64,000 nucleotides of DNA, from positions 192,001 through 256,000 of the forward strand of contig JAVJQW010000046.1 in the NCBI GenBank assembly GCA_040218735.1. The letters run 5' to 3'. Positions 1 to 64,000 of the stretch are shown here, piece by piece. Under the pieces are notes generated by a model that saw nothing but the letters and a program-made list of their open reading frames with translations, did not search any database and was not told the DNA's origin. The position numbers were made by a program, and so were the translations under genes. Within the stretch, counting starts at the first letter, position 1; each line of letters begins with the position of its first letter. The stretch is from Deltaproteobacteria bacterium (GTDB taxonomy: Bacteria > Myxococcota > Kuafuiibacteriia > Kuafuiibacteriales > Kuafuiibacteriaceae).

Positions 1-1
1 C

Positions 2-1519
2 ACCGGCGGCCCCACGTACGTGTGCCCCGTCGGACCGCTCGCCGCGGGCGGGAGCGTCACGGTGGCCTTCGACGTCGAGGCGACGGCGGCCGGCACCTTC
101 ACCGCCACCGCGGCGGTGTCCGCGGCGGTTCAGGACCCGGACTCCGCGAACGACGCGGACGAGGTCGCGCTCGTCGTGACCGCACCCAACACCCCCTGCG
201 GCTTCGTCACGTTGTTTGGGGCGTGCGCCGACGACACCCTCAGCTTCTGCGAGGATCGCGGTCGCCCCGCCGAGCGGTTGGTGGAGGTCGACTGCGCCAC
301 CGATGCGTTCCCGGCCGGAGTCCCCGGACAGTGCACGCTCATCAACGCGAGCTACGGCTTCGACTGCGCGGTCTCCCCCGGCGGAGTCTGTGCGTTCGTC
401 GACGCGCAGGACCGCCCCATCTTCGCGCTCTGCGCAGGCGACGCGGCCGGCTGTCGGATCGATCCCAGCGCAGGCACCGCGCAGTGTGAGCTCGGACTGC
501 CGGCGTGTCTGTCGGAGGGGTTCGACGTGCAGTGCGCGGGGGACCTGTTGGTGCAGGAGTGTCAGGTCGATCAGCCGGTCGTGCTGGACTGTGCGTCGAT
601 CGGTGGCGAGTGCGCCAACGCGCGGTGCGAGGCGTTGCCGCTCGGCGCGCCCTGCGAGGCCGGACGTTTGCTGTGCGCGACGGGCCTCGTCTGCGACGCG
701 GTGTCCGAGCGCTGCGGGGATCCGGCGCAGCGCTGCGATCCCACGACCTACCGGAGCCGCTGCGACGGCACCACGCTCACCGCCTGCGACCGAACCCGGA
801 GCCGCGTCGTCTCCGTCGATTGCAACGCAGCTTTCACGCCCTCCGACGGCACGACCTGCGGCGCGCCGTTCACGTGCCAGGGGCGCAGCTGCGGCGATGT
901 CAACCTGACTTGCATCGGCGGGGGTGAAGGCGCCCGCTGCGATCTCGCGCGCGAGATCTACTGCGGTGCGGGCTTCGGGTGTGTGCTCGAACGCGACGTG
1001 AGCGGCGACATCGGCGGCGTCTGCCGAAGCACGTCGATGTGCGCGGCCCCGCCCGACCCGGCCTGCGTCGGTGACATCGCGCCGGTCTGCCTCCGCGGGG
1101 AGGGCATCACCGCCGTGGAGGCGCAGGGCGTGGACTGCGCGAGCTTCGGCGGCGCCTGCGGCATGGATGGGACGACCGCGATCTGCGTTGGCGGCGTGGA
1201 CGCCGTGTGCCAGGTCGTGGCGCGGGGCGGCGCGTTGCTCCGTTGCCAGTCGGGGCTCACGTGCGAGGACGTCGACCCCGACGGCTTCGGCGTCTGCCGC
1301 GGCGAGGTGGAAGAAGTCGACGGTGGCGTGCGGACCGACGCATCCACGCCGGGCCGTGACGGAGGCGTCGCGGACGCTCCAGACGCCGGGGTCGAGCCCC
1401 CCGAGGACGGCGAAGGCTGTAGTTGCCGCGCCGCGCCGCGTTCGTCCGACGCCGAGTCGGGATGGCTGCTCCTGGCGCTCCTCCTCGGGCGCCCGAGAAA
1501 AAAACGCCCCCGCCATTGA
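2..1519 (+). CDS. Cys-rich surface protein with DUF11-like Ig domain remnant and MYXO-CTERM-like C-terminal sorting signal (5' partial)
   Basis: Frame open from the window edge; DUF11-like 'GPLAAGGSVTV...DPDSAND'; many Cys; ends GCSCRAA...WLLLALLLGRPRKKR (GCxC, hydrophobic stretch, basic tail). Confidence 0.8.
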   Translation, partial: TGGPTYVCPVGPLAAGGSVTVAFDVEATAAGTFTATAAVSAAVQDPDSANDADEVALVVTAPNTPCGFVTLFGACADDTLSFCEDRGRPAERLVEVDCATDAFPAGVPGQCTLINASYGFDCAVSPGGVCAFVDAQDRPIFALCAGDAAGCRIDPSAGTAQCELGLPACLSEGFDVQCAGDLLVQECQVDQPVVLDCASIGGECANARCEALPLGAPCEAGRLLCATGLVCDAVSERCGDPAQRCDPTTYRSRCDGTTLTACDRTRSRVVSVDCNAAFTPSDGTTCGAPFTCQGRSCGDVNLTCIGGGEGARCDLAREIYCGAGFGCVLERDVSGDIGGVCRSTSMCAAPPDPACVGDIAPVCLRGEGITAVEAQGVDCASFGGACGMDGTTAICVGGVDAVCQVVARGGALLRCQSGLTCEDVDPDGFGVCRGEVEEVDGGVRTDASTPGRDGGVADAPDAGVEPPEDGEGCSCRAAPRSSDAESGWLLLALLLGRPRKKRPRH

Positions 1520-1543
1520 ACGGTCCGGTGGAGTCGGGCGTTG
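1517..1543 (+). promoter_or_regulatory. Putative ECF-sigma promoter (autoregulatory)
   Basis: TGAAC-N17-CGTTG directly upstream of the ECF sigma GTG at 1557; matches the generic ECF AAC/CGT bipartite consensus. Confidence 0.55.
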
Positions 1544-1556
1544 TGTCCCCCGAACC

Positions 1557-2105
1557 GTGCGGGACCTCACCGACGAAGCCCTGATCCTCGCCGTCCGCCG
1601 CGGCGAGATCCGCGCCTTCGACGAGCTGTACCGCCGCTACGCCGACCGTCTCTTCGGGTACCTGCTGAGGTACGTCACGGACCGCGCCGAGGCCGAGGAC
1701 CTCCTCCAGGAGGTCTTCATGGCCGTCCTCAAGGACCAGGCGTTGGAGCTGCGCCCCGGACAGGTCGGTGGCTGGTTCTTCACCGTCGCCAAGAACCGCG
1801 CGCTGTCACGGGTCCGTCGGCGCCGCACCGAAGAGAAACACCGCCCCGAGCCGCCCGCGCCGATCGAGACCCCCGAGGCCAACGCCGAGCGCCGCGAGCT
1901 GGTCGCGCGCGTCGAGCTCGCCGTCGAAGGGCTCCCCCAACCGCAAGCCGAGGCGCTGATGCTCAAAGTCGTCGGCGGCCTCACCTACGCGCAGATCGCC
2001 AGCGTGCAGGACGTGCCCGAAGGCACCGCGAAGTCGCGCCTGCACCACGCCATCCGCGCCGTGCGCGCCTTCTTCGCGCGCGACCAAGAAGGAGAAATCT
2101 CATGA
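1557..2105 (+). CDS. ECF RNA polymerase sigma factor
   Basis: Region 2 'AFDELYRRY...AEDLLQEVF' and region 4 'GLTYAQIA...GTAKSRLHHA'; start reassigned to GTG 1557 within ORF 1071..2105. Confidence 0.92.
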   Translation: MRDLTDEALILAVRRGEIRAFDELYRRYADRLFGYLLRYVTDRAEAEDLLQEVFMAVLKDQALELRPGQVGGWFFTVAKNRALSRVRRRRTEEKHRPEPPAPIETPEANAERRELVARVELAVEGLPQPQAEALMLKVVGGLTYAQIASVQDVPEGTAKSRLHHAIRAVRAFFARDQEGEIS

Positions 2106-2530
2106 ACCACGAAGAATGCCTGGACGCCCTGCACGACCACCACTTCGGTGAGCTCGACCGCGCGACCGACGACGCCGTGCGCGCCCACCTCGCCGACTGC
2201 AGCGACTGCGCGCTCGAGTACTGCCGCCTGCGCGCGGACCTCGATCGCCTCGGCGCACTGCAGACCGCGCGACCGAGCGCCGCGGTGCGCGCCGCGCTGC
2301 GCGCGAAGGTCGAGGCCGAGTTCACGCCGACGTTGTTCGACCGCATCCGCGCGTTCTTCGCGGCGCCCGTCCCGATCTACCAGCCGGCCATGGTGCTGGC
2401 GCTCGTCGTCGCGGTCGTCGCCGTCGCGTGGCCGTCCGACTCTACGTCCTCCGTCCCCACCTCCAACCCGACCGTCGTCGACGACTTCGACGGCGCGGAC
2501 CTTCGCATCGTGGACCACCGCGTCCTCTGA
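2102..2530 (+). CDS. Zinc-finger (ZAS/zf-HC2) transmembrane anti-sigma factor
   Basis: ATGA overlap with the sigma gene, RBS GGAG, HLADCSDC (HxxxCxxC), single TM 'MVLALVVAVVAVAW'. Confidence 0.88.
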   Translation: MNHEECLDALHDHHFGELDRATDDAVRAHLADCSDCALEYCRLRADLDRLGALQTARPSAAVRAALRAKVEAEFTPTLFDRIRAFFAAPVPIYQPAMVLALVVAVVAVAWPSDSTSSVPTSNPTVVDDFDGADLRIVDHRVL

Positions 2531-2541
2531 GGAATCGAACC

Positions 2542-3714
2542 ATGAAGAAGACCCTCCTGTTTGCACTGACCCTCTGCTTCGTCGGCACTCCGCTCGCGCG
2601 CGCCGGCGATCCCTTCCACCCCGAAGACCGACGCCCGACGATCGAAAACGCGAAGGCGATGTTCACGGAGGTCGACCGCCTCGTGAAGAAGGAGTTCGTC
2701 GACAAGGCGGCCTCCGAGGACGACGCGCGCTGGAGCCAGGCGATCCACGGGATGCTGAAGGGCCTCGGCCCGAACAATCAGCTCCTCACGCCCGAGGACC
2801 TGAAGGTCATGAAGGGCAGCGTGAAGGGCTCGATCAAGGGCATCGGCGTGGCGTTCGAGAAGGTCCAGGACCTCGTCATCGTGCGCGAAGTGCTGCCGAA
2901 CGCGCCGGCGTCGGGCACGCGGATGCAGGCGAGCGATCGCATCCTCGCCGTCGACGGGAAGTTCCTCGCGGAGGCGTCGATGATGGACATCGTCCAGATG
3001 ATCCGCGGCGAAGAGGGCACCTCGGTCGAGCTACTCATGCAGCGCGGCACCGAGGAGTGGACCGAGACGATCACGCGCGGCTCGATCACGTACCACAGCG
3101 TCCAGTTCTTCGTGCGCCCCGACCGCGTCGGTTACCTGCGCATCACGAGCTTCACCGAGACGGTGCCGAAGGACCTCGACGCGGCGCTCGCCCAGGCGAA
3201 GAAGGCCGGCGTGCAGTCGATGGTCCTCGACCTTCGCAACTGCCCGGGCGGGCTGTTCAACGTGTCGACCGACGTCGCCGATCGTTTCCTCTCGCGCGGT
3301 CGCACGATCGTCTCCGTGAAGCGGCGCGACGGCACGACCGAGACCTTCCGCGCCAAGGACAACGCCGCGTTCACCGGCAAGCTCGTCGTGCTCGTGAACG
3401 AGAAGTCCGCGTCGAGCGCAGAGATCCTCGCCGCGGCGCTCTCGGAGAACGGCCGCGCGACGCTCGTGGGCGAGAAGACGTTCGGCAAGGGCACCGTCGA
3501 GAAGATCTTCGAGCTCTCCGGCGGCTTCGGCCTCAAGCTCACCGTCTCGCGGTTCTACTCGCCCGACGGCAACAACTGGCAGGACAAGGGCATCGAGCCG
3601 GCGTTTGTCATCCCGAGTGACTTCGCGCCGAAGCCCGCCTACACGAAGGAGCCCGCGCAGGACCTCGAGCAGGACGCGCAGCTCAAGGCAGCGCTCGGCG
3701 TCCTGAAGTTCTGA
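2542..3714 (+). CDS. ctpA: S41 carboxy-terminal processing protease with PDZ domain
   Basis: Signal peptide MKKTLLF; PDZ 'GIGV'; 'LDLRNCPGG', 'SASSAEI', 'GEKTFGKG'. Confidence 0.9.
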   Translation: MKKTLLFALTLCFVGTPLARAGDPFHPEDRRPTIENAKAMFTEVDRLVKKEFVDKAASEDDARWSQAIHGMLKGLGPNNQLLTPEDLKVMKGSVKGSIKGIGVAFEKVQDLVIVREVLPNAPASGTRMQASDRILAVDGKFLAEASMMDIVQMIRGEEGTSVELLMQRGTEEWTETITRGSITYHSVQFFVRPDRVGYLRITSFTETVPKDLDAALAQAKKAGVQSMVLDLRNCPGGLFNVSTDVADRFLSRGRTIVSVKRRDGTTETFRAKDNAAFTGKLVVLVNEKSASSAEILAAALSENGRATLVGEKTFGKGTVEKIFELSGGFGLKLTVSRFYSPDGNNWQDKGIEPAFVIPSDFAPKPAYTKEPAQDLEQDAQLKAALGVLKF

Positions 3715-3734
3715 CGAAGAATTCCTCGCGGACC

Positions 3735-3762
3735 TGTCACGTCGCCGGCGGAGCCGGGGTCT
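3735..3762 (+). promoter_or_regulatory. Putative ECF41/SigJ-like promoter
   Basis: TGTCACG-N16-GGTC versus the consensus TGTCACA-N16-CGTC, just upstream of the 3772 gene. Confidence 0.35.
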
Positions 3763-3771
3763 TTCGAATGC

Positions 3772-6018
3772 GTGATGAATCGCATGAAGACCCCGACGCT
3801 GGGGATGACCGCCTTGCTCCTCGCCGCCTGCGGCGGAGCACCCGCTACGTTCGACGAGGCCACGAGCGAGACGATCGGCACGGGCTCACCGCCCATCGAC
3901 GACGACATCGCCTCGCTCGTCGAGCCCGATCGGCTCGTGGGGATCGGGATCTCTGGGACAACCGACGAGGTCCTCGCGTGGACCGCGGCGAACACCGTCA
4001 GCGGTGGCAACGCGACGAACTTCGCTTGGACCCGCTCCCCCAACCGCTTCACCACGGCGCCCAATCACTCCGCGGCGCAGATCGTCGCGAACGCGGTCGC
4101 GACCGACGGAACGGTGCACACCTGGTACGGGGACGGCACGTACACCACCGGTGACTCCAACCACCTCGCCTTCCAGGGCCCGCAGGCCTTCGGGATCCCG
4201 GGCGGACGGACGCCGCTGAACATCGTCGGCATCGCGATCGCCAAACCCTCCGACCTCGTCTACGCGTGGTACGACGACGGGCAGGTGAGCGTCGGCGACG
4301 CCTGGGACCTCGGTTCGCGAACGGGTCCGCACCGGATGTGGCCGACGGAGCGCGCGTACGCACCGGCCGCCGGGCGGACCCCGGCCGACGTGATCGATAT
4401 GGCGATCGAGGTGGCGCGCGTGAACCGCGTCGTCGCTTGGTATCGCGACGGGTACGCGAGCGAGGGGACCTTCGAGGACCTGGACGCCCACCGCGGGCCG
4501 TTCCACTACACGCGACACGGGGTGTTGAAGGGGGTCTATCCCGAGACGCCGCCGTCGCTGCCTTCGGGACCGCCGTCCGCGGCGCCGCCGTGGTCGTCTG
4601 CGCCGCCGGTGTCGATGCTGGACATCAGCGCCGGCGACCAGGACAACGGCGTGGCGGCCGGCCACAACTTCTTCGCGGTCGCGCTGAATGACTCCGTCCG
4701 GTTCTACACCCGCGACGGCACGTCGCTGATGACCGCGGATCTCGACGCGATGTTCGAACCCTTCAAGCGGTCGTCACCCAACGGGGCAACGCCCCGCCCG
4801 CTCGACGTCAACCACTACATCGGCTTCGACACCCCCTGCGACGACCCGTCCTATCCGACGACCAACGCCTACCGCTACTGCGTGAGCGGCGGCGCGTACG
4901 ACACCCGGGTGGAGTACGACAAGATCGGTCGCCGCTTCGTGATCGTCGCGCAGATCAGAAATCCGCTGTGGACGAACATCTTCTCCGCCAATCCCCGGCA
5001 GAACATCTCGCCCGCCGAGCCCTACGTCAGCGGCTACGCCTACCCGAACCCTCCGGACGGCGCGCCCAAGACCATGAACGCCGGGGCCAACGGTGGGCTC
5101 GCGCGTCGCCTGAAGGTGGTGGCCGTCTCGCGCGCCGAGGATCCGGCGCTCGGCTTTCACACCTACGTGTTCGTCCAGAACAACTACCGCGACTGGCCGT
5201 GGATGAGCATCAACGGCGACTGGCTCGTCCTCGCGAACCGTGGACCCGAGCAGATCAACGGGCCGGTCGCGACGTTGATGTCCCTCGCAGAGCTGCGCGA
5301 CGGCGTGGAGCGGCCTCAGTTCGTACACTACAAACGGCAAGAGCTCGAGGGTGCGATCGTCGCCGGTCCGGCGCGCCACCACGGGACGCCGCAGTCACTC
5401 CTCCTCGGCGTGGATGACGATGCCACGTGGCGCGTGTTTGCGCTGACCCACCCGACGCTGCCCTACGACAAGGTCCCCGCCGGGAGCACGGTGCTGCCGG
5501 TCCCCGGTCGAGACGTGACCAACGAGCGTGCGGTGTACCGCGACGGTTTCCTCCACGTGGTGGCGCACTTCCCGCGAACCGGAATGGGGGGCTTCTTCGA
5601 GATCGACTACTTCCGGATCCCGGTCACGATGAACGGCAACGTCCCGGTGCTCTCGGTTCGGTACCCGGGCTTCCGATCCGCGTCCTACTCGGACCCGACC
5701 CAAGCCCGGTCGTACGAGGAGCCGGGCATGCAGGTGAACAGCACGGGCGACGTCCTGCTCCTGTACGGCGCGGCGAGCGGCGGCGTCGTCGCGGCCCAAG
5801 ACCAGGTGTTCCGCGTCCTGTGGCCCGCGAACGCGTCGGCGCCATCGTCGCCGGTGGTCTGGCGCTCCGGCCAGATCGATGTCAGCAGCCACGGGGACGT
5901 GATCCATGCGCTCCACTTCGCTACGGACCCCGTCGACCCCACGGCGTTCTGGGCCATCCACAAGGTTCGCAACGCCGCGGGCAGCTGGCGCACCTTCGTG
6001 GGGACGTACAAGCCGTAG
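3772..6018 (+). CDS. Large lipoprotein with four N-terminal ~45-55 aa repeats and a probable beta-propeller C-terminal region
   Basis: Lipobox LLLAAC; repeats 'IVGIAI...VYAWYxDG..S.G'; start could be 3775 or 3784. Confidence 0.75.
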   Translation: MMNRMKTPTLGMTALLLAACGGAPATFDEATSETIGTGSPPIDDDIASLVEPDRLVGIGISGTTDEVLAWTAANTVSGGNATNFAWTRSPNRFTTAPNHSAAQIVANAVATDGTVHTWYGDGTYTTGDSNHLAFQGPQAFGIPGGRTPLNIVGIAIAKPSDLVYAWYDDGQVSVGDAWDLGSRTGPHRMWPTERAYAPAAGRTPADVIDMAIEVARVNRVVAWYRDGYASEGTFEDLDAHRGPFHYTRHGVLKGVYPETPPSLPSGPPSAAPPWSSAPPVSMLDISAGDQDNGVAAGHNFFAVALNDSVRFYTRDGTSLMTADLDAMFEPFKRSSPNGATPRPLDVNHYIGFDTPCDDPSYPTTNAYRYCVSGGAYDTRVEYDKIGRRFVIVAQIRNPLWTNIFSANPRQNISPAEPYVSGYAYPNPPDGAPKTMNAGANGGLARRLKVVAVSRAEDPALGFHTYVFVQNNYRDWPWMSINGDWLVLANRGPEQINGPVATLMSLAELRDGVERPQFVHYKRQELEGAIVAGPARHHGTPQSLLLGVDDDATWRVFALTHPTLPYDKVPAGSTVLPVPGRDVTNERAVYRDGFLHVVAHFPRTGMGGFFEIDYFRIPVTMNGNVPVLSVRYPGFRSASYSDPTQARSYEEPGMQVNSTGDVLLLYGAASGGVVAAQDQVFRVLWPANASAPSSPVVWRSGQIDVSSHGDVIHALHFATDPVDPTAFWAIHKVRNAAGSWRTFVGTYKP

Positions 6019-6070
6019 CTCACGGCCGCGCCCTTGTGTGGGGATTGGCGCCCACGTAGAACGCCGGGCG

Positions 6071-7177
6071 ATGAGCAAGCTGTCGATCGAAGAGGTCCGC
6101 GAGGGTCGCACGATGGAGGCGACCTTCTGGCTCAACCCGGTCGACGGCGAGAAGTACCGCTTCCGGGCGACCCACCTCGACGGTCGGCGCGCCCCAAAGG
6201 TCGTCCTCTCCGACGACGCGCGCATCACGCCCGGCACGCCGTGCCGGGTGCGCGTGAAGAAGGTCCACAAGAAGGAGCGCAAACACCGCGGCTGGATCGA
6301 GGTGGAGTTCATCGAGCGCGTGTCGTTCGAGCCGGACGGCGTCTACCTCGACCCGGTGGTGTCGAAGAAACTCCAGGTCTGCCTGGAGAGCGGGCTCAAC
6401 ATCCTCCTCGACGGACCGCAGGGCTGCGGCAAGACGGTGCTCGCGCGCGCGATCGGCAAGTCGCTCGGGATGGAGCTCGTGTTCTTCAACTGCGCCGCCG
6501 TCGTCGAGGCCACCGACTTCCTCGCCACGATCCAGGTGCGGGCGGGCGAGGGCGGTGCGCCGGTCACCGACTTCGTGAAGACGGAGATCCTCACCGCGCT
6601 GGAGGCGGCCGCCGAGAACCCGGGGCGTCGCTACCTCGTGTTCTTGGACGAGCTCAACCGCTGCCAAGAGAGCGCGCGCAACGCGTTGATGCCGGCGCTC
6701 GATTCGTCGCGGCGGGTCTTCGATCCGACGAGCAACCGCTTCGTCGAGATCCCCGACAACGTGCTGTTCATCGCGGCCGTCAACCGCGGCTCGGAGTTCT
6801 CGGGGACGTTCGGGATCGACGCCGCGCAGCTCGATCGCTTCGCCCCGATCCAGATGACGTACCTCCCTCCGAAGGAGGAGGAGCGCCTCCTCGCGGACCG
6901 GCACCCGGAGCTCGGCAAGAAGATCGTTCACGCGATCGTCGATCTCGCGGATCGCATTCGGCACATGTCCGATCTCCAGAGCGGCCTCTCCGTGCGCGCG
7001 ACGGAGGAGGTGTGCATCTACCTCAAACACCCGCTCTTCGAGGAAGACCGGTGGGCCGCGCTCCCCGAGATCCTGAAGTCGTCGTTCTGCGGGCGCTTCT
7101 CCGGTTCGTGGGGTGACACGACGACCGACGCCGGCGCGGTGTGGCTCGTCATCGAGCGCGCGTTAGTCGAGGACTGA
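6071..7177 (+). CDS. CbbQ/NirQ/MoxR-type AAA+ ATPase (AAA_5) with extra N-terminal domain
   Basis: Walker A GPQGCGKT, Walker B VFLDELNR, 'AAQLDRF'; ATG at 6071. Confidence 0.85.
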   Translation: MSKLSIEEVREGRTMEATFWLNPVDGEKYRFRATHLDGRRAPKVVLSDDARITPGTPCRVRVKKVHKKERKHRGWIEVEFIERVSFEPDGVYLDPVVSKKLQVCLESGLNILLDGPQGCGKTVLARAIGKSLGMELVFFNCAAVVEATDFLATIQVRAGEGGAPVTDFVKTEILTALEAAAENPGRRYLVFLDELNRCQESARNALMPALDSSRRVFDPTSNRFVEIPDNVLFIAAVNRGSEFSGTFGIDAAQLDRFAPIQMTYLPPKEEERLLADRHPELGKKIVHAIVDLADRIRHMSDLQSGLSVRATEEVCIYLKHPLFEEDRWAALPEILKSSFCGRFSGSWGDTTTDAGAVWLVIERALVED

Positions 7178-8053
7178 CCACTTCCACACCATCTCGAACG
7201 GCACGAACGCACCGTCCATCTGCATCCCGCAGAACACCGCCTCGTCGAGGACGAGGGGCCCACCGAACAGGAGCGGCACGCGGACCGCGCTCGCCGCCGG
7301 GTACTGGATGCTGCCGCGCCACTCGACGTCGACGCGGTCGGCCGTACGACGCACGGTGATCTTCGCGCCGGGCACGAGGAGCGCGAGCGCGACGCGCCAG
7401 GTGGTGTCGGGGTTGGCGTAGCCGCCGCGGATGACGTGAGGGGCGGAGCGCGACTCGCCGACCGGCGTGTCCTTCGCGAGCCGACGCACGATACGCCGGA
7501 CGTTGGCGGACGCCATCGCGAAGTCCGACTCGAGCACCAGCGGGTCGCCGGTCGCCGCGCCGCCGCGGCAGAGGCGTCGACGCTTCACGAGCGGCTCGGC
7601 CTGTCGCGCGCGTTCGGACGCTTCCGTCCCGCGGTGCGCGAGCTCCAGCGTCTCGCGCGCGACCTCGGGGAAGCCGACGAGGGCGCCGCCGATCGCCATG
7701 TGGAAGTTCGCCCAGCGCACCGCGAGGCGCTGGCGCGTCGTGAACACCGCTTCGCCATCGCGCGGCGCGGGGTGACCGGCGCACGTTCGATCGGATCCGT
7801 TCGAGAGTCGTACGCGGCAGCTCATGGCCTTCGTCTCGGCCGCGAGCTGCGCGAGCCCGAACGTCACGGCCACCGCGAACGCACCGAGGACGATCGGCGT
7901 TCGGCGCCGCACGAACAACGCGACGGCGCCGGCGACGAGCGCTAACGTCAGCACCCACGCCGCGAACAGCGCCGCGCTCGCGGCGACGTGCACCAGGACC
8001 ATCGCGACGATGACGCGGAGGACGAGCTCGACGACCTGGGTGCGGGCGTTCAC
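7163..8053 (-). CDS. Hypothetical membrane protein
   Basis: GTG start overlaps the upstream stop (GTGA); about three N-terminal hydrophobic helices. Confidence 0.65.
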   Translation of the reverse strand: MNARTQVVELVLRVIVAMVLVHVAASAALFAAWVLTLALVAGAVALFVRRRTPIVLGAFAVAVTFGLAQLAAETKAMSCRVRLSNGSDRTCAGHPAPRDGEAVFTTRQRLAVRWANFHMAIGGALVGFPEVARETLELAHRGTEASERARQAEPLVKRRRLCRGGAATGDPLVLESDFAMASANVRRIVRRLAKDTPVGESRSAPHVIRGGYANPDTTWRVALALLVPGAKITVRRTADRVDVEWRGSIQYPAASAVRVPLLFGGPLVLDEAVFCGMQMDGAFVPFEMVWKWSVLD

Positions 8054-8838
8054 GCGAGCTTCGTCGCGACGGCGCCGTCGGGGCCGGTGATACTGTCGAT
8101 CTCCTCCACCTCCGCCGGTCCGATCGCTACGGTGGTGCGCGTCGGGACGCCGCCGAACTCCGTTCGCCCGGAGTCGGTGATCAGCGTGGTCGGGAGCTGC
8201 ATCGCGGTCGCGCGTTCGTGCGCGGCCAACAGATCCTCTTCGGTCTCGACCGACAGCACGACCTTCGCGAACCCGCGCCGGCTCCAGATCTCCATCGGTC
8301 CGTCGAGCGGAATGGAGAGCGCGCCGTCCTCGCCCTGGTCGCGCCGGAAGAACACCGCGAGCGAAGCGTGCGCGCACTGGGCAGCGATCTTGCCTTTGCG
8401 CATCTTGAGGTCACGTCGGTACAGCAGCACCTGCTTGGTCTTCGCCGGGCGGTACATCGCGCTGAACGCCGTCCATCCGTCCTCGCCTCGCAACGCTTGG
8501 TGAATCTCCATCCCGCCGTCGACGATCGTCCGCCGCGCGCGGTGCAGCTCGACGTCGCCCTTCGCGACGACCGAGTGCAGGCCCTCGTCGTCGATCGTCG
8601 TGGTGAGCGTCGAGCTCGGATCCTGCGGGAGCGGGTGCGGTCTTCCGTCCGGTATCGCGTCGAAGGCCACGCTCGCGGTCTGTTCGCCGAGTGTCCAACG
8701 CGCGAAGAACCGGAGCCGCTCGGCGTCGCCGAGGACCGTGTAGATCCCGCGCGAAGGCTTGGGCGTGTCGCCGTACTCGGAAGCCTCCGGGTCGAGGCGC
8801 CACAGACCGAGGTAGGGGGCGACGGCCAAAGCTGCCAT
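8050..8838 (-). CDS. pth2: Peptidyl-tRNA hydrolase 2 (Pth2) fused to an N-terminal lipocalin-like domain
   Basis: 'KQVLLYRRDLKMRKGKIAAQCAHAS', 'KVVL', 'ITDSGRTEF...TTVAIGP...IDSITG'. Confidence 0.88.
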   Translation of the reverse strand: MAALAVAPYLGLWRLDPEASEYGDTPKPSRGIYTVLGDAERLRFFARWTLGEQTASVAFDAIPDGRPHPLPQDPSSTLTTTIDDEGLHSVVAKGDVELHRARRTIVDGGMEIHQALRGEDGWTAFSAMYRPAKTKQVLLYRRDLKMRKGKIAAQCAHASLAVFFRRDQGEDGALSIPLDGPMEIWSRRGFAKVVLSVETEEDLLAAHERATAMQLPTTLITDSGRTEFGGVPTRTTVAIGPAEVEEIDSITGPDGAVATKLA

Positions 8839-8922
8839 TAAACTACCGAACTACGCCGACCCGCACCATCGGCGTGATGACGCCTGGCGTCGCGCGCTCA
8901 CGGGCGGCAGAACGTGCCTCCC

Positions 8923-10005
8923 ATGGCGGAACGTTCGCTCGTCGAGACCATCGGTGCCCTCGAGCCCGCCGCGCTGGGGCGCGTGATCCACCACGTCGGG
9001 TTGGAGGACTCCGCGGCGCTGGTCGCCCTGACCAGCCGCGAACAGCTCGAGGGGCTCTTCGACGACGACCTGTGGCCCGAGGACGTCTTCGCCCCCGACC
9101 GGTTCGCGCTGTGGCTCGAGCTGATGCTGGAGGCCGGCGACGCCTGGGCGGCGGACCGCCTCGCCGGACTCCCGGACGACCTCGTGCAAATGGCCTTCCA
9201 CCGCCTCGTCATCGTGCTGCGGCTCGAAGAGCTCGTCCTCACCTCCAACGCGCGCGACCGCGCCCACGCGGAGCGCATCGAGGCCGCCCTCGACAGCTGC
9301 CCGAGCGAGGAGCTCGGCGACTACGTCATCGTCGCGCGGCAGCCCGACGGCTGGGACGCCATCTTCGGCGCTCTGGTCGCGCTCCACGACCACGAACACG
9401 ACGCGCTCGTTCGCCTCCTCGAAGCGTGCGCCGAGCTCGCGCTCGACGAGGTCGACGAAGTCGGGGGCCTCTACGAGATGCTGACGGCCGCCGCCTCCGC
9501 CGCCGAGGACGCGCTCGACGGGCGCGACACACGTCGCCGCCGCCGAGGTTTCGTCGCCGCGGAGGACGCACGGAACTTCTTCACGGCGCTGTCCCGCGCA
9601 ACCCTCGACGAGGTCGTCGCGACGCCGGGCGACGGGCTCTTCCGCGCGTACCGCCGACAGCTCGACGAAACACCGGCGCTCGACGAGGCGGCGCTGTTGT
9701 CGATGCTGCGGGACGCGGGGGTGAAGGTGCCCGATGCGCCGCGTCGCCTCCCGGGGCCGCCGACGGCGTTCGAGCGGGCGATGGCCGCGCTCGCCGAGTC
9801 CGATCCGGAGGGCTTCGAAGAGGCCAACGAAGCGCTCGCGTTCCTAGGCAACCTCGCGCTCGCCGCGCGCTCCGAGCTCGGCGCGGCGGAGGCCGCGCGC
9901 GACGTGGTGGTGAAGATCGAACGCGGGATGCAGCACCTCGCCGTCGATCGATTCGACGACCGCGGGCTCGTCCACCTCTTCCGCGTCGGTTGGAAGCTCG
10001 GCTAA
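8923..10005 (+). CDS. Conserved hypothetical protein (DUF6178-like)
   Basis: 'HHVGLEDSAALVALTSREQLEGLFDDDLW' resembles DUF6178 proteins from recall; typical codon bias. Confidence 0.6.
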   Translation: MAERSLVETIGALEPAALGRVIHHVGLEDSAALVALTSREQLEGLFDDDLWPEDVFAPDRFALWLELMLEAGDAWAADRLAGLPDDLVQMAFHRLVIVLRLEELVLTSNARDRAHAERIEAALDSCPSEELGDYVIVARQPDGWDAIFGALVALHDHEHDALVRLLEACAELALDEVDEVGGLYEMLTAAASAAEDALDGRDTRRRRRGFVAAEDARNFFTALSRATLDEVVATPGDGLFRAYRRQLDETPALDEAALLSMLRDAGVKVPDAPRRLPGPPTAFERAMAALAESDPEGFEEANEALAFLGNLALAARSELGAAEAARDVVVKIERGMQHLAVDRFDDRGLVHLFRVGWKLG

Positions 10006-11054
10006 CGCAAGAAGGCCGCGACGCGCGCGGCGAGGTCCCGCCGCAGGTCGCTCCTGAACAGCGAGTAGTCGTAGATGTGCAGGTCGTCGCCGCGCACCGA
10101 GACCTCGTCGTCGTAGATGTCGACCTCCAGCAGCCCGCGCTCCGTGCATCGGGTGCTCAGCGCGGATCGGTGCACGGGCGCGCCGTCGCCTTCGGAGCTC
10201 AGCCGCGCCGCGCCGCCGTGCGCGGAACGTTCGCTCCACGCAGTGCCGACCGCGCCCGTTACCGGGTTCGTGCAGGTGAGCGTCGGCATCGCGAACGTCG
10301 TCGGGCCGGACGGCGTCCAGGCGCGGACCTGGTCGAACCGCGACGGCGCTTCGTTGGCCTTCACCGAGTTGTAGACGATCCAGCACCCGGCCTCGTCCCG
10401 GTCGCTGCACGGCGAGAGCCCCGGCAAGGCGTCGGCGACGACGTCCGTCGGGACCAGCGCACCGACGACGTACCCCGCGACGAGACGATCGCGCAGGTCA
10501 CCGTGTGCGAAGCGCTCCGAGAGCAGCCGGTACGCGTGCTGCGCGCCCTGGCTGTGGCCCGCGATGACGATCGGGCGCCCGTCGCCCCACGCCGCGAGGT
10601 AGTGCTCGAAGGCCGCGAGCACGTCGCCGTAGGCGAGGTCGAGCGCGGCGTCGCGGCTGTCCTGATCGTCGCCGAGGTACGAACCGAGCGTCGCCTGACG
10701 GTAGCGCGGCGCGAACACGCGCGCGTGTCCGTTGAAGACACTCGCCTGGTTGGGGAGCACGTTGTCGTCGGTGCGTTCGTTCGTGCTTTCGTCGTCGATC
10801 GGCTGGTTCCACGACTTGCCGGAGAAGTAGGTCGTCGGGTGGATGAAGAAGACGTCCACCGTCGCCTCGGCCTGACCGTCCGTCTCACCGGCGGCCCCGA
10901 GGTCGGCGTTGTCGTCGCGCCACGGCAGCGCGGCCCAGGCCGCCTCGTCCGTGTAGGTGGGGGCGGGCGGCGGCGTCGACTCCGAGAACGGCGTGCGCGG
11001 GATCAGGCAGCCGGTGAGGGCGAGGGACGCGAACAGGGTCGAAGCGACGCGCAT
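10002..11054 (-). CDS. DUF3089 family alpha/beta-hydrolase lipoprotein
   Basis: Lipobox LALTGC; 'DVFFIHPTT', 'APRYRQ', nucleophile GHSQG, 'LHIYDY'. Confidence 0.88.
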   Translation of the reverse strand: MRVASTLFASLALTGCLIPRTPFSESTPPPAPTYTDEAAWAALPWRDDNADLGAAGETDGQAEATVDVFFIHPTTYFSGKSWNQPIDDESTNERTDDNVLPNQASVFNGHARVFAPRYRQATLGSYLGDDQDSRDAALDLAYGDVLAAFEHYLAAWGDGRPIVIAGHSQGAQHAYRLLSERFAHGDLRDRLVAGYVVGALVPTDVVADALPGLSPCSDRDEAGCWIVYNSVKANEAPSRFDQVRAWTPSGPTTFAMPTLTCTNPVTGAVGTAWSERSAHGGAARLSSEGDGAPVHRSALSTRCTERGLLEVDIYDDEVSVRGDDLHIYDYSLFRSDLRRDLAARVAAFLR

Positions 11055-11103
11055 ACTTGGATAGACCGGACGGCCCCACCGTAGCGGTCATCCGTGATCG
11101 CGG

Positions 11104-11499
11104 CTACGCCTCGACCATGATGCAGTCACCGACGACGGGGTGCGCGAAGCGCTCCGCGGCCTGCGCCGCCGCGCGATCGAACGATCCCGGCTGCAGCCAC
11201 ACCACCTCGAACGCGTCGGCGTCGAGCCCCTCCAGGATGGCGCGCGTCACGTCGGGCGGCACCACGAAGTCGACGATGTGGATCGGTCCCGGCGCGGCCT
11301 GCACGGTCGGGTAGGCGGTTCGCCCGGCGACCGCGGCCTCGGTCGGGTGGATCGGCACCACGTCGAACCCCTTGCGGGCGAGGTTCAACAGGATCTTGTG
11401 GCCGAACTTTCGCGGGTCGTTGGAGGCGCCGACGATCGCGACGCGGACGTCCCCCGGTTCGCGGTCGAGCAACGCGCGAACGTGGGCGTCGACGGGCAA
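11104..11499 (-). CDS. CoA-binding protein (YccU-like)
   Basis: 'VAIVGAS...PIHP...VWLQPG...CIMVE'. Confidence 0.88.
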   Translation of the reverse strand: MPVDAHVRALLDREPGDVRVAIVGASNDPRKFGHKILLNLARKGFDVVPIHPTEAAVAGRTAYPTVQAAPGPIHIVDFVVPPDVTRAILEGLDADAFEVVWLQPGSFDRAAAQAAERFAHPVVGDCIMVEA

Positions 11500-11501
11500 G
11501 T

Positions 11502-12056
11502 CTACTCGCGGTTCTCGAGCGCGATGCGGAGGCGCTCGAGCTCGGTGCGGATCGTCCCGTCCAGGACGAACGATCCGACCTCGGCGCGGATCCCGCCGAT
11601 GAGGGCCGGGTCCACGGTCACGTTCATCTCGATCTTCTTGCCGGTCCGCTTCTCGAGCGCGCGGCGCAGCTGATCGATCGACCCCTCCGACATCTCGATG
11701 GCGGAGGTCACGTACGCCTGCTCACGACCGGCGCGCTCGTCGGCGAGCTCGTTCACGGTCTTCGCGATCTCGCGGATCTCACGGATGCGATCCTTCTCGG
11801 CGAGGAGGCGGAGGCACCGCTGCGTGAGGTCCGACAGACCGGCGCTGTTCATGACCTGCTCGAGCGCCTTGCTGCGCTCCTCGACGGTCACGGCGGGGTT
11901 CATCAGCAGGTCCGCCAGCTCCGGGACCTCGTCCAGGGCGGCGGCGAGCCCGTTGAGCTCGTCCTTGAGGCTGATCAGGGTGTCGTCGCCCTTGGCGGCG
12001 GCCGACTCCACGAAGGCTTCTGCGTAGCGGCGGGCGGCCGCGCTGGCGAGTGACAT
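11502..12056 (-). CDS. atpH: F1F0 ATP synthase subunit delta
   Basis: 'AARRYAEA', 'VDPALIGGI...DGTI'. Confidence 0.95.
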   Translation of the reverse strand: MSLASAAARRYAEAFVESAAAKGDDTLISLKDELNGLAAALDEVPELADLLMNPAVTVEERSKALEQVMNSAGLSDLTQRCLRLLAEKDRIREIREIAKTVNELADERAGREQAYVTSAIEMSEGSIDQLRRALEKRTGKKIEMNVTVDPALIGGIRAEVGSFVLDGTIRTELERLRIALENRE

Positions 12057-12069
12057 CTCTTCGGACTCC

Positions 12070-12618
12070 TCAGCTCGGCTGCTTCTCGAGCTCGGTGATG
12101 TACTGGTCGGTGAGGCGCCGGCGGTCGGCGTCCGTGATGCGCTCCTTCACGAGCTGCTCGGCGGCTTCCATCGTCGCCTTCACGGCCTCGCCTCGGATGA
12201 AGTTCTCGACCTTCCGGATCTCCTGGTTGATCGTGAACTCGCTCTCGCGCTGCATCCGCACGATCGCCTTCTCCGTCTCGTCCTTCATCCGCTCGGCGTC
12301 CGCCTTCGCCTCGGCCTCGTAGGCCTCGACGATGCGCTCGACCTCGTCTTCGAGGTTCTCGAGCTTCTTGGCGTACTCCTCGAGGCGCTTCTCGGCCTCG
12401 GCCTGCTTCTGCTTCGCCTCTTCGAGCTGCTTGGCCATGTTGGCGCGGCGGTTCGACAGGCCCTCCCGGACGACCGGGCGGAGCTTCACGGCGAGGAAGC
12501 CGAAGAAGAGGACGGCGTTCGTGATGATGGAGGCGATGACGAACCAGTCCATCTCGCCGTGGCCACCGCCACCGGCGGCGGCGAGGGTGTTCAGGAGGAT
12601 GAGGCCGTTGGGGTTCAC
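12070..12618 (-). CDS. atpF: F0 ATP synthase subunit b
   Basis: N-terminal TM plus long coiled coil, adjacent to atpH. Confidence 0.9.
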   Translation of the reverse strand: MNPNGLILLNTLAAAGGGGHGEMDWFVIASIITNAVLFFGFLAVKLRPVVREGLSNRRANMAKQLEEAKQKQAEAEKRLEEYAKKLENLEDEVERIVEAYEAEAKADAERMKDETEKAIVRMQRESEFTINQEIRKVENFIRGEAVKATMEAAEQLVKERITDADRRRLTDQYITELEKQPS

Positions 12619-12619
12619 G

Positions 12620-13048
12620 TCAGACGTTCCTTCCGAGGAGCTTGCTCGCGGTCAGCTCCGCGATCTTCTCCGCTTCGACGATGATGTCGGCGTGCGCTTC
12701 GCGGCGCTTCTTCTCGATCTCGCCGAGGGCGGACTCCAGCTTGCCCGCCAGGACCTTCTTCTCCTCGTCGATCCGGGCGTCCATCTCGGCGCGCGCGGAG
12801 GCGCGGATCTCGTTGCGCTTTTCGATCCCGCGGGCGGTCGCGACCTTGATCTTCTCGTTGAAGGTCTCGGCGCGCTCTTCGGCCTGGGCGAGCATACCCT
12901 CGGCCCGGACGACGGCCCCTTCCAGACGCTCGTGACGCTCCTCGAACAGCTTCAGGAACGGCTTGAAGAGGATCGCGTTCAGGAAGACCAGAGGGATCAA
13001 GAACAGAACCAAAACGAGGATATACGTGACGTTGAGGTCCAGCGACAT
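12620..13048 (-). CDS. F0 ATP synthase subunit b'
   Basis: 'LNAILFKPFLKLFEER', ends 'ASKLLGR'; ATG at 13048. Confidence 0.9.
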   Translation of the reverse strand: MSLDLNVTYILVLVLFLIPLVFLNAILFKPFLKLFEERHERLEGAVVRAEGMLAQAEERAETFNEKIKVATARGIEKRNEIRASARAEMDARIDEEKKVLAGKLESALGEIEKKRREAHADIIVEAEKIAELTASKLLGRNV

Positions 13049-13057
13049 CGCGTCGGT

Positions 13058-13086
13058 CCGATAACGACCTCCGCCAAGCGAGTCAA
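13058..13086 (-). promoter_or_regulatory. Putative sigma70 promoter of atpF'FH
   Basis: TTGACT-N17-TATCGG, 9 nt before the ATG. Confidence 0.5.
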
Positions 13087-13148
13087 TCGAAGAGTGTTGG
13101 CAGACTTGGTAGCTCCCGGGGGCCTTCGGGTGGTATTCGTCCAGGACC

Positions 13149-13799
13149 GTGGTCCGCCGCAAACGCGAACCGCTGACCGAGGGGGACCTCGCGAAGCACA
13201 TGGTGAGCATCCGCCGGTATTTGGCCGGCATGCTGCGCCCCGACGAGCTCGAGGACGCCACCCAGATCGTCCTCACGCGCGCGCTGGAGAACCTCTCGAA
13301 GTTCCGCGGCGATAGCTCGCCCCGCGTCTGGATCCTCGGGATCGCGCGCAACGTCGGCTTCGAGGTCGCGCGCGCACGGCAGAAGGAGATCGCCCGGACC
13401 TGGCCGCGCACCGCGAAGGTCCAGGACGGCGACGACCTCACCACCGGTGATCTCCTCGCCGCCGACGGCCCGACCCAAGAGGAGACACTCGGTCGCAAGG
13501 AGCAGCAGGCGCTCGCGCTCGCCGCGCTCGACGGGATGAGCCTCGACGACAAACTCGCGCTCCTCGTCACGTACGTGGATGGCCTCCCGGGTCCGGAAGC
13601 CGCGGAGCTGCTCGGGGTTTCGTTCGCGGCCTTCCGTCAGCGCCTCTCGCGAGCCCGCCAGGCGCTCGCCGTGCGGCTGGACGACCTCACCCGACGCGGC
13701 GCGCCCGGATCCGCCGAAGTGATGGACCAGTGGAAGTCGCTCCTCGATCCGACCGGTGCGGCCGAATCGCTTGACCCCGAGCCCGAAAACACCGGATAG
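13149..13799 (+). CDS. ECF sigma factor (no adjacent anti-sigma)
   Basis: 'EDATQIVL...FRGDSSPRVWILGIARN'; region 4 'EAAELLGVS...RQRLSRAR'. Confidence 0.85.
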   Translation: MVRRKREPLTEGDLAKHMVSIRRYLAGMLRPDELEDATQIVLTRALENLSKFRGDSSPRVWILGIARNVGFEVARARQKEIARTWPRTAKVQDGDDLTTGDLLAADGPTQEETLGRKEQQALALAALDGMSLDDKLALLVTYVDGLPGPEAAELLGVSFAAFRQRLSRARQALAVRLDDLTRRGAPGSAEVMDQWKSLLDPTGAAESLDPEPENTG

Positions 13800-13812
13800 C
13801 TCGGGTCGCGAA

Positions 13813-15102
<1,290 letters not shown>

Positions 15103-15126
15103 CGCGCCTCCACACTCGCTCAACAT

Positions 15127-15179
15127 CTCCCCGCTACTTCTGAAGACGGCCCGATGCACGGGCCGCCTGGAAGGGGGAG
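15127..15179 (+). promoter_or_regulatory. Extended stem-loop after gltA that pairs the downstream RBS
   Basis: CTCCCC/GGGGAG, CTTC/GAAG and CGGCCCG/CGGGCCG arms; the 3' arm is the SD of the TTG-start gene at 15186. Confidence 0.5.
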
Positions 15180-15185
15180 CCTCAT

Positions 15186-15473
15186 TTGAAGCCACGAAAT
15201 CTGCTGTTCGCCGCGCTGCTCGTCAGCGCGTGCGCCGGCGCCGAACCGTCCGACGTCCGCGACGGCGGAGCGCCATCACCATCGCTCGACGGTTCGGCGG
15301 ACCGTGACGGAGTCACGCCGTCATCGGCGAAAACCGTCGTCTTCACACCCATCGCCGCCGGGCAGGCGAGCGGCGGCGCCCACCGCGTCCGGCTCAGCGT
15401 CGGCGCCGTCGCCGTGCGCGGCACCTCGTCCACGATTCGACTCCGCTACGTCCTCGGGAGGGACCACCGATGA
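15186..15473 (+). CDS. Small hypothetical lipoprotein
   Basis: SD GGGGGAG, TTG start, lipobox LVSAC, ATGA overlap with the next gene. Confidence 0.6.
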   Translation: MKPRNLLFAALLVSACAGAEPSDVRDGGAPSPSLDGSADRDGVTPSSAKTVVFTPIAAGQASGGAHRVRLSVGAVAVRGTSSTIRLRYVLGRDHR

Positions 15474-16897
15474 AACGACTGATCACGCTCACCACGCTCT
15501 CCATCCTCGCGTTGTCGACACGGGCCGCCGACGCGCAGGTCCCGGCGCTGCTCCCCGTGCAGGGGCAGCTCACCGACGCGGACGACGCGCCGCTCACTGG
15601 CGACGTCGAGGTCCAATTCGGCCTGTACGACGTCGCGACCGGCGGCGCGCCGTTCTTCTCGACGACCCGAACGCTCACGCTCGCCGACGGCACGTTCGCG
15701 GTGAACCTGGGGAGCGAGGACACGCTCGACTTCGCCGCGTTCCCGGCGTCGGGCGAGGTGTACGTGGGGCTGACGGTGGGCGGCGACGACGAGCTGTCGC
15801 CGCGGGTGCGCGTCGGGACGGTCCCGTACGCGGCGCGCGCCGCGCGCTGCGGCGAGGCGACGACGCTCCAGGGCGCGGCGGCGGACGACTTCGCGACGTT
15901 CGACCACGCCCACGACTACGCGGATCTGACCGGGGTCCCCGCGACGTTCCCGCCGAGCGCGCATGGGCACGCCTGGAGTGAGCTCACCGACGTCCCGGCC
16001 GAGCTCGCGGACGGAGACGACGACACGCTGGGGCAGCTCACCTGCGCCGACGGGCAGAAGCCGGCCTTCACGGGCGGCGGATGGGGGTGCGCGGACGATG
16101 TCGACCCGGTCACGGCGATCGCGACCGCCGACGCGTACGTGCGCAACACGGGCGACGCGATCAGCGGCGACCTGAGGATCAACGGGTCGCCGAACAACGG
16201 AACGCAAGCGGCGTTGACGCTCGAGAACGGTGGATCGGGGATCATGCGCCTCGACGCCAACGACATCGACGTCGCCGCCGCCGAGCTGCGGCTCAACCGC
16301 ATCTCGACGAACACGGTGTCCACCTACGGCACGCTGCGTGCGCGCGGCGATCTGCAGGCCGACGGCGAGGCGACGTTCAGCGCGAACGCGGTGTTCGAGG
16401 GCGACGTGTTGATGACCGGGCCGGTGCGGGTTCGTTCGCCGCTCGTCGTCGCGTCGGGGCGTCCGAGTCGGGGTGAGATCGACCGCCCCGCGGCGCACAT
16501 CATCTACAACGAGGGCCCGACGACCGGTGCAGCCTCGGCGTTGCCCTTCGCGGCGGCGGTGCGGGCGCCCTACTGCGAGGAGTTCAGCGGGTGCACGGTG
16601 GTGCTCATCGAGGGCGGTCACAACGCGACGCAACCTGGCTTGCGCCGCTCCTCCGGCGTCCACCACCTGATGATCGATCCCGTGTCGCAGGTCTGGGTGC
16701 TCGACGGCGGCGGCGGGGGGCGGCAGGGCGCCTACGGCGGCGGGCAGGCCCGTACGGAGATTCTGTCGGTCGGCCGCTGTGCGTTCGCGGCGAATCAAGG
16801 CCTGGCCAACGGGAACACGCTCGACTTCGCCGTGACGAAGGAGATCGCGGACGGCGCGGGCATCAACCGCGTGTGCACCTTGGTGGTGCGGGACTAG
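15470..16897 (+). CDS. Secreted protein with phage tail-fibre-like repeats
   Basis: Signal peptide; 'QGQLTDA...PL.G' N-domain; 'HAHDYADLTGVPATFPPSAHGHAWSELTDVP'. Confidence 0.75.
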   Translation: MKRLITLTTLSILALSTRAADAQVPALLPVQGQLTDADDAPLTGDVEVQFGLYDVATGGAPFFSTTRTLTLADGTFAVNLGSEDTLDFAAFPASGEVYVGLTVGGDDELSPRVRVGTVPYAARAARCGEATTLQGAAADDFATFDHAHDYADLTGVPATFPPSAHGHAWSELTDVPAELADGDDDTLGQLTCADGQKPAFTGGGWGCADDVDPVTAIATADAYVRNTGDAISGDLRINGSPNNGTQAALTLENGGSGIMRLDANDIDVAAAELRLNRISTNTVSTYGTLRARGDLQADGEATFSANAVFEGDVLMTGPVRVRSPLVVASGRPSRGEIDRPAAHIIYNEGPTTGAASALPFAAAVRAPYCEEFSGCTVVLIEGGHNATQPGLRRSSGVHHLMIDPVSQVWVLDGGGGGRQGAYGGGQARTEILSVGRCAFAANQGLANGNTLDFAVTKEIADGAGINRVCTLVVRD

Positions 16898-16946
16898 ATT
16901 CGAGAGCGTTGCTCAGCGGCGCCGGACTCGGTATCCCGCCTGCGAG

Positions 16947-18047
16947 ATGTGGCCGTTCGGGAAGAAGAAGAAGAAGCCGACGTCGAAAGTCACGCAGAAC
17001 GCCGACGGGTCGAAGACGTTCGAGATGAGCTTCGAGCTCACCGGCGATCCGCGGCCGGTGGAGAACGCGGTGGTCGAGGCCTTCGACGCCGCGTTGGGTG
17101 GGCTCGGCGGTGAGGTCATGCACGCGATCGATCCGTCGCGTCTGGTGTCCTTCCAGGACGGCGGCCCGCCGGTGTGGAGCGTCGGCTTCGTCGACGTCGG
17201 GGGCGACCGCCCGCATCGGCACCTGCTGACCTACGGCTTCAGTCACGCGCTCTCGCCGGAGCCGCTCCGCGAGGGGATCCGCCACGAGTACTCGCTCGCG
17301 GTCTCGGCCAATACCCCGCCGAACCCGTGGGCCGACGCGCTGCTGAGGCACATCGCGCGCTACGTGCTGAAGAGCGGGAAGGACCTCCAGGTCGGCGACG
17401 TGCTGCCGTGTTACGCGCCGATCACGTACATCCCGTTCCAGCCCCAGGACCACGCGGCGATGCCGGACTCCCCGCTCGTCGCGCTCCTGGTCGCGCCAGA
17501 TCCCGTGTTCGAGTCGATCGAGACCCCCCACGGTGCGGTCGAAGTGCGGCGGCTGATCGGCGTGCACGCCGACGAGTACCGGCGGATCGAGACGTGGTCG
17601 GCGGGGGCCTTCGCAGAGGAGCTCGCGAAGCACGACCCGATGCTGCTCACCGACTCGACGCGCGCGAGCCTGATGGACGATCCGAACGCGCGTGAAGTCA
17701 TCGACCGACGCGCGCGCGAAGAAGGGTCGTCGAACCCGGTGATCGTCGCCGACATGTACTGGGAGGACACCGGAAGCGAGCTCCAGATCGAGTTCCCGGG
17801 GGGCGCCGAAGCGGAGAAGCTCCTCGCGGCGCTGCACGGTCGACTCGACTTCGGTCAGCCGCTGCTCGTCGCGATGCGGACGTCACCGCCGATCACGTTC
17901 ACGCCGGCGGACACGTTCGACATCAACTGGTCGCCCGACGGCTTGCACATCGACGGGCGCCTCGACGACCCGAACCTCGCGCGCATCGTGAGCTTCATTC
18001 GCCCCGACGCGCCCGGGAGCGTGGTGAAGCTCCCGCTGAAGAAGTAA
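16947..18047 (+). CDS. Suppressor-of-fused (SuFu) domain protein
   Basis: 'HLLTYGFS', 'W...LRHIARYV..SG', 'IETPHGAV...LIGV..DE', 'LLTD..R.S'. Confidence 0.85.
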   Translation: MWPFGKKKKKPTSKVTQNADGSKTFEMSFELTGDPRPVENAVVEAFDAALGGLGGEVMHAIDPSRLVSFQDGGPPVWSVGFVDVGGDRPHRHLLTYGFSHALSPEPLREGIRHEYSLAVSANTPPNPWADALLRHIARYVLKSGKDLQVGDVLPCYAPITYIPFQPQDHAAMPDSPLVALLVAPDPVFESIETPHGAVEVRRLIGVHADEYRRIETWSAGAFAEELAKHDPMLLTDSTRASLMDDPNAREVIDRRAREEGSSNPVIVADMYWEDTGSELQIEFPGGAEAEKLLAALHGRLDFGQPLLVAMRTSPPITFTPADTFDINWSPDGLHIDGRLDDPNLARIVSFIRPDAPGSVVKLPLKK

Positions 18048-18048
18048 C

Positions 18049-19104
18049 TCAGCCGCCGAGCCCGGCGAGGTGCGTCGGGTAGTCGTCCACGGCGATGGTC
18101 TTCGCGCCCTCGCCGTCGCACGCCTCGCCGGCGTGTTTGCCGATGATGAACGTGTTCGCTTCGTCGACGCCGGCCATACGGTACGCGCAGATGTCGGTGC
18201 TCGCGTTGCCGTAGGCGAAGTCGACGTCGAGGCCCGCGCGCTCGAGATCGAGGATCGTGTTGGCCTTGAAGTCGTCGACGTACGTCGGGAGCGCGTCGGT
18301 CACGTCCTGTACGTGGAAGAGCGGGCCGACGGGGAAGTCGCGGGTCTCGAGCCAGCGGCGGGAGATCGGCTGGAACAGGTACGGGCGGCCGGTGACGAAG
18401 ACCGGGAGGTAGCCGAGCTCGGCGTAGTGGCGGACGACGTCGTCGGCGCCTTCGTACATGTCGGCGTTTTCGTCGAGCACCTGCTCGAGGCCCCACATCC
18501 ACTGTTCCTTCGACAGCGGGGAGCCCGCGAGGTCGATCAACGTCTCGGAGGTGTTGCCGACGGTGTGCAGCACGATGCCGTCGACCGCTTCGAGGTCGTC
18601 GGTGGTGAGGGTGCCGTCGATGTCGAACACCACGGCCGGTTGGCTCGCGGGGATCGCGTACACCCACGCGGTGACCTCGGACGCGTCGCCGGCGACGGAC
18701 CATCGAACCTCGTAGCGGCCTTCGCGGTCGAGCTGCGCGCCGTCGATCGCGATCGTCGCGCGACCGTCGTCGTTCGTCACGGCGGCGCCGACGTCGAACC
18801 AGTCGCAGTCCCCTTCGAAGCGCGCCGCGGCACGGACCGTCTCGCTCTGGAGGTCCTTGCTCGTCGGGCCGTAGGCGAACTTGGCTTCCACCTCGGCGCG
18901 GCTCCCGGACCGCACGACGACGTCGTCGGCGGCGTGCACGGGCCCGCCGAGCGCGACGACCAGTCGGCTGCCGCTCTTGTCCCAGCGGCCGTCCTCGAAC
19001 TCGGGCTCGCCGCAGATCTGCGTGGTGGCCGAGGGCGCGGGTTCGAGGGCGGAGCCGCCGCAGGCGGCGGCGAGGAGGGTCACGGACGAAACGAGTCGCT
19101 TCAT
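18049..19104 (-). CDS. LNS2/PITP-like HAD phosphatase lipoprotein
   Basis: Lipobox LAAAC; 'KFAYGP', 'VVFDIDGTLT', 'VTGRP', 'AYGNASTD..AY'. Confidence 0.82.
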   Translation of the reverse strand: MKRLVSSVTLLAAACGGSALEPAPSATTQICGEPEFEDGRWDKSGSRLVVALGGPVHAADDVVVRSGSRAEVEAKFAYGPTSKDLQSETVRAAARFEGDCDWFDVGAAVTNDDGRATIAIDGAQLDREGRYEVRWSVAGDASEVTAWVYAIPASQPAVVFDIDGTLTTDDLEAVDGIVLHTVGNTSETLIDLAGSPLSKEQWMWGLEQVLDENADMYEGADDVVRHYAELGYLPVFVTGRPYLFQPISRRWLETRDFPVGPLFHVQDVTDALPTYVDDFKANTILDLERAGLDVDFAYGNASTDICAYRMAGVDEANTFIIGKHAGEACDGEGAKTIAVDDYPTHLAGLGG

Positions 19105-19212
19105 TGGCGGCGCGTCATCGCAGGACACGTGCCAGCGTTTCGGGCACGCCGATGGCGTCGCGGTGTTGGCGCGCTCACGTCGAGGTGTCGCGCGTTCACC
19201 ACAAACGTGTGG

Positions 19213-19608
19213 TCAGCGGATGTCGTCGTCGGTTTGGTCCTCGCCGTCGCTCCCCTTGGAACGCAGCTCGTAGCCGCGGCGTTCGTTCCCGCCGGGTGAT
19301 TGGTAGATGTACGGCGAGCCCCACGGGTCTTCCGGGACGGACTCGATGAGTGCGGCGCCGCGGGGCGGTGATTGGAGCGCGGCGAGACCTTCGGTGGTCG
19401 ATGGGTAGCGGTAGAACTTGAGCTTGTAGAGATCGAGCGCGCTGTCGAAGTTGTCGATCTGGATCTTCGCCGCGTTCACGCGCGCATCTTCCATGGCGTT
19501 CTTCACGGTGATGCCCACGATGGTGGCGATCATGCTGAGGATCGTCACGACGACGAGGATTTCGATGAGGGTCATGCCGCGTTGATGCGGACGTCTTCTT
19601 CGTTTCAT
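19213..19608 (-). CDS. gspG: Type II secretion major pseudopilin
   Basis: Prepilin site 'RG|MTLIEILVVV'; 'YPSTTEGL.AL', 'DPWGSPY.Y..PG', 'S.G.DG...DDI'. Confidence 0.9.
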   Translation of the reverse strand: MKRRRRPHQRGMTLIEILVVVTILSMIATIVGITVKNAMEDARVNAAKIQIDNFDSALDLYKLKFYRYPSTTEGLAALQSPPRGAALIESVPEDPWGSPYIYQSPGGNERRGYELRSKGSDGEDQTDDDIR

Positions 19609-19776
19609 GGCGGCACCCCAAGAGCAGGCGCCGTGCCACTCGACATTCAGTAGAACGCGCCCGCCTCGCAAGACACGTTGACCGACGGTGCGCCACCGCG
19701 CGCGACATTCTGGCACCGCGATCATTCGCCTCGCGGCATCGTCGCCTGGCATGTCACGTGCTCATCGCGAGCCGGC

Positions 19777-20250
19777 ATGAGAAACATCGTCCTTCTGTCG
19801 GCCGTGGGAGCGGTCGCCATCGGCTACACACGAAACGAACCCCTAGACCCGCCCGCGATACGCGCGCCCTCCGCTTGCGACACCTTCACCGCTGCCGCCC
19901 AGATGATGCGCCTCGGCTACGCATCGTCGCATCCGTTCCGCGACGACGCGCAGATCCAACGCGCCAAGGCGCTCCTGTGGACGTACCCGGGAGGATGCGA
20001 GGACGCGACGTTCCACCACGTCGCGACGCGCCTCATCCTCTCCGGCGAGGGTCGCGCCACGGCGCACGACGTGCTGCGTTGGGGCCGAGCGGAGCTGTCG
20101 GCGCCGTACGTCGACGCGGTGACCTTCGAGAGCTACCGAACGCTTTTCAACCTGATGTCGGGGCGAGGGCTCCTGAACCGCATCGACTGGCGGGCCGCGA
20201 CGGATCCGCCGTTGCTGCGCGAGCAGTTCTTCGAAGCGCGCGTGCGCTGA
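19777..20250 (+). CDS. Hypothetical exported protein
   Basis: ATG 19777 with hydrophobic N-terminus; fills the gap between genes. Confidence 0.55.
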   Translation: MRNIVLLSAVGAVAIGYTRNEPLDPPAIRAPSACDTFTAAAQMMRLGYASSHPFRDDAQIQRAKALLWTYPGGCEDATFHHVATRLILSGEGRATAHDVLRWGRAELSAPYVDAVTFESYRTLFNLMSGRGLLNRIDWRAATDPPLLREQFFEARVR

Positions 20251-20293
20251 AGGGGCTGGCGCCCGCGCCACGGCTTCGCGACACTCGCGGCCC

Positions 20294-21277
20294 ATGGCCG
20301 TCGAAGTGATCGTGCACGAATCTGCAGCGCTGAAGGGCAACCCGCTCGGCGACGAAGCCGTGCGCAAGCTCCACCTCATCGTCCCCGACGACCTCGACCC
20401 CGCCACCCCCGTGCCCTGCGTGTGGTACCTCGCGGGCTACGCGGGGGTGGGGCGGTCGATGTTGTCGCACGACCCGTGGCAGGAGGGCCTCGAAGAGCGC
20501 CTCGTTCGTCTGCGAGAAGAGGGCCGCATCGGTCCGATGATCGTCGCGCTGCCCGACGCGTTCACGAAGCTCGGCGGGTGCCAGTACCTGTCCTCGCCCG
20601 CGGTCGGCGACTACGAGACCTACCTCCTCGAGGAGCTCCCCGTCGTCGTCGCGGACCGCTACACGATTCGCTCGCACGGCATCGCCGGGAAGTCGTCCGG
20701 CGGGTACGGCGCGATCGTGCACGCGATGCGTCGACCGGATCTCTTCGACGCCGTCGCGTGTCACTCGGGGGACATGGGCTTCGAGCTGTCGCTGATGCCG
20801 GACCTCCCGCAGCTGATGAACGCGGTGCGGGATCACGGCGGGGTGGAGAAGCTCGTCGCGTCGTTCGATCGCGCGATCAAGAAGAAGTCGGGGCGATGGT
20901 TCGGACCGCTGTCGATGCTCGCGCTGTGCGCGGTGTACAGCCCGGACGCGGCGTCGCCGCTCGGCATCGGGCTCCCGTTCGATCTCGACCGCGGGACGCT
21001 CATCCCCGAGCGCCTCGACCAGTGGCGCGCGTGGGACCCCGTGCACATGATCGACGACGCCAATCACCTCGAGGCGTTGAAGGCGATGAAGCTCGTGTTC
21101 ATCGACTGCGGCAAACGCGACGAACACGCGCTGCACTGGGGGGCGCTCGCCTTCCACCGCAAGCTGGAGGACGCCGGGGTCGAGCACGTGTACGAGACCT
21201 TCGACGACGGCCACCGCGGGACGGGGTACCGCCTGGACGAATCACTCCCTCGGCTCTACGCCGCGCTCTGCGAATGA
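20294..21277 (+). CDS. Esterase (Fes/enterochelin-esterase-like alpha/beta hydrolase)
   Basis: 'GNPLGD', GKSSGG nucleophile elbow, 'DCG..DE', 'FDDGH'. Confidence 0.88.
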   Translation: MAVEVIVHESAALKGNPLGDEAVRKLHLIVPDDLDPATPVPCVWYLAGYAGVGRSMLSHDPWQEGLEERLVRLREEGRIGPMIVALPDAFTKLGGCQYLSSPAVGDYETYLLEELPVVVADRYTIRSHGIAGKSSGGYGAIVHAMRRPDLFDAVACHSGDMGFELSLMPDLPQLMNAVRDHGGVEKLVASFDRAIKKKSGRWFGPLSMLALCAVYSPDAASPLGIGLPFDLDRGTLIPERLDQWRAWDPVHMIDDANHLEALKAMKLVFIDCGKRDEHALHWGALAFHRKLEDAGVEHVYETFDDGHRGTGYRLDESLPRLYAALCE

Positions 21278-21303
21278 ACGCGGCGGCGTGGTAGCTTCGC
21301 GCC

Positions 21304-23967
21304 GTGGACGACGCGCCGCCGACCGTCGAGAGTCCGCCTCCGGCGCCGCCGGAGCCGCAGGCCGGTTTGTTGATCGGTAAACGCTGGCGGCTCGAGAGCA
21401 AGATCATCGACGGCGGCATGGGCTCGGTGTGGCGCGCGGTCGACGAGCGCCTCGACGAGCTCGCGTGCGTCAAGCTCATCAAGCCGCACCTGCTGCAAAG
21501 CCAGCTCGCGCAGGATCGCTTCACGCGCGAGGCCCGCGCGGCGTCGCGGCTGCGCGGACCGAACGTGGTGTCGATCCTCGACTTCGCGATCGATGAAGAT
21601 CTCCGCATCCCGTACATCGCGATGGAGCTGCTGCGCGGGGAGCCGCTCGGCGCGCGCCTGCAGCGTGGACCGCTCGGGCACCTCGCGACCGGGACACTGC
21701 TGAGCGACGTCTGCTCCGTCGTCAGCCGCGCGCACGAGCTGGGGATGGTCCACCGCGACCTCAAACCCGCGAACATCTTCCTCACGCCCCACGAGGACGG
21801 GTTCATCAGCACGGTGCTCGACTTCGGGATCGTGAAGGCGATCGGACCGGAGATCATCACGCTCACCGACACCAACGCGGCGGTGGGGACGCCGAACTAT
21901 ATGAGCCCGGAGCAGTTCGAAGACGCGCGCAACGTCGATCACCGCGCCGACCTGTGGGCGCTGACGATCATCGCGTACGAGTGCATGACGGGCTGCGCGG
22001 CCTACGTCGGAGACTCACCGCTGCAGCTCGCGGTGCAGATCCGAGAGAAGTCTCCCACGGCGCCGTCCGCGTACGCGAAGGTGCCGAAGGGGTTCGACGA
22101 GTGGATCCTGCGCGGGACGGCGCGGAGCATCGACGAGCGTTTTCAGTCCGCGGAGGAGCTGCTCGACAGCTTCCGCGCGCTCGGCGCTTCCGCGGTTGCG
22201 TCGCCCCCTGCCCCCAAACCGAAGGAGGCGCCCCGCACGCACTCGTGGGCGTCGGACGCCAATCAGATCGACATCGACCGCCTCGAAGAGGTGACCTTCG
22301 AGAGCACGCTGGTGCGTGAGTTCCTCGACGATCCGAACCGCTACTTCGTCTCTGGCGCGAAGGGCTGCGGCAAGACACTGCTCCTCACGCACAAACGGGC
22401 GCGGCTCCACGCGCGGTACAAGTCCGAAGGCCACGCGAAGGTGCAGTTCATCCCGGAGGGGCGACCGTACCTCGACCTGATGAGTGACCTCGGGACGCTC
22501 AGCAAGGCGAGCATCGAGCTGATGTCGAGGGTGGCGCAGACGAAGCGCCTGTGGTCGTTCGCGCTGAAGCTCTCCGCGATCTCCCACGCCGCGGACGCGA
22601 CGATCGATTCGGACGCGATCGCAAGCTGGCCTGCGCGCCTCCGCGACGTCGCCGAAGGGCGCGCGACGGAGCCGACGGTGATCGTTCGCGAGCTGCTGTC
22701 GCTCACGCCGGCGCAGCTCCACGCGACGCTCGCGCAGGCGGAGATGCCGCTCGAACACGCGGTGCGGGGCATCCACAGCGGGATGTACTTCTTCATCGAC
22801 AAGATCGATCAGGCGATGCGCGGCGTGACACGCGACGCGTGGATCGCGATGCAGGCCGGGATGGTCGAAGCCGCCTGGGACCTCGTGAACACCAACGCGC
22901 ACCTGAAGGTGTACGCGACGATCCGCGAGGAGGCGTTCTCGAGCTACGAGTCGGACATCAAGAGCAACCTGTACGGCGCCACCACGAACATCCGGTACGG
23001 CAAGCAGGACCTGCGCGCGATACTGGAGCACCTCACGGCGTTCTACGAAGGCATCCCGCTGAGGGACTTCGTCTCGGTGGACGTCGTGCACGCGCCGAGC
23101 GCCGCCCAGACCGAGGGCGCCTTCGACTTCATGCACCGGCACTCCCTCGGGCGCCCGCGCGATCTGGTGATCGTCGCGTCGGAGATCTCACGCAACCGCG
23201 GGCAGCTCGACGAGCGGCGCTTCAAGCGCGTCGTGCACGAGACGAGCGCGGGCATCATCGTTTCGAACGTGTTCGACGAGATGCGTGTGTTCCTGGAGGT
23301 CCTCGCCGACCGCGACACGCGCCGGAAGTTCTTCTCACGTCTGCCCTACAACGTGCTGACCGAGGACGATCTGATCGACGCTTGGTGCAAGTACCACGGC
23401 GTCGGGCGGGAGTATTACGACGACTACGGGAAGAGCTCCGACGACGTCTTCCACCCGTTTCGCGAGCTGTTCGACTGCGGCCTGCTCGGGTGCGTCGAGC
23501 GTGACGAGGTCGAGGGCACGCGGGTGATGGCGTTCAAGCAGCCGCACGAACCGATCGATGAGCGTCGCCGCGACATCCCCTCGTCCACGCACTACCTCCT
23601 GCACCCGACGTTCGCCGCGCTCGTGCGCCGGCTGGGGCTCGGCGACGAGTTCCGCACGATGCGGGAGATCGTCGTCGGCCACGAGCTCCCTTGGCGACCG
23701 CACTACACGATCGTCCACCGCGTGCAGCGCGAGATGTACCGGGTGAAGCGCGCGATGTCCGTCGAGGTCGAAGAGGCGGTGCTCGAGCTCCTCGCGGACT
23801 TCGGTCGCGAGGTCACGGGGGGGCGTACGTTGATCGAGGCGCAGGTCGCCCTCGGCAAGAGCGCTCCGTTCGCGCGGCTGTGCCACGAGCTCGAGCGGCT
23901 CCGGCTCGACGAGGTGCACCTCGCGTTGCTGGAGGCGTTCGGGCCCGCGGCACGAAAACACACGTGA
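21304..23967 (+). CDS. Ser/Thr protein kinase fused to a P-loop NTPase (Sll1717/FunZ-like)
   Basis: Kinase 'GGMGSVW', 'HRDLKPAN', 'DFG', 'YMSPEQ'; then Walker A GAKGCGKT, Walker B 'YFFIDKID', 'RPRDL'; no TM. Confidence 0.85.
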   Translation: MDDAPPTVESPPPAPPEPQAGLLIGKRWRLESKIIDGGMGSVWRAVDERLDELACVKLIKPHLLQSQLAQDRFTREARAASRLRGPNVVSILDFAIDEDLRIPYIAMELLRGEPLGARLQRGPLGHLATGTLLSDVCSVVSRAHELGMVHRDLKPANIFLTPHEDGFISTVLDFGIVKAIGPEIITLTDTNAAVGTPNYMSPEQFEDARNVDHRADLWALTIIAYECMTGCAAYVGDSPLQLAVQIREKSPTAPSAYAKVPKGFDEWILRGTARSIDERFQSAEELLDSFRALGASAVASPPAPKPKEAPRTHSWASDANQIDIDRLEEVTFESTLVREFLDDPNRYFVSGAKGCGKTLLLTHKRARLHARYKSEGHAKVQFIPEGRPYLDLMSDLGTLSKASIELMSRVAQTKRLWSFALKLSAISHAADATIDSDAIASWPARLRDVAEGRATEPTVIVRELLSLTPAQLHATLAQAEMPLEHAVRGIHSGMYFFIDKIDQAMRGVTRDAWIAMQAGMVEAAWDLVNTNAHLKVYATIREEAFSSYESDIKSNLYGATTNIRYGKQDLRAILEHLTAFYEGIPLRDFVSVDVVHAPSAAQTEGAFDFMHRHSLGRPRDLVIVASEISRNRGQLDERRFKRVVHETSAGIIVSNVFDEMRVFLEVLADRDTRRKFFSRLPYNVLTEDDLIDAWCKYHGVGREYYDDYGKSSDDVFHPFRELFDCGLLGCVERDEVEGTRVMAFKQPHEPIDERRRDIPSSTHYLLHPTFAALVRRLGLGDEFRTMREIVVGHELPWRPHYTIVHRVQREMYRVKRAMSVEVEEAVLELLADFGREVTGGRTLIEAQVALGKSAPFARLCHELERLRLDEVHLALLEAFGPAARKHT

Positions 23968-23971
23968 CGCG

Positions 23972-24022
23972 GTCTACTCAGTAGACGCTTGGGTCTGACG
24001 AACGCACGTTTCGATCGTCAGA
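23972..24022. terminator. Two inverted repeats between convergent genes (possible terminators)
   Basis: GTCTAC-TCA-GTAGAC (23972-23986) and TCTGACGA...TCGTCAGA (23994-24022); no clear U-tract. Confidence 0.3.
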
Positions 24023-24860
24023 AAGAACGTCGGACGCGGTAGGCGCTCGCGTTGTCGAGCGTGACGTGTTCGAGCGCTTCGGTCACGCCGAGGAGCGTCT
24101 CTTGGGCGCCGATCATCAGGATGCCGTCACGCGCGAGCACCCTCGGGCAGCGCTCGACGATGCGTTTACGCGCAGAGATGTCGAAGTAGATGAGGACGTT
24201 GCGCATCAAGATCAGGTCGAACTTCTCGAGGTCCCACGGCTCGATCAGGTTGACGATCCGCGGCTCGACCCACCGCCGTAGGCTGTCACGGACCCTCAGG
24301 CCTCCGCTCTCGCGGACGAAGTAGCGACGCAGGTCGTCGGGCGGGACCCCGCGGTTCACGTCGTGGAGGGTGTAGAGCCCTTCGCGGGTGCGCTCGACCA
24401 TGGATGCGCTGATGTCGCTGGCGACGATCTTCACGTCCCAGGACATGAGGTACGGGAACACACGGTCGAGGAGCATCGCGAGGCTGTACGGCTCTTGCCC
24501 GCTCGAGCACGCGGCGCTCCAGATGCGGAGGCGCCGGACCTCCTTTCGTCGTTCGATGAGGTCGGGCAGCACTTCCTTCTCGAGTGACTTGAAGACGGCG
24601 GTGTCCCGGAAGAAGTAGCTCTCGTTCGTCGTCATCGCATCGACGATCGCCGAGATGAGGTGTCGCGAGGCGCCGCGGTCGAGGCGGTCCACGAGCTCGT
24701 CCATCGACTCGATGCCCTCCTGGTCGAGGACCGGCGCGAGGCGGTTGTCGATCAGGTAGTCCTTCGTCGGGTCGAGGACGATCGCGGACTTCTGCGCGAC
24801 GAGGCGCCGGATCACCTCGTGCGCCGAGCGCCGCGGGGTCATGGGACGACCGGGCTTCAT
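24018..24860 (-). CDS. cheR: Chemotaxis protein-glutamate O-methyltransferase
   Basis: 'TTNESYFFRD', 'IWSAACSSGQEPYS', 'RNVLIYF'; ATGA overlap with cheB. Confidence 0.95.
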   Translation of the reverse strand: MKPGRPMTPRRSAHEVIRRLVAQKSAIVLDPTKDYLIDNRLAPVLDQEGIESMDELVDRLDRGASRHLISAIVDAMTTNESYFFRDTAVFKSLEKEVLPDLIERRKEVRRLRIWSAACSSGQEPYSLAMLLDRVFPYLMSWDVKIVASDISASMVERTREGLYTLHDVNRGVPPDDLRRYFVRESGGLRVRDSLRRWVEPRIVNLIEPWDLEKFDLILMRNVLIYFDISARKRIVERCPRVLARDGILMIGAQETLLGVTEALEHVTLDNASAYRVRRSF

Positions 24861-25924
24861 TTCTCGGCCCCCATGGCGACGAGGCGGGGCGGTCGCGTTC
24901 GGCGGGACAGCTCGGTTGCGATCTCCAAGACCGGACGAACGCTGGTGGCGAGGCCCTGCCGCGCGACGAAGCCCGGCATGCCCCAGACGACGCTGGAGGC
25001 TTCGTCCTGAACGAGCACGGCGGCGCCCGCGCGTCGAAGCGCTCGGGCCCCCGCGAGCCCGTCGCGACCCATCCCGGTGAGCACGACGCCGAGCGACTCG
25101 GCGCCGGCGATCTGCGCGGCCGAGCGAAACAGGACGTCGACGGCGGGGCGACACGAGTTCTCGGGCGGGCCGTCGTCGAGGATGGCGCAGAATCCGGAGC
25201 CGCGACGCCCGATCTCCAGGTGCCGGTTGCCCGGTGCGATGTAGACGCAGCCGGCGCGCAGAAGCTCGCCGTCGTCGGCCTCCTTCGCGGCGAGGGCGGT
25301 GGTGTCGCGCAATCGTTCGGCGAAGATCGGCGTGAACTCCGCGGGCATGTGCACCACGACGAGGATCGGCGCCGTGAAGTCCGAGGGGAGGGCGCTGAAC
25401 AGCCGCTGCAGCGCGTCGGGGCCGCCCGTCGACGCGCCGACGACGACCAGTGATGCGGGGCCCGCGGTCTTCGGACGCGCGCGGGTGATCTCCTTAGGGA
25501 GCACGGGCGTCGGCCGCCGCGAGGCACGCGTCGTGAGCGCGCGCAGGCGCGGGATGAGGTCGTGAGCGATGATGTTCGTCGGCGACTTCGCGATGGGTTT
25601 GGCGACGAAGTCACTCGCGCCGAGCTCGAGCGCGTCGAACGTCGTCTGCATCTCTGGTCGCGTGAGCGAGCTGAACATCACGACCGGGATGCTCGAGCCG
25701 CGCAGCCTCAGCTGGCGCAGCGTCTCGAGCCCGTCCATCTCCGGCATCTGTACGTCCAGCACGATGATGTCGGGCCGGTCGATGCCGATGCGCTCGAGGG
25801 CGATGCGGCCGTTGGATGCGGTGCCGACGACCTCCATGTCGTCGTGGGCGTCGATCGAATGCACGAGCACGCGCCGGATGACGACCGAGTCGTCGACGAT
25901 CAAGACTCGAATCCGGCGCGCCAC
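24857..25924 (-). CDS. cheB: Chemotaxis methylesterase (REC plus esterase)
   Basis: REC 'IVDDS..LDVQMP'; 'GASTGGP', 'HMP', 'TGMGRDG'. Confidence 0.95.
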   Translation of the reverse strand: MARRIRVLIVDDSVVIRRVLVHSIDAHDDMEVVGTASNGRIALERIGIDRPDIIVLDVQMPEMDGLETLRQLRLRGSSIPVVMFSSLTRPEMQTTFDALELGASDFVAKPIAKSPTNIIAHDLIPRLRALTTRASRRPTPVLPKEITRARPKTAGPASLVVVGASTGGPDALQRLFSALPSDFTAPILVVVHMPAEFTPIFAERLRDTTALAAKEADDGELLRAGCVYIAPGNRHLEIGRRGSGFCAILDDGPPENSCRPAVDVLFRSAAQIAGAESLGVVLTGMGRDGLAGARALRRAGAAVLVQDEASSVVWGMPGFVARQGLATSVRPVLEIATELSRRTRPPRLVAMGAEK

Positions 25925-25949
25925 TCGGTTTACTTCCTCTCGTCGACGG

Positions 25950-27380
25950 TCAGCGGGAGGCGCGATTCACGATCTGCTGCAGCTCGCTGGAGAGCATCGT
26001 GAGGTGCGACAACGCCTTCTTGGCGCTGTCCGTCGCGCTCGACGTGCTCTGCGCGGCGCGGGCGACGGTCGTGATGTTCGAGGCGATTTCGTTCGTCCCG
26101 CGGGCCGCTTCGCCGACGCTGCGGGAGATCTCGTTGGTCGTCGCGGTCTGCTCTTCCACGGCGCTCGCGATGCTGTTCTGGATGTCGTTGATCTGGTTGA
26201 TGATGCTTTGGATCTCACCGATCGCTTCGACGGCGCTCTTCGTGTCGTTCTGAATCGCCTCGATCTTCCGGCTGATGTCTTCGGTCGCTTTGGCGGTCTC
26301 CTTGGCGAGCTCCTTCACTTCGTTCGCCACCACCGCGAACCCCTTGCCTGCGTCGCCGGCGCGCGCCGCCTCGATCGTCGCGTTGAGCGCGAGGAGGTTC
26401 GTCTGCTGGGCGATCGACGTGATGACCTTGATGACCTTGCCGATCTCCGTGCTGCTCTCGCCGAGCTTCGAGATGGTCTGGTTCGTCGTGCGGGCCATCG
26501 ACACCGCCGACGTCGCGACGCGCGCGGCGTCGGACGCGTTCTTCGCGATGTCTCGGACGCTCAGCGCCATCTCCTCCGCAGCTGTGGCTACGGTCGAGAC
26601 GTTGCGGTTCACCTGCTCCGCGGCGCTCGCCACGACGTTCGCCTGCTGGCTGGTCTCCTCCGCGCTCGAACCCATCTCGTCGCTGATGACGCTCAGCTCT
26701 TCCGAGGACCGCATCACCTGCTCCGCTGTGTTGTTCACGCGCTGCAAGTTCTGGTCGAGGTCCGACGTGAGGCGCGCGAGGCCGCGAGCGATGCGTGCGA
26801 TGACGTCGTCGCCCGACACCGGCAGCGACGCGTTCAGTCGCCCTGCGCAGGCCGCGTCGATCGCCTCGGCGATGCGAATCAGGCGATCGTCGACGACAGG
26901 TGCGGGTGCGGGCGTGGGGGTCTCGGGAGTGGCTGCGGCGGACATGGGCGGAGTTCCTTTTCGTTCCGGATCATCGGCCGGTTCGGCTTGGTCTTCAGTG
27001 GCGGCGAGGTTGTCGAGCATCGGTTCGAAACGCTCGATGATCTCGTCCGAGACGGTGCGGGCGATTCGCATCGAGTCGAGGGCGCTGCGTACGTGGTCGA
27101 GGAAGGCGTCGCGGTCTTGCTTCGCCGAGACGAGCATGGCCTTGGCCACATCCCAGCTGGCTCGATCGATCCGCTTGGGGCCGTCGAGCGCCACGCCGAG
27201 GAATCGCGCGTACGCGACCGCTCGTTCGTCTTCGCCTTCGAAGAGCTGCGCGAAGCGTTCGTCGTCGAGGAGGAGCTCCTCGAGGCGCGACGCGAGGCGC
27301 CCGACGCCCTTCTCACCACCCACGCGAGCGTAGAGCGTTCCTGGGAAGCTCTTGTTCTTTCGGGTGCGCGAGGAGGGCAT
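25950..27380 (-). CDS. Cytoplasmic methyl-accepting chemotaxis protein with N-terminal truncated-globin-like domain
   Basis: '[34 protein letters not shown]'; N-terminal 'TLYARVGG...ALDGP'; no TM. Confidence 0.9.
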
Positions 27381-27395
27381 GGGATCACGTCTTCG

Positions 27396-27833
27396 TCAGG
27401 CCGCGACGATGTCCGCGAGGACGTTCTCGGTGTCCAGGACCAGGAGGAGGCTCTTCTCCAGCTTGTACACGCCGTTGATCAGCTCACGCGTCGTGGGGTG
27501 GAGCGTTCGCGGCGTGGGCTCGAAGGTGTCTTCGCGTGCGTCGATCACGTCGCCGATCTCGTCGACGAGCAGCGAAACGGTGTCTTGCTGCATCCGGAGC
27601 ACGACGTTCATCGGCGGTCGCTCGCCCTTGCGGGGCGCCATGTCGAGTCGCATCCGGAGGTCGATCGCGGTGACGATCTGCCCACGCAGATTGATCAATC
27701 CACGCACGATCGACGGCGCGCGCGGGACCGGTGTCATCGGTTGGTAGCGCAACACTTCTTGCACACCCAGGACCGGAACGCCGAAGTGCAGGCCGTCGAC
27801 GAAGAAGGTGCAGTACTGTCGGTCGTGGTTCAT
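27396..27833 (-). CDS. cheW: Chemotaxis coupling protein
   Basis: 'VQEVL...TPVP.AP...GLINLRGQIV'. Confidence 0.95.
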   Translation of the reverse strand: MNHDRQYCTFFVDGLHFGVPVLGVQEVLRYQPMTPVPRAPSIVRGLINLRGQIVTAIDLRMRLDMAPRKGERPPMNVVLRMQQDTVSLLVDEIGDVIDAREDTFEPTPRTLHPTTRELINGVYKLEKSLLLVLDTENVLADIVAA

Positions 27834-30154
27834 GCCGGGGCCTCCTGTCCGTCGTGTCGGTAGAGCGGCACGTTCGACGCGGTTACCGCGGCGGCAACGT
27901 CGACGACGTCGGTGACACGTTCGTCGATCACCACCGACCCGACCACGGCGCCCGAGGACTCGAACCGGTGGATCACGAGGTCGTCGTCCACGATGTCGAG
28001 GATCTCCTGCACGACCAGGCCGACCTGCGCGCCGTTGTGGCGATACACGATCACCTCCACGACGTCGTCGTCGCGGCTCGGGCGCTGAAGTCCGAGCGCG
28101 TCGGCGAGGTAGACCAGCGGCAGGATCCGTCCGCGGTACTGGAGCACGCTGGTTCGACCCGAGCTCTCGATTCGCGAGGCGGGGAGCTCCTCCAGACGTG
28201 ACACGGTCGACAGCGGAATCGCGACGCGGTGGTCTTCGCCCGCCGTGAACAGAAGGAGGGTCTCCTGGCGACCGGAGCTGGCGTCGTTCTCCGACTCGAG
28301 CTCACGCGCCTGCCGGTCACCGCGTTCGTGCAGCCCGGCGACCTGCGCGATGCCCAACACGTCGAGGATCAGCGCCACCGAGCCGTCGCCCATGATCGTC
28401 GCGCCCGAGAACGTGACGATGTCGTTGAGGAGGCTCGCGAGCGGCTTCACGACGATCTCCTCGGTGTCGTTGATCTCGTCGACGACGAGGCCGAAGCTCT
28501 GCCCGTCCGCTTGCAGCACGACGATGTTCACGATCGGCTCGTCGTCACTCTCGGGGCGCTCGACCGGTGGGTGATCGAGGACTTCGTCGAGGTAGATCAG
28601 CGGGAGGAGGTTGCCGCGGAGTCGGTGAACCGGGACCCCCTGGATACGTTCGATTCCACGGACCGCCGTCTCACCTTCCAGCCGGACCAGCTCGAGCAAG
28701 CTGACTTGCGGGAGCGCGTACCGTTGCTCGCGGCACGTCACGGTCAGCGCGGGGATGATCGCGAGCGTCAGAGGGATCTTGATCTTGAGCGCGCTGCCCT
28801 GACCGTAGGAGCTGTTGATGTCCACGGCGCCGCCGATGCGCTCGATGTTCGATCGCACGACGTCCATCCCGACGCCGCGGCCGGAGATGTTCGTGACCTT
28901 CTCCGCGGTCGAGAAGCCGGGGAGGAAGATCAGGCTGAGGATCTCGCGGGTGCCGAGGCGGACCGCTTCCTCCGGACCGATGAGCCCCTTGTCGAGCGCC
29001 TTGCGCAAGACACGTTGCGGATCGATTCCGCCGCCATCGTCGCTGATCTCGATGTTGACCTGCCCACCCTCGTGGTATGCGCGACACACCACGGTGCCCT
29101 CGGCGGGTTTGCCGGCCGAGACGCGCTCCTCCGGCGACTCGATCCCGTGGTCCGCCGCGTTGCGGATGATGTGCGTGAGGGGGTCCTTGATCGCTTCGAG
29201 GATCGTTTTGTCGAGCTCGGTCTCCTGGCCTTCGAGCTCGAGCTTGATCTTCTTCCCGCACGTCGCGGCGAGGTCGCGGATGATTCGCGGGAACTTCGAC
29301 CAAACGTTTCCGATCGGCTGCATCCGCGTCTTCATGACGCTGTCCTGCAGCTCGCTGGTGATGTGGTTGAGGCGCTGCGCCGTGGCGTTGAGTGCGGCGT
29401 CGGAGTTCTGCGTCGTGTGCTGGAGCACCTGGTTGCGCGCGAGCACAAGCTCACCGACCAGCGTCATCAGGTTGTCGAGGAGGCCGACGTCGACGCGGAT
29501 CGACGCGTCGGCGACCGCGCCGGATGATTCTTTCTGAGACGCTCGCTTCGTCGGTTCGGGCTTGGGCGCGGCCTTCGGCGCCGGGGCGGGGGCCGGGGCG
29601 GCCGGTGGCGTGGGCTCGGGCGCGCTCGCCGCGACCTCCTCCGGCTTGGTGCGACGCTTCGCCTTGACCGGCTTGAAGTCGATCATCGCCTGCGGCAACG
29701 GCGCCTCGTCGGCCGCCGCCTCGACGACGGGCTCCGGCTCCGGTTCCGGCTCCGGCGGTGCCTCCTCGGGCGCGCCGACGCCGGCGCCGAGGCGCTCGAG
29801 CTCCGCGATCAGCTCCGGATAGTCCTTGCTGCCCTCGTTCCCGTCCGCCTCGATGCACGCCATGATCTCGCGCACGGCGTCCACCAGCGTCAGGAGCGCG
29901 CTGATGATCTCCGGCGTGATCTGGAGATCACCGTCACGGAGGTGCGAGAGCAGGCTCTCGCCGACGTGGGTGACCGCCTCGAGCTTCGAGAACGCCAAGA
30001 ACCCACACGTGCCCTTGATCGTATGGATGCACCTGAAGATGTTGGCGATCAGGTCCTTGTCGCCCGGATTCTGCTCCAGGGCGACGAAGTCGTTGTCCAG
30101 CTGATCGAGGCCTTCCAGACTCTCGACGAGAAATTCGGTGACGATGTCGTCCAT
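27830..30154 (-). CDS. cheA: Chemotaxis histidine kinase with an additional C-terminal CheW domain
   Basis: Hpt 'IFRCIHTIKG', 'RNAADHGIE', 'GRGVGMDVV', two CheW-like domains; start 30154 or 30178. Confidence 0.95.
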   Translation of the reverse strand: MDDIVTEFLVESLEGLDQLDNDFVALEQNPGDKDLIANIFRCIHTIKGTCGFLAFSKLEAVTHVGESLLSHLRDGDLQITPEIISALLTLVDAVREIMACIEADGNEGSKDYPELIAELERLGAGVGAPEEAPPEPEPEPEPVVEAAADEAPLPQAMIDFKPVKAKRRTKPEEVAASAPEPTPPAAPAPAPAPKAAPKPEPTKRASQKESSGAVADASIRVDVGLLDNLMTLVGELVLARNQVLQHTTQNSDAALNATAQRLNHITSELQDSVMKTRMQPIGNVWSKFPRIIRDLAATCGKKIKLELEGQETELDKTILEAIKDPLTHIIRNAADHGIESPEERVSAGKPAEGTVVCRAYHEGGQVNIEISDDGGGIDPQRVLRKALDKGLIGPEEAVRLGTREILSLIFLPGFSTAEKVTNISGRGVGMDVVRSNIERIGGAVDINSSYGQGSALKIKIPLTLAIIPALTVTCREQRYALPQVSLLELVRLEGETAVRGIERIQGVPVHRLRGNLLPLIYLDEVLDHPPVERPESDDEPIVNIVVLQADGQSFGLVVDEINDTEEIVVKPLASLLNDIVTFSGATIMGDGSVALILDVLGIAQVAGLHERGDRQARELESENDASSGRQETLLLFTAGEDHRVAIPLSTVSRLEELPASRIESSGRTSVLQYRGRILPLVYLADALGLQRPSRDDDVVEVIVYRHNGAQVGLVVQEILDIVDDDLVIHRFESSGAVVGSVVIDERVTDVVDVAAAVTASNVPLYRHDGQEAPA

Positions 30155-30207
30155 GTGCGTTGGCTCTTCTGCCTTCATCGGCGAAGAGCCACGCAGCTTG
30201 AGCCGGC

Positions 30208-31230
30208 CTACTCGAGAGGTTGCGGCGTGATGCCGCGGAGGTTCCAGTAGCTGTCCCCGTAATCGAACGACAGCTGCGAGCCCTTCTCGATGTCCTGGTT
30301 GGCGACCAGGATCGCGTGCCAGCTCCCGTCCAGGAACACGTAGCCGACGTCGGCGTTCGGGTTCGAGTCGTGGTTCACGAACCGCGTGTGGTTGCCGGCC
30401 TCGGCAGCGTCGATCGTCGAGAACGGCACGGGCGAGACGTCCGGCGCGGGGTGGTAGCCGATCGCGTACTCGTCCTCGGTCGGGTCGAACGCGAGCCGCC
30501 CCGCCGAGTGCGCGTGGTGCCGCTTCGCGAGGTCGCGGATGTCCGCGTCCGTCGGGATCTTCACCTCGCCGAGGTACTCGCCGAGGAACGTCCCCGCCGG
30601 AATGTCCGCCTCCGCGAAGACACCGTGCCCCGCGTCCCCCGCGGGACGAATCGAGACATTCGGGACGGCCTGGTTGCGAATCGCGTCACCGTATCGCTCG
30701 ACGAGCGCTTCGTGCTCCAGCCACCCGAGCTCGCCGCCGTTCGACAACACCACGTTGTCGATCCAACCGGGCGGGTACTTGTACTTCTCGAAGCGGTGCT
30801 CGAGGCCCTTCAACGGACCGTCCAGCGCACCCCAGAGGTTGGGGCGCTCACCGTCAGACCACAGGTTCGCATCGACCTGGTCGCTCCATTCAAGACACGC
30901 GTTGTCCGTCGGACGCTCCAGTCCATCGAGGAAGCGAATCCCGTGCGCCTCGACCTGCGTCTTCAGACGCGCCTTGTGGATCGCCTGGTCGTCGCGCATC
31001 GCGAGCTGGGGCAGCACGCGGCCGGACGACCCGACGCTCTGCGCGTGGTAGCCGCTCTCGGCGATCGGCGTGAGGCCGTGCGCCGTCGCGATGCGGTCGA
31101 GGTCGAGATCACTCAGCCCGTAGGCCTGCGCCATCTCGCGCACGCGGGTGGGGACGCCGTTTTGCCCCTGCGCGTTGCGCAGCTCGGTGAGGAGCAGTCG
31201 ACGCTTCCCCTCGCTGATCCGCTGCGCCAC
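30208..31230 (-). CDS. SET-domain protein-lysine methyltransferase
   Basis: 'GHGVFA...GEYLGEV', 'IDA...GN.TRFVNH..NPN', 'QLSFDYG..YW'; start uncertain (GTG 31230). Confidence 0.85.
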   Translation of the reverse strand: MAQRISEGKRRLLLTELRNAQGQNGVPTRVREMAQAYGLSDLDLDRIATAHGLTPIAESGYHAQSVGSSGRVLPQLAMRDDQAIHKARLKTQVEAHGIRFLDGLERPTDNACLEWSDQVDANLWSDGERPNLWGALDGPLKGLEHRFEKYKYPPGWIDNVVLSNGGELGWLEHEALVERYGDAIRNQAVPNVSIRPAGDAGHGVFAEADIPAGTFLGEYLGEVKIPTDADIRDLAKRHHAHSAGRLAFDPTEDEYAIGYHPAPDVSPVPFSTIDAAEAGNHTRFVNHDSNPNADVGYVFLDGSWHAILVANQDIEKGSQLSFDYGDSYWNLRGITPQPLE

Positions 31231-31241
31231 GAGTTCGATCG

Positions 31242-32090
31242 CTAGCAGGCTTCGCGGAGGTTGGCGAGCAACCAGGTGGGCCGGGCTTCCGGCTCCAGGT
31301 CCTCCGGGATGGACTTCGTGAGCCCCCACTGCGCGAGCGCCGCGTCGATGCCAAATGCCCGCGCGCCCCGGATGTCCGTCGCGATCTGGTCGCCGATCAT
31401 CACGCAGCGCTCGGTCCCGACGCGACGCACCGCGGCGTCGAAGATCGCGGCGTGGGGCTTTCCGAGTCGGTCGAACGTGAAGTCGAGGCCCCAGAACCGC
31501 GTCCGGATCGCGTTCTCGATCAGCAGCGCGATGCTGCCCGCCGCGAAGCCGAACGCCCCCTCGGCCTGCGGGTAGATGAGGTCGGGGTTGGGGAGGACCA
31601 TCCGGAAGTCGCGGCCAGCTTCGAGCTGCGCGAACACGATCGACATCGCGCGCTCCACGCCGGGGAGGAAGTCGTAGCCGGCCTCGTCACCCGCGACGAC
31701 GACATCGAACCAACCCTCGGCCGCGTCACACGGCACCGGCTCGCCGCCGGCGCGCTCCACGTACCGGCACGTGTCGTCGGGGCCGATCACCAGGGTTCGG
31801 GCTCCGTCGAGACCGTGCCGGGCGAAGTAGTCCGTGAGCAGGCTCCCGGAGGTGACGACGCGCTCCGCGCGGATCGGGACGCCGCGCCCTCCGTAGATGC
31901 GGGCGCTCGTCGTCTCCAGCTTCGAGGCGTCGTTCGTGACGATCGCGTACGGCTTGTCTTCGCGCTCGAGTCGCTCGATCAGGTCCGCCGCGCCGGGCAG
32001 GGCGCCGCTCGCGTCGACGAGGACGCCGTACGCGTCGATCAACAACGCTTCGTAGCGCTCGATGAGCGCATCGACGGTCGTGGCCTCCAA
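31242..32090 (-). CDS. HAD-IIA family hydrolase (NagD-like)
   Basis: 'IDAYGVL', 'VTND', 'NPD', 'GKPH', 'MIGDQIATDI'. Confidence 0.9.
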   Translation of the reverse strand: MEATTVDALIERYEALLIDAYGVLVDASGALPGAADLIERLEREDKPYAIVTNDASKLETTSARIYGGRGVPIRAERVVTSGSLLTDYFARHGLDGARTLVIGPDDTCRYVERAGGEPVPCDAAEGWFDVVVAGDEAGYDFLPGVERAMSIVFAQLEAGRDFRMVLPNPDLIYPQAEGAFGFAAGSIALLIENAIRTRFWGLDFTFDRLGKPHAAIFDAAVRRVGTERCVMIGDQIATDIRGARAFGIDAALAQWGLTKSIPEDLEPEARPTWLLANLREAC

Positions 32091-32094
32091 CGGT

Positions 32095-33453
32095 TCAGCT
32101 ACCCGCGACGGTCATCTTCGCGACGCGGAACGTCGGCGTCGCGAAGCGCGCCTTCGGATCGAGGTCGCTCCCGACCGCGTCGATGTTCTTCCACAGCTCG
32201 TCGAAGTTCAGGCTGATCGTGATCTCGCCGACCGGGTACTTCATCTCGCCGTCTTCGATCCAGAACCCCTCCGCGCCGCGCGAGAAGTCGCCGGTCACCG
32301 CAGAGAAGCCGAAGCCCATCATCGACGTCACGTAGAGCCCGGCCTTCACGTCCTTCACGATCTCCTCCGGCGAGGTCTCGCCCGGGAGGAGGTGGAAGTT
32401 CGTCGGCGCGACCGACGGCCGCCCCGAGTAACCGCGTGACGCGCTGCCGGTGCTCTCCTTGCCGAGCTTCCGCGCCGCGTAGGAGTCCATCAGGTACGTG
32501 CGGAGCACGCCGGCCTCGACGACGACGTTCTTGCGGGCCTCGAGCCCCTCGCCGTCGAACGGCTTCGAGCCCGGGCCGCGCGGCAGCAGCGGATCGTCGA
32601 CGATCGTCACGAGCGGGCACGCGACCGCGTCACCCTCGCGGTCGCACAGGTACGAAGCGCGCTGATACACCGCGCGTCCGTCGATGCACGAGAACAGCAG
32701 CGACAGCAGCGCGCGTCCGGCGTCGGGGTGGAACACGACGGGGACCTGAGCGCTCGGCACCTTCTTCGCGCCGAGCTTCGCGAGCGTGCGCCGCGCGGCC
32801 TCTTCGCCGATGTCCTTCGCGCCGCGCATCATCTCGACGTGCCGACGCGCGTCCCAGTCGTAGGCGGTGCGCTTCTTCCCGCCTTCGTCGTCCGCGAGCG
32901 GACTCACCGACAGGCTCTGGTAGGTGCCTTGGTAGCCACCCGAGAAGCCGCCGGAGGTGACGAGCGCCATCGCGCTCCGCGTGCGGGAGTAGTTCGCGCC
33001 TTCGCTGTTGGTGATCCGTTCGTCGTAGTCGAGCGCGGCGACCTCCGCCTCGAGTGCGAGCTCGGCGGCGCGTTTGGCGTCGATGTCGGCGCCGGTCGGG
33101 TCGAACAGGTCGAGCTCGGCGAACGACTTCGCGAGCAGCGACGGGTCCGGCGGCGCCGCGAGCGGGTCCGGCTCGGACAGCGCCGCGAGCTCCATCGCGT
33201 CCGCGACGAGCAGCTCGAGCCCGGCGTCGGTGGTGTCGCTGGTGTACGTGGCCGCGGACTTGTCGTCCTTGATGACGCGCAGACCGACGGTGTGGCTCCC
33301 GGCCTCTTCGATCAGCTCGCGCTCGCGCACGCGTACGCGCGTCGACAGCTCTTCGCTGCTGCTGCTCAAGACCTCGGCGACATCCGCGCCCTGCTTCTTC
33401 GCGGCCTCGACGATCCGCGCGCCGAGCGCCTGTAGCTCTTCGACCGACTTCAT
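32095..33453 (-). CDS. pmbA: TldE/PmbA family metalloprotease subunit
   Basis: 'PFDGEG', 'TGDFSRGAEG', no HExxH; TGATG overlap with tldD. Confidence 0.9.
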   Translation of the reverse strand: MKSVEELQALGARIVEAAKKQGADVAEVLSSSSEELSTRVRVRERELIEEAGSHTVGLRVIKDDKSAATYTSDTTDAGLELLVADAMELAALSEPDPLAAPPDPSLLAKSFAELDLFDPTGADIDAKRAAELALEAEVAALDYDERITNSEGANYSRTRSAMALVTSGGFSGGYQGTYQSLSVSPLADDEGGKKRTAYDWDARRHVEMMRGAKDIGEEAARRTLAKLGAKKVPSAQVPVVFHPDAGRALLSLLFSCIDGRAVYQRASYLCDREGDAVACPLVTIVDDPLLPRGPGSKPFDGEGLEARKNVVVEAGVLRTYLMDSYAARKLGKESTGSASRGYSGRPSVAPTNFHLLPGETSPEEIVKDVKAGLYVTSMMGFGFSAVTGDFSRGAEGFWIEDGEMKYPVGEITISLNFDELWKNIDAVGSDLDPKARFATPTFRVAKMTVAGS

Positions 33454-34895
33454 CAGCTGCCCACCTGCGTTCCGCCCACCGTGATCGACGCGATGCGCGT
33501 CGTCGGGCATCCGACCCCGACGGGCACCGACTGCCCGTCCTTACCGCACGTCCAGATGCCGTCCGACAGCTCGACGTCGGTGCCGAGCATGTCGACCTTC
33601 CTCAGCACGTCCGGCCCGTTGCCGATCAGGTTCACACCCTTGAGCGGCGCGGTGATCTTGCCGTCTTCGATCAGGTAGCTCTCCGTCAGCGAGAACACGA
33701 AGTCACCGTTCGAGATGTTCACCGAGCCGCCCGAGAAGCGCTTCGCGAACACCCCCTTCTTCACGCTCGCGATGATCTCCTCCGGCGTGTGCGGCCCGGC
33801 CGTCATGATCGTGTTCGTCATGCGCGGCATCGGCACGTGCCGGAAGGTCTCGCGCCGGCCGTTGCCGGACTTGGTGTCGAAGTACTTCGCGCTCTGGCGG
33901 TCCTGCATGTAACCGCGCAGCACGCCGTTCTCGATCAGCGTGACCGGCTCGGCGACGTTGCCCTCGTCGTCGACGTTGATGCTGCCGCGAGCGTTCGGGT
34001 AGCTCGGATCGTCGACGACGCTCACCAGCTCGCTCGCCACGACGTTGCCGACCTGGTCCGTGTAGTTCGAAGTCTTCTTGCGGTTGAAGTCCGCCTCGAG
34101 CCCGTGCCCGACCGCCTCGTGCAGCAGGATCCCGCTGTCACCGGGTGCGAGCACGACCGTCATCTCGCCGGCCGGTGCTTCCTGCGCGTGCAGCATGTCG
34201 ATCGCGATGCGCGCGGCCTCGCGACCGTGGTCCTCGGGTTTGTTGCCCTTGGTGAGGAAGTAGTCGAGGCCCACGCGCCCGCCGCCGCCGCCGCGGCCGG
34301 ACTGACGTTTGTCGCCGTCCTCGGCGATCGCCATGACGTTGAAGCGCAAGATGGGTTGACGGTCGTGCGCGAGTGCGCCGTCGCTCGTCGCGACGAGGAC
34401 CTCGCGGACGTTCTCGACGAGCGAGCACTTCACACGTTGGATGCGTGAGTCATAGTTGCGCGCGGCGACGTCGGCACGCCGGAGGATCTCGCGTTTGGTC
34501 GCGCCCTCCACGTCGAGTGTGAGGTGCTCGTACGGGTAGCGGTTCGGGAGGTGTTTCTTCGCGAGGGCTTCGAGCTCGGCGCCGTTGCCGCCGCTCGCGA
34601 TCTGCGCGGCGGTCTTCGCGGCCGCGAGCATCGCGTCCTCGGTGAGTTGCTCGGTGTACGCGAACCCGGTGCCGTCGCCCTTGAGGACGCGGACCCCGAG
34701 GCCCATCGTCACGCCGCGCGTGGCGTTCTCGAGGATGCCCTCGTCCCAGCTGAGCGTGCCGCTCGCGCGGTACTCGAAGAAGAGGTCGGCGTAGTCGCCG
34801 CCGGCGGAGAGCGCCGTGGAGAGGAGTCGTCCGAGGAAGGTCTCGTCGATCGGCTCGGCCCCGTCGGGGGCGAAGGGCGCGCTATGTCTGGACAT
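33453..34895 (-). CDS. tldD: TldD metalloprotease
   Basis: 'LLHEAVGHGLEAD', 'PRMTNT', 'CGKDGQSVPV'. Confidence 0.93.
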   Translation of the reverse strand: MSRHSAPFAPDGAEPIDETFLGRLLSTALSAGGDYADLFFEYRASGTLSWDEGILENATRGVTMGLGVRVLKGDGTGFAYTEQLTEDAMLAAAKTAAQIASGGNGAELEALAKKHLPNRYPYEHLTLDVEGATKREILRRADVAARNYDSRIQRVKCSLVENVREVLVATSDGALAHDRQPILRFNVMAIAEDGDKRQSGRGGGGGRVGLDYFLTKGNKPEDHGREAARIAIDMLHAQEAPAGEMTVVLAPGDSGILLHEAVGHGLEADFNRKKTSNYTDQVGNVVASELVSVVDDPSYPNARGSINVDDEGNVAEPVTLIENGVLRGYMQDRQSAKYFDTKSGNGRRETFRHVPMPRMTNTIMTAGPHTPEEIIASVKKGVFAKRFSGGSVNISNGDFVFSLTESYLIEDGKITAPLKGVNLIGNGPDVLRKVDMLGTDVELSDGIWTCGKDGQSVPVGVGCPTTRIASITVGGTQVGS

Positions 34896-35628
34896 GGGAT
34901 TCGATCCTATCACTCACGAGGGTACGCATCAGTCGAACGCCGCGGATCGAACGCACGCCGTGCCAGCAGCAGTCGTCCCCGCTGACGAGCCGCGTCCGGT
35001 CCAACCCCTCTACGGCGAGTTCTGCTTGGTGTTTCGCCTTGAACGGGAACGGCTCGTCGGGGAGGAAGACGACGTCGGGGTGTTTCGCGCGGAGGTCGTC
35101 GAGCGTGACCGCCGGGTAGCGGTCGGGGGCGTCGCCGAAGACGTTGATACCGCCCGCGCGGCCGAGGAGGTCGGCGACGTAGGTGTCGTCGTTCACGCTC
35201 ATCCAGGGGTCGCGCCAGATGAGGTACGCGTAGGTGAAGCCGGGTTTTTCGTCGGCTTCGAGGGCGGCGATCCGGGCTTCGAGCTCGACCGCGCGGCGCT
35301 CGGCGATCTCGGTCGCGCCGGTCAAGTCGCCGAGGCGGCGCAGCTCGGCCGGGACGTCGGTGACGCGCTTGGGGAGCGAGGTCTCGACCGGGACGCCCTT
35401 CGCGGTGAGCGCTTCGAAGTCTTCGCGACGGTTCTCCTCTTCGTTGAGGAGGACGAGGTCCGGGCGGGCCGCGAGGATGAGGTCGAGGTCGGGGTCCTTG
35501 GTGCCGCCGACCTTGGGGAGCCGAGCGACGACGTCCGCGGGGTGAATGCAGAACTTGGTGACGCCGACGATCTGTTCGGCGAGACCGAAGTCGATCAGCG
35601 TCTCCGTGATCGACGGACACAGTGACAC
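34882..35628 (-). CDS. Helical-backbone metal/cobalamin-binding protein (BtuF-like)
   Basis: 'VSLCPSITETL', 'VGVTKFC.HP', 'GGTK.P', 'EPFPF'; start uncertain (GTG 35628 or ATG 35658). Confidence 0.82.
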   Translation of the reverse strand: MSLCPSITETLIDFGLAEQIVGVTKFCIHPADVVARLPKVGGTKDPDLDLILAARPDLVLLNEEENRREDFEALTAKGVPVETSLPKRVTDVPAELRRLGDLTGATEIAERRAVELEARIAALEADEKPGFTYAYLIWRDPWMSVNDDTYVADLLGRAGGINVFGDAPDRYPAVTLDDLRAKHPDVVFLPDEPFPFKAKHQAELAVEGLDRTRLVSGDDCCWHGVRSIRGVRLMRTLVSDRIESHVQT

Positions 35629-35656
35629 GATCCGACTTTTTGCGTAGACCTCACCC

Positions 35657-36241
35657 ATGAGTCGGTTCAAGCGAATCTGCGTCTTCTGCGGATCGCAAGA
35701 GGGAAACAGCCCGGTCTACAGCGAGAACGCGATCAAGGTGGGCAAGATGCTCGCCGAGCGCGGCATCGGGCTCGTGTACGGCGGCGGCAAGGTCGGGTTG
35801 ATGGGGCACGTGGCGAACGCGGCGCTCGTCGGCGGCGCGGAGGTCATGGGTGTGATCCCCGAGAAGCTGATGAGCAAGGAGGTCGCCCACGCCGGGCTGA
35901 CCGAGATGTTCGTGGTCGAGAGCATGCACGCGCGCAAGGCGATGATGGCGCACCTGTCGCAGGCATTCGTCGTGTTGCCGGGGGCGTGGGGCACGATGGA
36001 GGAGATGTTCGAGGTCCTGACCTGGACGCAGCTCCGCTACCACACCAAGCCGATCGGGATGCTCAACGTGAACGGCTACTACGACGCGCTCCTCGCGTTC
36101 GCGGACAGCGCGGTGGAGCAAGGTTTCTTGCGGCCCGAGCACCGGAAGCTGTTGGTGTCGGCGACGGATCCCGCGGAGCTGCTCGACGCGTTGGAGGCGA
36201 CCGAGATCCCCGACGATACGCGCTGGATCGACAAGGTATGA
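35657..36241 (+). CDS. LOG family nucleotide phosphoribohydrolase
   Basis: 'ICVFCGS', 'VYGGG.VGLMG', 'MHARK', 'PGAWGTMEE'. Confidence 0.92.
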   Translation: MSRFKRICVFCGSQEGNSPVYSENAIKVGKMLAERGIGLVYGGGKVGLMGHVANAALVGGAEVMGVIPEKLMSKEVAHAGLTEMFVVESMHARKAMMAHLSQAFVVLPGAWGTMEEMFEVLTWTQLRYHTKPIGMLNVNGYYDALLAFADSAVEQGFLRPEHRKLLVSATDPAELLDALEATEIPDDTRWIDKV

Positions 36242-37158
36242 CGGCGACCCGCGGCGACCATCACGTGCGCGGGATGCGCCTCGCGTATCACACGTGGGGC
36301 GCGCCTTCGTCGCCCGCGGTGTTGGTGCTGCACGGATTCATGGATCACGGCCGCGCGTACGCGCCGGCGGTGGAGCTGCTCGAGCGTGACCTCTACGTCA
36401 TCGCGCCGGACCTGCGCGGACACGGCGCGTCGGACTGGGTGGGCGCCGGCGGCTACTATCACTTCTACGACTACTTCTTCGACGTGCGCGCGTTGCTGCG
36501 GCACCTCGCGGTGGAGCGCTTCTCGATCGTCGGTCACTCGATGGGCGGGAGCGTCGCGACCGGCTTCGCGGCGTTGAACGCCGCGCGCGTGGAGCGCGTG
36601 ATGTTGTTGGAGGGGATGGGGCCGCCGTTCTCCAAGCTCGCGGACACGGTCACGCGCCTGTCGCAGTGGTCGGAGGCGCTCGAGTGGGATCGGGTCTCGG
36701 GCGACGTCGCGACGCGCCGGGCCAAGCGGCGCGTGATGAAGGACGAGGCCGACGCGGCCTCGAAGCTCCGCGGCATGAACCCGCGACTGTCGGAGGTGCT
36801 CGCGCTGCGCCTGGCGTCGACCTTCACCGAGCCATCCGAGGACGGGACGGGCGTGGTGTGGTGCTACGATCCGCTGCACCGAACGCCCGCCGCCAAGCCG
36901 TTCGTCCGCGAGGAAGCCGAGGCCTACTGGTCGACGCTCTCCATGCCGGTCTTGTCCCTGTACGGCGAGCACGGCTGGGCCCCCGACGACGTCGCCGAGC
37001 GCCACGCCATCGTCCCGGATCTGCGCACGCGCCAGGTGCTCGGCGCCGGCCACAACATCCACCACGACAAACCCGCGACGGTCGCGCGCCTGATGGAGGC
37101 GTTCCTCGGCGACGGAGAGGTGCCCGCCCTGGAGGACGTGGTGTCGGTGTCTCGATGA
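36238..37158 (+). CDS. Alpha/beta fold hydrolase
   Basis: 'LHGFMD', 'PDLRGHG', GHSMGG, 'GHNIHHD'; ATGA overlap. Confidence 0.9.
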   Translation: MTATRGDHHVRGMRLAYHTWGAPSSPAVLVLHGFMDHGRAYAPAVELLERDLYVIAPDLRGHGASDWVGAGGYYHFYDYFFDVRALLRHLAVERFSIVGHSMGGSVATGFAALNAARVERVMLLEGMGPPFSKLADTVTRLSQWSEALEWDRVSGDVATRRAKRRVMKDEADAASKLRGMNPRLSEVLALRLASTFTEPSEDGTGVVWCYDPLHRTPAAKPFVREEAEAYWSTLSMPVLSLYGEHGWAPDDVAERHAIVPDLRTRQVLGAGHNIHHDKPATVARLMEAFLGDGEVPALEDVVSVSR

Positions 37159-37553
37159 TCAAGCTTTCGGACATCGTTCCGTTCGATGGAGTGGCGTGGA
37201 GCGACGTACCGGATCTTCCTGGCGTCTACGTGATCTACGACCGCGACGAGGTCATCTACGTCGGAATGGCGGGGCGCAACGGCGGCGGCAGTCTGAGGAA
37301 GAGGCTCAAGGACCACGGGTCGGGGCAGATCGTGAACATGTTCGCGCAGTATCTCTTCCTGGCACGCGTACAGTTCGTTCCCGCGGAGCGCATTACTCAT
37401 CCGAGGGCCGCGAAGGTCGCGTGCCGAAGATACATCGACGACCACTGCGCCTTCCGCTGGGTTGTCGCCGACTCCGGGGCCGCCGCGCGTCTGCTCGAAC
37501 GAGAGCTGCGCGTTTCCTTGAGACCGGTGTTCAACGCGTTGGCTCCGGACTGA
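37155..37553 (+). CDS. Small GIY-YIG nuclease-family protein
   Basis: 'PGVYVIY...IYVGMAG...LRKRL..H', terminal 'E...P.FN'; ATGA overlap. Confidence 0.75.
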   Translation: MIKLSDIVPFDGVAWSDVPDLPGVYVIYDRDEVIYVGMAGRNGGGSLRKRLKDHGSGQIVNMFAQYLFLARVQFVPAERITHPRAAKVACRRYIDDHCAFRWVVADSGAAARLLERELRVSLRPVFNALAPD

Positions 37554-37578
37554 TGCCGAAGCTGGTATCCTCCCGCCC

Positions 37579-39108
37579 GTGAGGCGCGTCCTCCCGATCT
37601 TGTTGCTCGCGCTCGCGCCGTCGGCCTGCGTGCTCGCCGACGTGTCGCTCGAGGGGCGGCAGTGTCCCTGCGTCGAAGGGTTCGTCTGTGACACGACGAC
37701 GAACCTCTGCGTGTCGGTCCAAGGTTCCGTCAAAGACGGCGGGCCGCGGGACGCCGGTGAGGGCGTGCGCGATGGTGGCTTCGATCCCGATCGGGACGGG
37801 GGGCCTCCGCCTCCGCGCGACGCCGGGCCTCCGCGCGACGCGGGCCCCGGGCGTGACGGCGGGCCGCGCGACGCGGGCCAGTTCCCGGACTGCCTCGTCG
37901 ACATCGACTGCGCGGCGCCCACGTCGGTCTGTGTCAACGAGACTTGCGTCGCCGGCTGCGGTGACCCGGGCGGTACCGCTTGCGCCGGGCCCGAGGTGTG
38001 CCTCGACGGCCGCTGCATCGAAGTCGGCGCGACCTGTACGGCGTCGGCCGACTGCGGAGAGGGGCCTCCGTCGGCGACGTGCGTGGACGGCGCCTGCCAG
38101 GTCGGCTGCGCGGCGCTGTCCGGGACGTGCCTCGGCGATCGCCAGTGCCAGGCCGACGGGTTCTGCGACGTCGCGCCGCGGTGCACGACGCAGGGCGACT
38201 GCGGTCACCCCGACTACAACTGCATCGACCAGCGCTGCGTTCGCCGGTGCGATCGACCGTACGGCTACCCGTGCCGTGGCAACTCGACTTGCGATCCCTT
38301 CGGGCGCTGCGTCGGCGCCGCGAGCATCGGCGCGCCGTGCACCGACGGCGGCGACTGCAACACCGACTACTGCTTGAGCATCAACAACCCGATGGAGAGC
38401 TACTGCACGCGCTCCTGCGCCGCGACGAGTGACTGTCCGCTCGACTTCACCTGCGCGCGCGTGAACGGCGCGAAGCAGTGCGTGCGGGAGACGACGTTCG
38501 GATCGATGGCGATGTTCGACGTCCCCACCGGCGGCGCCTGCACCGCGGAGGTGAACAACTGCCAGAGCGGCCTCTGCTCGGCGGGTGACTTCTGCCTGGA
38601 GCGGTGCTCCCGCAAGTCGGATTGCGCGTTCATCTCGCTGGACTGCATCACGGTCGAGCTCGCCGCCCAGCAGGGGACCGTCTTCCTCAACGCCTGCGCG
38701 AGCAACTCCGGCTTCGACCTCGGCGCGACGTGCCTGAACAACGACCAGTGCGCGAGCGGCGTGTGCAACCGCTACAACATGGAGTGCGTGCAGCCGTGTT
38801 GCTCGGGCGCCGACTGCGACGCCGGTGACATCTGCACCGTGTACGACCTCGCGACCGCGCTCCCGCTCACCGTGTGCCAGACACCCGGCGTCGTCGGGAT
38901 GCTCGAGTACGGCGCGACGTGCAACGACAACGTCTCCTGCCGATCCGGGCTGTGCGTCCCGGTGGACCCGAATGACCAGGCGGGGCCCAAGGCCTGCTCG
39001 ACGTACTGCTGCAACGACTTCGACTGCGGCGTGCTCCCGAACGGAGGCCGTTGCGTGACTCTGGACGGGCCGATCGCCAACGCGCAGACGAAGGTGTGTG
39101 TGCCCTAG
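37579..39108 (+). CDS. Cys-rich repeat lipoprotein
   Basis: Lipobox-like 'APSAC'; dozens of Cys in CxxxxDC/CxSGxC units; RDAGP linker repeats. Confidence 0.8.
   Translation: MRRVLPILLLALAPSACVLADVSLEGRQCPCVEGFVCDTTTNLCVSVQGSVKDGGPRDAGEGVRDGGFDPDRDGGPPPPRDAGPPRDAGPGRDGGPRDAGQFPDCLVDIDCAAPTSVCVNETCVAGCGDPGGTACAGPEVCLDGRCIEVGATCTASADCGEGPPSATCVDGACQVGCAALSGTCLGDRQCQADGFCDVAPRCTTQGDCGHPDYNCIDQRCVRRCDRPYGYPCRGNSTCDPFGRCVGAASIGAPCTDGGDCNTDYCLSINNPMESYCTRSCAATSDCPLDFTCARVNGAKQCVRETTFGSMAMFDVPTGGACTAEVNNCQSGLCSAGDFCLERCSRKSDCAFISLDCITVELAAQQGTVFLNACASNSGFDLGATCLNNDQCASGVCNRYNMECVQPCCSGADCDAGDICTVYDLATALPLTVCQTPGVVGMLEYGATCNDNVSCRSGLCVPVDPNDQAGPKACSTYCCNDFDCGVLPNGGRCVTLDGPIANAQTKVCVP
37735..37880 (+). 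repeat. Short in-frame (R)D(A/G)GP linker repeats
   Basis: 'DGGPRDAG...RDGGPPPPRDAGPPRDAGPGRDGGPRDAGQ'. Confidence 0.6.
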
Positions 39109-39227
39109 ACCGGCCCCGTGGGTCGGTCCCGTCCCAACGGCCAGGGCCCTGGAAAGGGCGCAAATCTCGCGCGGGGGCTCCCGCCGAAGTCCGGACATGG
39201 CGTAGAAGGGCAACAGGGGGCTTCGCC

Positions 39228-42191
39228 ATGCAGCACAATCTTCACACTCGGACACCTCAGCTCTTCACACTGCTCGCCGCCGTCGCGCTCGGCGCATGCA
39301 GCGGGGGCGGCACCACGGTGCCGCCGCCCAGCGAGCCAGCGCTCGAAACGATCGAGGTGTCTTCGGACGCCCTCATGGTCGTGAAGGGGCAGGCGCTCCG
39401 GCTCCGCGCGGACGGTACCTACGACGACGGAACGGTCGAGCGCCTCCGGGATGTAACGTGGTCGTCGAGTGACACCGCGGTCGCGACGATCGACGAAGTC
39501 GGTCTGCTCACCGCCGTCGCCGCGGGGACGACCGACATCTCGGCTGCGGTCGGCAGCGTCCGCGGCTCGGTCACCGTGACGGTCACCGGCTCTCCGCTCC
39601 GGACCATCGCGGTGCAACCGGGCGAGGTCGGCCTCGTCTCCGGCGAGACCGAACAACTCACCGCGATGGGCACACTCGCGGACGGGACGACGCTCGACAT
39701 CACCAACACGGTGACGTGGAGCTCGACCAACGAGGCCGCGGCGACCGTCGACGCCGGCTTCGTCACTGCCGTCGCGGCGGGCATGGCGAACATCATCGCG
39801 CGCGATCCGGGCACTTCGGTTTCGAGTGGTCCGCGGTCGGCGGAGGTCACGGTCGTCGATCCCGAGCCGACGGCGCTCGACGTCGCGCCCACCTCGGTCT
39901 CGTTGGAGATCGGCGCGACGGAGCAGCTCACCGCCACGCTCACGTACGACAACGCGTCGACCGAGGACGTGACGGAGAGCGTGAGCTGGACCTCGAGCGA
40001 CGAAGATGTCGCGACGATCGACGCCGCCGGCCTCGTCACCGGTGTCTCGCCCGGTTCGACCACGATCTCCGCGCGCCACGATGCGTCCGGGATCCGCGAC
40101 ATCCTCCGCGTCACCGTCACGCCGCCGGTGGTCACGGCCATCACCGTGGCGCCGACCACCGTCACGCTCGAGCTGATCGAACGCCAGGTCTTCCAGGCCA
40201 CCGCGACCTTCTCCGACGGCGCCGAGATCGACTTCCCCGGCGTGCAGTGGTCGTCCTCCGACCCGTCGATCGCGACGGTCAGCAACATGTCCGGCGAGCG
40301 TGGCCTCGTACGTCCGGTCGCCGCGGGCACCGTGACGATCACGGCGGTCGACGCCGCATCGGGCGTGAGCAGCGCAGACAGCAACGCATCGGCCACGGTC
40401 ACCGTGGTGTCGCCGACGGTCGCGAGTGTCATCGTCGTGGCCCCCGACGGGCGGCGCTCCTTGGACCTCGCGGCGGGGCTCGTCCAGCCCGTCCGAGCCT
40501 TCGCGATCTACAGCGACAACAGCGGCGTCGAAATTACGAACACCGTCACGTGGGCCTCGTCGGACACGGCCTTCGCCACCGTCGATGCGATGGGGAACGT
40601 CACGGCGATCGCCGAAGGTGAGGTCGTCATCAGCGCGACCGATCCCGCGAGCGGCCTCAGCAGCGACGCCGCGAACCAGTCCCTGCCCATCACGGTCGAG
40701 CCGCCGGACTTGATCGCCATCCAGATCACACCCTCGGCGGTAGCGATGATCGTCGGCACGACGCAGCAGTTCACCGCGACCGGCGTGTACACGGATGGCG
40801 TCCCGCGTGACCTCAGCACGGTCGTCGACTGGACCTCCTCGAGCCCCTCGTTGTTGACGATCGCGGGCACCGGGCTGGCGACGGCGGTGGCGAACGGCAA
40901 CGTCACGATCGACGCGGCCGATCCCACGACCGGCGTGAGCAGCAGCGACACCATGCAGTCGGCGACGGTGCTGATCTCGAACGCCAACCTCGTCTCGATC
41001 GCCGTGACCCCCGTGACGAACACGCTCCCCGTCGGCGCGACGGTCGAGCTGCAGGCGATGGGCACCTACGACAACGCAGCCGTCGTGGACCTGACGAATA
41101 TCGTGCAGTGGAGCTCGACGGACGCGATGATCGCCGACGTCTCCAACGCACCGGGTGCGCGCGGCACCGTGCGCTCCCTCGCCGCGGGCACCATCACGAT
41201 CGAGGCAACGGAGGCGATCAGCGGCGTGAGCAGCGCGGACTCGATGGAGTCGGCGACGATCACGGTCCCCGCGGGCGTGACGCTGACCTCGCTGACGGTC
41301 GCGCCGGCGACCAACACCTTCAACGTCAATCAGTCGGTTCCGTACACGGTCGAGGGCACGTTCTCGGACGCGTCGACGCACCCGATGACGGAGACGGTCC
41401 TGTGGACCTCGTCGGCGCCGGCGATCGCCAACGTCAGCAACACCGAAGGCACGCGCGGGTTGGTCACCGGCCTCGGCGTCGGCGTCGCCACGATCACGGC
41501 CGTACACACGCCGACCGGAATCTCCAGCGCGACGACGAACACGTCCGGCAGCGCGACGGTCGAGCAGGGCATCGAGATCGGCGACCTGGTCCACTTCGAG
41601 CTCGACGAGGGCTCGGGCACCACGCTCACGAACCTCGCCCCGGGCGGGGGCACCGTCTCGATCACCGGCCCCTCGTCGTGGGGGACGCCGGGCGGGGCGC
41701 CGGGCACCAGCACGGGGTACCTGACGATGCCGTCGGGCAGCACGAACCACGTCAACGCGAACCTCGCGACGACGACGTACACGAACCTGACGATCGACTT
41801 CTGGTACCGCTACCAGAGCGGAACCGGTCTCGGGTACATGTGGAACTCGTCGGTGTCGTTCCGCGCGTTCACGAACGGCGTCGCGAACGCTGGCATCTAC
41901 GTCCGCGAGACGCCCGGCGGCACGGACATCGTGTACACGCCGAGCATCCAGGACATGATGTGGCACCACTTCGCGTACGTGCTCGACGCATCGGCGGGCA
42001 CGGGCACGCTGTACATCGACGGCGTCGTAGGCGGCATGACGAACTACTCGGGTTCGATCTCGATCCCGACCTGGTACCTGATGGGGCAGAACAGCTCCAA
42101 CGGCGCGACCGCCGACTACGATCGCTTCCGCGTGTGGAGCATCGCGAACAGCGCGACCGAGGTCGCGGACATGGTCGCCGGCAACCGCTGA
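39228..42191 (+). CDS. Lipoprotein adhesin with eight bacterial Ig-like (Big_2) repeats and a C-terminal LamG-like domain
   Basis: Lipobox LGAC; eight 'VxW(S/T/A)S(S/T)...A(T/D/N)(V/I)' repeats; 'HFELDEGSG', 'WHHFAYV...LYIDG'. Confidence 0.88.
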   Translation: MQHNLHTRTPQLFTLLAAVALGACSGGGTTVPPPSEPALETIEVSSDALMVVKGQALRLRADGTYDDGTVERLRDVTWSSSDTAVATIDEVGLLTAVAAGTTDISAAVGSVRGSVTVTVTGSPLRTIAVQPGEVGLVSGETEQLTAMGTLADGTTLDITNTVTWSSTNEAAATVDAGFVTAVAAGMANIIARDPGTSVSSGPRSAEVTVVDPEPTALDVAPTSVSLEIGATEQLTATLTYDNASTEDVTESVSWTSSDEDVATIDAAGLVTGVSPGSTTISARHDASGIRDILRVTVTPPVVTAITVAPTTVTLELIERQVFQATATFSDGAEIDFPGVQWSSSDPSIATVSNMSGERGLVRPVAAGTVTITAVDAASGVSSADSNASATVTVVSPTVASVIVVAPDGRRSLDLAAGLVQPVRAFAIYSDNSGVEITNTVTWASSDTAFATVDAMGNVTAIAEGEVVISATDPASGLSSDAANQSLPITVEPPDLIAIQITPSAVAMIVGTTQQFTATGVYTDGVPRDLSTVVDWTSSSPSLLTIAGTGLATAVANGNVTIDAADPTTGVSSSDTMQSATVLISNANLVSIAVTPVTNTLPVGATVELQAMGTYDNAAVVDLTNIVQWSSTDAMIADVSNAPGARGTVRSLAAGTITIEATEAISGVSSADSMESATITVPAGVTLTSLTVAPATNTFNVNQSVPYTVEGTFSDASTHPMTETVLWTSSAPAIANVSNTEGTRGLVTGLGVGVATITAVHTPTGISSATTNTSGSATVEQGIEIGDLVHFELDEGSGTTLTNLAPGGGTVSITGPSSWGTPGGAPGTSTGYLTMPSGSTNHVNANLATTTYTNLTIDFWYRYQSGTGLGYMWNSSVSFRAFTNGVANAGIYVRETPGGTDIVYTPSIQDMMWHHFAYVLDASAGTGTLYIDGVVGGMTNYSGSISIPTWYLMGQNSSNGATADYDRFRVWSIANSATEVADMVAGNR

Positions 42192-42224
42192 GGTCTCGAG
42201 CTGCGCGCGGGGCGGCGGTTCGCT

Positions 42225-42983
42225 TCAGTAGCGAACCACGAAGCCGCCGCCGCGTGGGCCGAGCACCGGCAGCACCGCGACTTCGTCTTCCGCGGTGGTC
42301 ATCGAAACGATCCCCCAGATGAGCCCCGCGCCGACGACGATCCCGCCGGCGATGTAGGAAGCATTCGCGGCGGACGCGAGCCCGCCGGCTTCGTCCGCGA
42401 GGTTGGACGCGTCGATCTGACTCGCGGCGTCCATCGCCTCCGAGTTCTTGCCGGACGCGAGCACGCCGAGCACCACGCCCGATCCGATCACCGCGGCGCC
42501 GACGCCCGCGATGATCCACGGGACCGGCGAAAGCACGTCGCTCGGCGGGGGCGTCGTCACGACGGCGGCGGGCGGCGGAGGTGGAGGCGGGGGCGCCTGT
42601 TGCGCGTCGAGCTTCGCCTTCAGCTCTTCGCGCTCGCGGATCTGTCGGTCGAGGTTCTCGATCCGCTTCTCGATCGCGCCCCGATCCCGCGCCGAGGGAT
42701 CGGCTTCGAGGTACCGGCGGTACGCATCCAGTGCGCCTTCCAAGTTCCCCGCGCTCTCGCGCGCGCGTGCGAGGTTGTAGAGCAGGGTAGGTGCGGGATC
42801 GATGGCATACGCCTCTTCCAGCAGCTGCGCCGCCGCTTCGAACTCGCCGTCGCGATAGCGGCGCTTGCTCTCGTTGAAGAGCTCGATCGCAAATTTGCGG
42901 TCCTTCTTGGGGGGTTCGGCCGCGTTCGCGGTCAGTGAGCCGCCGAGGACGAGCACGGCGCACACGATACGGAGGCTTCGCAT
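42225..42983 (-). CDS. Exported TPR protein with C-terminal hydrophobic segments
   Basis: Signal peptide; TPR 'LLYNLARA...ALDAYRRYL'; ATG 42983. Confidence 0.82.
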   Translation of the reverse strand: MRSLRIVCAVLVLGGSLTANAAEPPKKDRKFAIELFNESKRRYRDGEFEAAAQLLEEAYAIDPAPTLLYNLARARESAGNLEGALDAYRRYLEADPSARDRGAIEKRIENLDRQIREREELKAKLDAQQAPPPPPPPPAAVVTTPPPSDVLSPVPWIIAGVGAAVIGSGVVLGVLASGKNSEAMDAASQIDASNLADEAGGLASAANASYIAGGIVVGAGLIWGIVSMTTAEDEVAVLPVLGPRGGGFVVRY

Positions 42984-43067
42984 GGTGCCTGGAGCGCCCA
43001 GTGACGCCCCGGTGACGCTATCATTGCGCCTCGCGCGATGGCAAAAGGGGTACGAGGGGAAGCGTAG

Positions 43068-44714
<1,647 letters not shown>

Positions 44715-46517
44715 CTACTTCAGCGAGTCCGCCCAGCGGTGCACGCGCTTCTTCAGCACCGGCAGCGACACCGCGCCGCCGGTGAGCACGGCGTCGTGGA
44801 AGCCTTTGATGTCGAACTTGTCGCCCAGCGCGGTCTCGGCCTCGCGGCGTAGGCGCCAGATTTCCATCTGCCCGGTCTTGTAGGCCACGGCCTGCCCGGG
44901 CCAGACGATGTACCGGTCCACCTCGTTGTCGATGTTGTTCGCGGCGAGCGCGGTGTGCTCGAGCATGTACTGCTTCGCGCGCTCGCGGCTCCAGCCCATC
45001 GCGTGGATGCCGGTGTCCACGACGAGCCGCGAAGCGCGCCACGCCTCGTAGCTCAGCATCCCCATGCGATCGAGGTCGCCCGAGTACAGCCCCATCTCGT
45101 CGGCGAGCTGCTCGGTGTAGAGCGCCCACCCCTCGACGAACGCGGTCAGGCCGAGGTGCCGCCGGAACGCCGGCATCGCGGGGAGCTCCTGTGCGATCGC
45201 GATCTGCAGGTGGTGCCCGGGGATCGCTTCGTGGAACGAGAGCGCCTCCATCTCGTAGCGCGTGCGCGTCTCGGGTTTGTAGAGGTTGACGTAGTACTCG
45301 CCCGGCTTCGACCCGTCCGGCACCGGCTGCTGGTAGTAGGCGACCGTCGTGAACGGTGCCTCGTAGTCCGGGATCTTCGCGACGACGCAGTCTGCCTTGG
45401 GGAGCACGCCGAAGTACTTCGGGATGGCGGCGCGTGCGTTCGCGAGCGCGGTCTCGGCCTTGTCGACGATCTGCTCGCTCGTCTCGAAGAAGTTCGCCGG
45501 GTCGGTGCGGAGCTTCTCGAGGATCTCGGGGAGCGCGTCGGTGCCGAAGAGTTTCTTGCCGAGCTTCTTCATCTCGCCGTTGATGCGCAGGATCTCGGAC
45601 TTACCTGTCTCGTGGATGTCCTTCGCGCTCAGCGGCAGCCCCGTGTAGTACGCGATCCGCGCCTGGTAGCAGTCCTTGCCGAAGGGGAGGGCGCCGAGGC
45701 CCGTCTGCTCGGGGCTCCTCGCGTTCGGCGCGATCTCGGTCTCGAGCAGCTTCCCGTACCGCTCGAACGCGGGGCGGATCTCGTTCTCGAGGAGCTTCTG
45801 CAGCGCTGTCGTGAACTTCTCCTCCTCGCCGTCGCCCCACGCGTAGTCCGTCTCGATCTTCATCGGCGGCCAGTCCTTCACCGGCTTCGCGAGCTGATCC
45901 TTCACCATCGCCTGCACGCGACGCACGGACTCCGCGTTGGCGTACACACCCGCCTTCGCGCCGCGCGCGAGGTTCGCCGTGGTGTGGTCGATCTGTGTCG
46001 CCGCCTGTCCGTAGCGCTTCAGCAGGTTGTTCGCGTCTTCGTTCGACTTGATCGGGTGCGCCTTCGCGAGCTCGTTGTAGTTGGTCACGGGGTTCGAGCG
46101 CGGGGAGAGCGCCCAGGTCTCGAACTGACAGACGTCGAGCGCCGCGTTCTTCTCGAGCATGCTCGTGAACAGCTCGAGCGTCGTGGCGTCCGCCTGCGAC
46201 AGCCCCTCCGTCGGCACCGCCTTCGCGCGCGCGAGGAACGCGCGGGTCGCCTTGCGGTCCGCGTCGATCGCCGCCTCCGAGCCATCACCCAGCCGGTCGT
46301 CGTAGCGGTGGTCGCCGAGGCGCGTCGCCCAGACCGGGTTGGTCTTCATGAGGTACGCCCAGTGCTCGCTGAGCAGCGCGCCGAGCGCGTCGTCCTCGAC
46401 CCCGGCGCGAGCGATGTCCTCGGCACCGGTAGCGGTCGGCGGCGTCGGGGTGTCGCCGTTCTGGCCGGCGGCGCATCCGAGCGCGAGGGTGAGCGGGAGC
46501 AGGGCGCTTCGCTTCAT
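44715..46517 (-). CDS. DUF885 family lipoprotein (putative metallopeptidase)
   Basis: Lipobox LALGC; 'HEAIPGHHLQ', 'EGWALY', 'RLVVDTGIH', 'PGQA.AY'. Confidence 0.92.
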   Translation of the reverse strand: MKRSALLPLTLALGCAAGQNGDTPTPPTATGAEDIARAGVEDDALGALLSEHWAYLMKTNPVWATRLGDHRYDDRLGDGSEAAIDADRKATRAFLARAKAVPTEGLSQADATTLELFTSMLEKNAALDVCQFETWALSPRSNPVTNYNELAKAHPIKSNEDANNLLKRYGQAATQIDHTTANLARGAKAGVYANAESVRRVQAMVKDQLAKPVKDWPPMKIETDYAWGDGEEEKFTTALQKLLENEIRPAFERYGKLLETEIAPNARSPEQTGLGALPFGKDCYQARIAYYTGLPLSAKDIHETGKSEILRINGEMKKLGKKLFGTDALPEILEKLRTDPANFFETSEQIVDKAETALANARAAIPKYFGVLPKADCVVAKIPDYEAPFTTVAYYQQPVPDGSKPGEYYVNLYKPETRTRYEMEALSFHEAIPGHHLQIAIAQELPAMPAFRRHLGLTAFVEGWALYTEQLADEMGLYSGDLDRMGMLSYEAWRASRLVVDTGIHAMGWSRERAKQYMLEHTALAANNIDNEVDRYIVWPGQAVAYKTGQMEIWRLRREAETALGDKFDIKGFHDAVLTGGAVSLPVLKKRVHRWADSLK

Positions 46518-46554
46518 GCGAAGCGTCTACCACTACCGCTCGGGTGGACCAAAC

Positions 46555-47499
46555 TCAGTCACACCACGGTGCGACGCGCCCGTCGGACCCCGTGTAAACG
46601 AACGCATCGGAGACGAAGCCGCCCTTCGCGAGGCGGTCCCACAGGCGCGACGTCCCGTACGTCCCGCTCACGCGCTCGCCGCGTTTGTGGCAAACGATCG
46701 ACACGCGCGATCCGTTCGCCTTCGTCCGCACCGCGCGGAAGCTCGTCCCCGGACCGGCGCGGACCGTGAGCGCCGCGCCCGAGGTTCGCACCGTCCCCGA
46801 CGCGCCGGACGGCGACACGTTGCATCGGTTCACGCTGCGGTAGTTCCGCGTCCCGAAGAAGAACGCGCGCTCGCCGTTGAACACCGGGCGCAGCGCCACG
46901 CCGTTGCGACGGAGCTCGAAGTGCAGGTGCGGGCCCGTCGATCCGCCCGTGCTCCCCACCGCGCCGATCTTCTGCCCGCGCGCGACGCTCTGCCCGGTGC
47001 GCACGGCGACGCTGCTGAGGTGCGCGTAGCGCGTCCGGTAGCCGTCGCCGTGATCGATCTCGACCCACCGGCCGTAGCTCGTGCTCCCGGTGTTGCCGAC
47101 CACCGACACGCGCCCGCCCGCGGACGCGACGACCTTGTCGCCTAAGTCGTTGGCGCGGTTGAAGTCGATCGAGTTGACCGGGCTGTGGTTCGTGCGCGTC
47201 TGACCCGCCCAGACCTGCCCGCACGGGAACGGCACCTGGAAGACGCCGACCGAGAGACCGCTCGCCGTCGTCCCGAACTCGTCGTCGATGATCGTCAGCT
47301 CGCTCTCGTCCGCCCACTGCTCGGGGGACTCGGGCCACACCTCGCCGGGCGGCGGCTCGAGCGCGATCTCGACGCCCTCCGACCAGACCTCCTCGGGCGC
47401 CGAAGCCGGATCGAGCGGGTCGATCTCCAGCTCTGCGCCGGAGCAGCCTACGGCCGCGAAGACGGCGATGACGGTGAGCTTCTTTCGAATAGAACGCAT
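46555..47499 (-). CDS. M23 peptidoglycan endopeptidase with C-terminal SH3-like domain
   Basis: 'RYAHL', 'GSTG.STGPHLHFE'; 'LTVRAGPGT...C...G..V.GTYGTS..WD'; possible lipobox AVGC. Confidence 0.88.
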   Translation of the reverse strand: MRSIRKKLTVIAVFAAVGCSGAELEIDPLDPASAPEEVWSEGVEIALEPPPGEVWPESPEQWADESELTIIDDEFGTTASGLSVGVFQVPFPCGQVWAGQTRTNHSPVNSIDFNRANDLGDKVVASAGGRVSVVGNTGSTSYGRWVEIDHGDGYRTRYAHLSSVAVRTGQSVARGQKIGAVGSTGGSTGPHLHFELRRNGVALRPVFNGERAFFFGTRNYRSVNRCNVSPSGASGTVRTSGAALTVRAGPGTSFRAVRTKANGSRVSIVCHKRGERVSGTYGTSRLWDRLAKGGFVSDAFVYTGSDGRVAPWCD

Positions 47500-47601
47500 C
47501 CCACGACGCGTAGCGTCACCGCGGAGCCGCGCTGAACTGAAGGTCCCTGACAGATTCGTGCGCTGTGGCCGGGAGCGTACAGTGTGGCCGGCCGTCCTCT
47601 A

Positions 47602-48615
47602 CTACCAGACGTTGTACTTCTTGCGGTTCGCCTCGTGCTCCTCCGCGGTTCGCGCGAAGTGGATGCGCCGCTTGCTGTCGTGCAGGTAGTACCAGTACTT
47701 CGACGGCTCGGGGCGCAGCGCCGCGAGCAGCGACGGCAGCGATGCGGCGCCGATCGCGGTCGGCGGCAGCCCGGACTTCAGCCGGGTGTTGTACGGGTCG
47801 TTCGGGTCGCGCAGCTTCGCGAGGAAGGGCTTGCGCTCGTTCCAGTTCTCCAGCGTGTAGCGGCTCGTGGCGTCGATGCCGAGCGGCGTGTTGGAGTCCA
47901 GCCGGTTGTACATCACGCCCGCGACCTTGGGGCGTGTCTCGGGGTTCGGCTCTTCGCGCTCCAGCAGCGACGCGACCTTCACGATGTCGTCGAGCGTGCG
48001 GCCGCTCTTTTCGATCTCCGCCGCGTGCGGCTTCACGAAGCGCCGGTGGAACGCGCCGATCTGACGCTGGATGAGTTTGTCGACGTCCAGCTTGCCGGGC
48101 GGGACGGCGTACGTCTCGGGGAGCAGGTACCCCTCGAGCGTCCCCGGCGGTGCGGGGAACGGGATCGTGAAGCGCGACGGATCACTCGCCGCTTCGATGT
48201 ACGCGCCCGCTTCGATCAGGCCCTTCTCGGCGAGCGCTGCGTCGGCGTCGACGAGGCGCCACCCCTCGACCATCGTCAGCGGGACGTCGTCGGGGATGGG
48301 TGCGCCGGCGAGTGTCTCGATCAGCTCGGGCACGTTCATCGAGGCGCTCACCTCGTGGCGCCCGGCCTTCGGCGAGGGTGCCGTCGCGTGGAGCTTCAGG
48401 TAGACGCGCCACAGGGTCGCGCTGGCGATGAGCCCTTCGGCCTCCAGCTGCTTGCCGACCGAGTTGAGCGTCGCGCCCTTCTTCACCTCGAATTCGACCT
48501 TCTTCGCGGACGCGTCGACCGGCGTCGTGACCGCCTTGTCGTAGTACGCGTACGCGCCGCCCAGCCCGAGGATGCCGAGCACGAACAGCACGGCGAGGAT
48601 TCGACCGAGTCGCAT
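47602..48615 (-). CDS. mltG: Endolytic transglycosylase
   Basis: N-terminal TM; 'EGYLLPETY', 'ASLLERE', 'NRL', 'PYNT...GLPP'. Confidence 0.92.
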   Translation of the reverse strand: MRLGRILAVLFVLGILGLGGAYAYYDKAVTTPVDASAKKVEFEVKKGATLNSVGKQLEAEGLIASATLWRVYLKLHATAPSPKAGRHEVSASMNVPELIETLAGAPIPDDVPLTMVEGWRLVDADAALAEKGLIEAGAYIEAASDPSRFTIPFPAPPGTLEGYLLPETYAVPPGKLDVDKLIQRQIGAFHRRFVKPHAAEIEKSGRTLDDIVKVASLLEREEPNPETRPKVAGVMYNRLDSNTPLGIDATSRYTLENWNERKPFLAKLRDPNDPYNTRLKSGLPPTAIGAASLPSLLAALRPEPSKYWYYLHDSKRRIHFARTAEEHEANRKKYNVW

Positions 48616-48647
48616 GAGCGGGACGTTTTCGCGATCGACCGCCGGGG

Positions 48648-49478
48648 TCAACCGACGCTCCGCGCGGACCGAGTCGTGTACCAGGTGCGCCAGATCGCGC
48701 CCCCGACGATCAGCGCGCCGCCCAGGATCGCCAGCGGTGTCAGCCGCTCACCGACCGCGAGGAACGCCCAGACCGGGCTCATCACGGGCTCGAGGTACAC
48801 CAGCAGCGCGCCCTCCATCGCGGACAGCTCGCGGATGCCGCGCACGTACAACATCGCGGCCCCGGCCTGCTGGATCGCGCCGAGGTGGAACACGACGAGG
48901 TAGTCGGTCAGCTGGGGCGCGGGGCCGTCGAAGGAAAACGGGAGCACAAAAACGCAGATGAGGAGGTTGCCGCAGAGCGTCGCCGCGATGCCACCCGTGA
49001 CGTCGAGGCGACGGTAGAACAGCAGCACCGTCGCGTACGAAAAACTCGCGCCGACCGCGAGCCCATTCCCCAACGTGGAGCCGGCCGACACGTCATCGAC
49101 GAAGAACAACAGACACCCCGCGAGGGACACCGGGAGCGTGAGCTTCTCCGCGAACGTCGCGCGCTCGTTCAGGAGGATCGGCGACAACAGAAGCACCCAC
49201 GCGGGCGCGATGTTCTGCAGGAAGATCGCGTTGCCCGCGGTCGTGAGGGTGTTGGCGAAGATGAACAGCGTGCACGTCGCGGCGTAGGCGACGCCGCCGA
49301 TCCACACGTCACGGCTCCACCCGCGGCGCGCCTTGGGGAACAGGACGAACAGCACCAACCCCGCCACCACCGCACGCCCCGCGACGAGCTGCGTGCCGCT
49401 CAGCGACGACAGCTTCACCGCCGCGCCACCCGTCGACCACAACAGCGCCGCGATGGCGATGAGGAGGCGCCCGCTCAC
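48648..49478 (-). CDS. EamA/DMT family transporter
   Basis: About 10 TM helices, 'LEPV'. Confidence 0.88.
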   Translation of the reverse strand: MSGRLLIAIAALLWSTGGAAVKLSSLSGTQLVAGRAVVAGLVLFVLFPKARRGWSRDVWIGGVAYAATCTLFIFANTLTTAGNAIFLQNIAPAWVLLLSPILLNERATFAEKLTLPVSLAGCLLFFVDDVSAGSTLGNGLAVGASFSYATVLLFYRRLDVTGGIAATLCGNLLICVFVLPFSFDGPAPQLTDYLVVFHLGAIQQAGAAMLYVRGIRELSAMEGALLVYLEPVMSPVWAFLAVGERLTPLAILGGALIVGGAIWRTWYTTRSARSVG

Positions 49479-49518
49479 GATGTCGAGGATCCTGAGGCCC
49501 CCGGCGGGATTCGTCGAG

Positions 49519-51846
49519 CTAGGACGCGCCGAACGTCGCGCCCACGCGCAAGATGAGTTGCCGGCCGGGCTCGTGGGCGTAGTACCGCAGCAGGCTCGTG
49601 TAGTCGCGGTACCGCGCGTTGAGGAGGTTGCTCAGCTCGACGGACGCGTCCCAGTCCACGCCCCCCGCGACGAAGGACACGGCCGCCGACAACCCGAGCA
49701 ACGTGTACGCGTCGGGCGGGGGCGCGAGGTCGATCTTCGCGTCGAAGCCGCCGCGCGAGAAGACGTACGTCGCAGAGGCGGTCGCACTCGCGGAGGTGTC
49801 ACCTTCGAGCAGGTGATACGTCGCGTAGGCCGTGCCGCGGGGGGGCGGGAGGAACGGCACCGACGCCGCGCGTTCGAGGTCGCGCGCGAAGATGGCGGAC
49901 GCGCGCAGGCCCATCTCGACCATCTCCGCGCGGAACGAGCCGTCGAAGTCCGCGCCGCCGAAGAGCACGTTGCGTTGGATGGTCTCGAAGCGAGGGAACA
50001 CCCCGCGGACGAGGACGTCGACGATCGGTTGGCCGTCGGCGTCGAGCGCGGGGGTGAGGCCGATGTAGCCGTCGACGTAGCTCCCGTAGATCGACGCCTC
50101 CGCGCGCAGCGCGTCGCGTCGCAGGACAAACGTCGTCGATGCGCTCCAGCTCGTCTCCGGCGAAGCGTCGGGACGGCCCAGCGCGAGGATCGGAAACGAC
50201 GGGGCAGTACCGTTGATGTACTGCTCGTCGATCGTCGGCATGCGCGACGCCGTCGACAGATCGAGCTTCAACGACGTGAAGTCGTCGAGCCGCAGGAGGC
50301 CGCCCAGCGAGAGTGACGCGGTGTGGAACGTCGACGGACACGCCGCGACGTCGTCGCTCACCGTGCAGTCTTCGGGCGAGAGGCTCCCCCGCGCGACGTG
50401 CCGCTCGTAGGCGTTGTCGCCGAGGTACGCCGTGCGGCGTAGGCCTTCGTACCGCAGCCCGGCCTCCAGCTCGTAGTCGTCGTGGACCCAGCGTTCGACG
50501 GCGAACGCTGCGCCACCCGCCGCGCGGAAGTTCGGAATCAGCGGCAGCCCGTTGAACACGTTGTCCTGCGCGATCGCGAACACCCCCCAGGTGCCGCGCA
50601 GCTCGCTCGAGGGCGTGACCGCCCAGGGGGTGTGCTCGAGCGCGACGTCGACCGTGTGCGTGCGGAGATCGAAGGAGAACTGCGGGCCCTCGATGGAGCG
50701 GCGCACGATGTCGAATTCGTCGCGGAGGTTTCGCTGGAATGCGTAGGTCGCCTCGACGTGCCCGACGTCGGTCTCCGCATCGAACCGCAGCGTACCGACG
50801 TCGTGGGTCACGGCTTGTTTCGGGCGGTCGATTTCGTACGCGACGTCGTATCGTTCGTACCCCTGGGGGCGGTCCCGATTCAGCTGAGCGAGGAAGTCGT
50901 CGTTGGTGTCGTTCTCGACGCAGGTGCAGACGCCGTTCGTCAGATCGTTGTGGCGCAGCGATAGCTCGAGCCCGAACCCCTCGCCTTGGTACTTGGCGCG
51001 CGCGCCGGCGTTCCACTCGAAGACGCCGGTGTTGTCGAGCGGGTAGTCGGGCGTCGACAGCGCAGCGCCGCGGCTGACGTTGCCCTCGATGCGCCAGCTC
51101 AGGGCGTCGAAGTGGTTCCCGTCGACGCGCCCCGCGAACGTACCGCGGCGCCCGTTGAGTGCGCCGACGACGTCCGCGCGCGCTTCGAGGCCCGGCTCCG
51201 TGCGGAGCGCGTGGGGCTCGACGAGCAACACACCCCCGAGCGCGTCGGCCCCGTAGCGCACCGCCGCCGCGCCCTTCACGACGGTGAGCGCACCGGCGGC
51301 GAACGGATCGATCTCCGGTCCGTGGTCGAGGCCCCAGTCCTGGCTCTCGTGCCGCACGCCGTCGAACAGCACCAAGACCCGCGCGCCCGACTGTCCCCGG
51401 ACGATCGGTTTTGCGACCGCGCCGGCGCGGAGCACTTCGACGCCGGACACTTCGGCGAGCGCGTCGGCGAGCGTGCGCCCGCGCGTCCGTGCGAGCGCTT
51501 CACCCTCCAACCGCACCGCGGAGCGGGTGTCCTCTCGCCGCAACGCGGGCGCCGACACCACGACGTCGTCCATGCGCGTGATTCGGTAGGGCTCCAGCGC
51601 CGCGCGGATCGGTGTGGCTCCGTCGGAGCTCACTTGGTGCGGACGGTAGTCCGCGCGTTCGATGATGACGTCCTGTCGTCCGCAGGGGGCGTCGACCGCG
51701 AAGTCTCCACGCACGTCCGTGTTCGTCGAAGTCTCGGCGACGCGAACGCGAGCATCCTCGATCGCTTCGCCGGTCGTCGCGTCCACGACGCGCCCCTCGA
51801 ACGTGCACGCCTGGCTCGCGACGAACAGGAGCCACCACGTGGTCAT
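49519..51846 (-). CDS. TonB-dependent receptor (probable transition-metal uptake)
   Basis: N-terminal carboxypeptidase-regulatory-like domain; plug 'KPIVRG', 'WGLDHGPEIDP', 'YGADALGG'; C-terminal 'NLLN..Y...PGR'; CxC motif. Confidence 0.92.
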   Translation of the reverse strand: MTTWWLLFVASQACTFEGRVVDATTGEAIEDARVRVAETSTNTDVRGDFAVDAPCGRQDVIIERADYRPHQVSSDGATPIRAALEPYRITRMDDVVVSAPALRREDTRSAVRLEGEALARTRGRTLADALAEVSGVEVLRAGAVAKPIVRGQSGARVLVLFDGVRHESQDWGLDHGPEIDPFAAGALTVVKGAAAVRYGADALGGVLLVEPHALRTEPGLEARADVVGALNGRRGTFAGRVDGNHFDALSWRIEGNVSRGAALSTPDYPLDNTGVFEWNAGARAKYQGEGFGLELSLRHNDLTNGVCTCVENDTNDDFLAQLNRDRPQGYERYDVAYEIDRPKQAVTHDVGTLRFDAETDVGHVEATYAFQRNLRDEFDIVRRSIEGPQFSFDLRTHTVDVALEHTPWAVTPSSELRGTWGVFAIAQDNVFNGLPLIPNFRAAGGAAFAVERWVHDDYELEAGLRYEGLRRTAYLGDNAYERHVARGSLSPEDCTVSDDVAACPSTFHTASLSLGGLLRLDDFTSLKLDLSTASRMPTIDEQYINGTAPSFPILALGRPDASPETSWSASTTFVLRRDALRAEASIYGSYVDGYIGLTPALDADGQPIVDVLVRGVFPRFETIQRNVLFGGADFDGSFRAEMVEMGLRASAIFARDLERAASVPFLPPPRGTAYATYHLLEGDTSASATASATYVFSRGGFDAKIDLAPPPDAYTLLGLSAAVSFVAGGVDWDASVELSNLLNARYRDYTSLLRYYAHEPGRQLILRVGATFGAS

Positions 51847-52865
51847 CGTCGTCCCATCGCGTCGAGGAGCGACCGCGCGGCACCTTCGTAACGCGTGCCC
51901 TCCAACGTGCGCGCGAGCTTCGTCGCGCGGTCGAACGTGCCGAGCGCGAAGTGTGCATAGGCCAGGCGATACCGCATGACGGCGCTCTCGAGCGCACCCT
52001 CCGGCAGCACCTCACTCGACGCCACGACGCGCGCGTAGCTCTTCCGGTCGAACAGGATCTCGATACGCTGCGGGTCGCGTTTCGCGGCGTCCTCCACCCG
52101 TGCGTTCCAGCGCAGCGCCGCCTCGTACTCCCCCGTCACGCGGTACTGGTCCGCGGCCTCGAACGCATAGTCGCCGCCGAGCTGCGTCGCGCGCTCGAAG
52201 AGGTGGGCCGCGACGTGGTGCGCCTCCGCGACTCCGTACGCGATCCCGAGGTGCGCCCAGATCTCCGCGTCGTCCTCGAATCGGTGCGCCGCCGTCTCCA
52301 GCATCGGCAGCGCGCGACGTGACCCTTCGAAGACGTGGAACAGCGCGAGGGTCTGCGCGCGGTCGAGCCCGACCTCGACGAGTGTCCGTGCCGTGGCGAT
52401 CGCGTGGTGCTCCAGGCCTAGCGCCATCGCGACGTCCGTTCGCTCCAGCAGGATTCGAGGCTCGTCGCGCTCACTCAGCACTTCGAAGGCCTCCTGCAGC
52501 CGGTCGAGTCGCCGAAGCGCACGCGCCATCAGGAGGGGCTTCGCGACCGCGTCGACGTCCGCCCGCCGCGCGAAGTCGAGCGCGGTCTCCGGCCGATCCG
52601 CCAGGAGCGCGGCGTGGCTCGCGTGGAGGAGGAGCCGAGCGTCTTCGGGGGTCGCTTCGAGCGCGCGCGCGAACGCCGCCGTGGCACCCGCGGCGTCGTC
52701 GCGAGCAAGCAGGAGCACGCCTCGCAAGCGATCTTGCAAGCGGGGGTCGAGCGCTTCGATCGCGGCGGCCGCTTCGTCGAGGTGGCCCGCATCGATCATC
52801 CGCTGGACGTCGTCAGCGGAAGGTGCGGCGGCCGAGAGCAGCGCGATGGCGAGCAGCGCGTTCAT
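51843..52865 (-). CDS. Periplasmic TPR protein (TtpD-like)
   Basis: Signal peptide, helical TPR-like repeats, ATGA overlaps on both sides. Confidence 0.75.
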   Translation of the reverse strand: MNALLAIALLSAAAPSADDVQRMIDAGHLDEAAAAIEALDPRLQDRLRGVLLLARDDAAGATAAFARALEATPEDARLLLHASHAALLADRPETALDFARRADVDAVAKPLLMARALRRLDRLQEAFEVLSERDEPRILLERTDVAMALGLEHHAIATARTLVEVGLDRAQTLALFHVFEGSRRALPMLETAAHRFEDDAEIWAHLGIAYGVAEAHHVAAHLFERATQLGGDYAFEAADQYRVTGEYEAALRWNARVEDAAKRDPQRIEILFDRKSYARVVASSEVLPEGALESAVMRYRLAYAHFALGTFDRATKLARTLEGTRYEGAARSLLDAMGRR

Positions 52866-53512
52866 CGCAACCGGAACACCATCCGTTGTTCGATCGTGCT
52901 GGCGAGCGGCTTGCCGTCGAGCTGCGCGGGTCGGAAGACGTAGCGTCGCACCGCCGCGACGGCGGCGGATTCGAAGACGCCCTCCGGAGTGGCAGAGACG
53001 ACGACCACGTCCACCACGCGTCCGTCCGCGTCCAGCCTCAGCCGCATCACGACCTCCCCCTCGATGCCGCGACGCCGCGCGGCCGACGGGTAACGCGGCG
53101 CGGGCCGACGCACCGCGCGCGCCGGGGTGTCTGGTTCCCCGGGGGGCGAGGCTTCGGGCGCGACGCCGGGGAGCGCGCCGAGGGCGAGCTGAAGACCGCC
53201 GAGGCCCTCGAGCGCCGATCCCATCGCGTGCACCGGGTGCTGCTCTCCGTACTCGGGGATGCGGGCGGGCTCCAGCTGAGGTGCTGGCGCGGCGACCCGC
53301 GCAGCGGGGGCCTGCGGCTCGGGGATCTGCGCGAGGTGTGGCGCCGGAGGGGGGCGAGGCGCGGGCGCGACGGTCACCGGCCCACGACGGACGGCTTCCT
53401 GCTCCGGCGGGTGCGGCGGCGGGGTGTTCACCCACGCGACGAGGACGAGGCTCGCGGCGGTCGTCGCGACGCCGACGAACAACGAGCCACCGCGCCGGAG
53501 GAACCGCATCAC
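52862..53512 (-). CDS. tonB: Energy transducer TonB
   Basis: TM, Pro-rich linker, 'PRYP..ARRRGIEG.V', 'FRPA..DG'. Confidence 0.92.
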   Translation of the reverse strand: MMRFLRRGGSLFVGVATTAASLVLVAWVNTPPPHPPEQEAVRRGPVTVAPAPRPPPAPHLAQIPEPQAPAARVAAPAPQLEPARIPEYGEQHPVHAMGSALEGLGGLQLALGALPGVAPEASPPGEPDTPARAVRRPAPRYPSAARRRGIEGEVVMRLRLDADGRVVDVVVVSATPEGVFESAAVAAVRRYVFRPAQLDGKPLASTIEQRMVFRLR

Positions 53513-53916
53513 TCCTGCTCCACCGACAGCGCAACTTGGCTTGCGCCCGCGAGTCGGCAGTCGTCCATCACGTCTACGAGCGTCGCGGCGTCGACGGCGC
53601 GGTCCGCGACGACGAGCACCGACTTCTCGGCGTAGTGCGAGAGGCGGTCCTTCACCTCGGCCTGGAGTCGCCAGGGACTCGTGGGGCGACCGTCCACCGT
53701 CAGCTCGTGCTGGTCGCGGACGGCGACTCGCACGATCTGGTTAGGGAGCTCGCGCCCCGACGCCGCCGCCGGTCGATCCACGTCGATACCGAGGTCACGC
53801 GCAAACGTCGTCGTGACCACGAAGAAGATCAGGAGGATGAACACGATGTCGATCAGGGGCGCGACGTTGGGTTCGTCCGACGCGGTCGGCCCGCCGCTGA
53901 CTTCGCCGAGCCTCAT
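53509..53916 (-). CDS. exbD: Biopolymer transport protein ExbD
   Basis: 'NVAPLIDIVFILLIFFVV'. Confidence 0.95.
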   Translation of the reverse strand: MRLGEVSGGPTASDEPNVAPLIDIVFILLIFFVVTTTFARDLGIDVDRPAAASGRELPNQIVRVAVRDQHELTVDGRPTSPWRLQAEVKDRLSHYAEKSVLVVADRAVDAATLVDVMDDCRLAGASQVALSVEQE

Positions 53917-54419
53917 CGCGTGCCCCCCCGCAGGAGGAGGGTGCGCGCGCGGTCGAGCTCGGCGGCGAGGCGGAGCTCGCGCCGCTCGAGCAGGCGCGAA
54001 GCGACCAGACCCGGCGCCCCGATGACGAGGCCGAGCTGAGTCGTCACGAGGGCGGTGCTGATACCGCCCGCGACGCTCGACTCCGTCCCGACGGAGCCGC
54101 CGTGTAACGAGCCGAACATCTCGACCATCCCGCCGACGGTGCCGAGGAGGCCCAACAACGGCGCCACCGCCGCCAGGACGCGGAGGACACTCCGATACTG
54201 CGCGAGGCGATCCCGGGCGCGCTCGTGCAGCACGGCCAGGCCGAGCCTTGCGTCACGCGCCTCCGCGACGAACGTCGAGACGACGCCCGAAGGCCCGTGC
54301 GGATCGAGCAGCGCCGACCAGCGCAGCGTGATCGCCGTCCACAGCAGCACCGAAACCGCGACGAGCGCCCAGCTCACCCAGCCCCCTTGCTGCAAGATGA
54401 CTTGCACGCGGTCGATCAC
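53913..54419 (-). CDS. exbB: ExbB proton channel
   Basis: 'APLLGLLGTV.GM', 'GGISTALVTTQLGL'. Confidence 0.9.
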   Translation of the reverse strand: MIDRVQVILQQGGWVSWALVAVSVLLWTAITLRWSALLDPHGPSGVVSTFVAEARDARLGLAVLHERARDRLAQYRSVLRVLAAVAPLLGLLGTVGGMVEMFGSLHGGSVGTESSVAGGISTALVTTQLGLVIGAPGLVASRLLERRELRLAAELDRARTLLLRGGTR

Positions 54420-55633
54420 GACTTCGACCCCTTCAACCGATCCACGACCGCGGTCTCGATGCGGCCGAGGAGCCGGCCCACCGCGCGGTGCAGACCGGTG
54501 TGGAAGAGTAGGGCGGGCACCGCGACCATGAGCCCGAGCTGCGTGGTGAGGAGCGCCTCCGAGATTCCGCCCGATAGGAGGCGAGGGTCTCCGGTGCCGT
54601 GCTCGGTGATGACGGCGAACGTGCCGATCATCCCGGTCACCGTCCCGAGGAGCCCGAGGAGCGGGGCCACCGCAGCGATCAGCGCGAGGAACGAGAGGCC
54701 CCGCAGCAGGCGGGCCTTCAGGCGCAACAGCACATCGACGGCGTCGTCCTCTGCCGTCTCGGCCGGACCGCCGAACACGTCGTGGAGGCGGTCGAGGTGT
54801 TCATCGCCGGTCTTGGCGTCCGGGTTGCGGACAAACGCCGCCGCGGTCGTTCGCCAGCGCAGCAGGTACAGCGAGCGCTCGCCGATCAACACCACGCCGA
54901 TCGCCGCGAGGAGCAACAACGGCCACATGATGAAGCCGCCCGATTCGACCCAGTCGAGCGCGGTCCGCTCCACGTACCGATCGACCGTGGGTGGCTCGCG
55001 GGGATCGAAGAGCACCAGGTTCACACCGCTGATGTCGCCGATCGCCGTCACGTCGTTCGCACGCTCGGGCACCTCGGCCCACGCACCGTCCGCGACTTGC
55101 ACCAGCGGCCGCGCGGGGTGCGTCCAGGTCACGGCTCCCACCGCGCCGATCCGCAACACGTCGGCGCGCTGCGGCGCGCCGGCGGCGTCGAAGTATTCGG
55201 TGTTGGTGTCGAGGTGTACGCGGAAGCGCTGGCGCACGCGGGCCAGCGCGGCGTCGACACGTTCGACGAGCGGAGGCCCGTCACCGATCTGGAGTCCGCG
55301 CGCGTCGGCGTAGGTACGTATCTGCTCGTCGAGCTGCACGAGCTGACGCGCCTGATCCTCGGCGTAGTGCAGACGTTCGTCGTGGGGGAGCGCCTCGGTC
55401 GCCTCGGCGTTTTGGGCGCGCAGCTTCACGAGCTGCTCGGTGAGACGCTCGATGTCGCCGGCCACGGCGTTCTTCGCCGCCTTTGTGTTCTTCTCGGCCC
55501 GTTCGAGCGTCTCCTCCAGCTGCTTCTTCTCGCGCTGGAGGACGTCGATCTCCTGGTCCAGCGCGGACGACAGATCCCCGGCCCACGCCGGGGACGCCGC
55601 ACACAGCACCAGGAGCGCCGGGCCGAGCCTCAC
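54416..55633 (-). CDS. Long ExbB-family protein (TtpC-like) with periplasmic N-terminal domain
   Basis: Signal peptide, coiled coil, C-terminal 'APLLGLLGTVTGMI..F...GDP..LSGGISEAL'; GTG 55633. Confidence 0.88.
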   Translation of the reverse strand: MRLGPALLVLCAASPAWAGDLSSALDQEIDVLQREKKQLEETLERAEKNTKAAKNAVAGDIERLTEQLVKLRAQNAEATEALPHDERLHYAEDQARQLVQLDEQIRTYADARGLQIGDGPPLVERVDAALARVRQRFRVHLDTNTEYFDAAGAPQRADVLRIGAVGAVTWTHPARPLVQVADGAWAEVPERANDVTAIGDISGVNLVLFDPREPPTVDRYVERTALDWVESGGFIMWPLLLLAAIGVVLIGERSLYLLRWRTTAAAFVRNPDAKTGDEHLDRLHDVFGGPAETAEDDAVDVLLRLKARLLRGLSFLALIAAVAPLLGLLGTVTGMIGTFAVITEHGTGDPRLLSGGISEALLTTQLGLMVAVPALLFHTGLHRAVGRLLGRIETAVVDRLKGSKS

Positions 55634-56382
55634 TTCGGAGCCCCCTCGTACACGAGGACGCGCTGGGGCCCCTGCACTCGGTTCGTCTCGAACGCGGCGA
55701 ACAGCGACTCCACGATCACCTTCGCCTCGTCGTCCTCGAGCCATTCGAAGCGCCACCCCGCGTCGCCGTTCGGCCGCGCCCACCCGAGCCGACCGTCGGT
55801 CGCGCGGAAGTACATCAGCGCCATCGAGACGTGCACGACATCGACGAGGCGCCGCTCGCCGCCGATCGAGACCGTCTGCTGTGCGCGCCCCGTCTCACGT
55901 CCGAGCGCCTCCTCCTCTTCGACGAAGCGCCACAACCGGGAGAGCGCCCCCGAGAGATCCGGGTGCTGCCCCTCCAGCTCGCGTTCGATGCGCTGAAGCT
56001 GCTCGAGGCGCTCCACCGCCTTGTAGGGGAGCGACACGTGGACGTGGGCTTTCGCCTTCGCCACCGCTTGGCGGATCGGGTCGCGCCACTTCTCCGTGCC
56101 GTCCTCCAGGCCCATCGCCCGGTCGCGCCGCTCCTGTGCGAGCTGCGCGAGGGTCTGCGATCGGATCTGCTCGAGCCGAAGCTGTCGCTCGAGGTCCGCG
56201 CGCTCCGCGTGGAGCGCCGCGAGATCGTCTTGCGCGCGCCGCCGCTGGTCGCGGAGGCGTTCGGCGATCTCGTCGACCTCGATACGAAGACGGCTCACGC
56301 GGTCCGCCCGATCCCCGGGCGGCGCAGCGTGCGCCGTCGCGCTCGCGAACAACACGAGCGCGACGAACACCACGCGGCGCAT
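55630..56382 (-). CDS. DUF3450 family protein (TtpB-like)
   Basis: Signal peptide, coiled coil, 'LPY...ER', position upstream of the TtpC-like gene. Confidence 0.78.
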   Translation of the reverse strand: MRRVVFVALVLFASATAHAAPPGDRADRVSRLRIEVDEIAERLRDQRRRAQDDLAALHAERADLERQLRLEQIRSQTLAQLAQERRDRAMGLEDGTEKWRDPIRQAVAKAKAHVHVSLPYKAVERLEQLQRIERELEGQHPDLSGALSRLWRFVEEEEALGRETGRAQQTVSIGGERRLVDVVHVSMALMYFRATDGRLGWARPNGDAGWRFEWLEDDEAKVIVESLFAAFETNRVQGPQRVLVYEGAPK

Positions 56383-56384
56383 GG

Positions 56385-56987
56385 CTACTGGACCGTCACG
56401 TCGAACGTGACCGACACGTCGCTGTCCCCGGGCAAGGCAGTGATGCCACCCGACGCCGCGGTGCTCGCGAGATCCGCGACCTTGAGCACCCCGTCTTCGC
56501 TCGGGAGGTGACGCAGCGTCAGCGTCAGCGATCCCGTGCCGGCCCGCTCCGCGACGATCGTGTTGTCGAGGCCGACCGGCAGCCCGTCGTCGTCCATATC
56601 CGCGTAGCTGTGGGTGAGGATCGCGTCCGTGTTGCTCGTCGCGGGGCCGCTCACCGCGTCCCCGGTGAAGAACAGCTGGTGCTCGTCGGCCTCCTCACGG
56701 ACCTCCGCCGTGATGTCCTCGGCCGGAGACTCCAGCCCGTTCTCGAGCTGCACCGTGACCGCGTAGGTGGAGCTGGCCGTCAGCGCGATGCCGTCGATCG
56801 TGGGCGCCGCACCGCCGTCGCCGTCGGGGTCGTTGAAGGTGGCCACGACGCGGTCGACGCCCGCGGTGAACGTGAGGCGTACGATCGTGATGACCTCCTG
56901 TTCGTTGTGGTCGTGCGGATCCGTGACATCGCTTCCGCAGGCAGAGATGAAGAGAGCGGCGGCCGCCGCCGAAATGAGCTTGTGCAT
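56385..56987 (-). CDS. His-containing lipoprotein associated with TonB-dependent receptor
   Basis: SD GGAGGA; lipobox ISAC; 'PHDHNEQEVIT', 'DPDGDGG', 'EEADEHQLFF', 'LRH.P'. Confidence 0.85.
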   Translation of the reverse strand: MHKLISAAAAALFISACGSDVTDPHDHNEQEVITIVRLTFTAGVDRVVATFNDPDGDGGAAPTIDGIALTASSTYAVTVQLENGLESPAEDITAEVREEADEHQLFFTGDAVSGPATSNTDAILTHSYADMDDDGLPVGLDNTIVAERAGTGSLTLTLRHLPSEDGVLKVADLASTAASGGITALPGDSDVSVTFDVTVQ

Positions 56988-57058
56988 AGGTAGTCCTCCG
57001 GCGCACGCACGTCGGCGCGCGCATCACCAAATCGATATCGAGACGTTGTCGCGAGCGA

Positions 57059-57427
57059 TCAGGCGGTTGGAGGTGAGGACTTCGGCGCGAGACGCAGGAG
57101 CGCGATGGGGTGCGCGACCCAGGCCGTGGCCGCTGCCGACGAGCCCAGGTAGGCGACGGTGCCGCTCGAACCCGGCCGCACGTCGTCCTGCGACGCGTCC
57201 ACCGAGAAGTCGGCGACGCAGTGATCCGCGTGCGCCTCCTCGGCCGGCAGCGCCGCCCAGGACGGTACCGCGGGTGTGTCCGCCGCGTGGTCCTGTGCGT
57301 GGATGCGTTCCCCGTGTTCGGGGCAAATCGCGTGTTCGCGCTCCTCGTGAGCCGCCGCGCCGAGCTGCGCGCCCACGAAGAAGGTCATCACCGCGATGGC
57401 GGCGATGCGCTGCGAAACCGATCGCAT
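57059..57427 (-). CDS. His/Cys-rich exported leader protein (DUF2946-like architecture) ending APKSSPP
   Basis: Hydrophobic N-terminus; 8 His, 2 Cys ('HEEREHAICPEHGERIH', 'HADHC'); Pro-Pro C-terminus; start ATG 57427 or GTG 57430. Confidence 0.7.
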   Translation of the reverse strand: MRSVSQRIAAIAVMTFFVGAQLGAAAHEEREHAICPEHGERIHAQDHAADTPAVPSWAALPAEEAHADHCVADFSVDASQDDVRPGSSGTVAYLGSSAAATAWVAHPIALLRLAPKSSPPTA

Positions 57428-57435
57428 CACTCTCA

Positions 57436-57464
57436 CCGGTACGAGCCGTGATGGCCGTTGTCAA
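57436..57464 (-). promoter_or_regulatory. Putative sigma70 promoter of the TonB operon (leaderless)
   Basis: Perfect TTGACA-N17-TACCGG, 8 nt before ATG 57427. Confidence 0.6.
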
Positions 57465-57466
57465 TG

Positions 57467-57847
57467 TTACTCGATGTCGTCGAGGCTGATCGGGAACAGG
57501 TTGCAGCCGTCCGGGGACAGATCGAAGCGCTCGTCGTCCCGCGCGATCACGTCGCCCAGGTCGTCGTAGCCGACGATCAGCACGTACAGCTCCGTGGACT
57601 CCGCGATCGGTGGATCCAGCTCCACGCCGATCGAAGTCATCCCGTCGTCGAGGCCGTCACCGATCGCGTAGGTACGCTTCACCCGCTGGTCCGCCCACTC
57701 GATGGACACCTCGATGTCCGTGACGGTCCCGTCCACGTCATCGTCGACGGTGATCTCCAGCTCGAACGCCGGCGGGTGCTCCCGACACACGTCGAGGTCA
57801 CACGCCGCGAGCGCCCACGAGACCGCGAAGAGCGCGAGCCACCGCAC
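57467..57847 (-). CDS. Hypothetical acidic lipoprotein
   Basis: GTG 57847; lipobox LAAC; two further Cys. Confidence 0.7.
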   Translation of the reverse strand: MRWLALFAVSWALAACDLDVCREHPPAFELEITVDDDVDGTVTDIEVSIEWADQRVKRTYAIGDGLDDGMTSIGVELDPPIAESTELYVLIVGYDDLGDVIARDDERFDLSPDGCNLFPISLDDIE

Positions 57848-57848
57848 G

Positions 57849-58331
57849 TCAGAACCGCTCCCAGTCCCGCGTCGACGTGTTGCCCAACTCACCCTCCGGG
57901 ACGAAGTCACCGCCGCTCGCCAGCACGAATCCCGTCGCGACGACCGCTGCGGCGACCACCCCCGCCAACGCGAGGAACCACGTCCGCGTGATGATCGGCG
58001 CGCCTTGCCCCTCCTGGTCGGTGCGAATGCCGAGCCGCTCCGCCGGGCTGATGCGCGGGATCGCGCGCGGCGTCACGACCGCTTCGATCCGCGAGAACGC
58101 GTCCTTCTCGATCGTCACCCGCGCGACGAACCGGCCGTAGCCGATCTCCTCGACCTCGACCTCGTGCTCCCCCACGGGCAGGCGCAGCGTCGGCATCGGC
58201 GTCCGCCCCACGCGTCGACCGTCCACGCGCACGATCGCGCCCTGCGCGTCCGTCACGACGAGCAGGTAACCGAAGTCGGCGGTTGTCGTGCTGGTCTGCG
58301 CGAGCGCGAGGAGGAGGAGCGCGGGCGTCAC
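57849..58331 (-). CDS. PEGA-domain membrane protein
   Basis: 'GAIVRVDGRRVGRTP...LPVGEHEV'; C-terminal TM. Confidence 0.82.
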   Translation of the reverse strand: MTPALLLLALAQTSTTTADFGYLLVVTDAQGAIVRVDGRRVGRTPMPTLRLPVGEHEVEVEEIGYGRFVARVTIEKDAFSRIEAVVTPRAIPRISPAERLGIRTDQEGQGAPIITRTWFLALAGVVAAAVVATGFVLASGGDFVPEGELGNTSTRDWERF

Positions 58332-58334
58332 GCC

Positions 58335-59213
58335 CTAACGCTTAGCACCCCCACGCTTCGGGAAGAAGCGCGGGTGTTTGATGCTGCCGGTCATCGCGTA
58401 GCTGTAGAACCCGTCGGAACCCTTCGCGCTGCGGATGTTCTGGAGCAACGCGCCGAGCAGCGGCTCCTTCTTCAGGAACGCGTCGGTGGGCTGAAAGCTC
58501 ACGACCAGGTTGAGCACGCTGCGCGAGAAGTCCTTGTTGAGGGTGATCTCACCGTCGAGCTTCACCTCGACGTTCTCACCCTTCATCTCCTGCTTCTCGA
58601 ACAGCAGCTTCCCGTTCTTCACCGGGACCGACCAGTCGAGGTTACCGAGCGCGAGCGCCGGCACCGGGAAGCCGGACACTTTGCCCCCCTCCAGCAGCTC
58701 CAGGCCCGAACCCTTCAGCTCGATGAGCCCCGAGGACTTCTTCACGTCCTCCTTCGACAGCTCCAGGTCGATCTTCGCGTCGACCGTCCCGCTGAGCGGG
58801 AGACCGATCGCGTCCGCCGCGCCGGGCACCAACGCGAGCTCGACGCCCGCGATCGTCGCGTCGACGCTCGTCCCCGAGCTGCCGTCGGAGAAGTCCGCCT
58901 CGACGAGCCCCTTCGCGATCGGGAGCTCGACGTTCGCGCCGACGCCGCCGCTGATCAGCGCCAACACGTGCGCGCGCGCGTCGATCTCCGCCAGCTCGAT
59001 CGGGTCGGGGGACTTCGGCATCTGAATCTTCACGCCTTCCGCGTGCACGCCCGTCACCCAGCTCGGCTCGAGCTTCTTGGCGGTGATGGTGGCGCCGGTC
59101 GCGCGCGAGACCTCCGCGAGCGCTCGCCCCTTCGCGTCCTCCCAGGGGAACGTGAGGTAGAGCGCGCAGAGGAACGCGAAGATGGAGAAGAGGGCATAAC
59201 CGAGATACTTCAC
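58335..59213 (-). CDS. gspN: Type II secretion protein N (myxobacterial type)
   Basis: 'LYLTFPW' N-terminus; position after gspM. Confidence 0.8.
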   Translation of the reverse strand: MKYLGYALFSIFAFLCALYLTFPWEDAKGRALAEVSRATGATITAKKLEPSWVTGVHAEGVKIQMPKSPDPIELAEIDARAHVLALISGGVGANVELPIAKGLVEADFSDGSSGTSVDATIAGVELALVPGAADAIGLPLSGTVDAKIDLELSKEDVKKSSGLIELKGSGLELLEGGKVSGFPVPALALGNLDWSVPVKNGKLLFEKQEMKGENVEVKLDGEITLNKDFSRSVLNLVVSFQPTDAFLKKEPLLGALLQNIRSAKGSDGFYSYAMTGSIKHPRFFPKRGGAKR

Positions 59214-59222
59214 TTCGCGGTC

Positions 59223-59777
59223 CTAGCTCGTCGGCTTGAACGTCCCGACGGTGATCGAGGCGTCCAGTCGCTCCTTGTTGTCGAAGCGTGTCTTGATCTT
59301 GAGGCGGCGCACCTTCACGAGGCGGTTCCCGCGTTCGATCTTCTCGAGGAACGCGTTGAGGCGGTCGAGGCTCACGTTCTTGATGAGGACCTCCGCGCCT
59401 TCCTCCTTCACGAGGTCCGAGCCGGTCGGGTCGCCGGGGCGCTCCGACGCGTTGCCGAGCTCGACCTGCGCCTGCTTGCTGAGGTCTTCGAGGTACGAGA
59501 GGAGGCGCATGTTCTCGTTGCGCCGCACCTCGTCCGCGATGCGCTGCTGGTCGCGCAAGCGTCGCTGGTAGTCCGTCCGGAGGCGCCCGATCTCTTCGAG
59601 CTTCTCCGCCTTGGCGACGATGCGCTTGCGCCGACCGTCGAGGTCCTTGTTCACGAAGTAGCCGCCGAAGCCGAAGATCATCACGAGGATCGCGACGACC
59701 ATGAACAGGACCATGCCCTGCTCGCGGGCTGACAGCCGCTCGAACGCTGCGGTGATCTGTCCGAGTTGCTGTTTCAT
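59223..59777 (-). CDS. gspM: Type II secretion protein M
   Basis: 'LSAREQ' plus TM; ferredoxin-like C-terminal region; TGATG overlap with gspL. Confidence 0.82.
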   Translation of the reverse strand: MKQQLGQITAAFERLSAREQGMVLFMVVAILVMIFGFGGYFVNKDLDGRRKRIVAKAEKLEEIGRLRTDYQRRLRDQQRIADEVRRNENMRLLSYLEDLSKQAQVELGNASERPGDPTGSDLVKEEGAEVLIKNVSLDRLNAFLEKIERGNRLVKVRRLKIKTRFDNKERLDASITVGTFKPTS

Positions 59778-61426
59778 CAGGAGCACCTCAGCTTGATGGA
59801 GAGCTGGAAGTCGACGCCGGCACCGTCACCCTTCTTCGACAGCTTCCCCTTCTTGATGTCGGAGTAACATGAGTTGGCCGAGTACGCGGACACGAGCTTG
59901 TCGACGGCGTCGAAACTCACCGTCGCTCCCGAGATACGCACGCGATCGGGGGTGACTTCCATCTCTTCGAAGGTCACGTCCACGTCCTTCGGCGTGAGCG
60001 ACGACAGCTCCGCGACCACCGCGTAGGCCGAGCGCTCGGGGAGCTTGAATGCCCCCAACTCACTCGCGGGCTCACGCACCACGGAGATGGCGACGGTGGG
60101 TTCGCAGATCTCGCGACCCACGACCTTCTTGGTGATCGAGCAGAACTCCTGGTCGATCTCAGCCTCGCGCGCGCTCACCGTGTGGTACTGCGCGAACACG
60201 TTCACCAGCGTGAGCACCGAGCACACCGCGATGGCTCCCGCGATGAACGGGACCCGGCGCCGCACGTTCTCGAGCGTGCCCGCGAACGCAAACTCACCGA
60301 CACGAAGGTCCATACGCGTCGCGCTGTCCTCCGCGGTCGTTCGAATCGCGTTCGCCAGCGCGAGTGCGTACGCCGGACGGCGCGGACCCTCGACGTTGCG
60401 CTCCACGATCTGCTCCACCGCCACGCCGTTCGCCACCGGCACGTTGAGCTGCTCGGCGAGGTAGTTGGCGAGGTTGCGAATCCGCGCGCCGCCGCCGATG
60501 AGATCGATGCGCGCGACACGCACGCGCTTCTCGCTGCGAATGGCCTGCAGCGTCCGGCGAAGCTCCTTCACGAGCGGACGAAGCCCCGACGCCACGACCT
60601 CGGACATCCGCGCTGCCGCGTCGGACGGGGCGGGGTGTCGCGCGGAGGCGACGAGGGCGTCCTCGTGTTTGCCGTCCTCGGCGTCCTCCCACTCCAGCTC
60701 GTAGGCCTGCGCGATCGCCTGGGTGACGTCGCTGCCGCCCGCGCGAATCACGCGGGTGTACGCGATGCCGTCCTCACCGCATGCGCAGACGAGGGTGCGC
60801 TCGTGTCCGATGTCCACGACCAGCCGCGCGTCCGGCGGTCCGCCGGGCGTGGGCAGGATGAACGTCGACGCTTCGGTCGAGGCCTCCTTCGGAGCCTCGG
60901 CCTTCGATGCGTCGGCCTTGAGGAAGTTCTGGTAGAGGCTGAAGAGCTGGATGACGTCCGCGGGGAGGTACCGCGGGTCGACCTTCGCGCTCTGCAACAG
61001 CGCGAGGTAGTCACTCACCTTGGCGCTCTGCGCCGCGATGCACAGCGACAGCGACGAGCCATCCTCACGCTTGTCGAGGATGGTGTGGTCGTACACGGCG
61101 TCCATGAGATCGAACGGCAGAACGTCGGCGAGCTCGCCGCCGATTGTCAGGTCGACCTTCTTGGGATCGGAGTAGGGGAGCTCGATGAACCGGGTCGTCG
61201 CGTACTCACCGGGCAACGACGCTACCGTGGTGTCGGCGCGCAGCGCGCCGTACTCGAGCAGCAGCTCGAGCGCGGCGACCTGACGCTCCGTCTTGGTGCT
61301 GTCGTCGCCGGCCCCGATCGGGACCTCGTGGACCTCTTCGACCTTGAATCCGCGGAAGCTGGACTCCACCAGCACGGCCTTCGCCGACCACGAACCGATG
61401 TCGATGCCGAGGATGCGTTGCGGCAT
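59777..61426 (-). CDS. gspL: Type II secretion protein L (PilM-like actin-fold domain plus TM)
   Basis: 'ILGIDIGS.S.K', 'VDIGH..T', 'GGGA', TM, periplasmic domain. Confidence 0.85.
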   Translation of the reverse strand: MPQRILGIDIGSWSAKAVLVESSFRGFKVEEVHEVPIGAGDDSTKTERQVAALELLLEYGALRADTTVASLPGEYATTRFIELPYSDPKKVDLTIGGELADVLPFDLMDAVYDHTILDKREDGSSLSLCIAAQSAKVSDYLALLQSAKVDPRYLPADVIQLFSLYQNFLKADASKAEAPKEASTEASTFILPTPGGPPDARLVVDIGHERTLVCACGEDGIAYTRVIRAGGSDVTQAIAQAYELEWEDAEDGKHEDALVASARHPAPSDAAARMSEVVASGLRPLVKELRRTLQAIRSEKRVRVARIDLIGGGARIRNLANYLAEQLNVPVANGVAVEQIVERNVEGPRRPAYALALANAIRTTAEDSATRMDLRVGEFAFAGTLENVRRRVPFIAGAIAVCSVLTLVNVFAQYHTVSAREAEIDQEFCSITKKVVGREICEPTVAISVVREPASELGAFKLPERSAYAVVAELSSLTPKDVDVTFEEMEVTPDRVRISGATVSFDAVDKLVSAYSANSCYSDIKKGKLSKKGDGAGVDFQLSIKLRCS

Positions 61427-61432
61427 GCGTGA

Positions 61433-62695
61433 CTACTCCTCCCGCCAGTACACGATCTCACCCTGCGCGCGGTTGTCGCGCCACACGAGTGTGATCTTCG
61501 AGGACGCGTCGTTGACGCGCCCCACGGCGGTAATCCGAAAGACGTTGGCGGCGTCGTCGAAGCGGATGAACTTCTTGTCCGTCAGCTGCTTCAACTTCGC
61601 GGGGTCGTAGATGATCTGCGCCGTCGTGAGCAGCTGCTGGAAGATCGGCAACGACATCTTGTTCATGGGCGGCGGCAACGCGAGCATCAGGCTCCGCTCC
61701 TGCATGAACTTCTGGAACTTCTCCTCGTCACCGGGCTGCGGCGGCGTCACGGAGATCGCGCGAATGACCGCGCGCAGCATCCACGGGTCGGCGGTGGTCA
61801 TCGAGATGCCCACGCCGTCGCCGCTCCACACCGTGAAGTACCGTGAGAACAGACGCATGAACGCATCGTTCACGCCCGGAATCATGCGCAGCTCGGCGAG
61901 TGAGTTGAACATGCCGTTCTTGGGCTCGTACTGCACGTTGTAGGGGAGGTGGTTGTAACGCGTGTCCTCCGACGCCCCCTGCGTCGTGGTGTCCCCCGTG
62001 ACGATGCAGACCGGGTCGACGAACTCGTTGCCGTCGGTCCAGTCCGTGATGTTCGACATGATGAGGAGCCGGTTGCGAATCGGGTCGCGCGAGTCACCGA
62101 GGTTTTCGAACAACACGTCGTACTTCGGGTCGTCGAACACCGCCGTCATCAGCAGGTGCATGAAGTTCTGACAACCCACACCGAAGTCATCGGTGTTGAT
62201 GTTGATCTTGCGGTTCTCGTCGACCACCTCTTCGACCCAGAACGAGCCCGTGAAGTCACCGAAGGGTTGGTTCAGCGCGTAGCTGTCCTTCACCGCGTCG
62301 TCCTTCGGCGTCGGGTTGCGGTCGAGCAACCCCTTCATCGTGTCCGACGACACCAGGAAGCTCGACAGCTCGAACAACGGAATCGGGATGAACTGCCCGA
62401 GCGTCGACTTGATCTGGCTCTGGAAGCGCAGCACGAACAGCTCCAGCTCGACCGCGCTGCGCGCGTGCAGGTGGGACTGCAGCTCGTCCCGCGCGTTGAC
62501 CGCCGCGGCGAGGTTCACCTGCGACTCGTTCTCCAGGTCCGCCGCGATCGCGCTGAGGATGGTCGTGATGACCATGACCATGATGAGCGCGACGCCGCGT
62601 CGCTCGCGCTTCGGAGCCTGCGTCGGAGCCGCGACGATCGCGCCCCGGCGCGACCGCCGCTTCCTCGTCGGCCGGTAGATGCTCGACCACTTCAT
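61433..62695 (-). CDS. gspK: Type II secretion minor pseudopilin K
   Basis: 'RRG|VALIMV', 'DENRKININ', 'KNG.F.SL.EL..IPG'. Confidence 0.9.
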   Translation of the reverse strand: MKWSSIYRPTRKRRSRRGAIVAAPTQAPKRERRGVALIMVMVITTILSAIAADLENESQVNLAAAVNARDELQSHLHARSAVELELFVLRFQSQIKSTLGQFIPIPLFELSSFLVSSDTMKGLLDRNPTPKDDAVKDSYALNQPFGDFTGSFWVEEVVDENRKININTDDFGVGCQNFMHLLMTAVFDDPKYDVLFENLGDSRDPIRNRLLIMSNITDWTDGNEFVDPVCIVTGDTTTQGASEDTRYNHLPYNVQYEPKNGMFNSLAELRMIPGVNDAFMRLFSRYFTVWSGDGVGISMTTADPWMLRAVIRAISVTPPQPGDEEKFQKFMQERSLMLALPPPMNKMSLPIFQQLLTTAQIIYDPAKLKQLTDKKFIRFDDAANVFRITAVGRVNDASSKITLVWRDNRAQGEIVYWREE

Positions 62696-63372
62696 CAGAT
62701 CGTCCCCAGCTCCCGCGTCAGCGTGATGCGGGTCTTCGTCACGAACTTGAGGGTCTTGCCGTTCTCGTCCTCGATCTCCATCGTGATCTCGACGAACGGC
62801 GGCAGGCGCCCCGCGAACTCTTCGTTCTCGGTGTCCCACTCATCGGTCCAGTCCTCGTCGCGCTCGTCCCAGAACCTCAGTTTGAAGTCGGTGATGTTCT
62901 CCGCGAGGATGTACACACGCCCGCCTTCGTCGGGCTCGCGGTCGATGCGCGGGTCCTCGCGGCGCACGAGGTTGAGCTTCTTCGGGTCGTCCGGATCGCG
63001 CGCGCCGAAGTAGGAGATCTCACACTGGTCGGACTCCTTCGCGTCGGCACGCAGGATGTCGTGCGCGAAGGCCGTGAAGTGAATCTCCTGGAACGGCGAC
63101 CCGGGCTCCGACTTGAAGATCGTCTGCCACATCCGCTCCTGACCCTTGTGCCGCCGCTGCGACGTCAGGAACGCCATCGACAGCTCCTTCGCCATGCGCG
63201 TCATCGCGACGCGCACGTTGTGGTAGCGGCCGTCGATGTCGGTCACCGTCTCGTAGGCGTCGAAGCTGCGCGCGACCGAGCCCCACGTGAGCGTGGCGAT
63301 CACCGCGAGGATCGAGACCGCGAGCGCGACCTCCATGAGCGTGAGCCCCCGAGTGTGTCGTCGGCCGCGCAT
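62695..63372 (-). CDS. gspJ: Type II secretion minor pseudopilin J
   Basis: 'RG|LTLMEV', 'W.DEWD...LP..V.I'. Confidence 0.88.
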   Translation of the reverse strand: MRGRRHTRGLTLMEVALAVSILAVIATLTWGSVARSFDAYETVTDIDGRYHNVRVAMTRMAKELSMAFLTSQRRHKGQERMWQTIFKSEPGSPFQEIHFTAFAHDILRADAKESDQCEISYFGARDPDDPKKLNLVRREDPRIDREPDEGGRVYILAENITDFKLRFWDERDEDWTDEWDTENEEFAGRLPPFVEITMEIEDENGKTLKFVTKTRITLTRELGTI

Positions 63373-64000
63373 CACTTCGTCCCCAGCTGACCGCCGCCGC
63401 GGAGCGCTTCGGCGGCAGGGTTGGTTTGTCCACCTGGGAGGGTGGAGGGGATGACGCTCTGACCGATACGCCCGCCGGGCGTCAGCCCCTGCGCAGGCAA
63501 CCCGGCCGGCGTCGCGATGCGGCCGGTCGTCGTCACGTACTGCACGAACTTCACCGACTCGAGGTCGACGCCTTCCTTGCCCCACGTGATCTCCAGCGTG
63601 ATCTCACGAATCGAGTCCGCGAGGATCTCACCTACCTGCTTGAAGACGATCTCCAACCCACCGCCCTGCATGAGTTGGGACAGCTCCGACCCTGCGTTGG
63701 CGTCCTGCGCGGCCTCGGCGCCGGACGTGCCGTTCAGCGCGCCAAGGAACCCTTCGATCTGTCCCGGGAGGTTCTCCGGATCCACGTCGCCGCCGAGCAA
63801 CCCACCGAGGAGCTGCCCGATGTCGACCTCGACCTTGCGAACGGTCGCCGACCACTTCATCTCCGAGAAGCCCTCTTCGGAGAAGTCACCGTCGAACTCT
63901 TTGTCGCTCTCCGAGAACCCCTCGTCCGCGAGCTCGATTTCGATGTCGATCATCTTCGAGCGCGCGAGCATCGTCGCCACGGTGATGCCACGCGCATAGT
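63372..64000 (-). CDS. gspI: Type II secretion minor pseudopilin I (5' partial)
   Basis: 'ATMLARSKM.DIE', 'G.F....F...KW', 'IREITLEITW'; frame runs off the window edge; position before gspJ. Confidence 0.75.
   Translation of the reverse strand, partial: YARGITVATMLARSKMIDIEIELADEGFSESDKEFDGDFSEEGFSEMKWSATVRKVEVDIGQLLGGLLGGDVDPENLPGQIEGFLGALNGTSGAEAAQDANAGSELSQLMQGGGLEIVFKQVGEILADSIREITLEITWGKEGVDLESVKFVQYVTTTGRIATPAGLPAQGLTPGGRIGQSVIPSTLPGGQTNPAAEALRGGGQLGTK

Follow-up and report, generated by a model that had tools for sequence, protein, structure and literature searches.

The window analysed here, a stretch of 64,000 nt, carries on its minus strand a short leader open reading frame (ORF) that stands ahead of a putative metal-uptake operon (Table 1). 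Through coordinate mapping, the frame described in the sequence-only reading was confirmed at its position, together with its eight His (residues 27, 32, 38, 43, 47, 66, 69 and 106) and two Cys (35 and 70); its C-terminus is LLRLAPKSSPPTA, with the codons AAG TCC TCA CCT CCA. Alternative in-frame GTG starts are found at 57436 and 57430, the former giving a protein of 125 aa in the ORF list. The letters of the promoter-like string TTGACA-N17-TACCGG were likewise verified, with TTGACA at 57464-57459, 17 intervening nucleotides, and TACCGG at 57441-57436 of the minus strand. A sigma-70 scan of 56300-58000 returned no site, this string being passed over because TACCGG is a poor -10 element. Judged from these letters, the leader promoter is a weak one, and a leaderless start of the ORF is plausible from the spacing. 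A k-mer count for a common operator (Zur box) upstream of the leaders gave nothing general, only clade-specific repeats and the TTGAC element. The public runs listed number 22, one of them RNA, which holds 0.08 of the words; the single contig it provides, of 151 nt, lies within the leader ORF (57142-57290) and is uninformative on transcription, ends and level.

The next gene, with its ATG at 56987, begins 71 nt past the leader stop and encodes a 200-aa lipoprotein. An orthologue of 70% identity follows the leader in another locus, L001, where the gene order of the whole operon is the same. For this lipoprotein, no match was found in a PDB sequence search, and no similarity was detected with the post-leader lipoprotein of Corallococcus (E = 0.34). 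The receptor that closes the operon showed weak similarity only, confined to the plug, and including ZnuD at 4.7e-6 (NCBIfam, PDB). A scan of the 71-nt spacer found no promoter or terminator pattern; the independent promoter that the earlier reading had named as a possible objection did not appear, no promoter-like site being present there.

Table 1. Features of the leader and of the putative operon behind it; positions are those of the window.
Feature	Position	Strand	Remarks
TTGACA, -35-like hexamer	57459-57464	minus	TTGAC recurs at a comparable position ahead of most homologous leaders
Leader ORF	57059-57427	minus	122 aa from ATG at 57427; homologues known
N-terminal hydrophobic helix, residues 4-28, after Arg2/Arg7	57344-57418	minus	AlphaFold2 prediction, pLDDT 93-98
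Candidate metal-ligand motif 1: H27, H32-x2-C35-P-E-H38-G-E-x2-H43	57299-57349	minus	Predicted small beta-hairpin
Candidate metal-ligand motif 2: H66-x2-H69-C70	57218-57232	minus	C70 invariant, H69 at least 90% (79 sequences)
Arrest-like block IALLRLAPKSSPP, residues 108-120	57068-57106	minus	Conserved across the family
Rare codons TCA CCT CCA (Ser118, Pro119, Pro120)	57068-57076	minus	Contain CCUCC, 57069-57073
Candidate anti-SD AGUCCUC	57075-57081	minus	Pairs with 56992-56998 in MFE and centroid folds
Leader stop TGA	57059-57061	minus	
71-nt spacer, hairpins predicted within it and closed off by the anti-SD/SD helix	56988-57058	minus	Folding
Shine-Dalgarno (SD) GGAGGACU of the next gene	56992-56999	minus	
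First gene of the putative regulated operon, 200-aa lipoprotein, HDH-containing N-terminus	56385-56987	minus	No known family
Rest of operon: DUF3450, long ExbB-like, ExbB, ExbD, TonB, TPR protein, TonB-dependent receptor	49519-56382	minus	Pfam
TonB-dependent receptor	49519-51846	minus	Last of operon; Pfam match

This arrangement is repeated elsewhere. In each of the 30 loci fetched, the leader heads a same-strand cluster; the spacer to the next gene is 40-212 nt in the 27 loci measured, and later genes often overlap by 4 nt. Linkage to TonB metal-uptake genes, as originally claimed, holds insofar as the leader comes first in uptake clusters, but the usual followers are ZnuA (PF01297) and ABC-3 together with a porin-like protein (22 loci of 30), against four with TonB-dependent receptors. 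The remainder comprises one locus with the same TonB operon, two with a His-rich lipoprotein cluster and one unassigned. The metal sensed is probably zinc, to go by neighbour genes whose best NCBIfam matches are far below threshold (AztC at 86.9 bits against a cut-off of 350, MntC second).

The leader ORF is a real and conserved gene, beyond chance. Its family is present in 207 of 401 sampled genomes of Myxococcota, often in two copies per genome ahead of different uptake systems. The protein matches no Pfam or NCBIfam model above threshold and the family is without annotation; in Myxococcus and Corallococcus its members are labelled 'hypothetical protein' only. A hydrophobic segment preceded by a basic stretch occurs in 31 of 31 leaders, and the helix modelled in the window protein may act as a signal anchor or signal peptide. 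Behind it, the family consensus reads HxxC[PA]EHGExxH and HxHC. Across 79 sequences, H32, C35, H38 and G39 of the first motif are invariant and H27 and H43 reach at least 90%, and AlphaFold2 places the strands of the hairpin at residues 32-34 and 41-43. The distance from Cys to Cys varies between 32 and 56; the second Cys and the last Pro stand 50 residues apart in the window protein and 49-56 apart across 76 members of the family. Two other identities were dismissed by eye: a MYXO-CTERM-type sorting signal, the leader having no C-terminal hydrophobic segment, and a RiPP precursor, with no modification genes close by.

The family block at the end of the protein is [IVL]AL[LYF]RLAPKxSPP, followed by 1-6 variable residues before the stop. 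The pattern P[KR]x[ST]PP is matched by 79 of 82 family proteins, and A, P, K, S, P and P each occur in at least 80 of 81. When one substitution is allowed the count rises to 81 of 82, with the motif 1-6 residues from the stop, bearing out the conserved C-terminal motif predicted by the sequence-only reading. Information content climbs from about 1 bit per position in the preceding 35 residues to 2.5-4.3 bits over the last 11 (81 proteins), and the two natural strain differences that fall within the motif codons are both synonymous. The C-proximal APKxSPP block would thus appear to be under selection at the level of the peptide. Against arrest at this block, xSPP is neither RAPP nor RGPP, and Ser-Pro-Pro is not known to rank with the strongest stallers that depend on EF-P.

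The codons of this block are unusual as well. The run of A/T-ending codons at SPP was confirmed and lies beyond chance when compared with ten neighbouring genes, where TCA, CCT and CCA account for 1%, 6% and 4% of the Ser/Pro codons. Selection also seems to act at the nucleotide level: in a set of 43 leaders left after deduplication at 80% identity, A/T-ending codons were observed 18 times at the Ser of SPP (4.6 expected) and 27 times at the first Pro of PP (5.7 expected), and at the Pro of APK only twice, with 5.7 expected. The enrichment at Ser and first Pro creates CUCC, and CTCC is found in 32 of the 43 leaders, compared with an expectation of 12.1. The rare codons could, however, serve slow decoding instead of pairing.

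Pairing between leader end and SD was evaluated across the family, with downstream starts picked by eye; automatic prediction was unreliable in about one-third of the loci. Leader ends pair with their own ribosome-binding site (RBS) at -14.6 kcal/mol and with swapped sites at -12.1 kcal/mol (permutation p = 1e-4, n = 21), while control segments 30-120 nt upstream gave p = 0.15-0.82 and a control shift of 150 nt also gave p = 0.014; these p-values are overstated because kin are not independent. Leader ends belong to the best 10% of synonymous recodings in 14 of 27 loci; counted by lineage, the recoding test is above 0.2 in 10 of 21, and the terminal window is within the best 10% in only 7 of 21. 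For 11 of 27 loci, the window's among them, the ensemble fold has the leader end paired with at least 6.4 of the 13 SD-zone bases. In a clade of seven loci, the RNAalifold consensus closes on CCUCC:GGAGG, and the covariation anticipated for this anti-SD/SD helix failed to appear there: no compensatory changes are found, the helix being either invariant or broken. Elsewhere, variant SDs accompany variant codons, with CCA-CC facing GGUGG in L026 and CUCCAC facing GUGGAG in L001. Family-wide codon and pairing statistics support an anti-SD that is built into the SPP codons.

Within the window, the 7-nt complement across the 71-nt spacer exists as described (AGUCCUC, 57081-57075, matches GAGGACU, 56998-56992), but taken alone this pairing does not exceed chance. 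A complement of at least 7 nt that matches the RBS zone perfectly arises in 13% of synonymous recodings of the last nine codons; along the leader ORF, 19 of 113 windows contain one. The duplex energy corresponds to the 50th percentile of synonymous recodings. The local fold has z = -1.0, with 29 of 200 shuffles folding equally well, and the leader end ranks at 0.62 among sliding windows; it engages 7.2 of 13 SD-zone bases in the ensemble fold. In a variant strain, G57080 is replaced by A on the minus strand (AAG to AAA), which weakens the outer pair of the 7-bp helix, and no compensating change is found at the SD. An Rfam scan of five loci including the window returned no family, only two chance microRNA-like matches elsewhere. 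The claim that the leader end masks the SD has support from the family-wide codon and pairing statistics, not from the window's own helix, which is not significant by itself.

On these grounds we lean, without much assurance, towards reading the ORF as a cis-acting regulatory leader of the CutF/CruR kind, which combines arrest, SD unmasking and release by metal. What the data show is conservation across the family, a fixed spacing, a recurring gene order, biased codon use and complementary RNA; stalling, the identity of the metal, the direction in which the system responds, and an output by SD unmasking and not by Rho-dependent termination are what we infer. The leader would be translated as the first cistron, with its N-terminal helix directing the nascent protein to the membrane, and the ribosome would pause or arrest once LxRLAPKxSPP occupies the exit tunnel and the P and A sites hold the two Pro codons. 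When no ribosome is stalled, the CUCC/CCUCC of the SPP codons would pair with the following gene's Shine-Dalgarno; with a ribosome held at SPP, the downstream RBS would stay open, enabling translation of the metal-uptake operon. The His/Cys motifs, at a constant distance of about 46 residues upstream of xSPP, would bind metal on the nascent chain, most likely Zn(II), and binding would alter the dwell time of the ribosome. For an uptake system, it would be expected that metal releases the arrest, the helix refolds and the operon is shut off, as proposed for CruR. The computational tests that the sequence-only reading had named as able to refute it all turned out in its favour. Its model is, as a whole, partly supported.

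The leader could instead be an accessory part of metal import, namely a membrane-anchored periplasmic Zn-binding metallochaperone or adaptor in which APKxSPP docks a partner and the RNA only couples translation. It would explain why the His/Cys ligands and the membrane helix, including a Gln-Leu, are conserved and why the leader always adjoins uptake genes; in addition, proline-rich tails can be interaction motifs, as was first proposed for CutF (PMC8456105, in part). However, the partners next door vary between ABC importer, TonB-dependent receptor and TonB complex, and therefore no common encoded docking partner is evident. The 1-6 variable residues after the motif mean that APKxSPP is not at a free C-terminus, the peptide spacer of about 45 residues is unconserved in sequence and kept in length, and the AlphaFold2 model consists of the membrane helix, the small beta-hairpin and mostly coil. 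A docking motif would not predict rare codons exactly at Ser and Pro, and the leader invariably opens the cluster, with 40 nt or more before the next gene. We regard this explanation as unlikely, though worth keeping in mind.

A regulatory leader might also have a transcriptional output, where the ribosome at SPP blocks Rho loading and termination in the spacer, as in CruR with its 162-nt spacer (PMC9426467, in part). The Myxococcaceae copy fits such a scheme: its spacer of about 275 nt is conserved, contains C-rich stretches and is ill suited to simple SD masking, and the downstream mechanism may therefore differ there. Furthermore, in several loci the ensemble folds lack pairing between leader end and SD. 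Against it stand the window spacer, which has just 71 nt and folds into GC-rich hairpins, and the family-level data, which favour a leader end paired to its own RBS; as a general account it is improbable. Plain translational coupling, in which the terminating ribosome melts the helix with neither arrest nor metal sensing and the peptide serves an unrelated purpose, agrees with the window's unremarkable structure and with an anti-SD lying 3-20 nt from the leader stop, which a terminating ribosome would therefore cover too, but it leaves the 11-residue block, the fixed Cys-to-PP spacing, the His/Cys motifs and the exclusive link to metal-uptake operons unexplained, and we give it very little credence.

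To our knowledge, metal-sensing nascent peptides have so far been established for copper alone (CruR, CutF). The preferred reading of the ORF as a regulatory leader carries a further, tentative claim, which we would not yet bet on: that this is the first zinc-responsive arrest peptide, with the new motif L-x-R-L-A-P-K-x-S-P-P, gating unrelated zinc importers of Myxococcota through arrest codons that are also the anti-SD. If true, the systems gated would comprise ZnuABC with a porin, TonB-dependent receptors and a TonB-ExbBD energiser, and the metal-sensing nascent-peptide principle would extend to zinc uptake and to another phylum. It would add an arrest motif invisible to searches based on RAPP/RGPP and would offer a natural example of peptide and RNA constraints overlapping on the same codons, one 9-nt stretch being selected as both. 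Uncharacterised neighbours are also flagged as candidate components of zinc import, namely a porin-like barrel, His-rich lipoproteins and the 200-aa lipoprotein of the window. Because myxobacteria that carry the family (Myxococcus, Corallococcus) can be cultured and are genetically tractable, the model lends itself to direct testing.

Among known systems, the closest is CruR, the Bordetella pertussis protein Bp2923 (DUF2946, PF11162), which acts via Rho-dependent termination and in which the Cys motif and the Pro-Pro motif are separated by 45 residues, within 1-2 (PMC9426467, in part). Arrest at its RAPP was demonstrated in vitro, and its structure is described much like the helix, hairpin and coil modelled here. 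Both are small exported proteins, predicted to be poorly structured, that come first in a metal-uptake operon which includes a TonB-dependent transporter; in both, a Cys motif lies at a set distance from a C-proximal Pro-Pro (45 in CruR, 46 in the window, 45-52 in the family) and metal is expected to relieve arrest, as suits uptake. In contrast, the family has LAPKxSPP where CruR has RAPP, ligands of the type HxxCPEHGExxH and HxHC with single, separated Cys where CruR has CXXC, and neighbours suggesting zinc instead of copper; the window's 71-nt spacer has predicted SD pairing, whereas CruR employs 162 nt and Rho. With PF11162 (gathering score 23.7 bits), the window protein gave no match at E <= 1, nor did a model search of its own genome, and none was seen at the leaders of five family-bearing genomes. 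Nevertheless, 29 of 79 relatives match at E <= 1 over most of the model, all below threshold (best 2.7e-5; 12.6-17 bits in five seen individually), and one UniRef name and one Atlas cluster name for the family read 'DUF2946 domain-containing'. The CruR-like features noted at the outset are thus real, but 'analogous' is too weak a word for what looks like a remote, sub-threshold relative of DUF2946.

CutF of Rhodobacter capsulatus is a copper detoxification switch in which metal induces stalling, combining an SD-shielding stem-loop with Cu-dependent stalling at PPP (PMC9973294; bioRxiv 10.1101/2025.02.05.636593). CutF-like proteins are defined as shorter than 150 aa, with PP among their final 15 residues and an export signal at the N-terminus, and as followed on the same strand by a gene within 1000 nt (PMC9973294); the window protein has all four traits (122 aa, PP at 119-120, helix 4-28, next gene at 71 nt). 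A stem-loop that shields the SD, proposed to be melted by the stalled ribosome, is predicted in the window too; it is at chance level there and has support across the family. CutF differs in having CxxxC and PEPEGPPPRL, and here the anti-SD sits inside the arrest codons themselves. The CutF-like collection (29 clusters) includes His-only clusters beside Ni/Co genes, and the words zinc, ZnuA and Myxococcota have no occurrence in the main text of that paper (PMC9973294, in part). The RAPP/RGPP arrest peptides, which stand upstream of Sec, YidC and metal genes (PMC12992588), share with the family the C-proximal X-X-P-P, the N-terminal localisation signal, the location ahead of genes for TonB-dependent receptors or for other parts of metal homeostasis and the conserved Cys/His proposed as metal sensors; the family's K-x-S-P-P (KSSPP in the window) differs in that its basic residue stands one position more distant from PP and in that Ser replaces Ala/Gly. 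SecM, MifM and VemP are set apart by their downstream genes, which belong to the protein-localisation machinery, whereas the leader precedes a lipoprotein, DUF3450, ExbB/ExbD/TonB and a receptor in the window, and ZnuA/ABC-3 elsewhere.

The leader gene belongs to a family that is real, widespread and unannotated. Ten relatives were recovered among 44 candidates by a word-indexed search, 75 cluster representatives at E <= 0.001 by an exhaustive phmmer search, and a profile of 79 sequences detected it in 207 of the 401 genomes sampled from the phylum and in 78 of 154 genera (206 of 400 without one unpublished genome, G195, on which no other result depends). In one family within the phylum it occurs in 145 of 172 genomes, usually in two copies per genome; the window's own genome has a single copy. 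Named hosts include Corallococcus, Myxococcus, Pyxidicoccus and Archangium. A second protein search returned 93 matches, many unnamed, the named ones being nearly all "hypothetical protein" with one UniRef name of "DUF2946 domain-containing", and precomputed Pfam domains were found on 0 of the 93.

These proteins share a basic N-terminus, then a hydrophobic helix that spans residues 4-28 in the AlphaFold2 model of the window protein (pLDDT > 90) and is directly followed by a conserved His. Next comes the motif H-x2-C-[PA]-E-H-G-E-x2-H, a predicted small beta-hairpin, and, after a variable stretch, H-x-H-C. About 45 residues of predicted coil, at ~1 bit per position, lead to the end block [IVL]-A-L-[LYF]-R-L-A-P-K-x-S-P-P, at 2.5-4.3 bits per position. 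The conservation expected by the sequence-only reading is borne out, with P[KR]x[ST]PP in 79 of 82 homologues (81 if one substitution is allowed, the lone exception looking truncated). Between Pro-Pro and the stop lie 1-6 variable residues, tails of 1, 2, 3, 4, 5 and 6 occurring in 34, 20, 15, 7, 2 and 3 of 81 proteins. The second Cys stands 49-56 residues from the last Pro (median 52; 76 proteins), and the Cys-to-Cys distance varies from 32 to 56.

The codons of the end block carry a signal of their own. The window leader ends LLRLAPKSSPPTA, encoded AAG TCC TCA CCT CCA, and its TCA-CCT-CCA run is unusual: these make up 1%, 6% and 4% of the Ser/Pro codons in the ten surrounding genes. Among 43 leaders (those > 80% identical over the last 80 residues dropped; expectation from each locus's own codon usage), A/T-ending codons number 18 against 4.6 expected at the invariant Ser and 27 against 5.7 at the first Pro of Pro-Pro, compared with 2 against 5.7 at the Pro of A-P-K and 4 against 3.2 at the Lys. 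The nominal p values (1e-7 to 1e-13) are overstated, since relatives have codons in common. Different lineages reach the same outcome with TCG-CCT-CCC, TCT-CCG-CCT or TCT-CCA-CCC, and CTCC, a tetramer complementary to GGAG, occurs in 32 of the 43 leaders against 12.1 expected. Near-identical DNA on contigs of two metagenome runs differs from the window at three sites in 56900-57520: two synonymous changes in motif codons (AAG to AAA, CCA to CCG) and, in the variable protein spacer, a missense change. The AAG-to-AAA change costs one pair of the 7-bp helix, with the SD unchanged.

In the window alone, this 7-nt complement is not unusual. When the last nine codons are recoded synonymously, 13% of the variants have a perfect complement of at least 7 nt to the RBS zone, as do 19 of 113 windows along the leader ORF. 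The AGUCCUC/GAGGACU hairpin that had been claimed appears in both the MFE and centroid folds, but its complementarity and energy lie within chance there, the fold being ordinary (z = -1.0; 29 of 200 shuffles as good). Across the family, with downstream starts chosen by eye ahead of all pairing computations, own leader-end/RBS pairs average -14.6 versus -12.1 kcal/mol for swapped ones (n = 21, one member of a 7-locus clade retained; permutation p = 1e-4). Segments 30, 60, 90 and 120 nt upstream give p = 0.15-0.82, and those at 150 nt p = 0.014. The duplex falls in the best 10% of synonymous recodings at 14 of 27 loci (window at 0.50), the leader-terminal window in the best 10% of its own ORF's windows in 7 of 21 lineages (window locus rank 0.62), and at least 6.4 of 13 SD-zone bases are paired with the leader end in ensemble folds of 11 of 27 loci (window 7.2).

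For the 7-locus clade (L003, L009, L010, L012, L015, L017, L021), the RNAalifold consensus is closed by a 10-pair helix joining the x-S-P-P codons to GGAGG-A-CGAGU. This predicted anti-SD/SD helix is invariant or broken and shows no compensatory changes; such changes were found only in inner hairpins. Between clades, SD variants match codon variants, CCA-CC pairing with GGUGG (locus L026) and CUCCAC with GUGGAG (L001, the closest relative with the window's operon). The clade also has a common ~110-nt spacer in which two hairpins are conserved, among them a 9-bp stem where G-C is replaced by A-U and by G-U; an Rfam search of one member, L003, matched no family.

Loci fetched from species-representative genomes number 30, and in each of them a same-strand cluster follows the leader gene. 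Linkage to an uptake cluster stands, but the TonB partnership first proposed is the minor form. In 22 loci the cluster encodes a barrel (its porin-like identity being a lead from a protein atlas only), a ZnuA-family binding protein (PF01297, 1.2e-43), an ABC-3 permease and sometimes an ABC ATPase, versus TonB-dependent receptors in four, the window's TonB operon in one (L001) and a His-rich lipoprotein cluster in two (Corallococcus); in one, the contig ends before the cluster can be assigned. The best NCBIfam names for binding protein and permease are AztC and AztB, zinc proteins, both far under cut-offs and with MntC second. In one importer locus, L028, the gene call is weak and the permease lies > 1.3 kb off. 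At L030, one of the four receptor loci, two Fur-family regulator genes (PerR/Fur/Zur-like, under cut-offs) flank the leader, one on each side (5008-6482), with a TonB-dependent receptor next. In Corallococcus (L029, ~6600-7095) and at L008 the leader is directly followed by a small lipoprotein with Cys-Glu-His-[LM]-x-[KD]-Gly-Pro and a His/Asp-rich C-terminus, matching no known family and without similarity to the window's 200-aa lipoprotein. At L025 a tandem hexanucleotide repeat (~10 copies) lies ~100-200 nt upstream of the leader, and an 8-nt inverted repeat with a 9-nt gap overlaps its TTGACA element.

On re-reading the window, the promoter-like elements, His and Cys counts (8 and 2), ending, codons, complement and spacer described earlier all proved correct. 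TACCGG is a poor -10, and the promoter-to-ATG spacing fits a candidate leaderless start. A TTGAC element stands shortly upstream of most leaders in the family, which fits the leader as first cistron. A promoter within the spacer had been named as evidence against the model; a sigma-70 scan of 56300-58000, spacer included, found none. G+C of the leader region is 62-78%. The first downstream gene, the lipoprotein, matches no known family, and the operon order from DUF3450 onwards appears to resemble that of the Vibrio TonB2-type system.

Features of the window around the leader gene
Feature	Position	Strand	Remark
ORF run upstream of leader	57849-63980	minus	by eye from translations, like type II secretion/pilus-assembly cluster with PEGA-like protein
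147-aa ORF	57467-57910	minus	leader directly after; ends 3 nt before TTGACA
TTGACA	57464-57459	minus	then 17 nt, then TACCGG
Leader ORF	ATG 57427 to TGA 57059-57061	minus	122 aa; 125 aa if GTG at 57436
Metatranscriptome contig, 151 nt	57142-57290		inside leader ORF, zero differences; mixed sample, shows neither transcription nor transcript ends
AGUCCUC	57081-57075	minus	complement of GAGGACU 56998-56992
Spacer, leader to next ATG	ATG 56987	minus	71 nt
Downstream genes in order		minus	200-aa lipoprotein, DUF3450, long ExbB-like, ExbB, ExbD, TonB, TPR protein, TonB-dependent receptor
Operon part, DUF3450 to receptor	49519-56382	minus
455-aa ORF	54416-55783		overlaps DUF3450 ORF by ~150 nt; L001 orthologue called at 404 aa; true start probably further downstream

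For the window ORF, a leader that unmasks the SD through ribosome dwell appears to us slightly favoured; conservation, spacing, context, codon bias and complementarity are its observed parts. The leader would be translated first and inserted through its helix, and the ribosome would dwell on Pro-Pro with the conserved block inside the tunnel. Held there, it would keep the CUCC-containing codons off the SD, and the first uptake gene would be initiated. Metal on the His/Cys motifs, which at arrest would lie ~50 and ~85 residues from the peptidyl-transferase centre, would alter the dwell time; by importer logic, the expected outcome of binding would be release and shut-off. That the protein is an ordinary metal-binding accessory whose tail serves for docking is an unlikely reading, to which we give about one chance in five. 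Rho-dependent termination as the output of the same leader is less probable still for the window, and likelier for the second paralogue of the Myxococcaceae (L045, L047, L053, L055, L057-L060). There, a conserved ~275-nt spacer with C-rich stretches, followed by a lipoprotein gene, and an inverted repeat around the putative -35 suggest a different read-out, possibly Rho-dependent, plus an operator. The spacer measures 40-212 nt in the 27 loci with a placeable next start codon, 4-nt overlaps being frequent between genes further along these operons. Plain translational coupling is very improbable. At the level of sequence comparison, the arrest-leader model came through every comparative test proposed with it, corrected as to partner genes, DUF2946 kinship and the window helix.

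Among known systems, DUF2946 comprises small exported proteins that carry CXXC and, close to the C-terminus, RAPP (PMC9426467). Bordetella CruR is arrested at RAPP (PMC9426467; PMC12992588), and copper relieves the arrest, leading to Rho termination ahead of a TonB-dependent transporter gene (PMC9426467). Copper-bound CutF of Rhodobacter capsulatus stalls at PPP, melting the stem-loop over the cutO SD, and rules define 5,334 CutF-like proteins in 29 clusters, some with His-only motifs beside Ni/Co genes (PMC9973294). By analogy, stalling, a metal signal and a direction of response would be expected here. The literature search found no link of zinc uptake or myxobacteria with either DUF2946-like leaders or arrest peptides, and zinc, ZnuA and Myxococc do not occur in the main text of the CutF paper, the part checked, its cluster lists being in supplements (PMC9973294). 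The window protein falls within the CutF-like rules as that paper describes them (PMC9973294), but outside DUF2946 on profile score, CXXC and RAPP. Weak full-length PF11162 matches in 29 of 79 relatives suggest a remote common ancestry with DUF2946, and the ruler is alike, with 45 intervening residues in CruR against 46 in the window protein by the same counting (PMC9426467). For the family as a whole, the best reading is a variant of the metal-sensing leader peptides of the CutF/CruR class, zinc-linked and with a motif other than RAPP.
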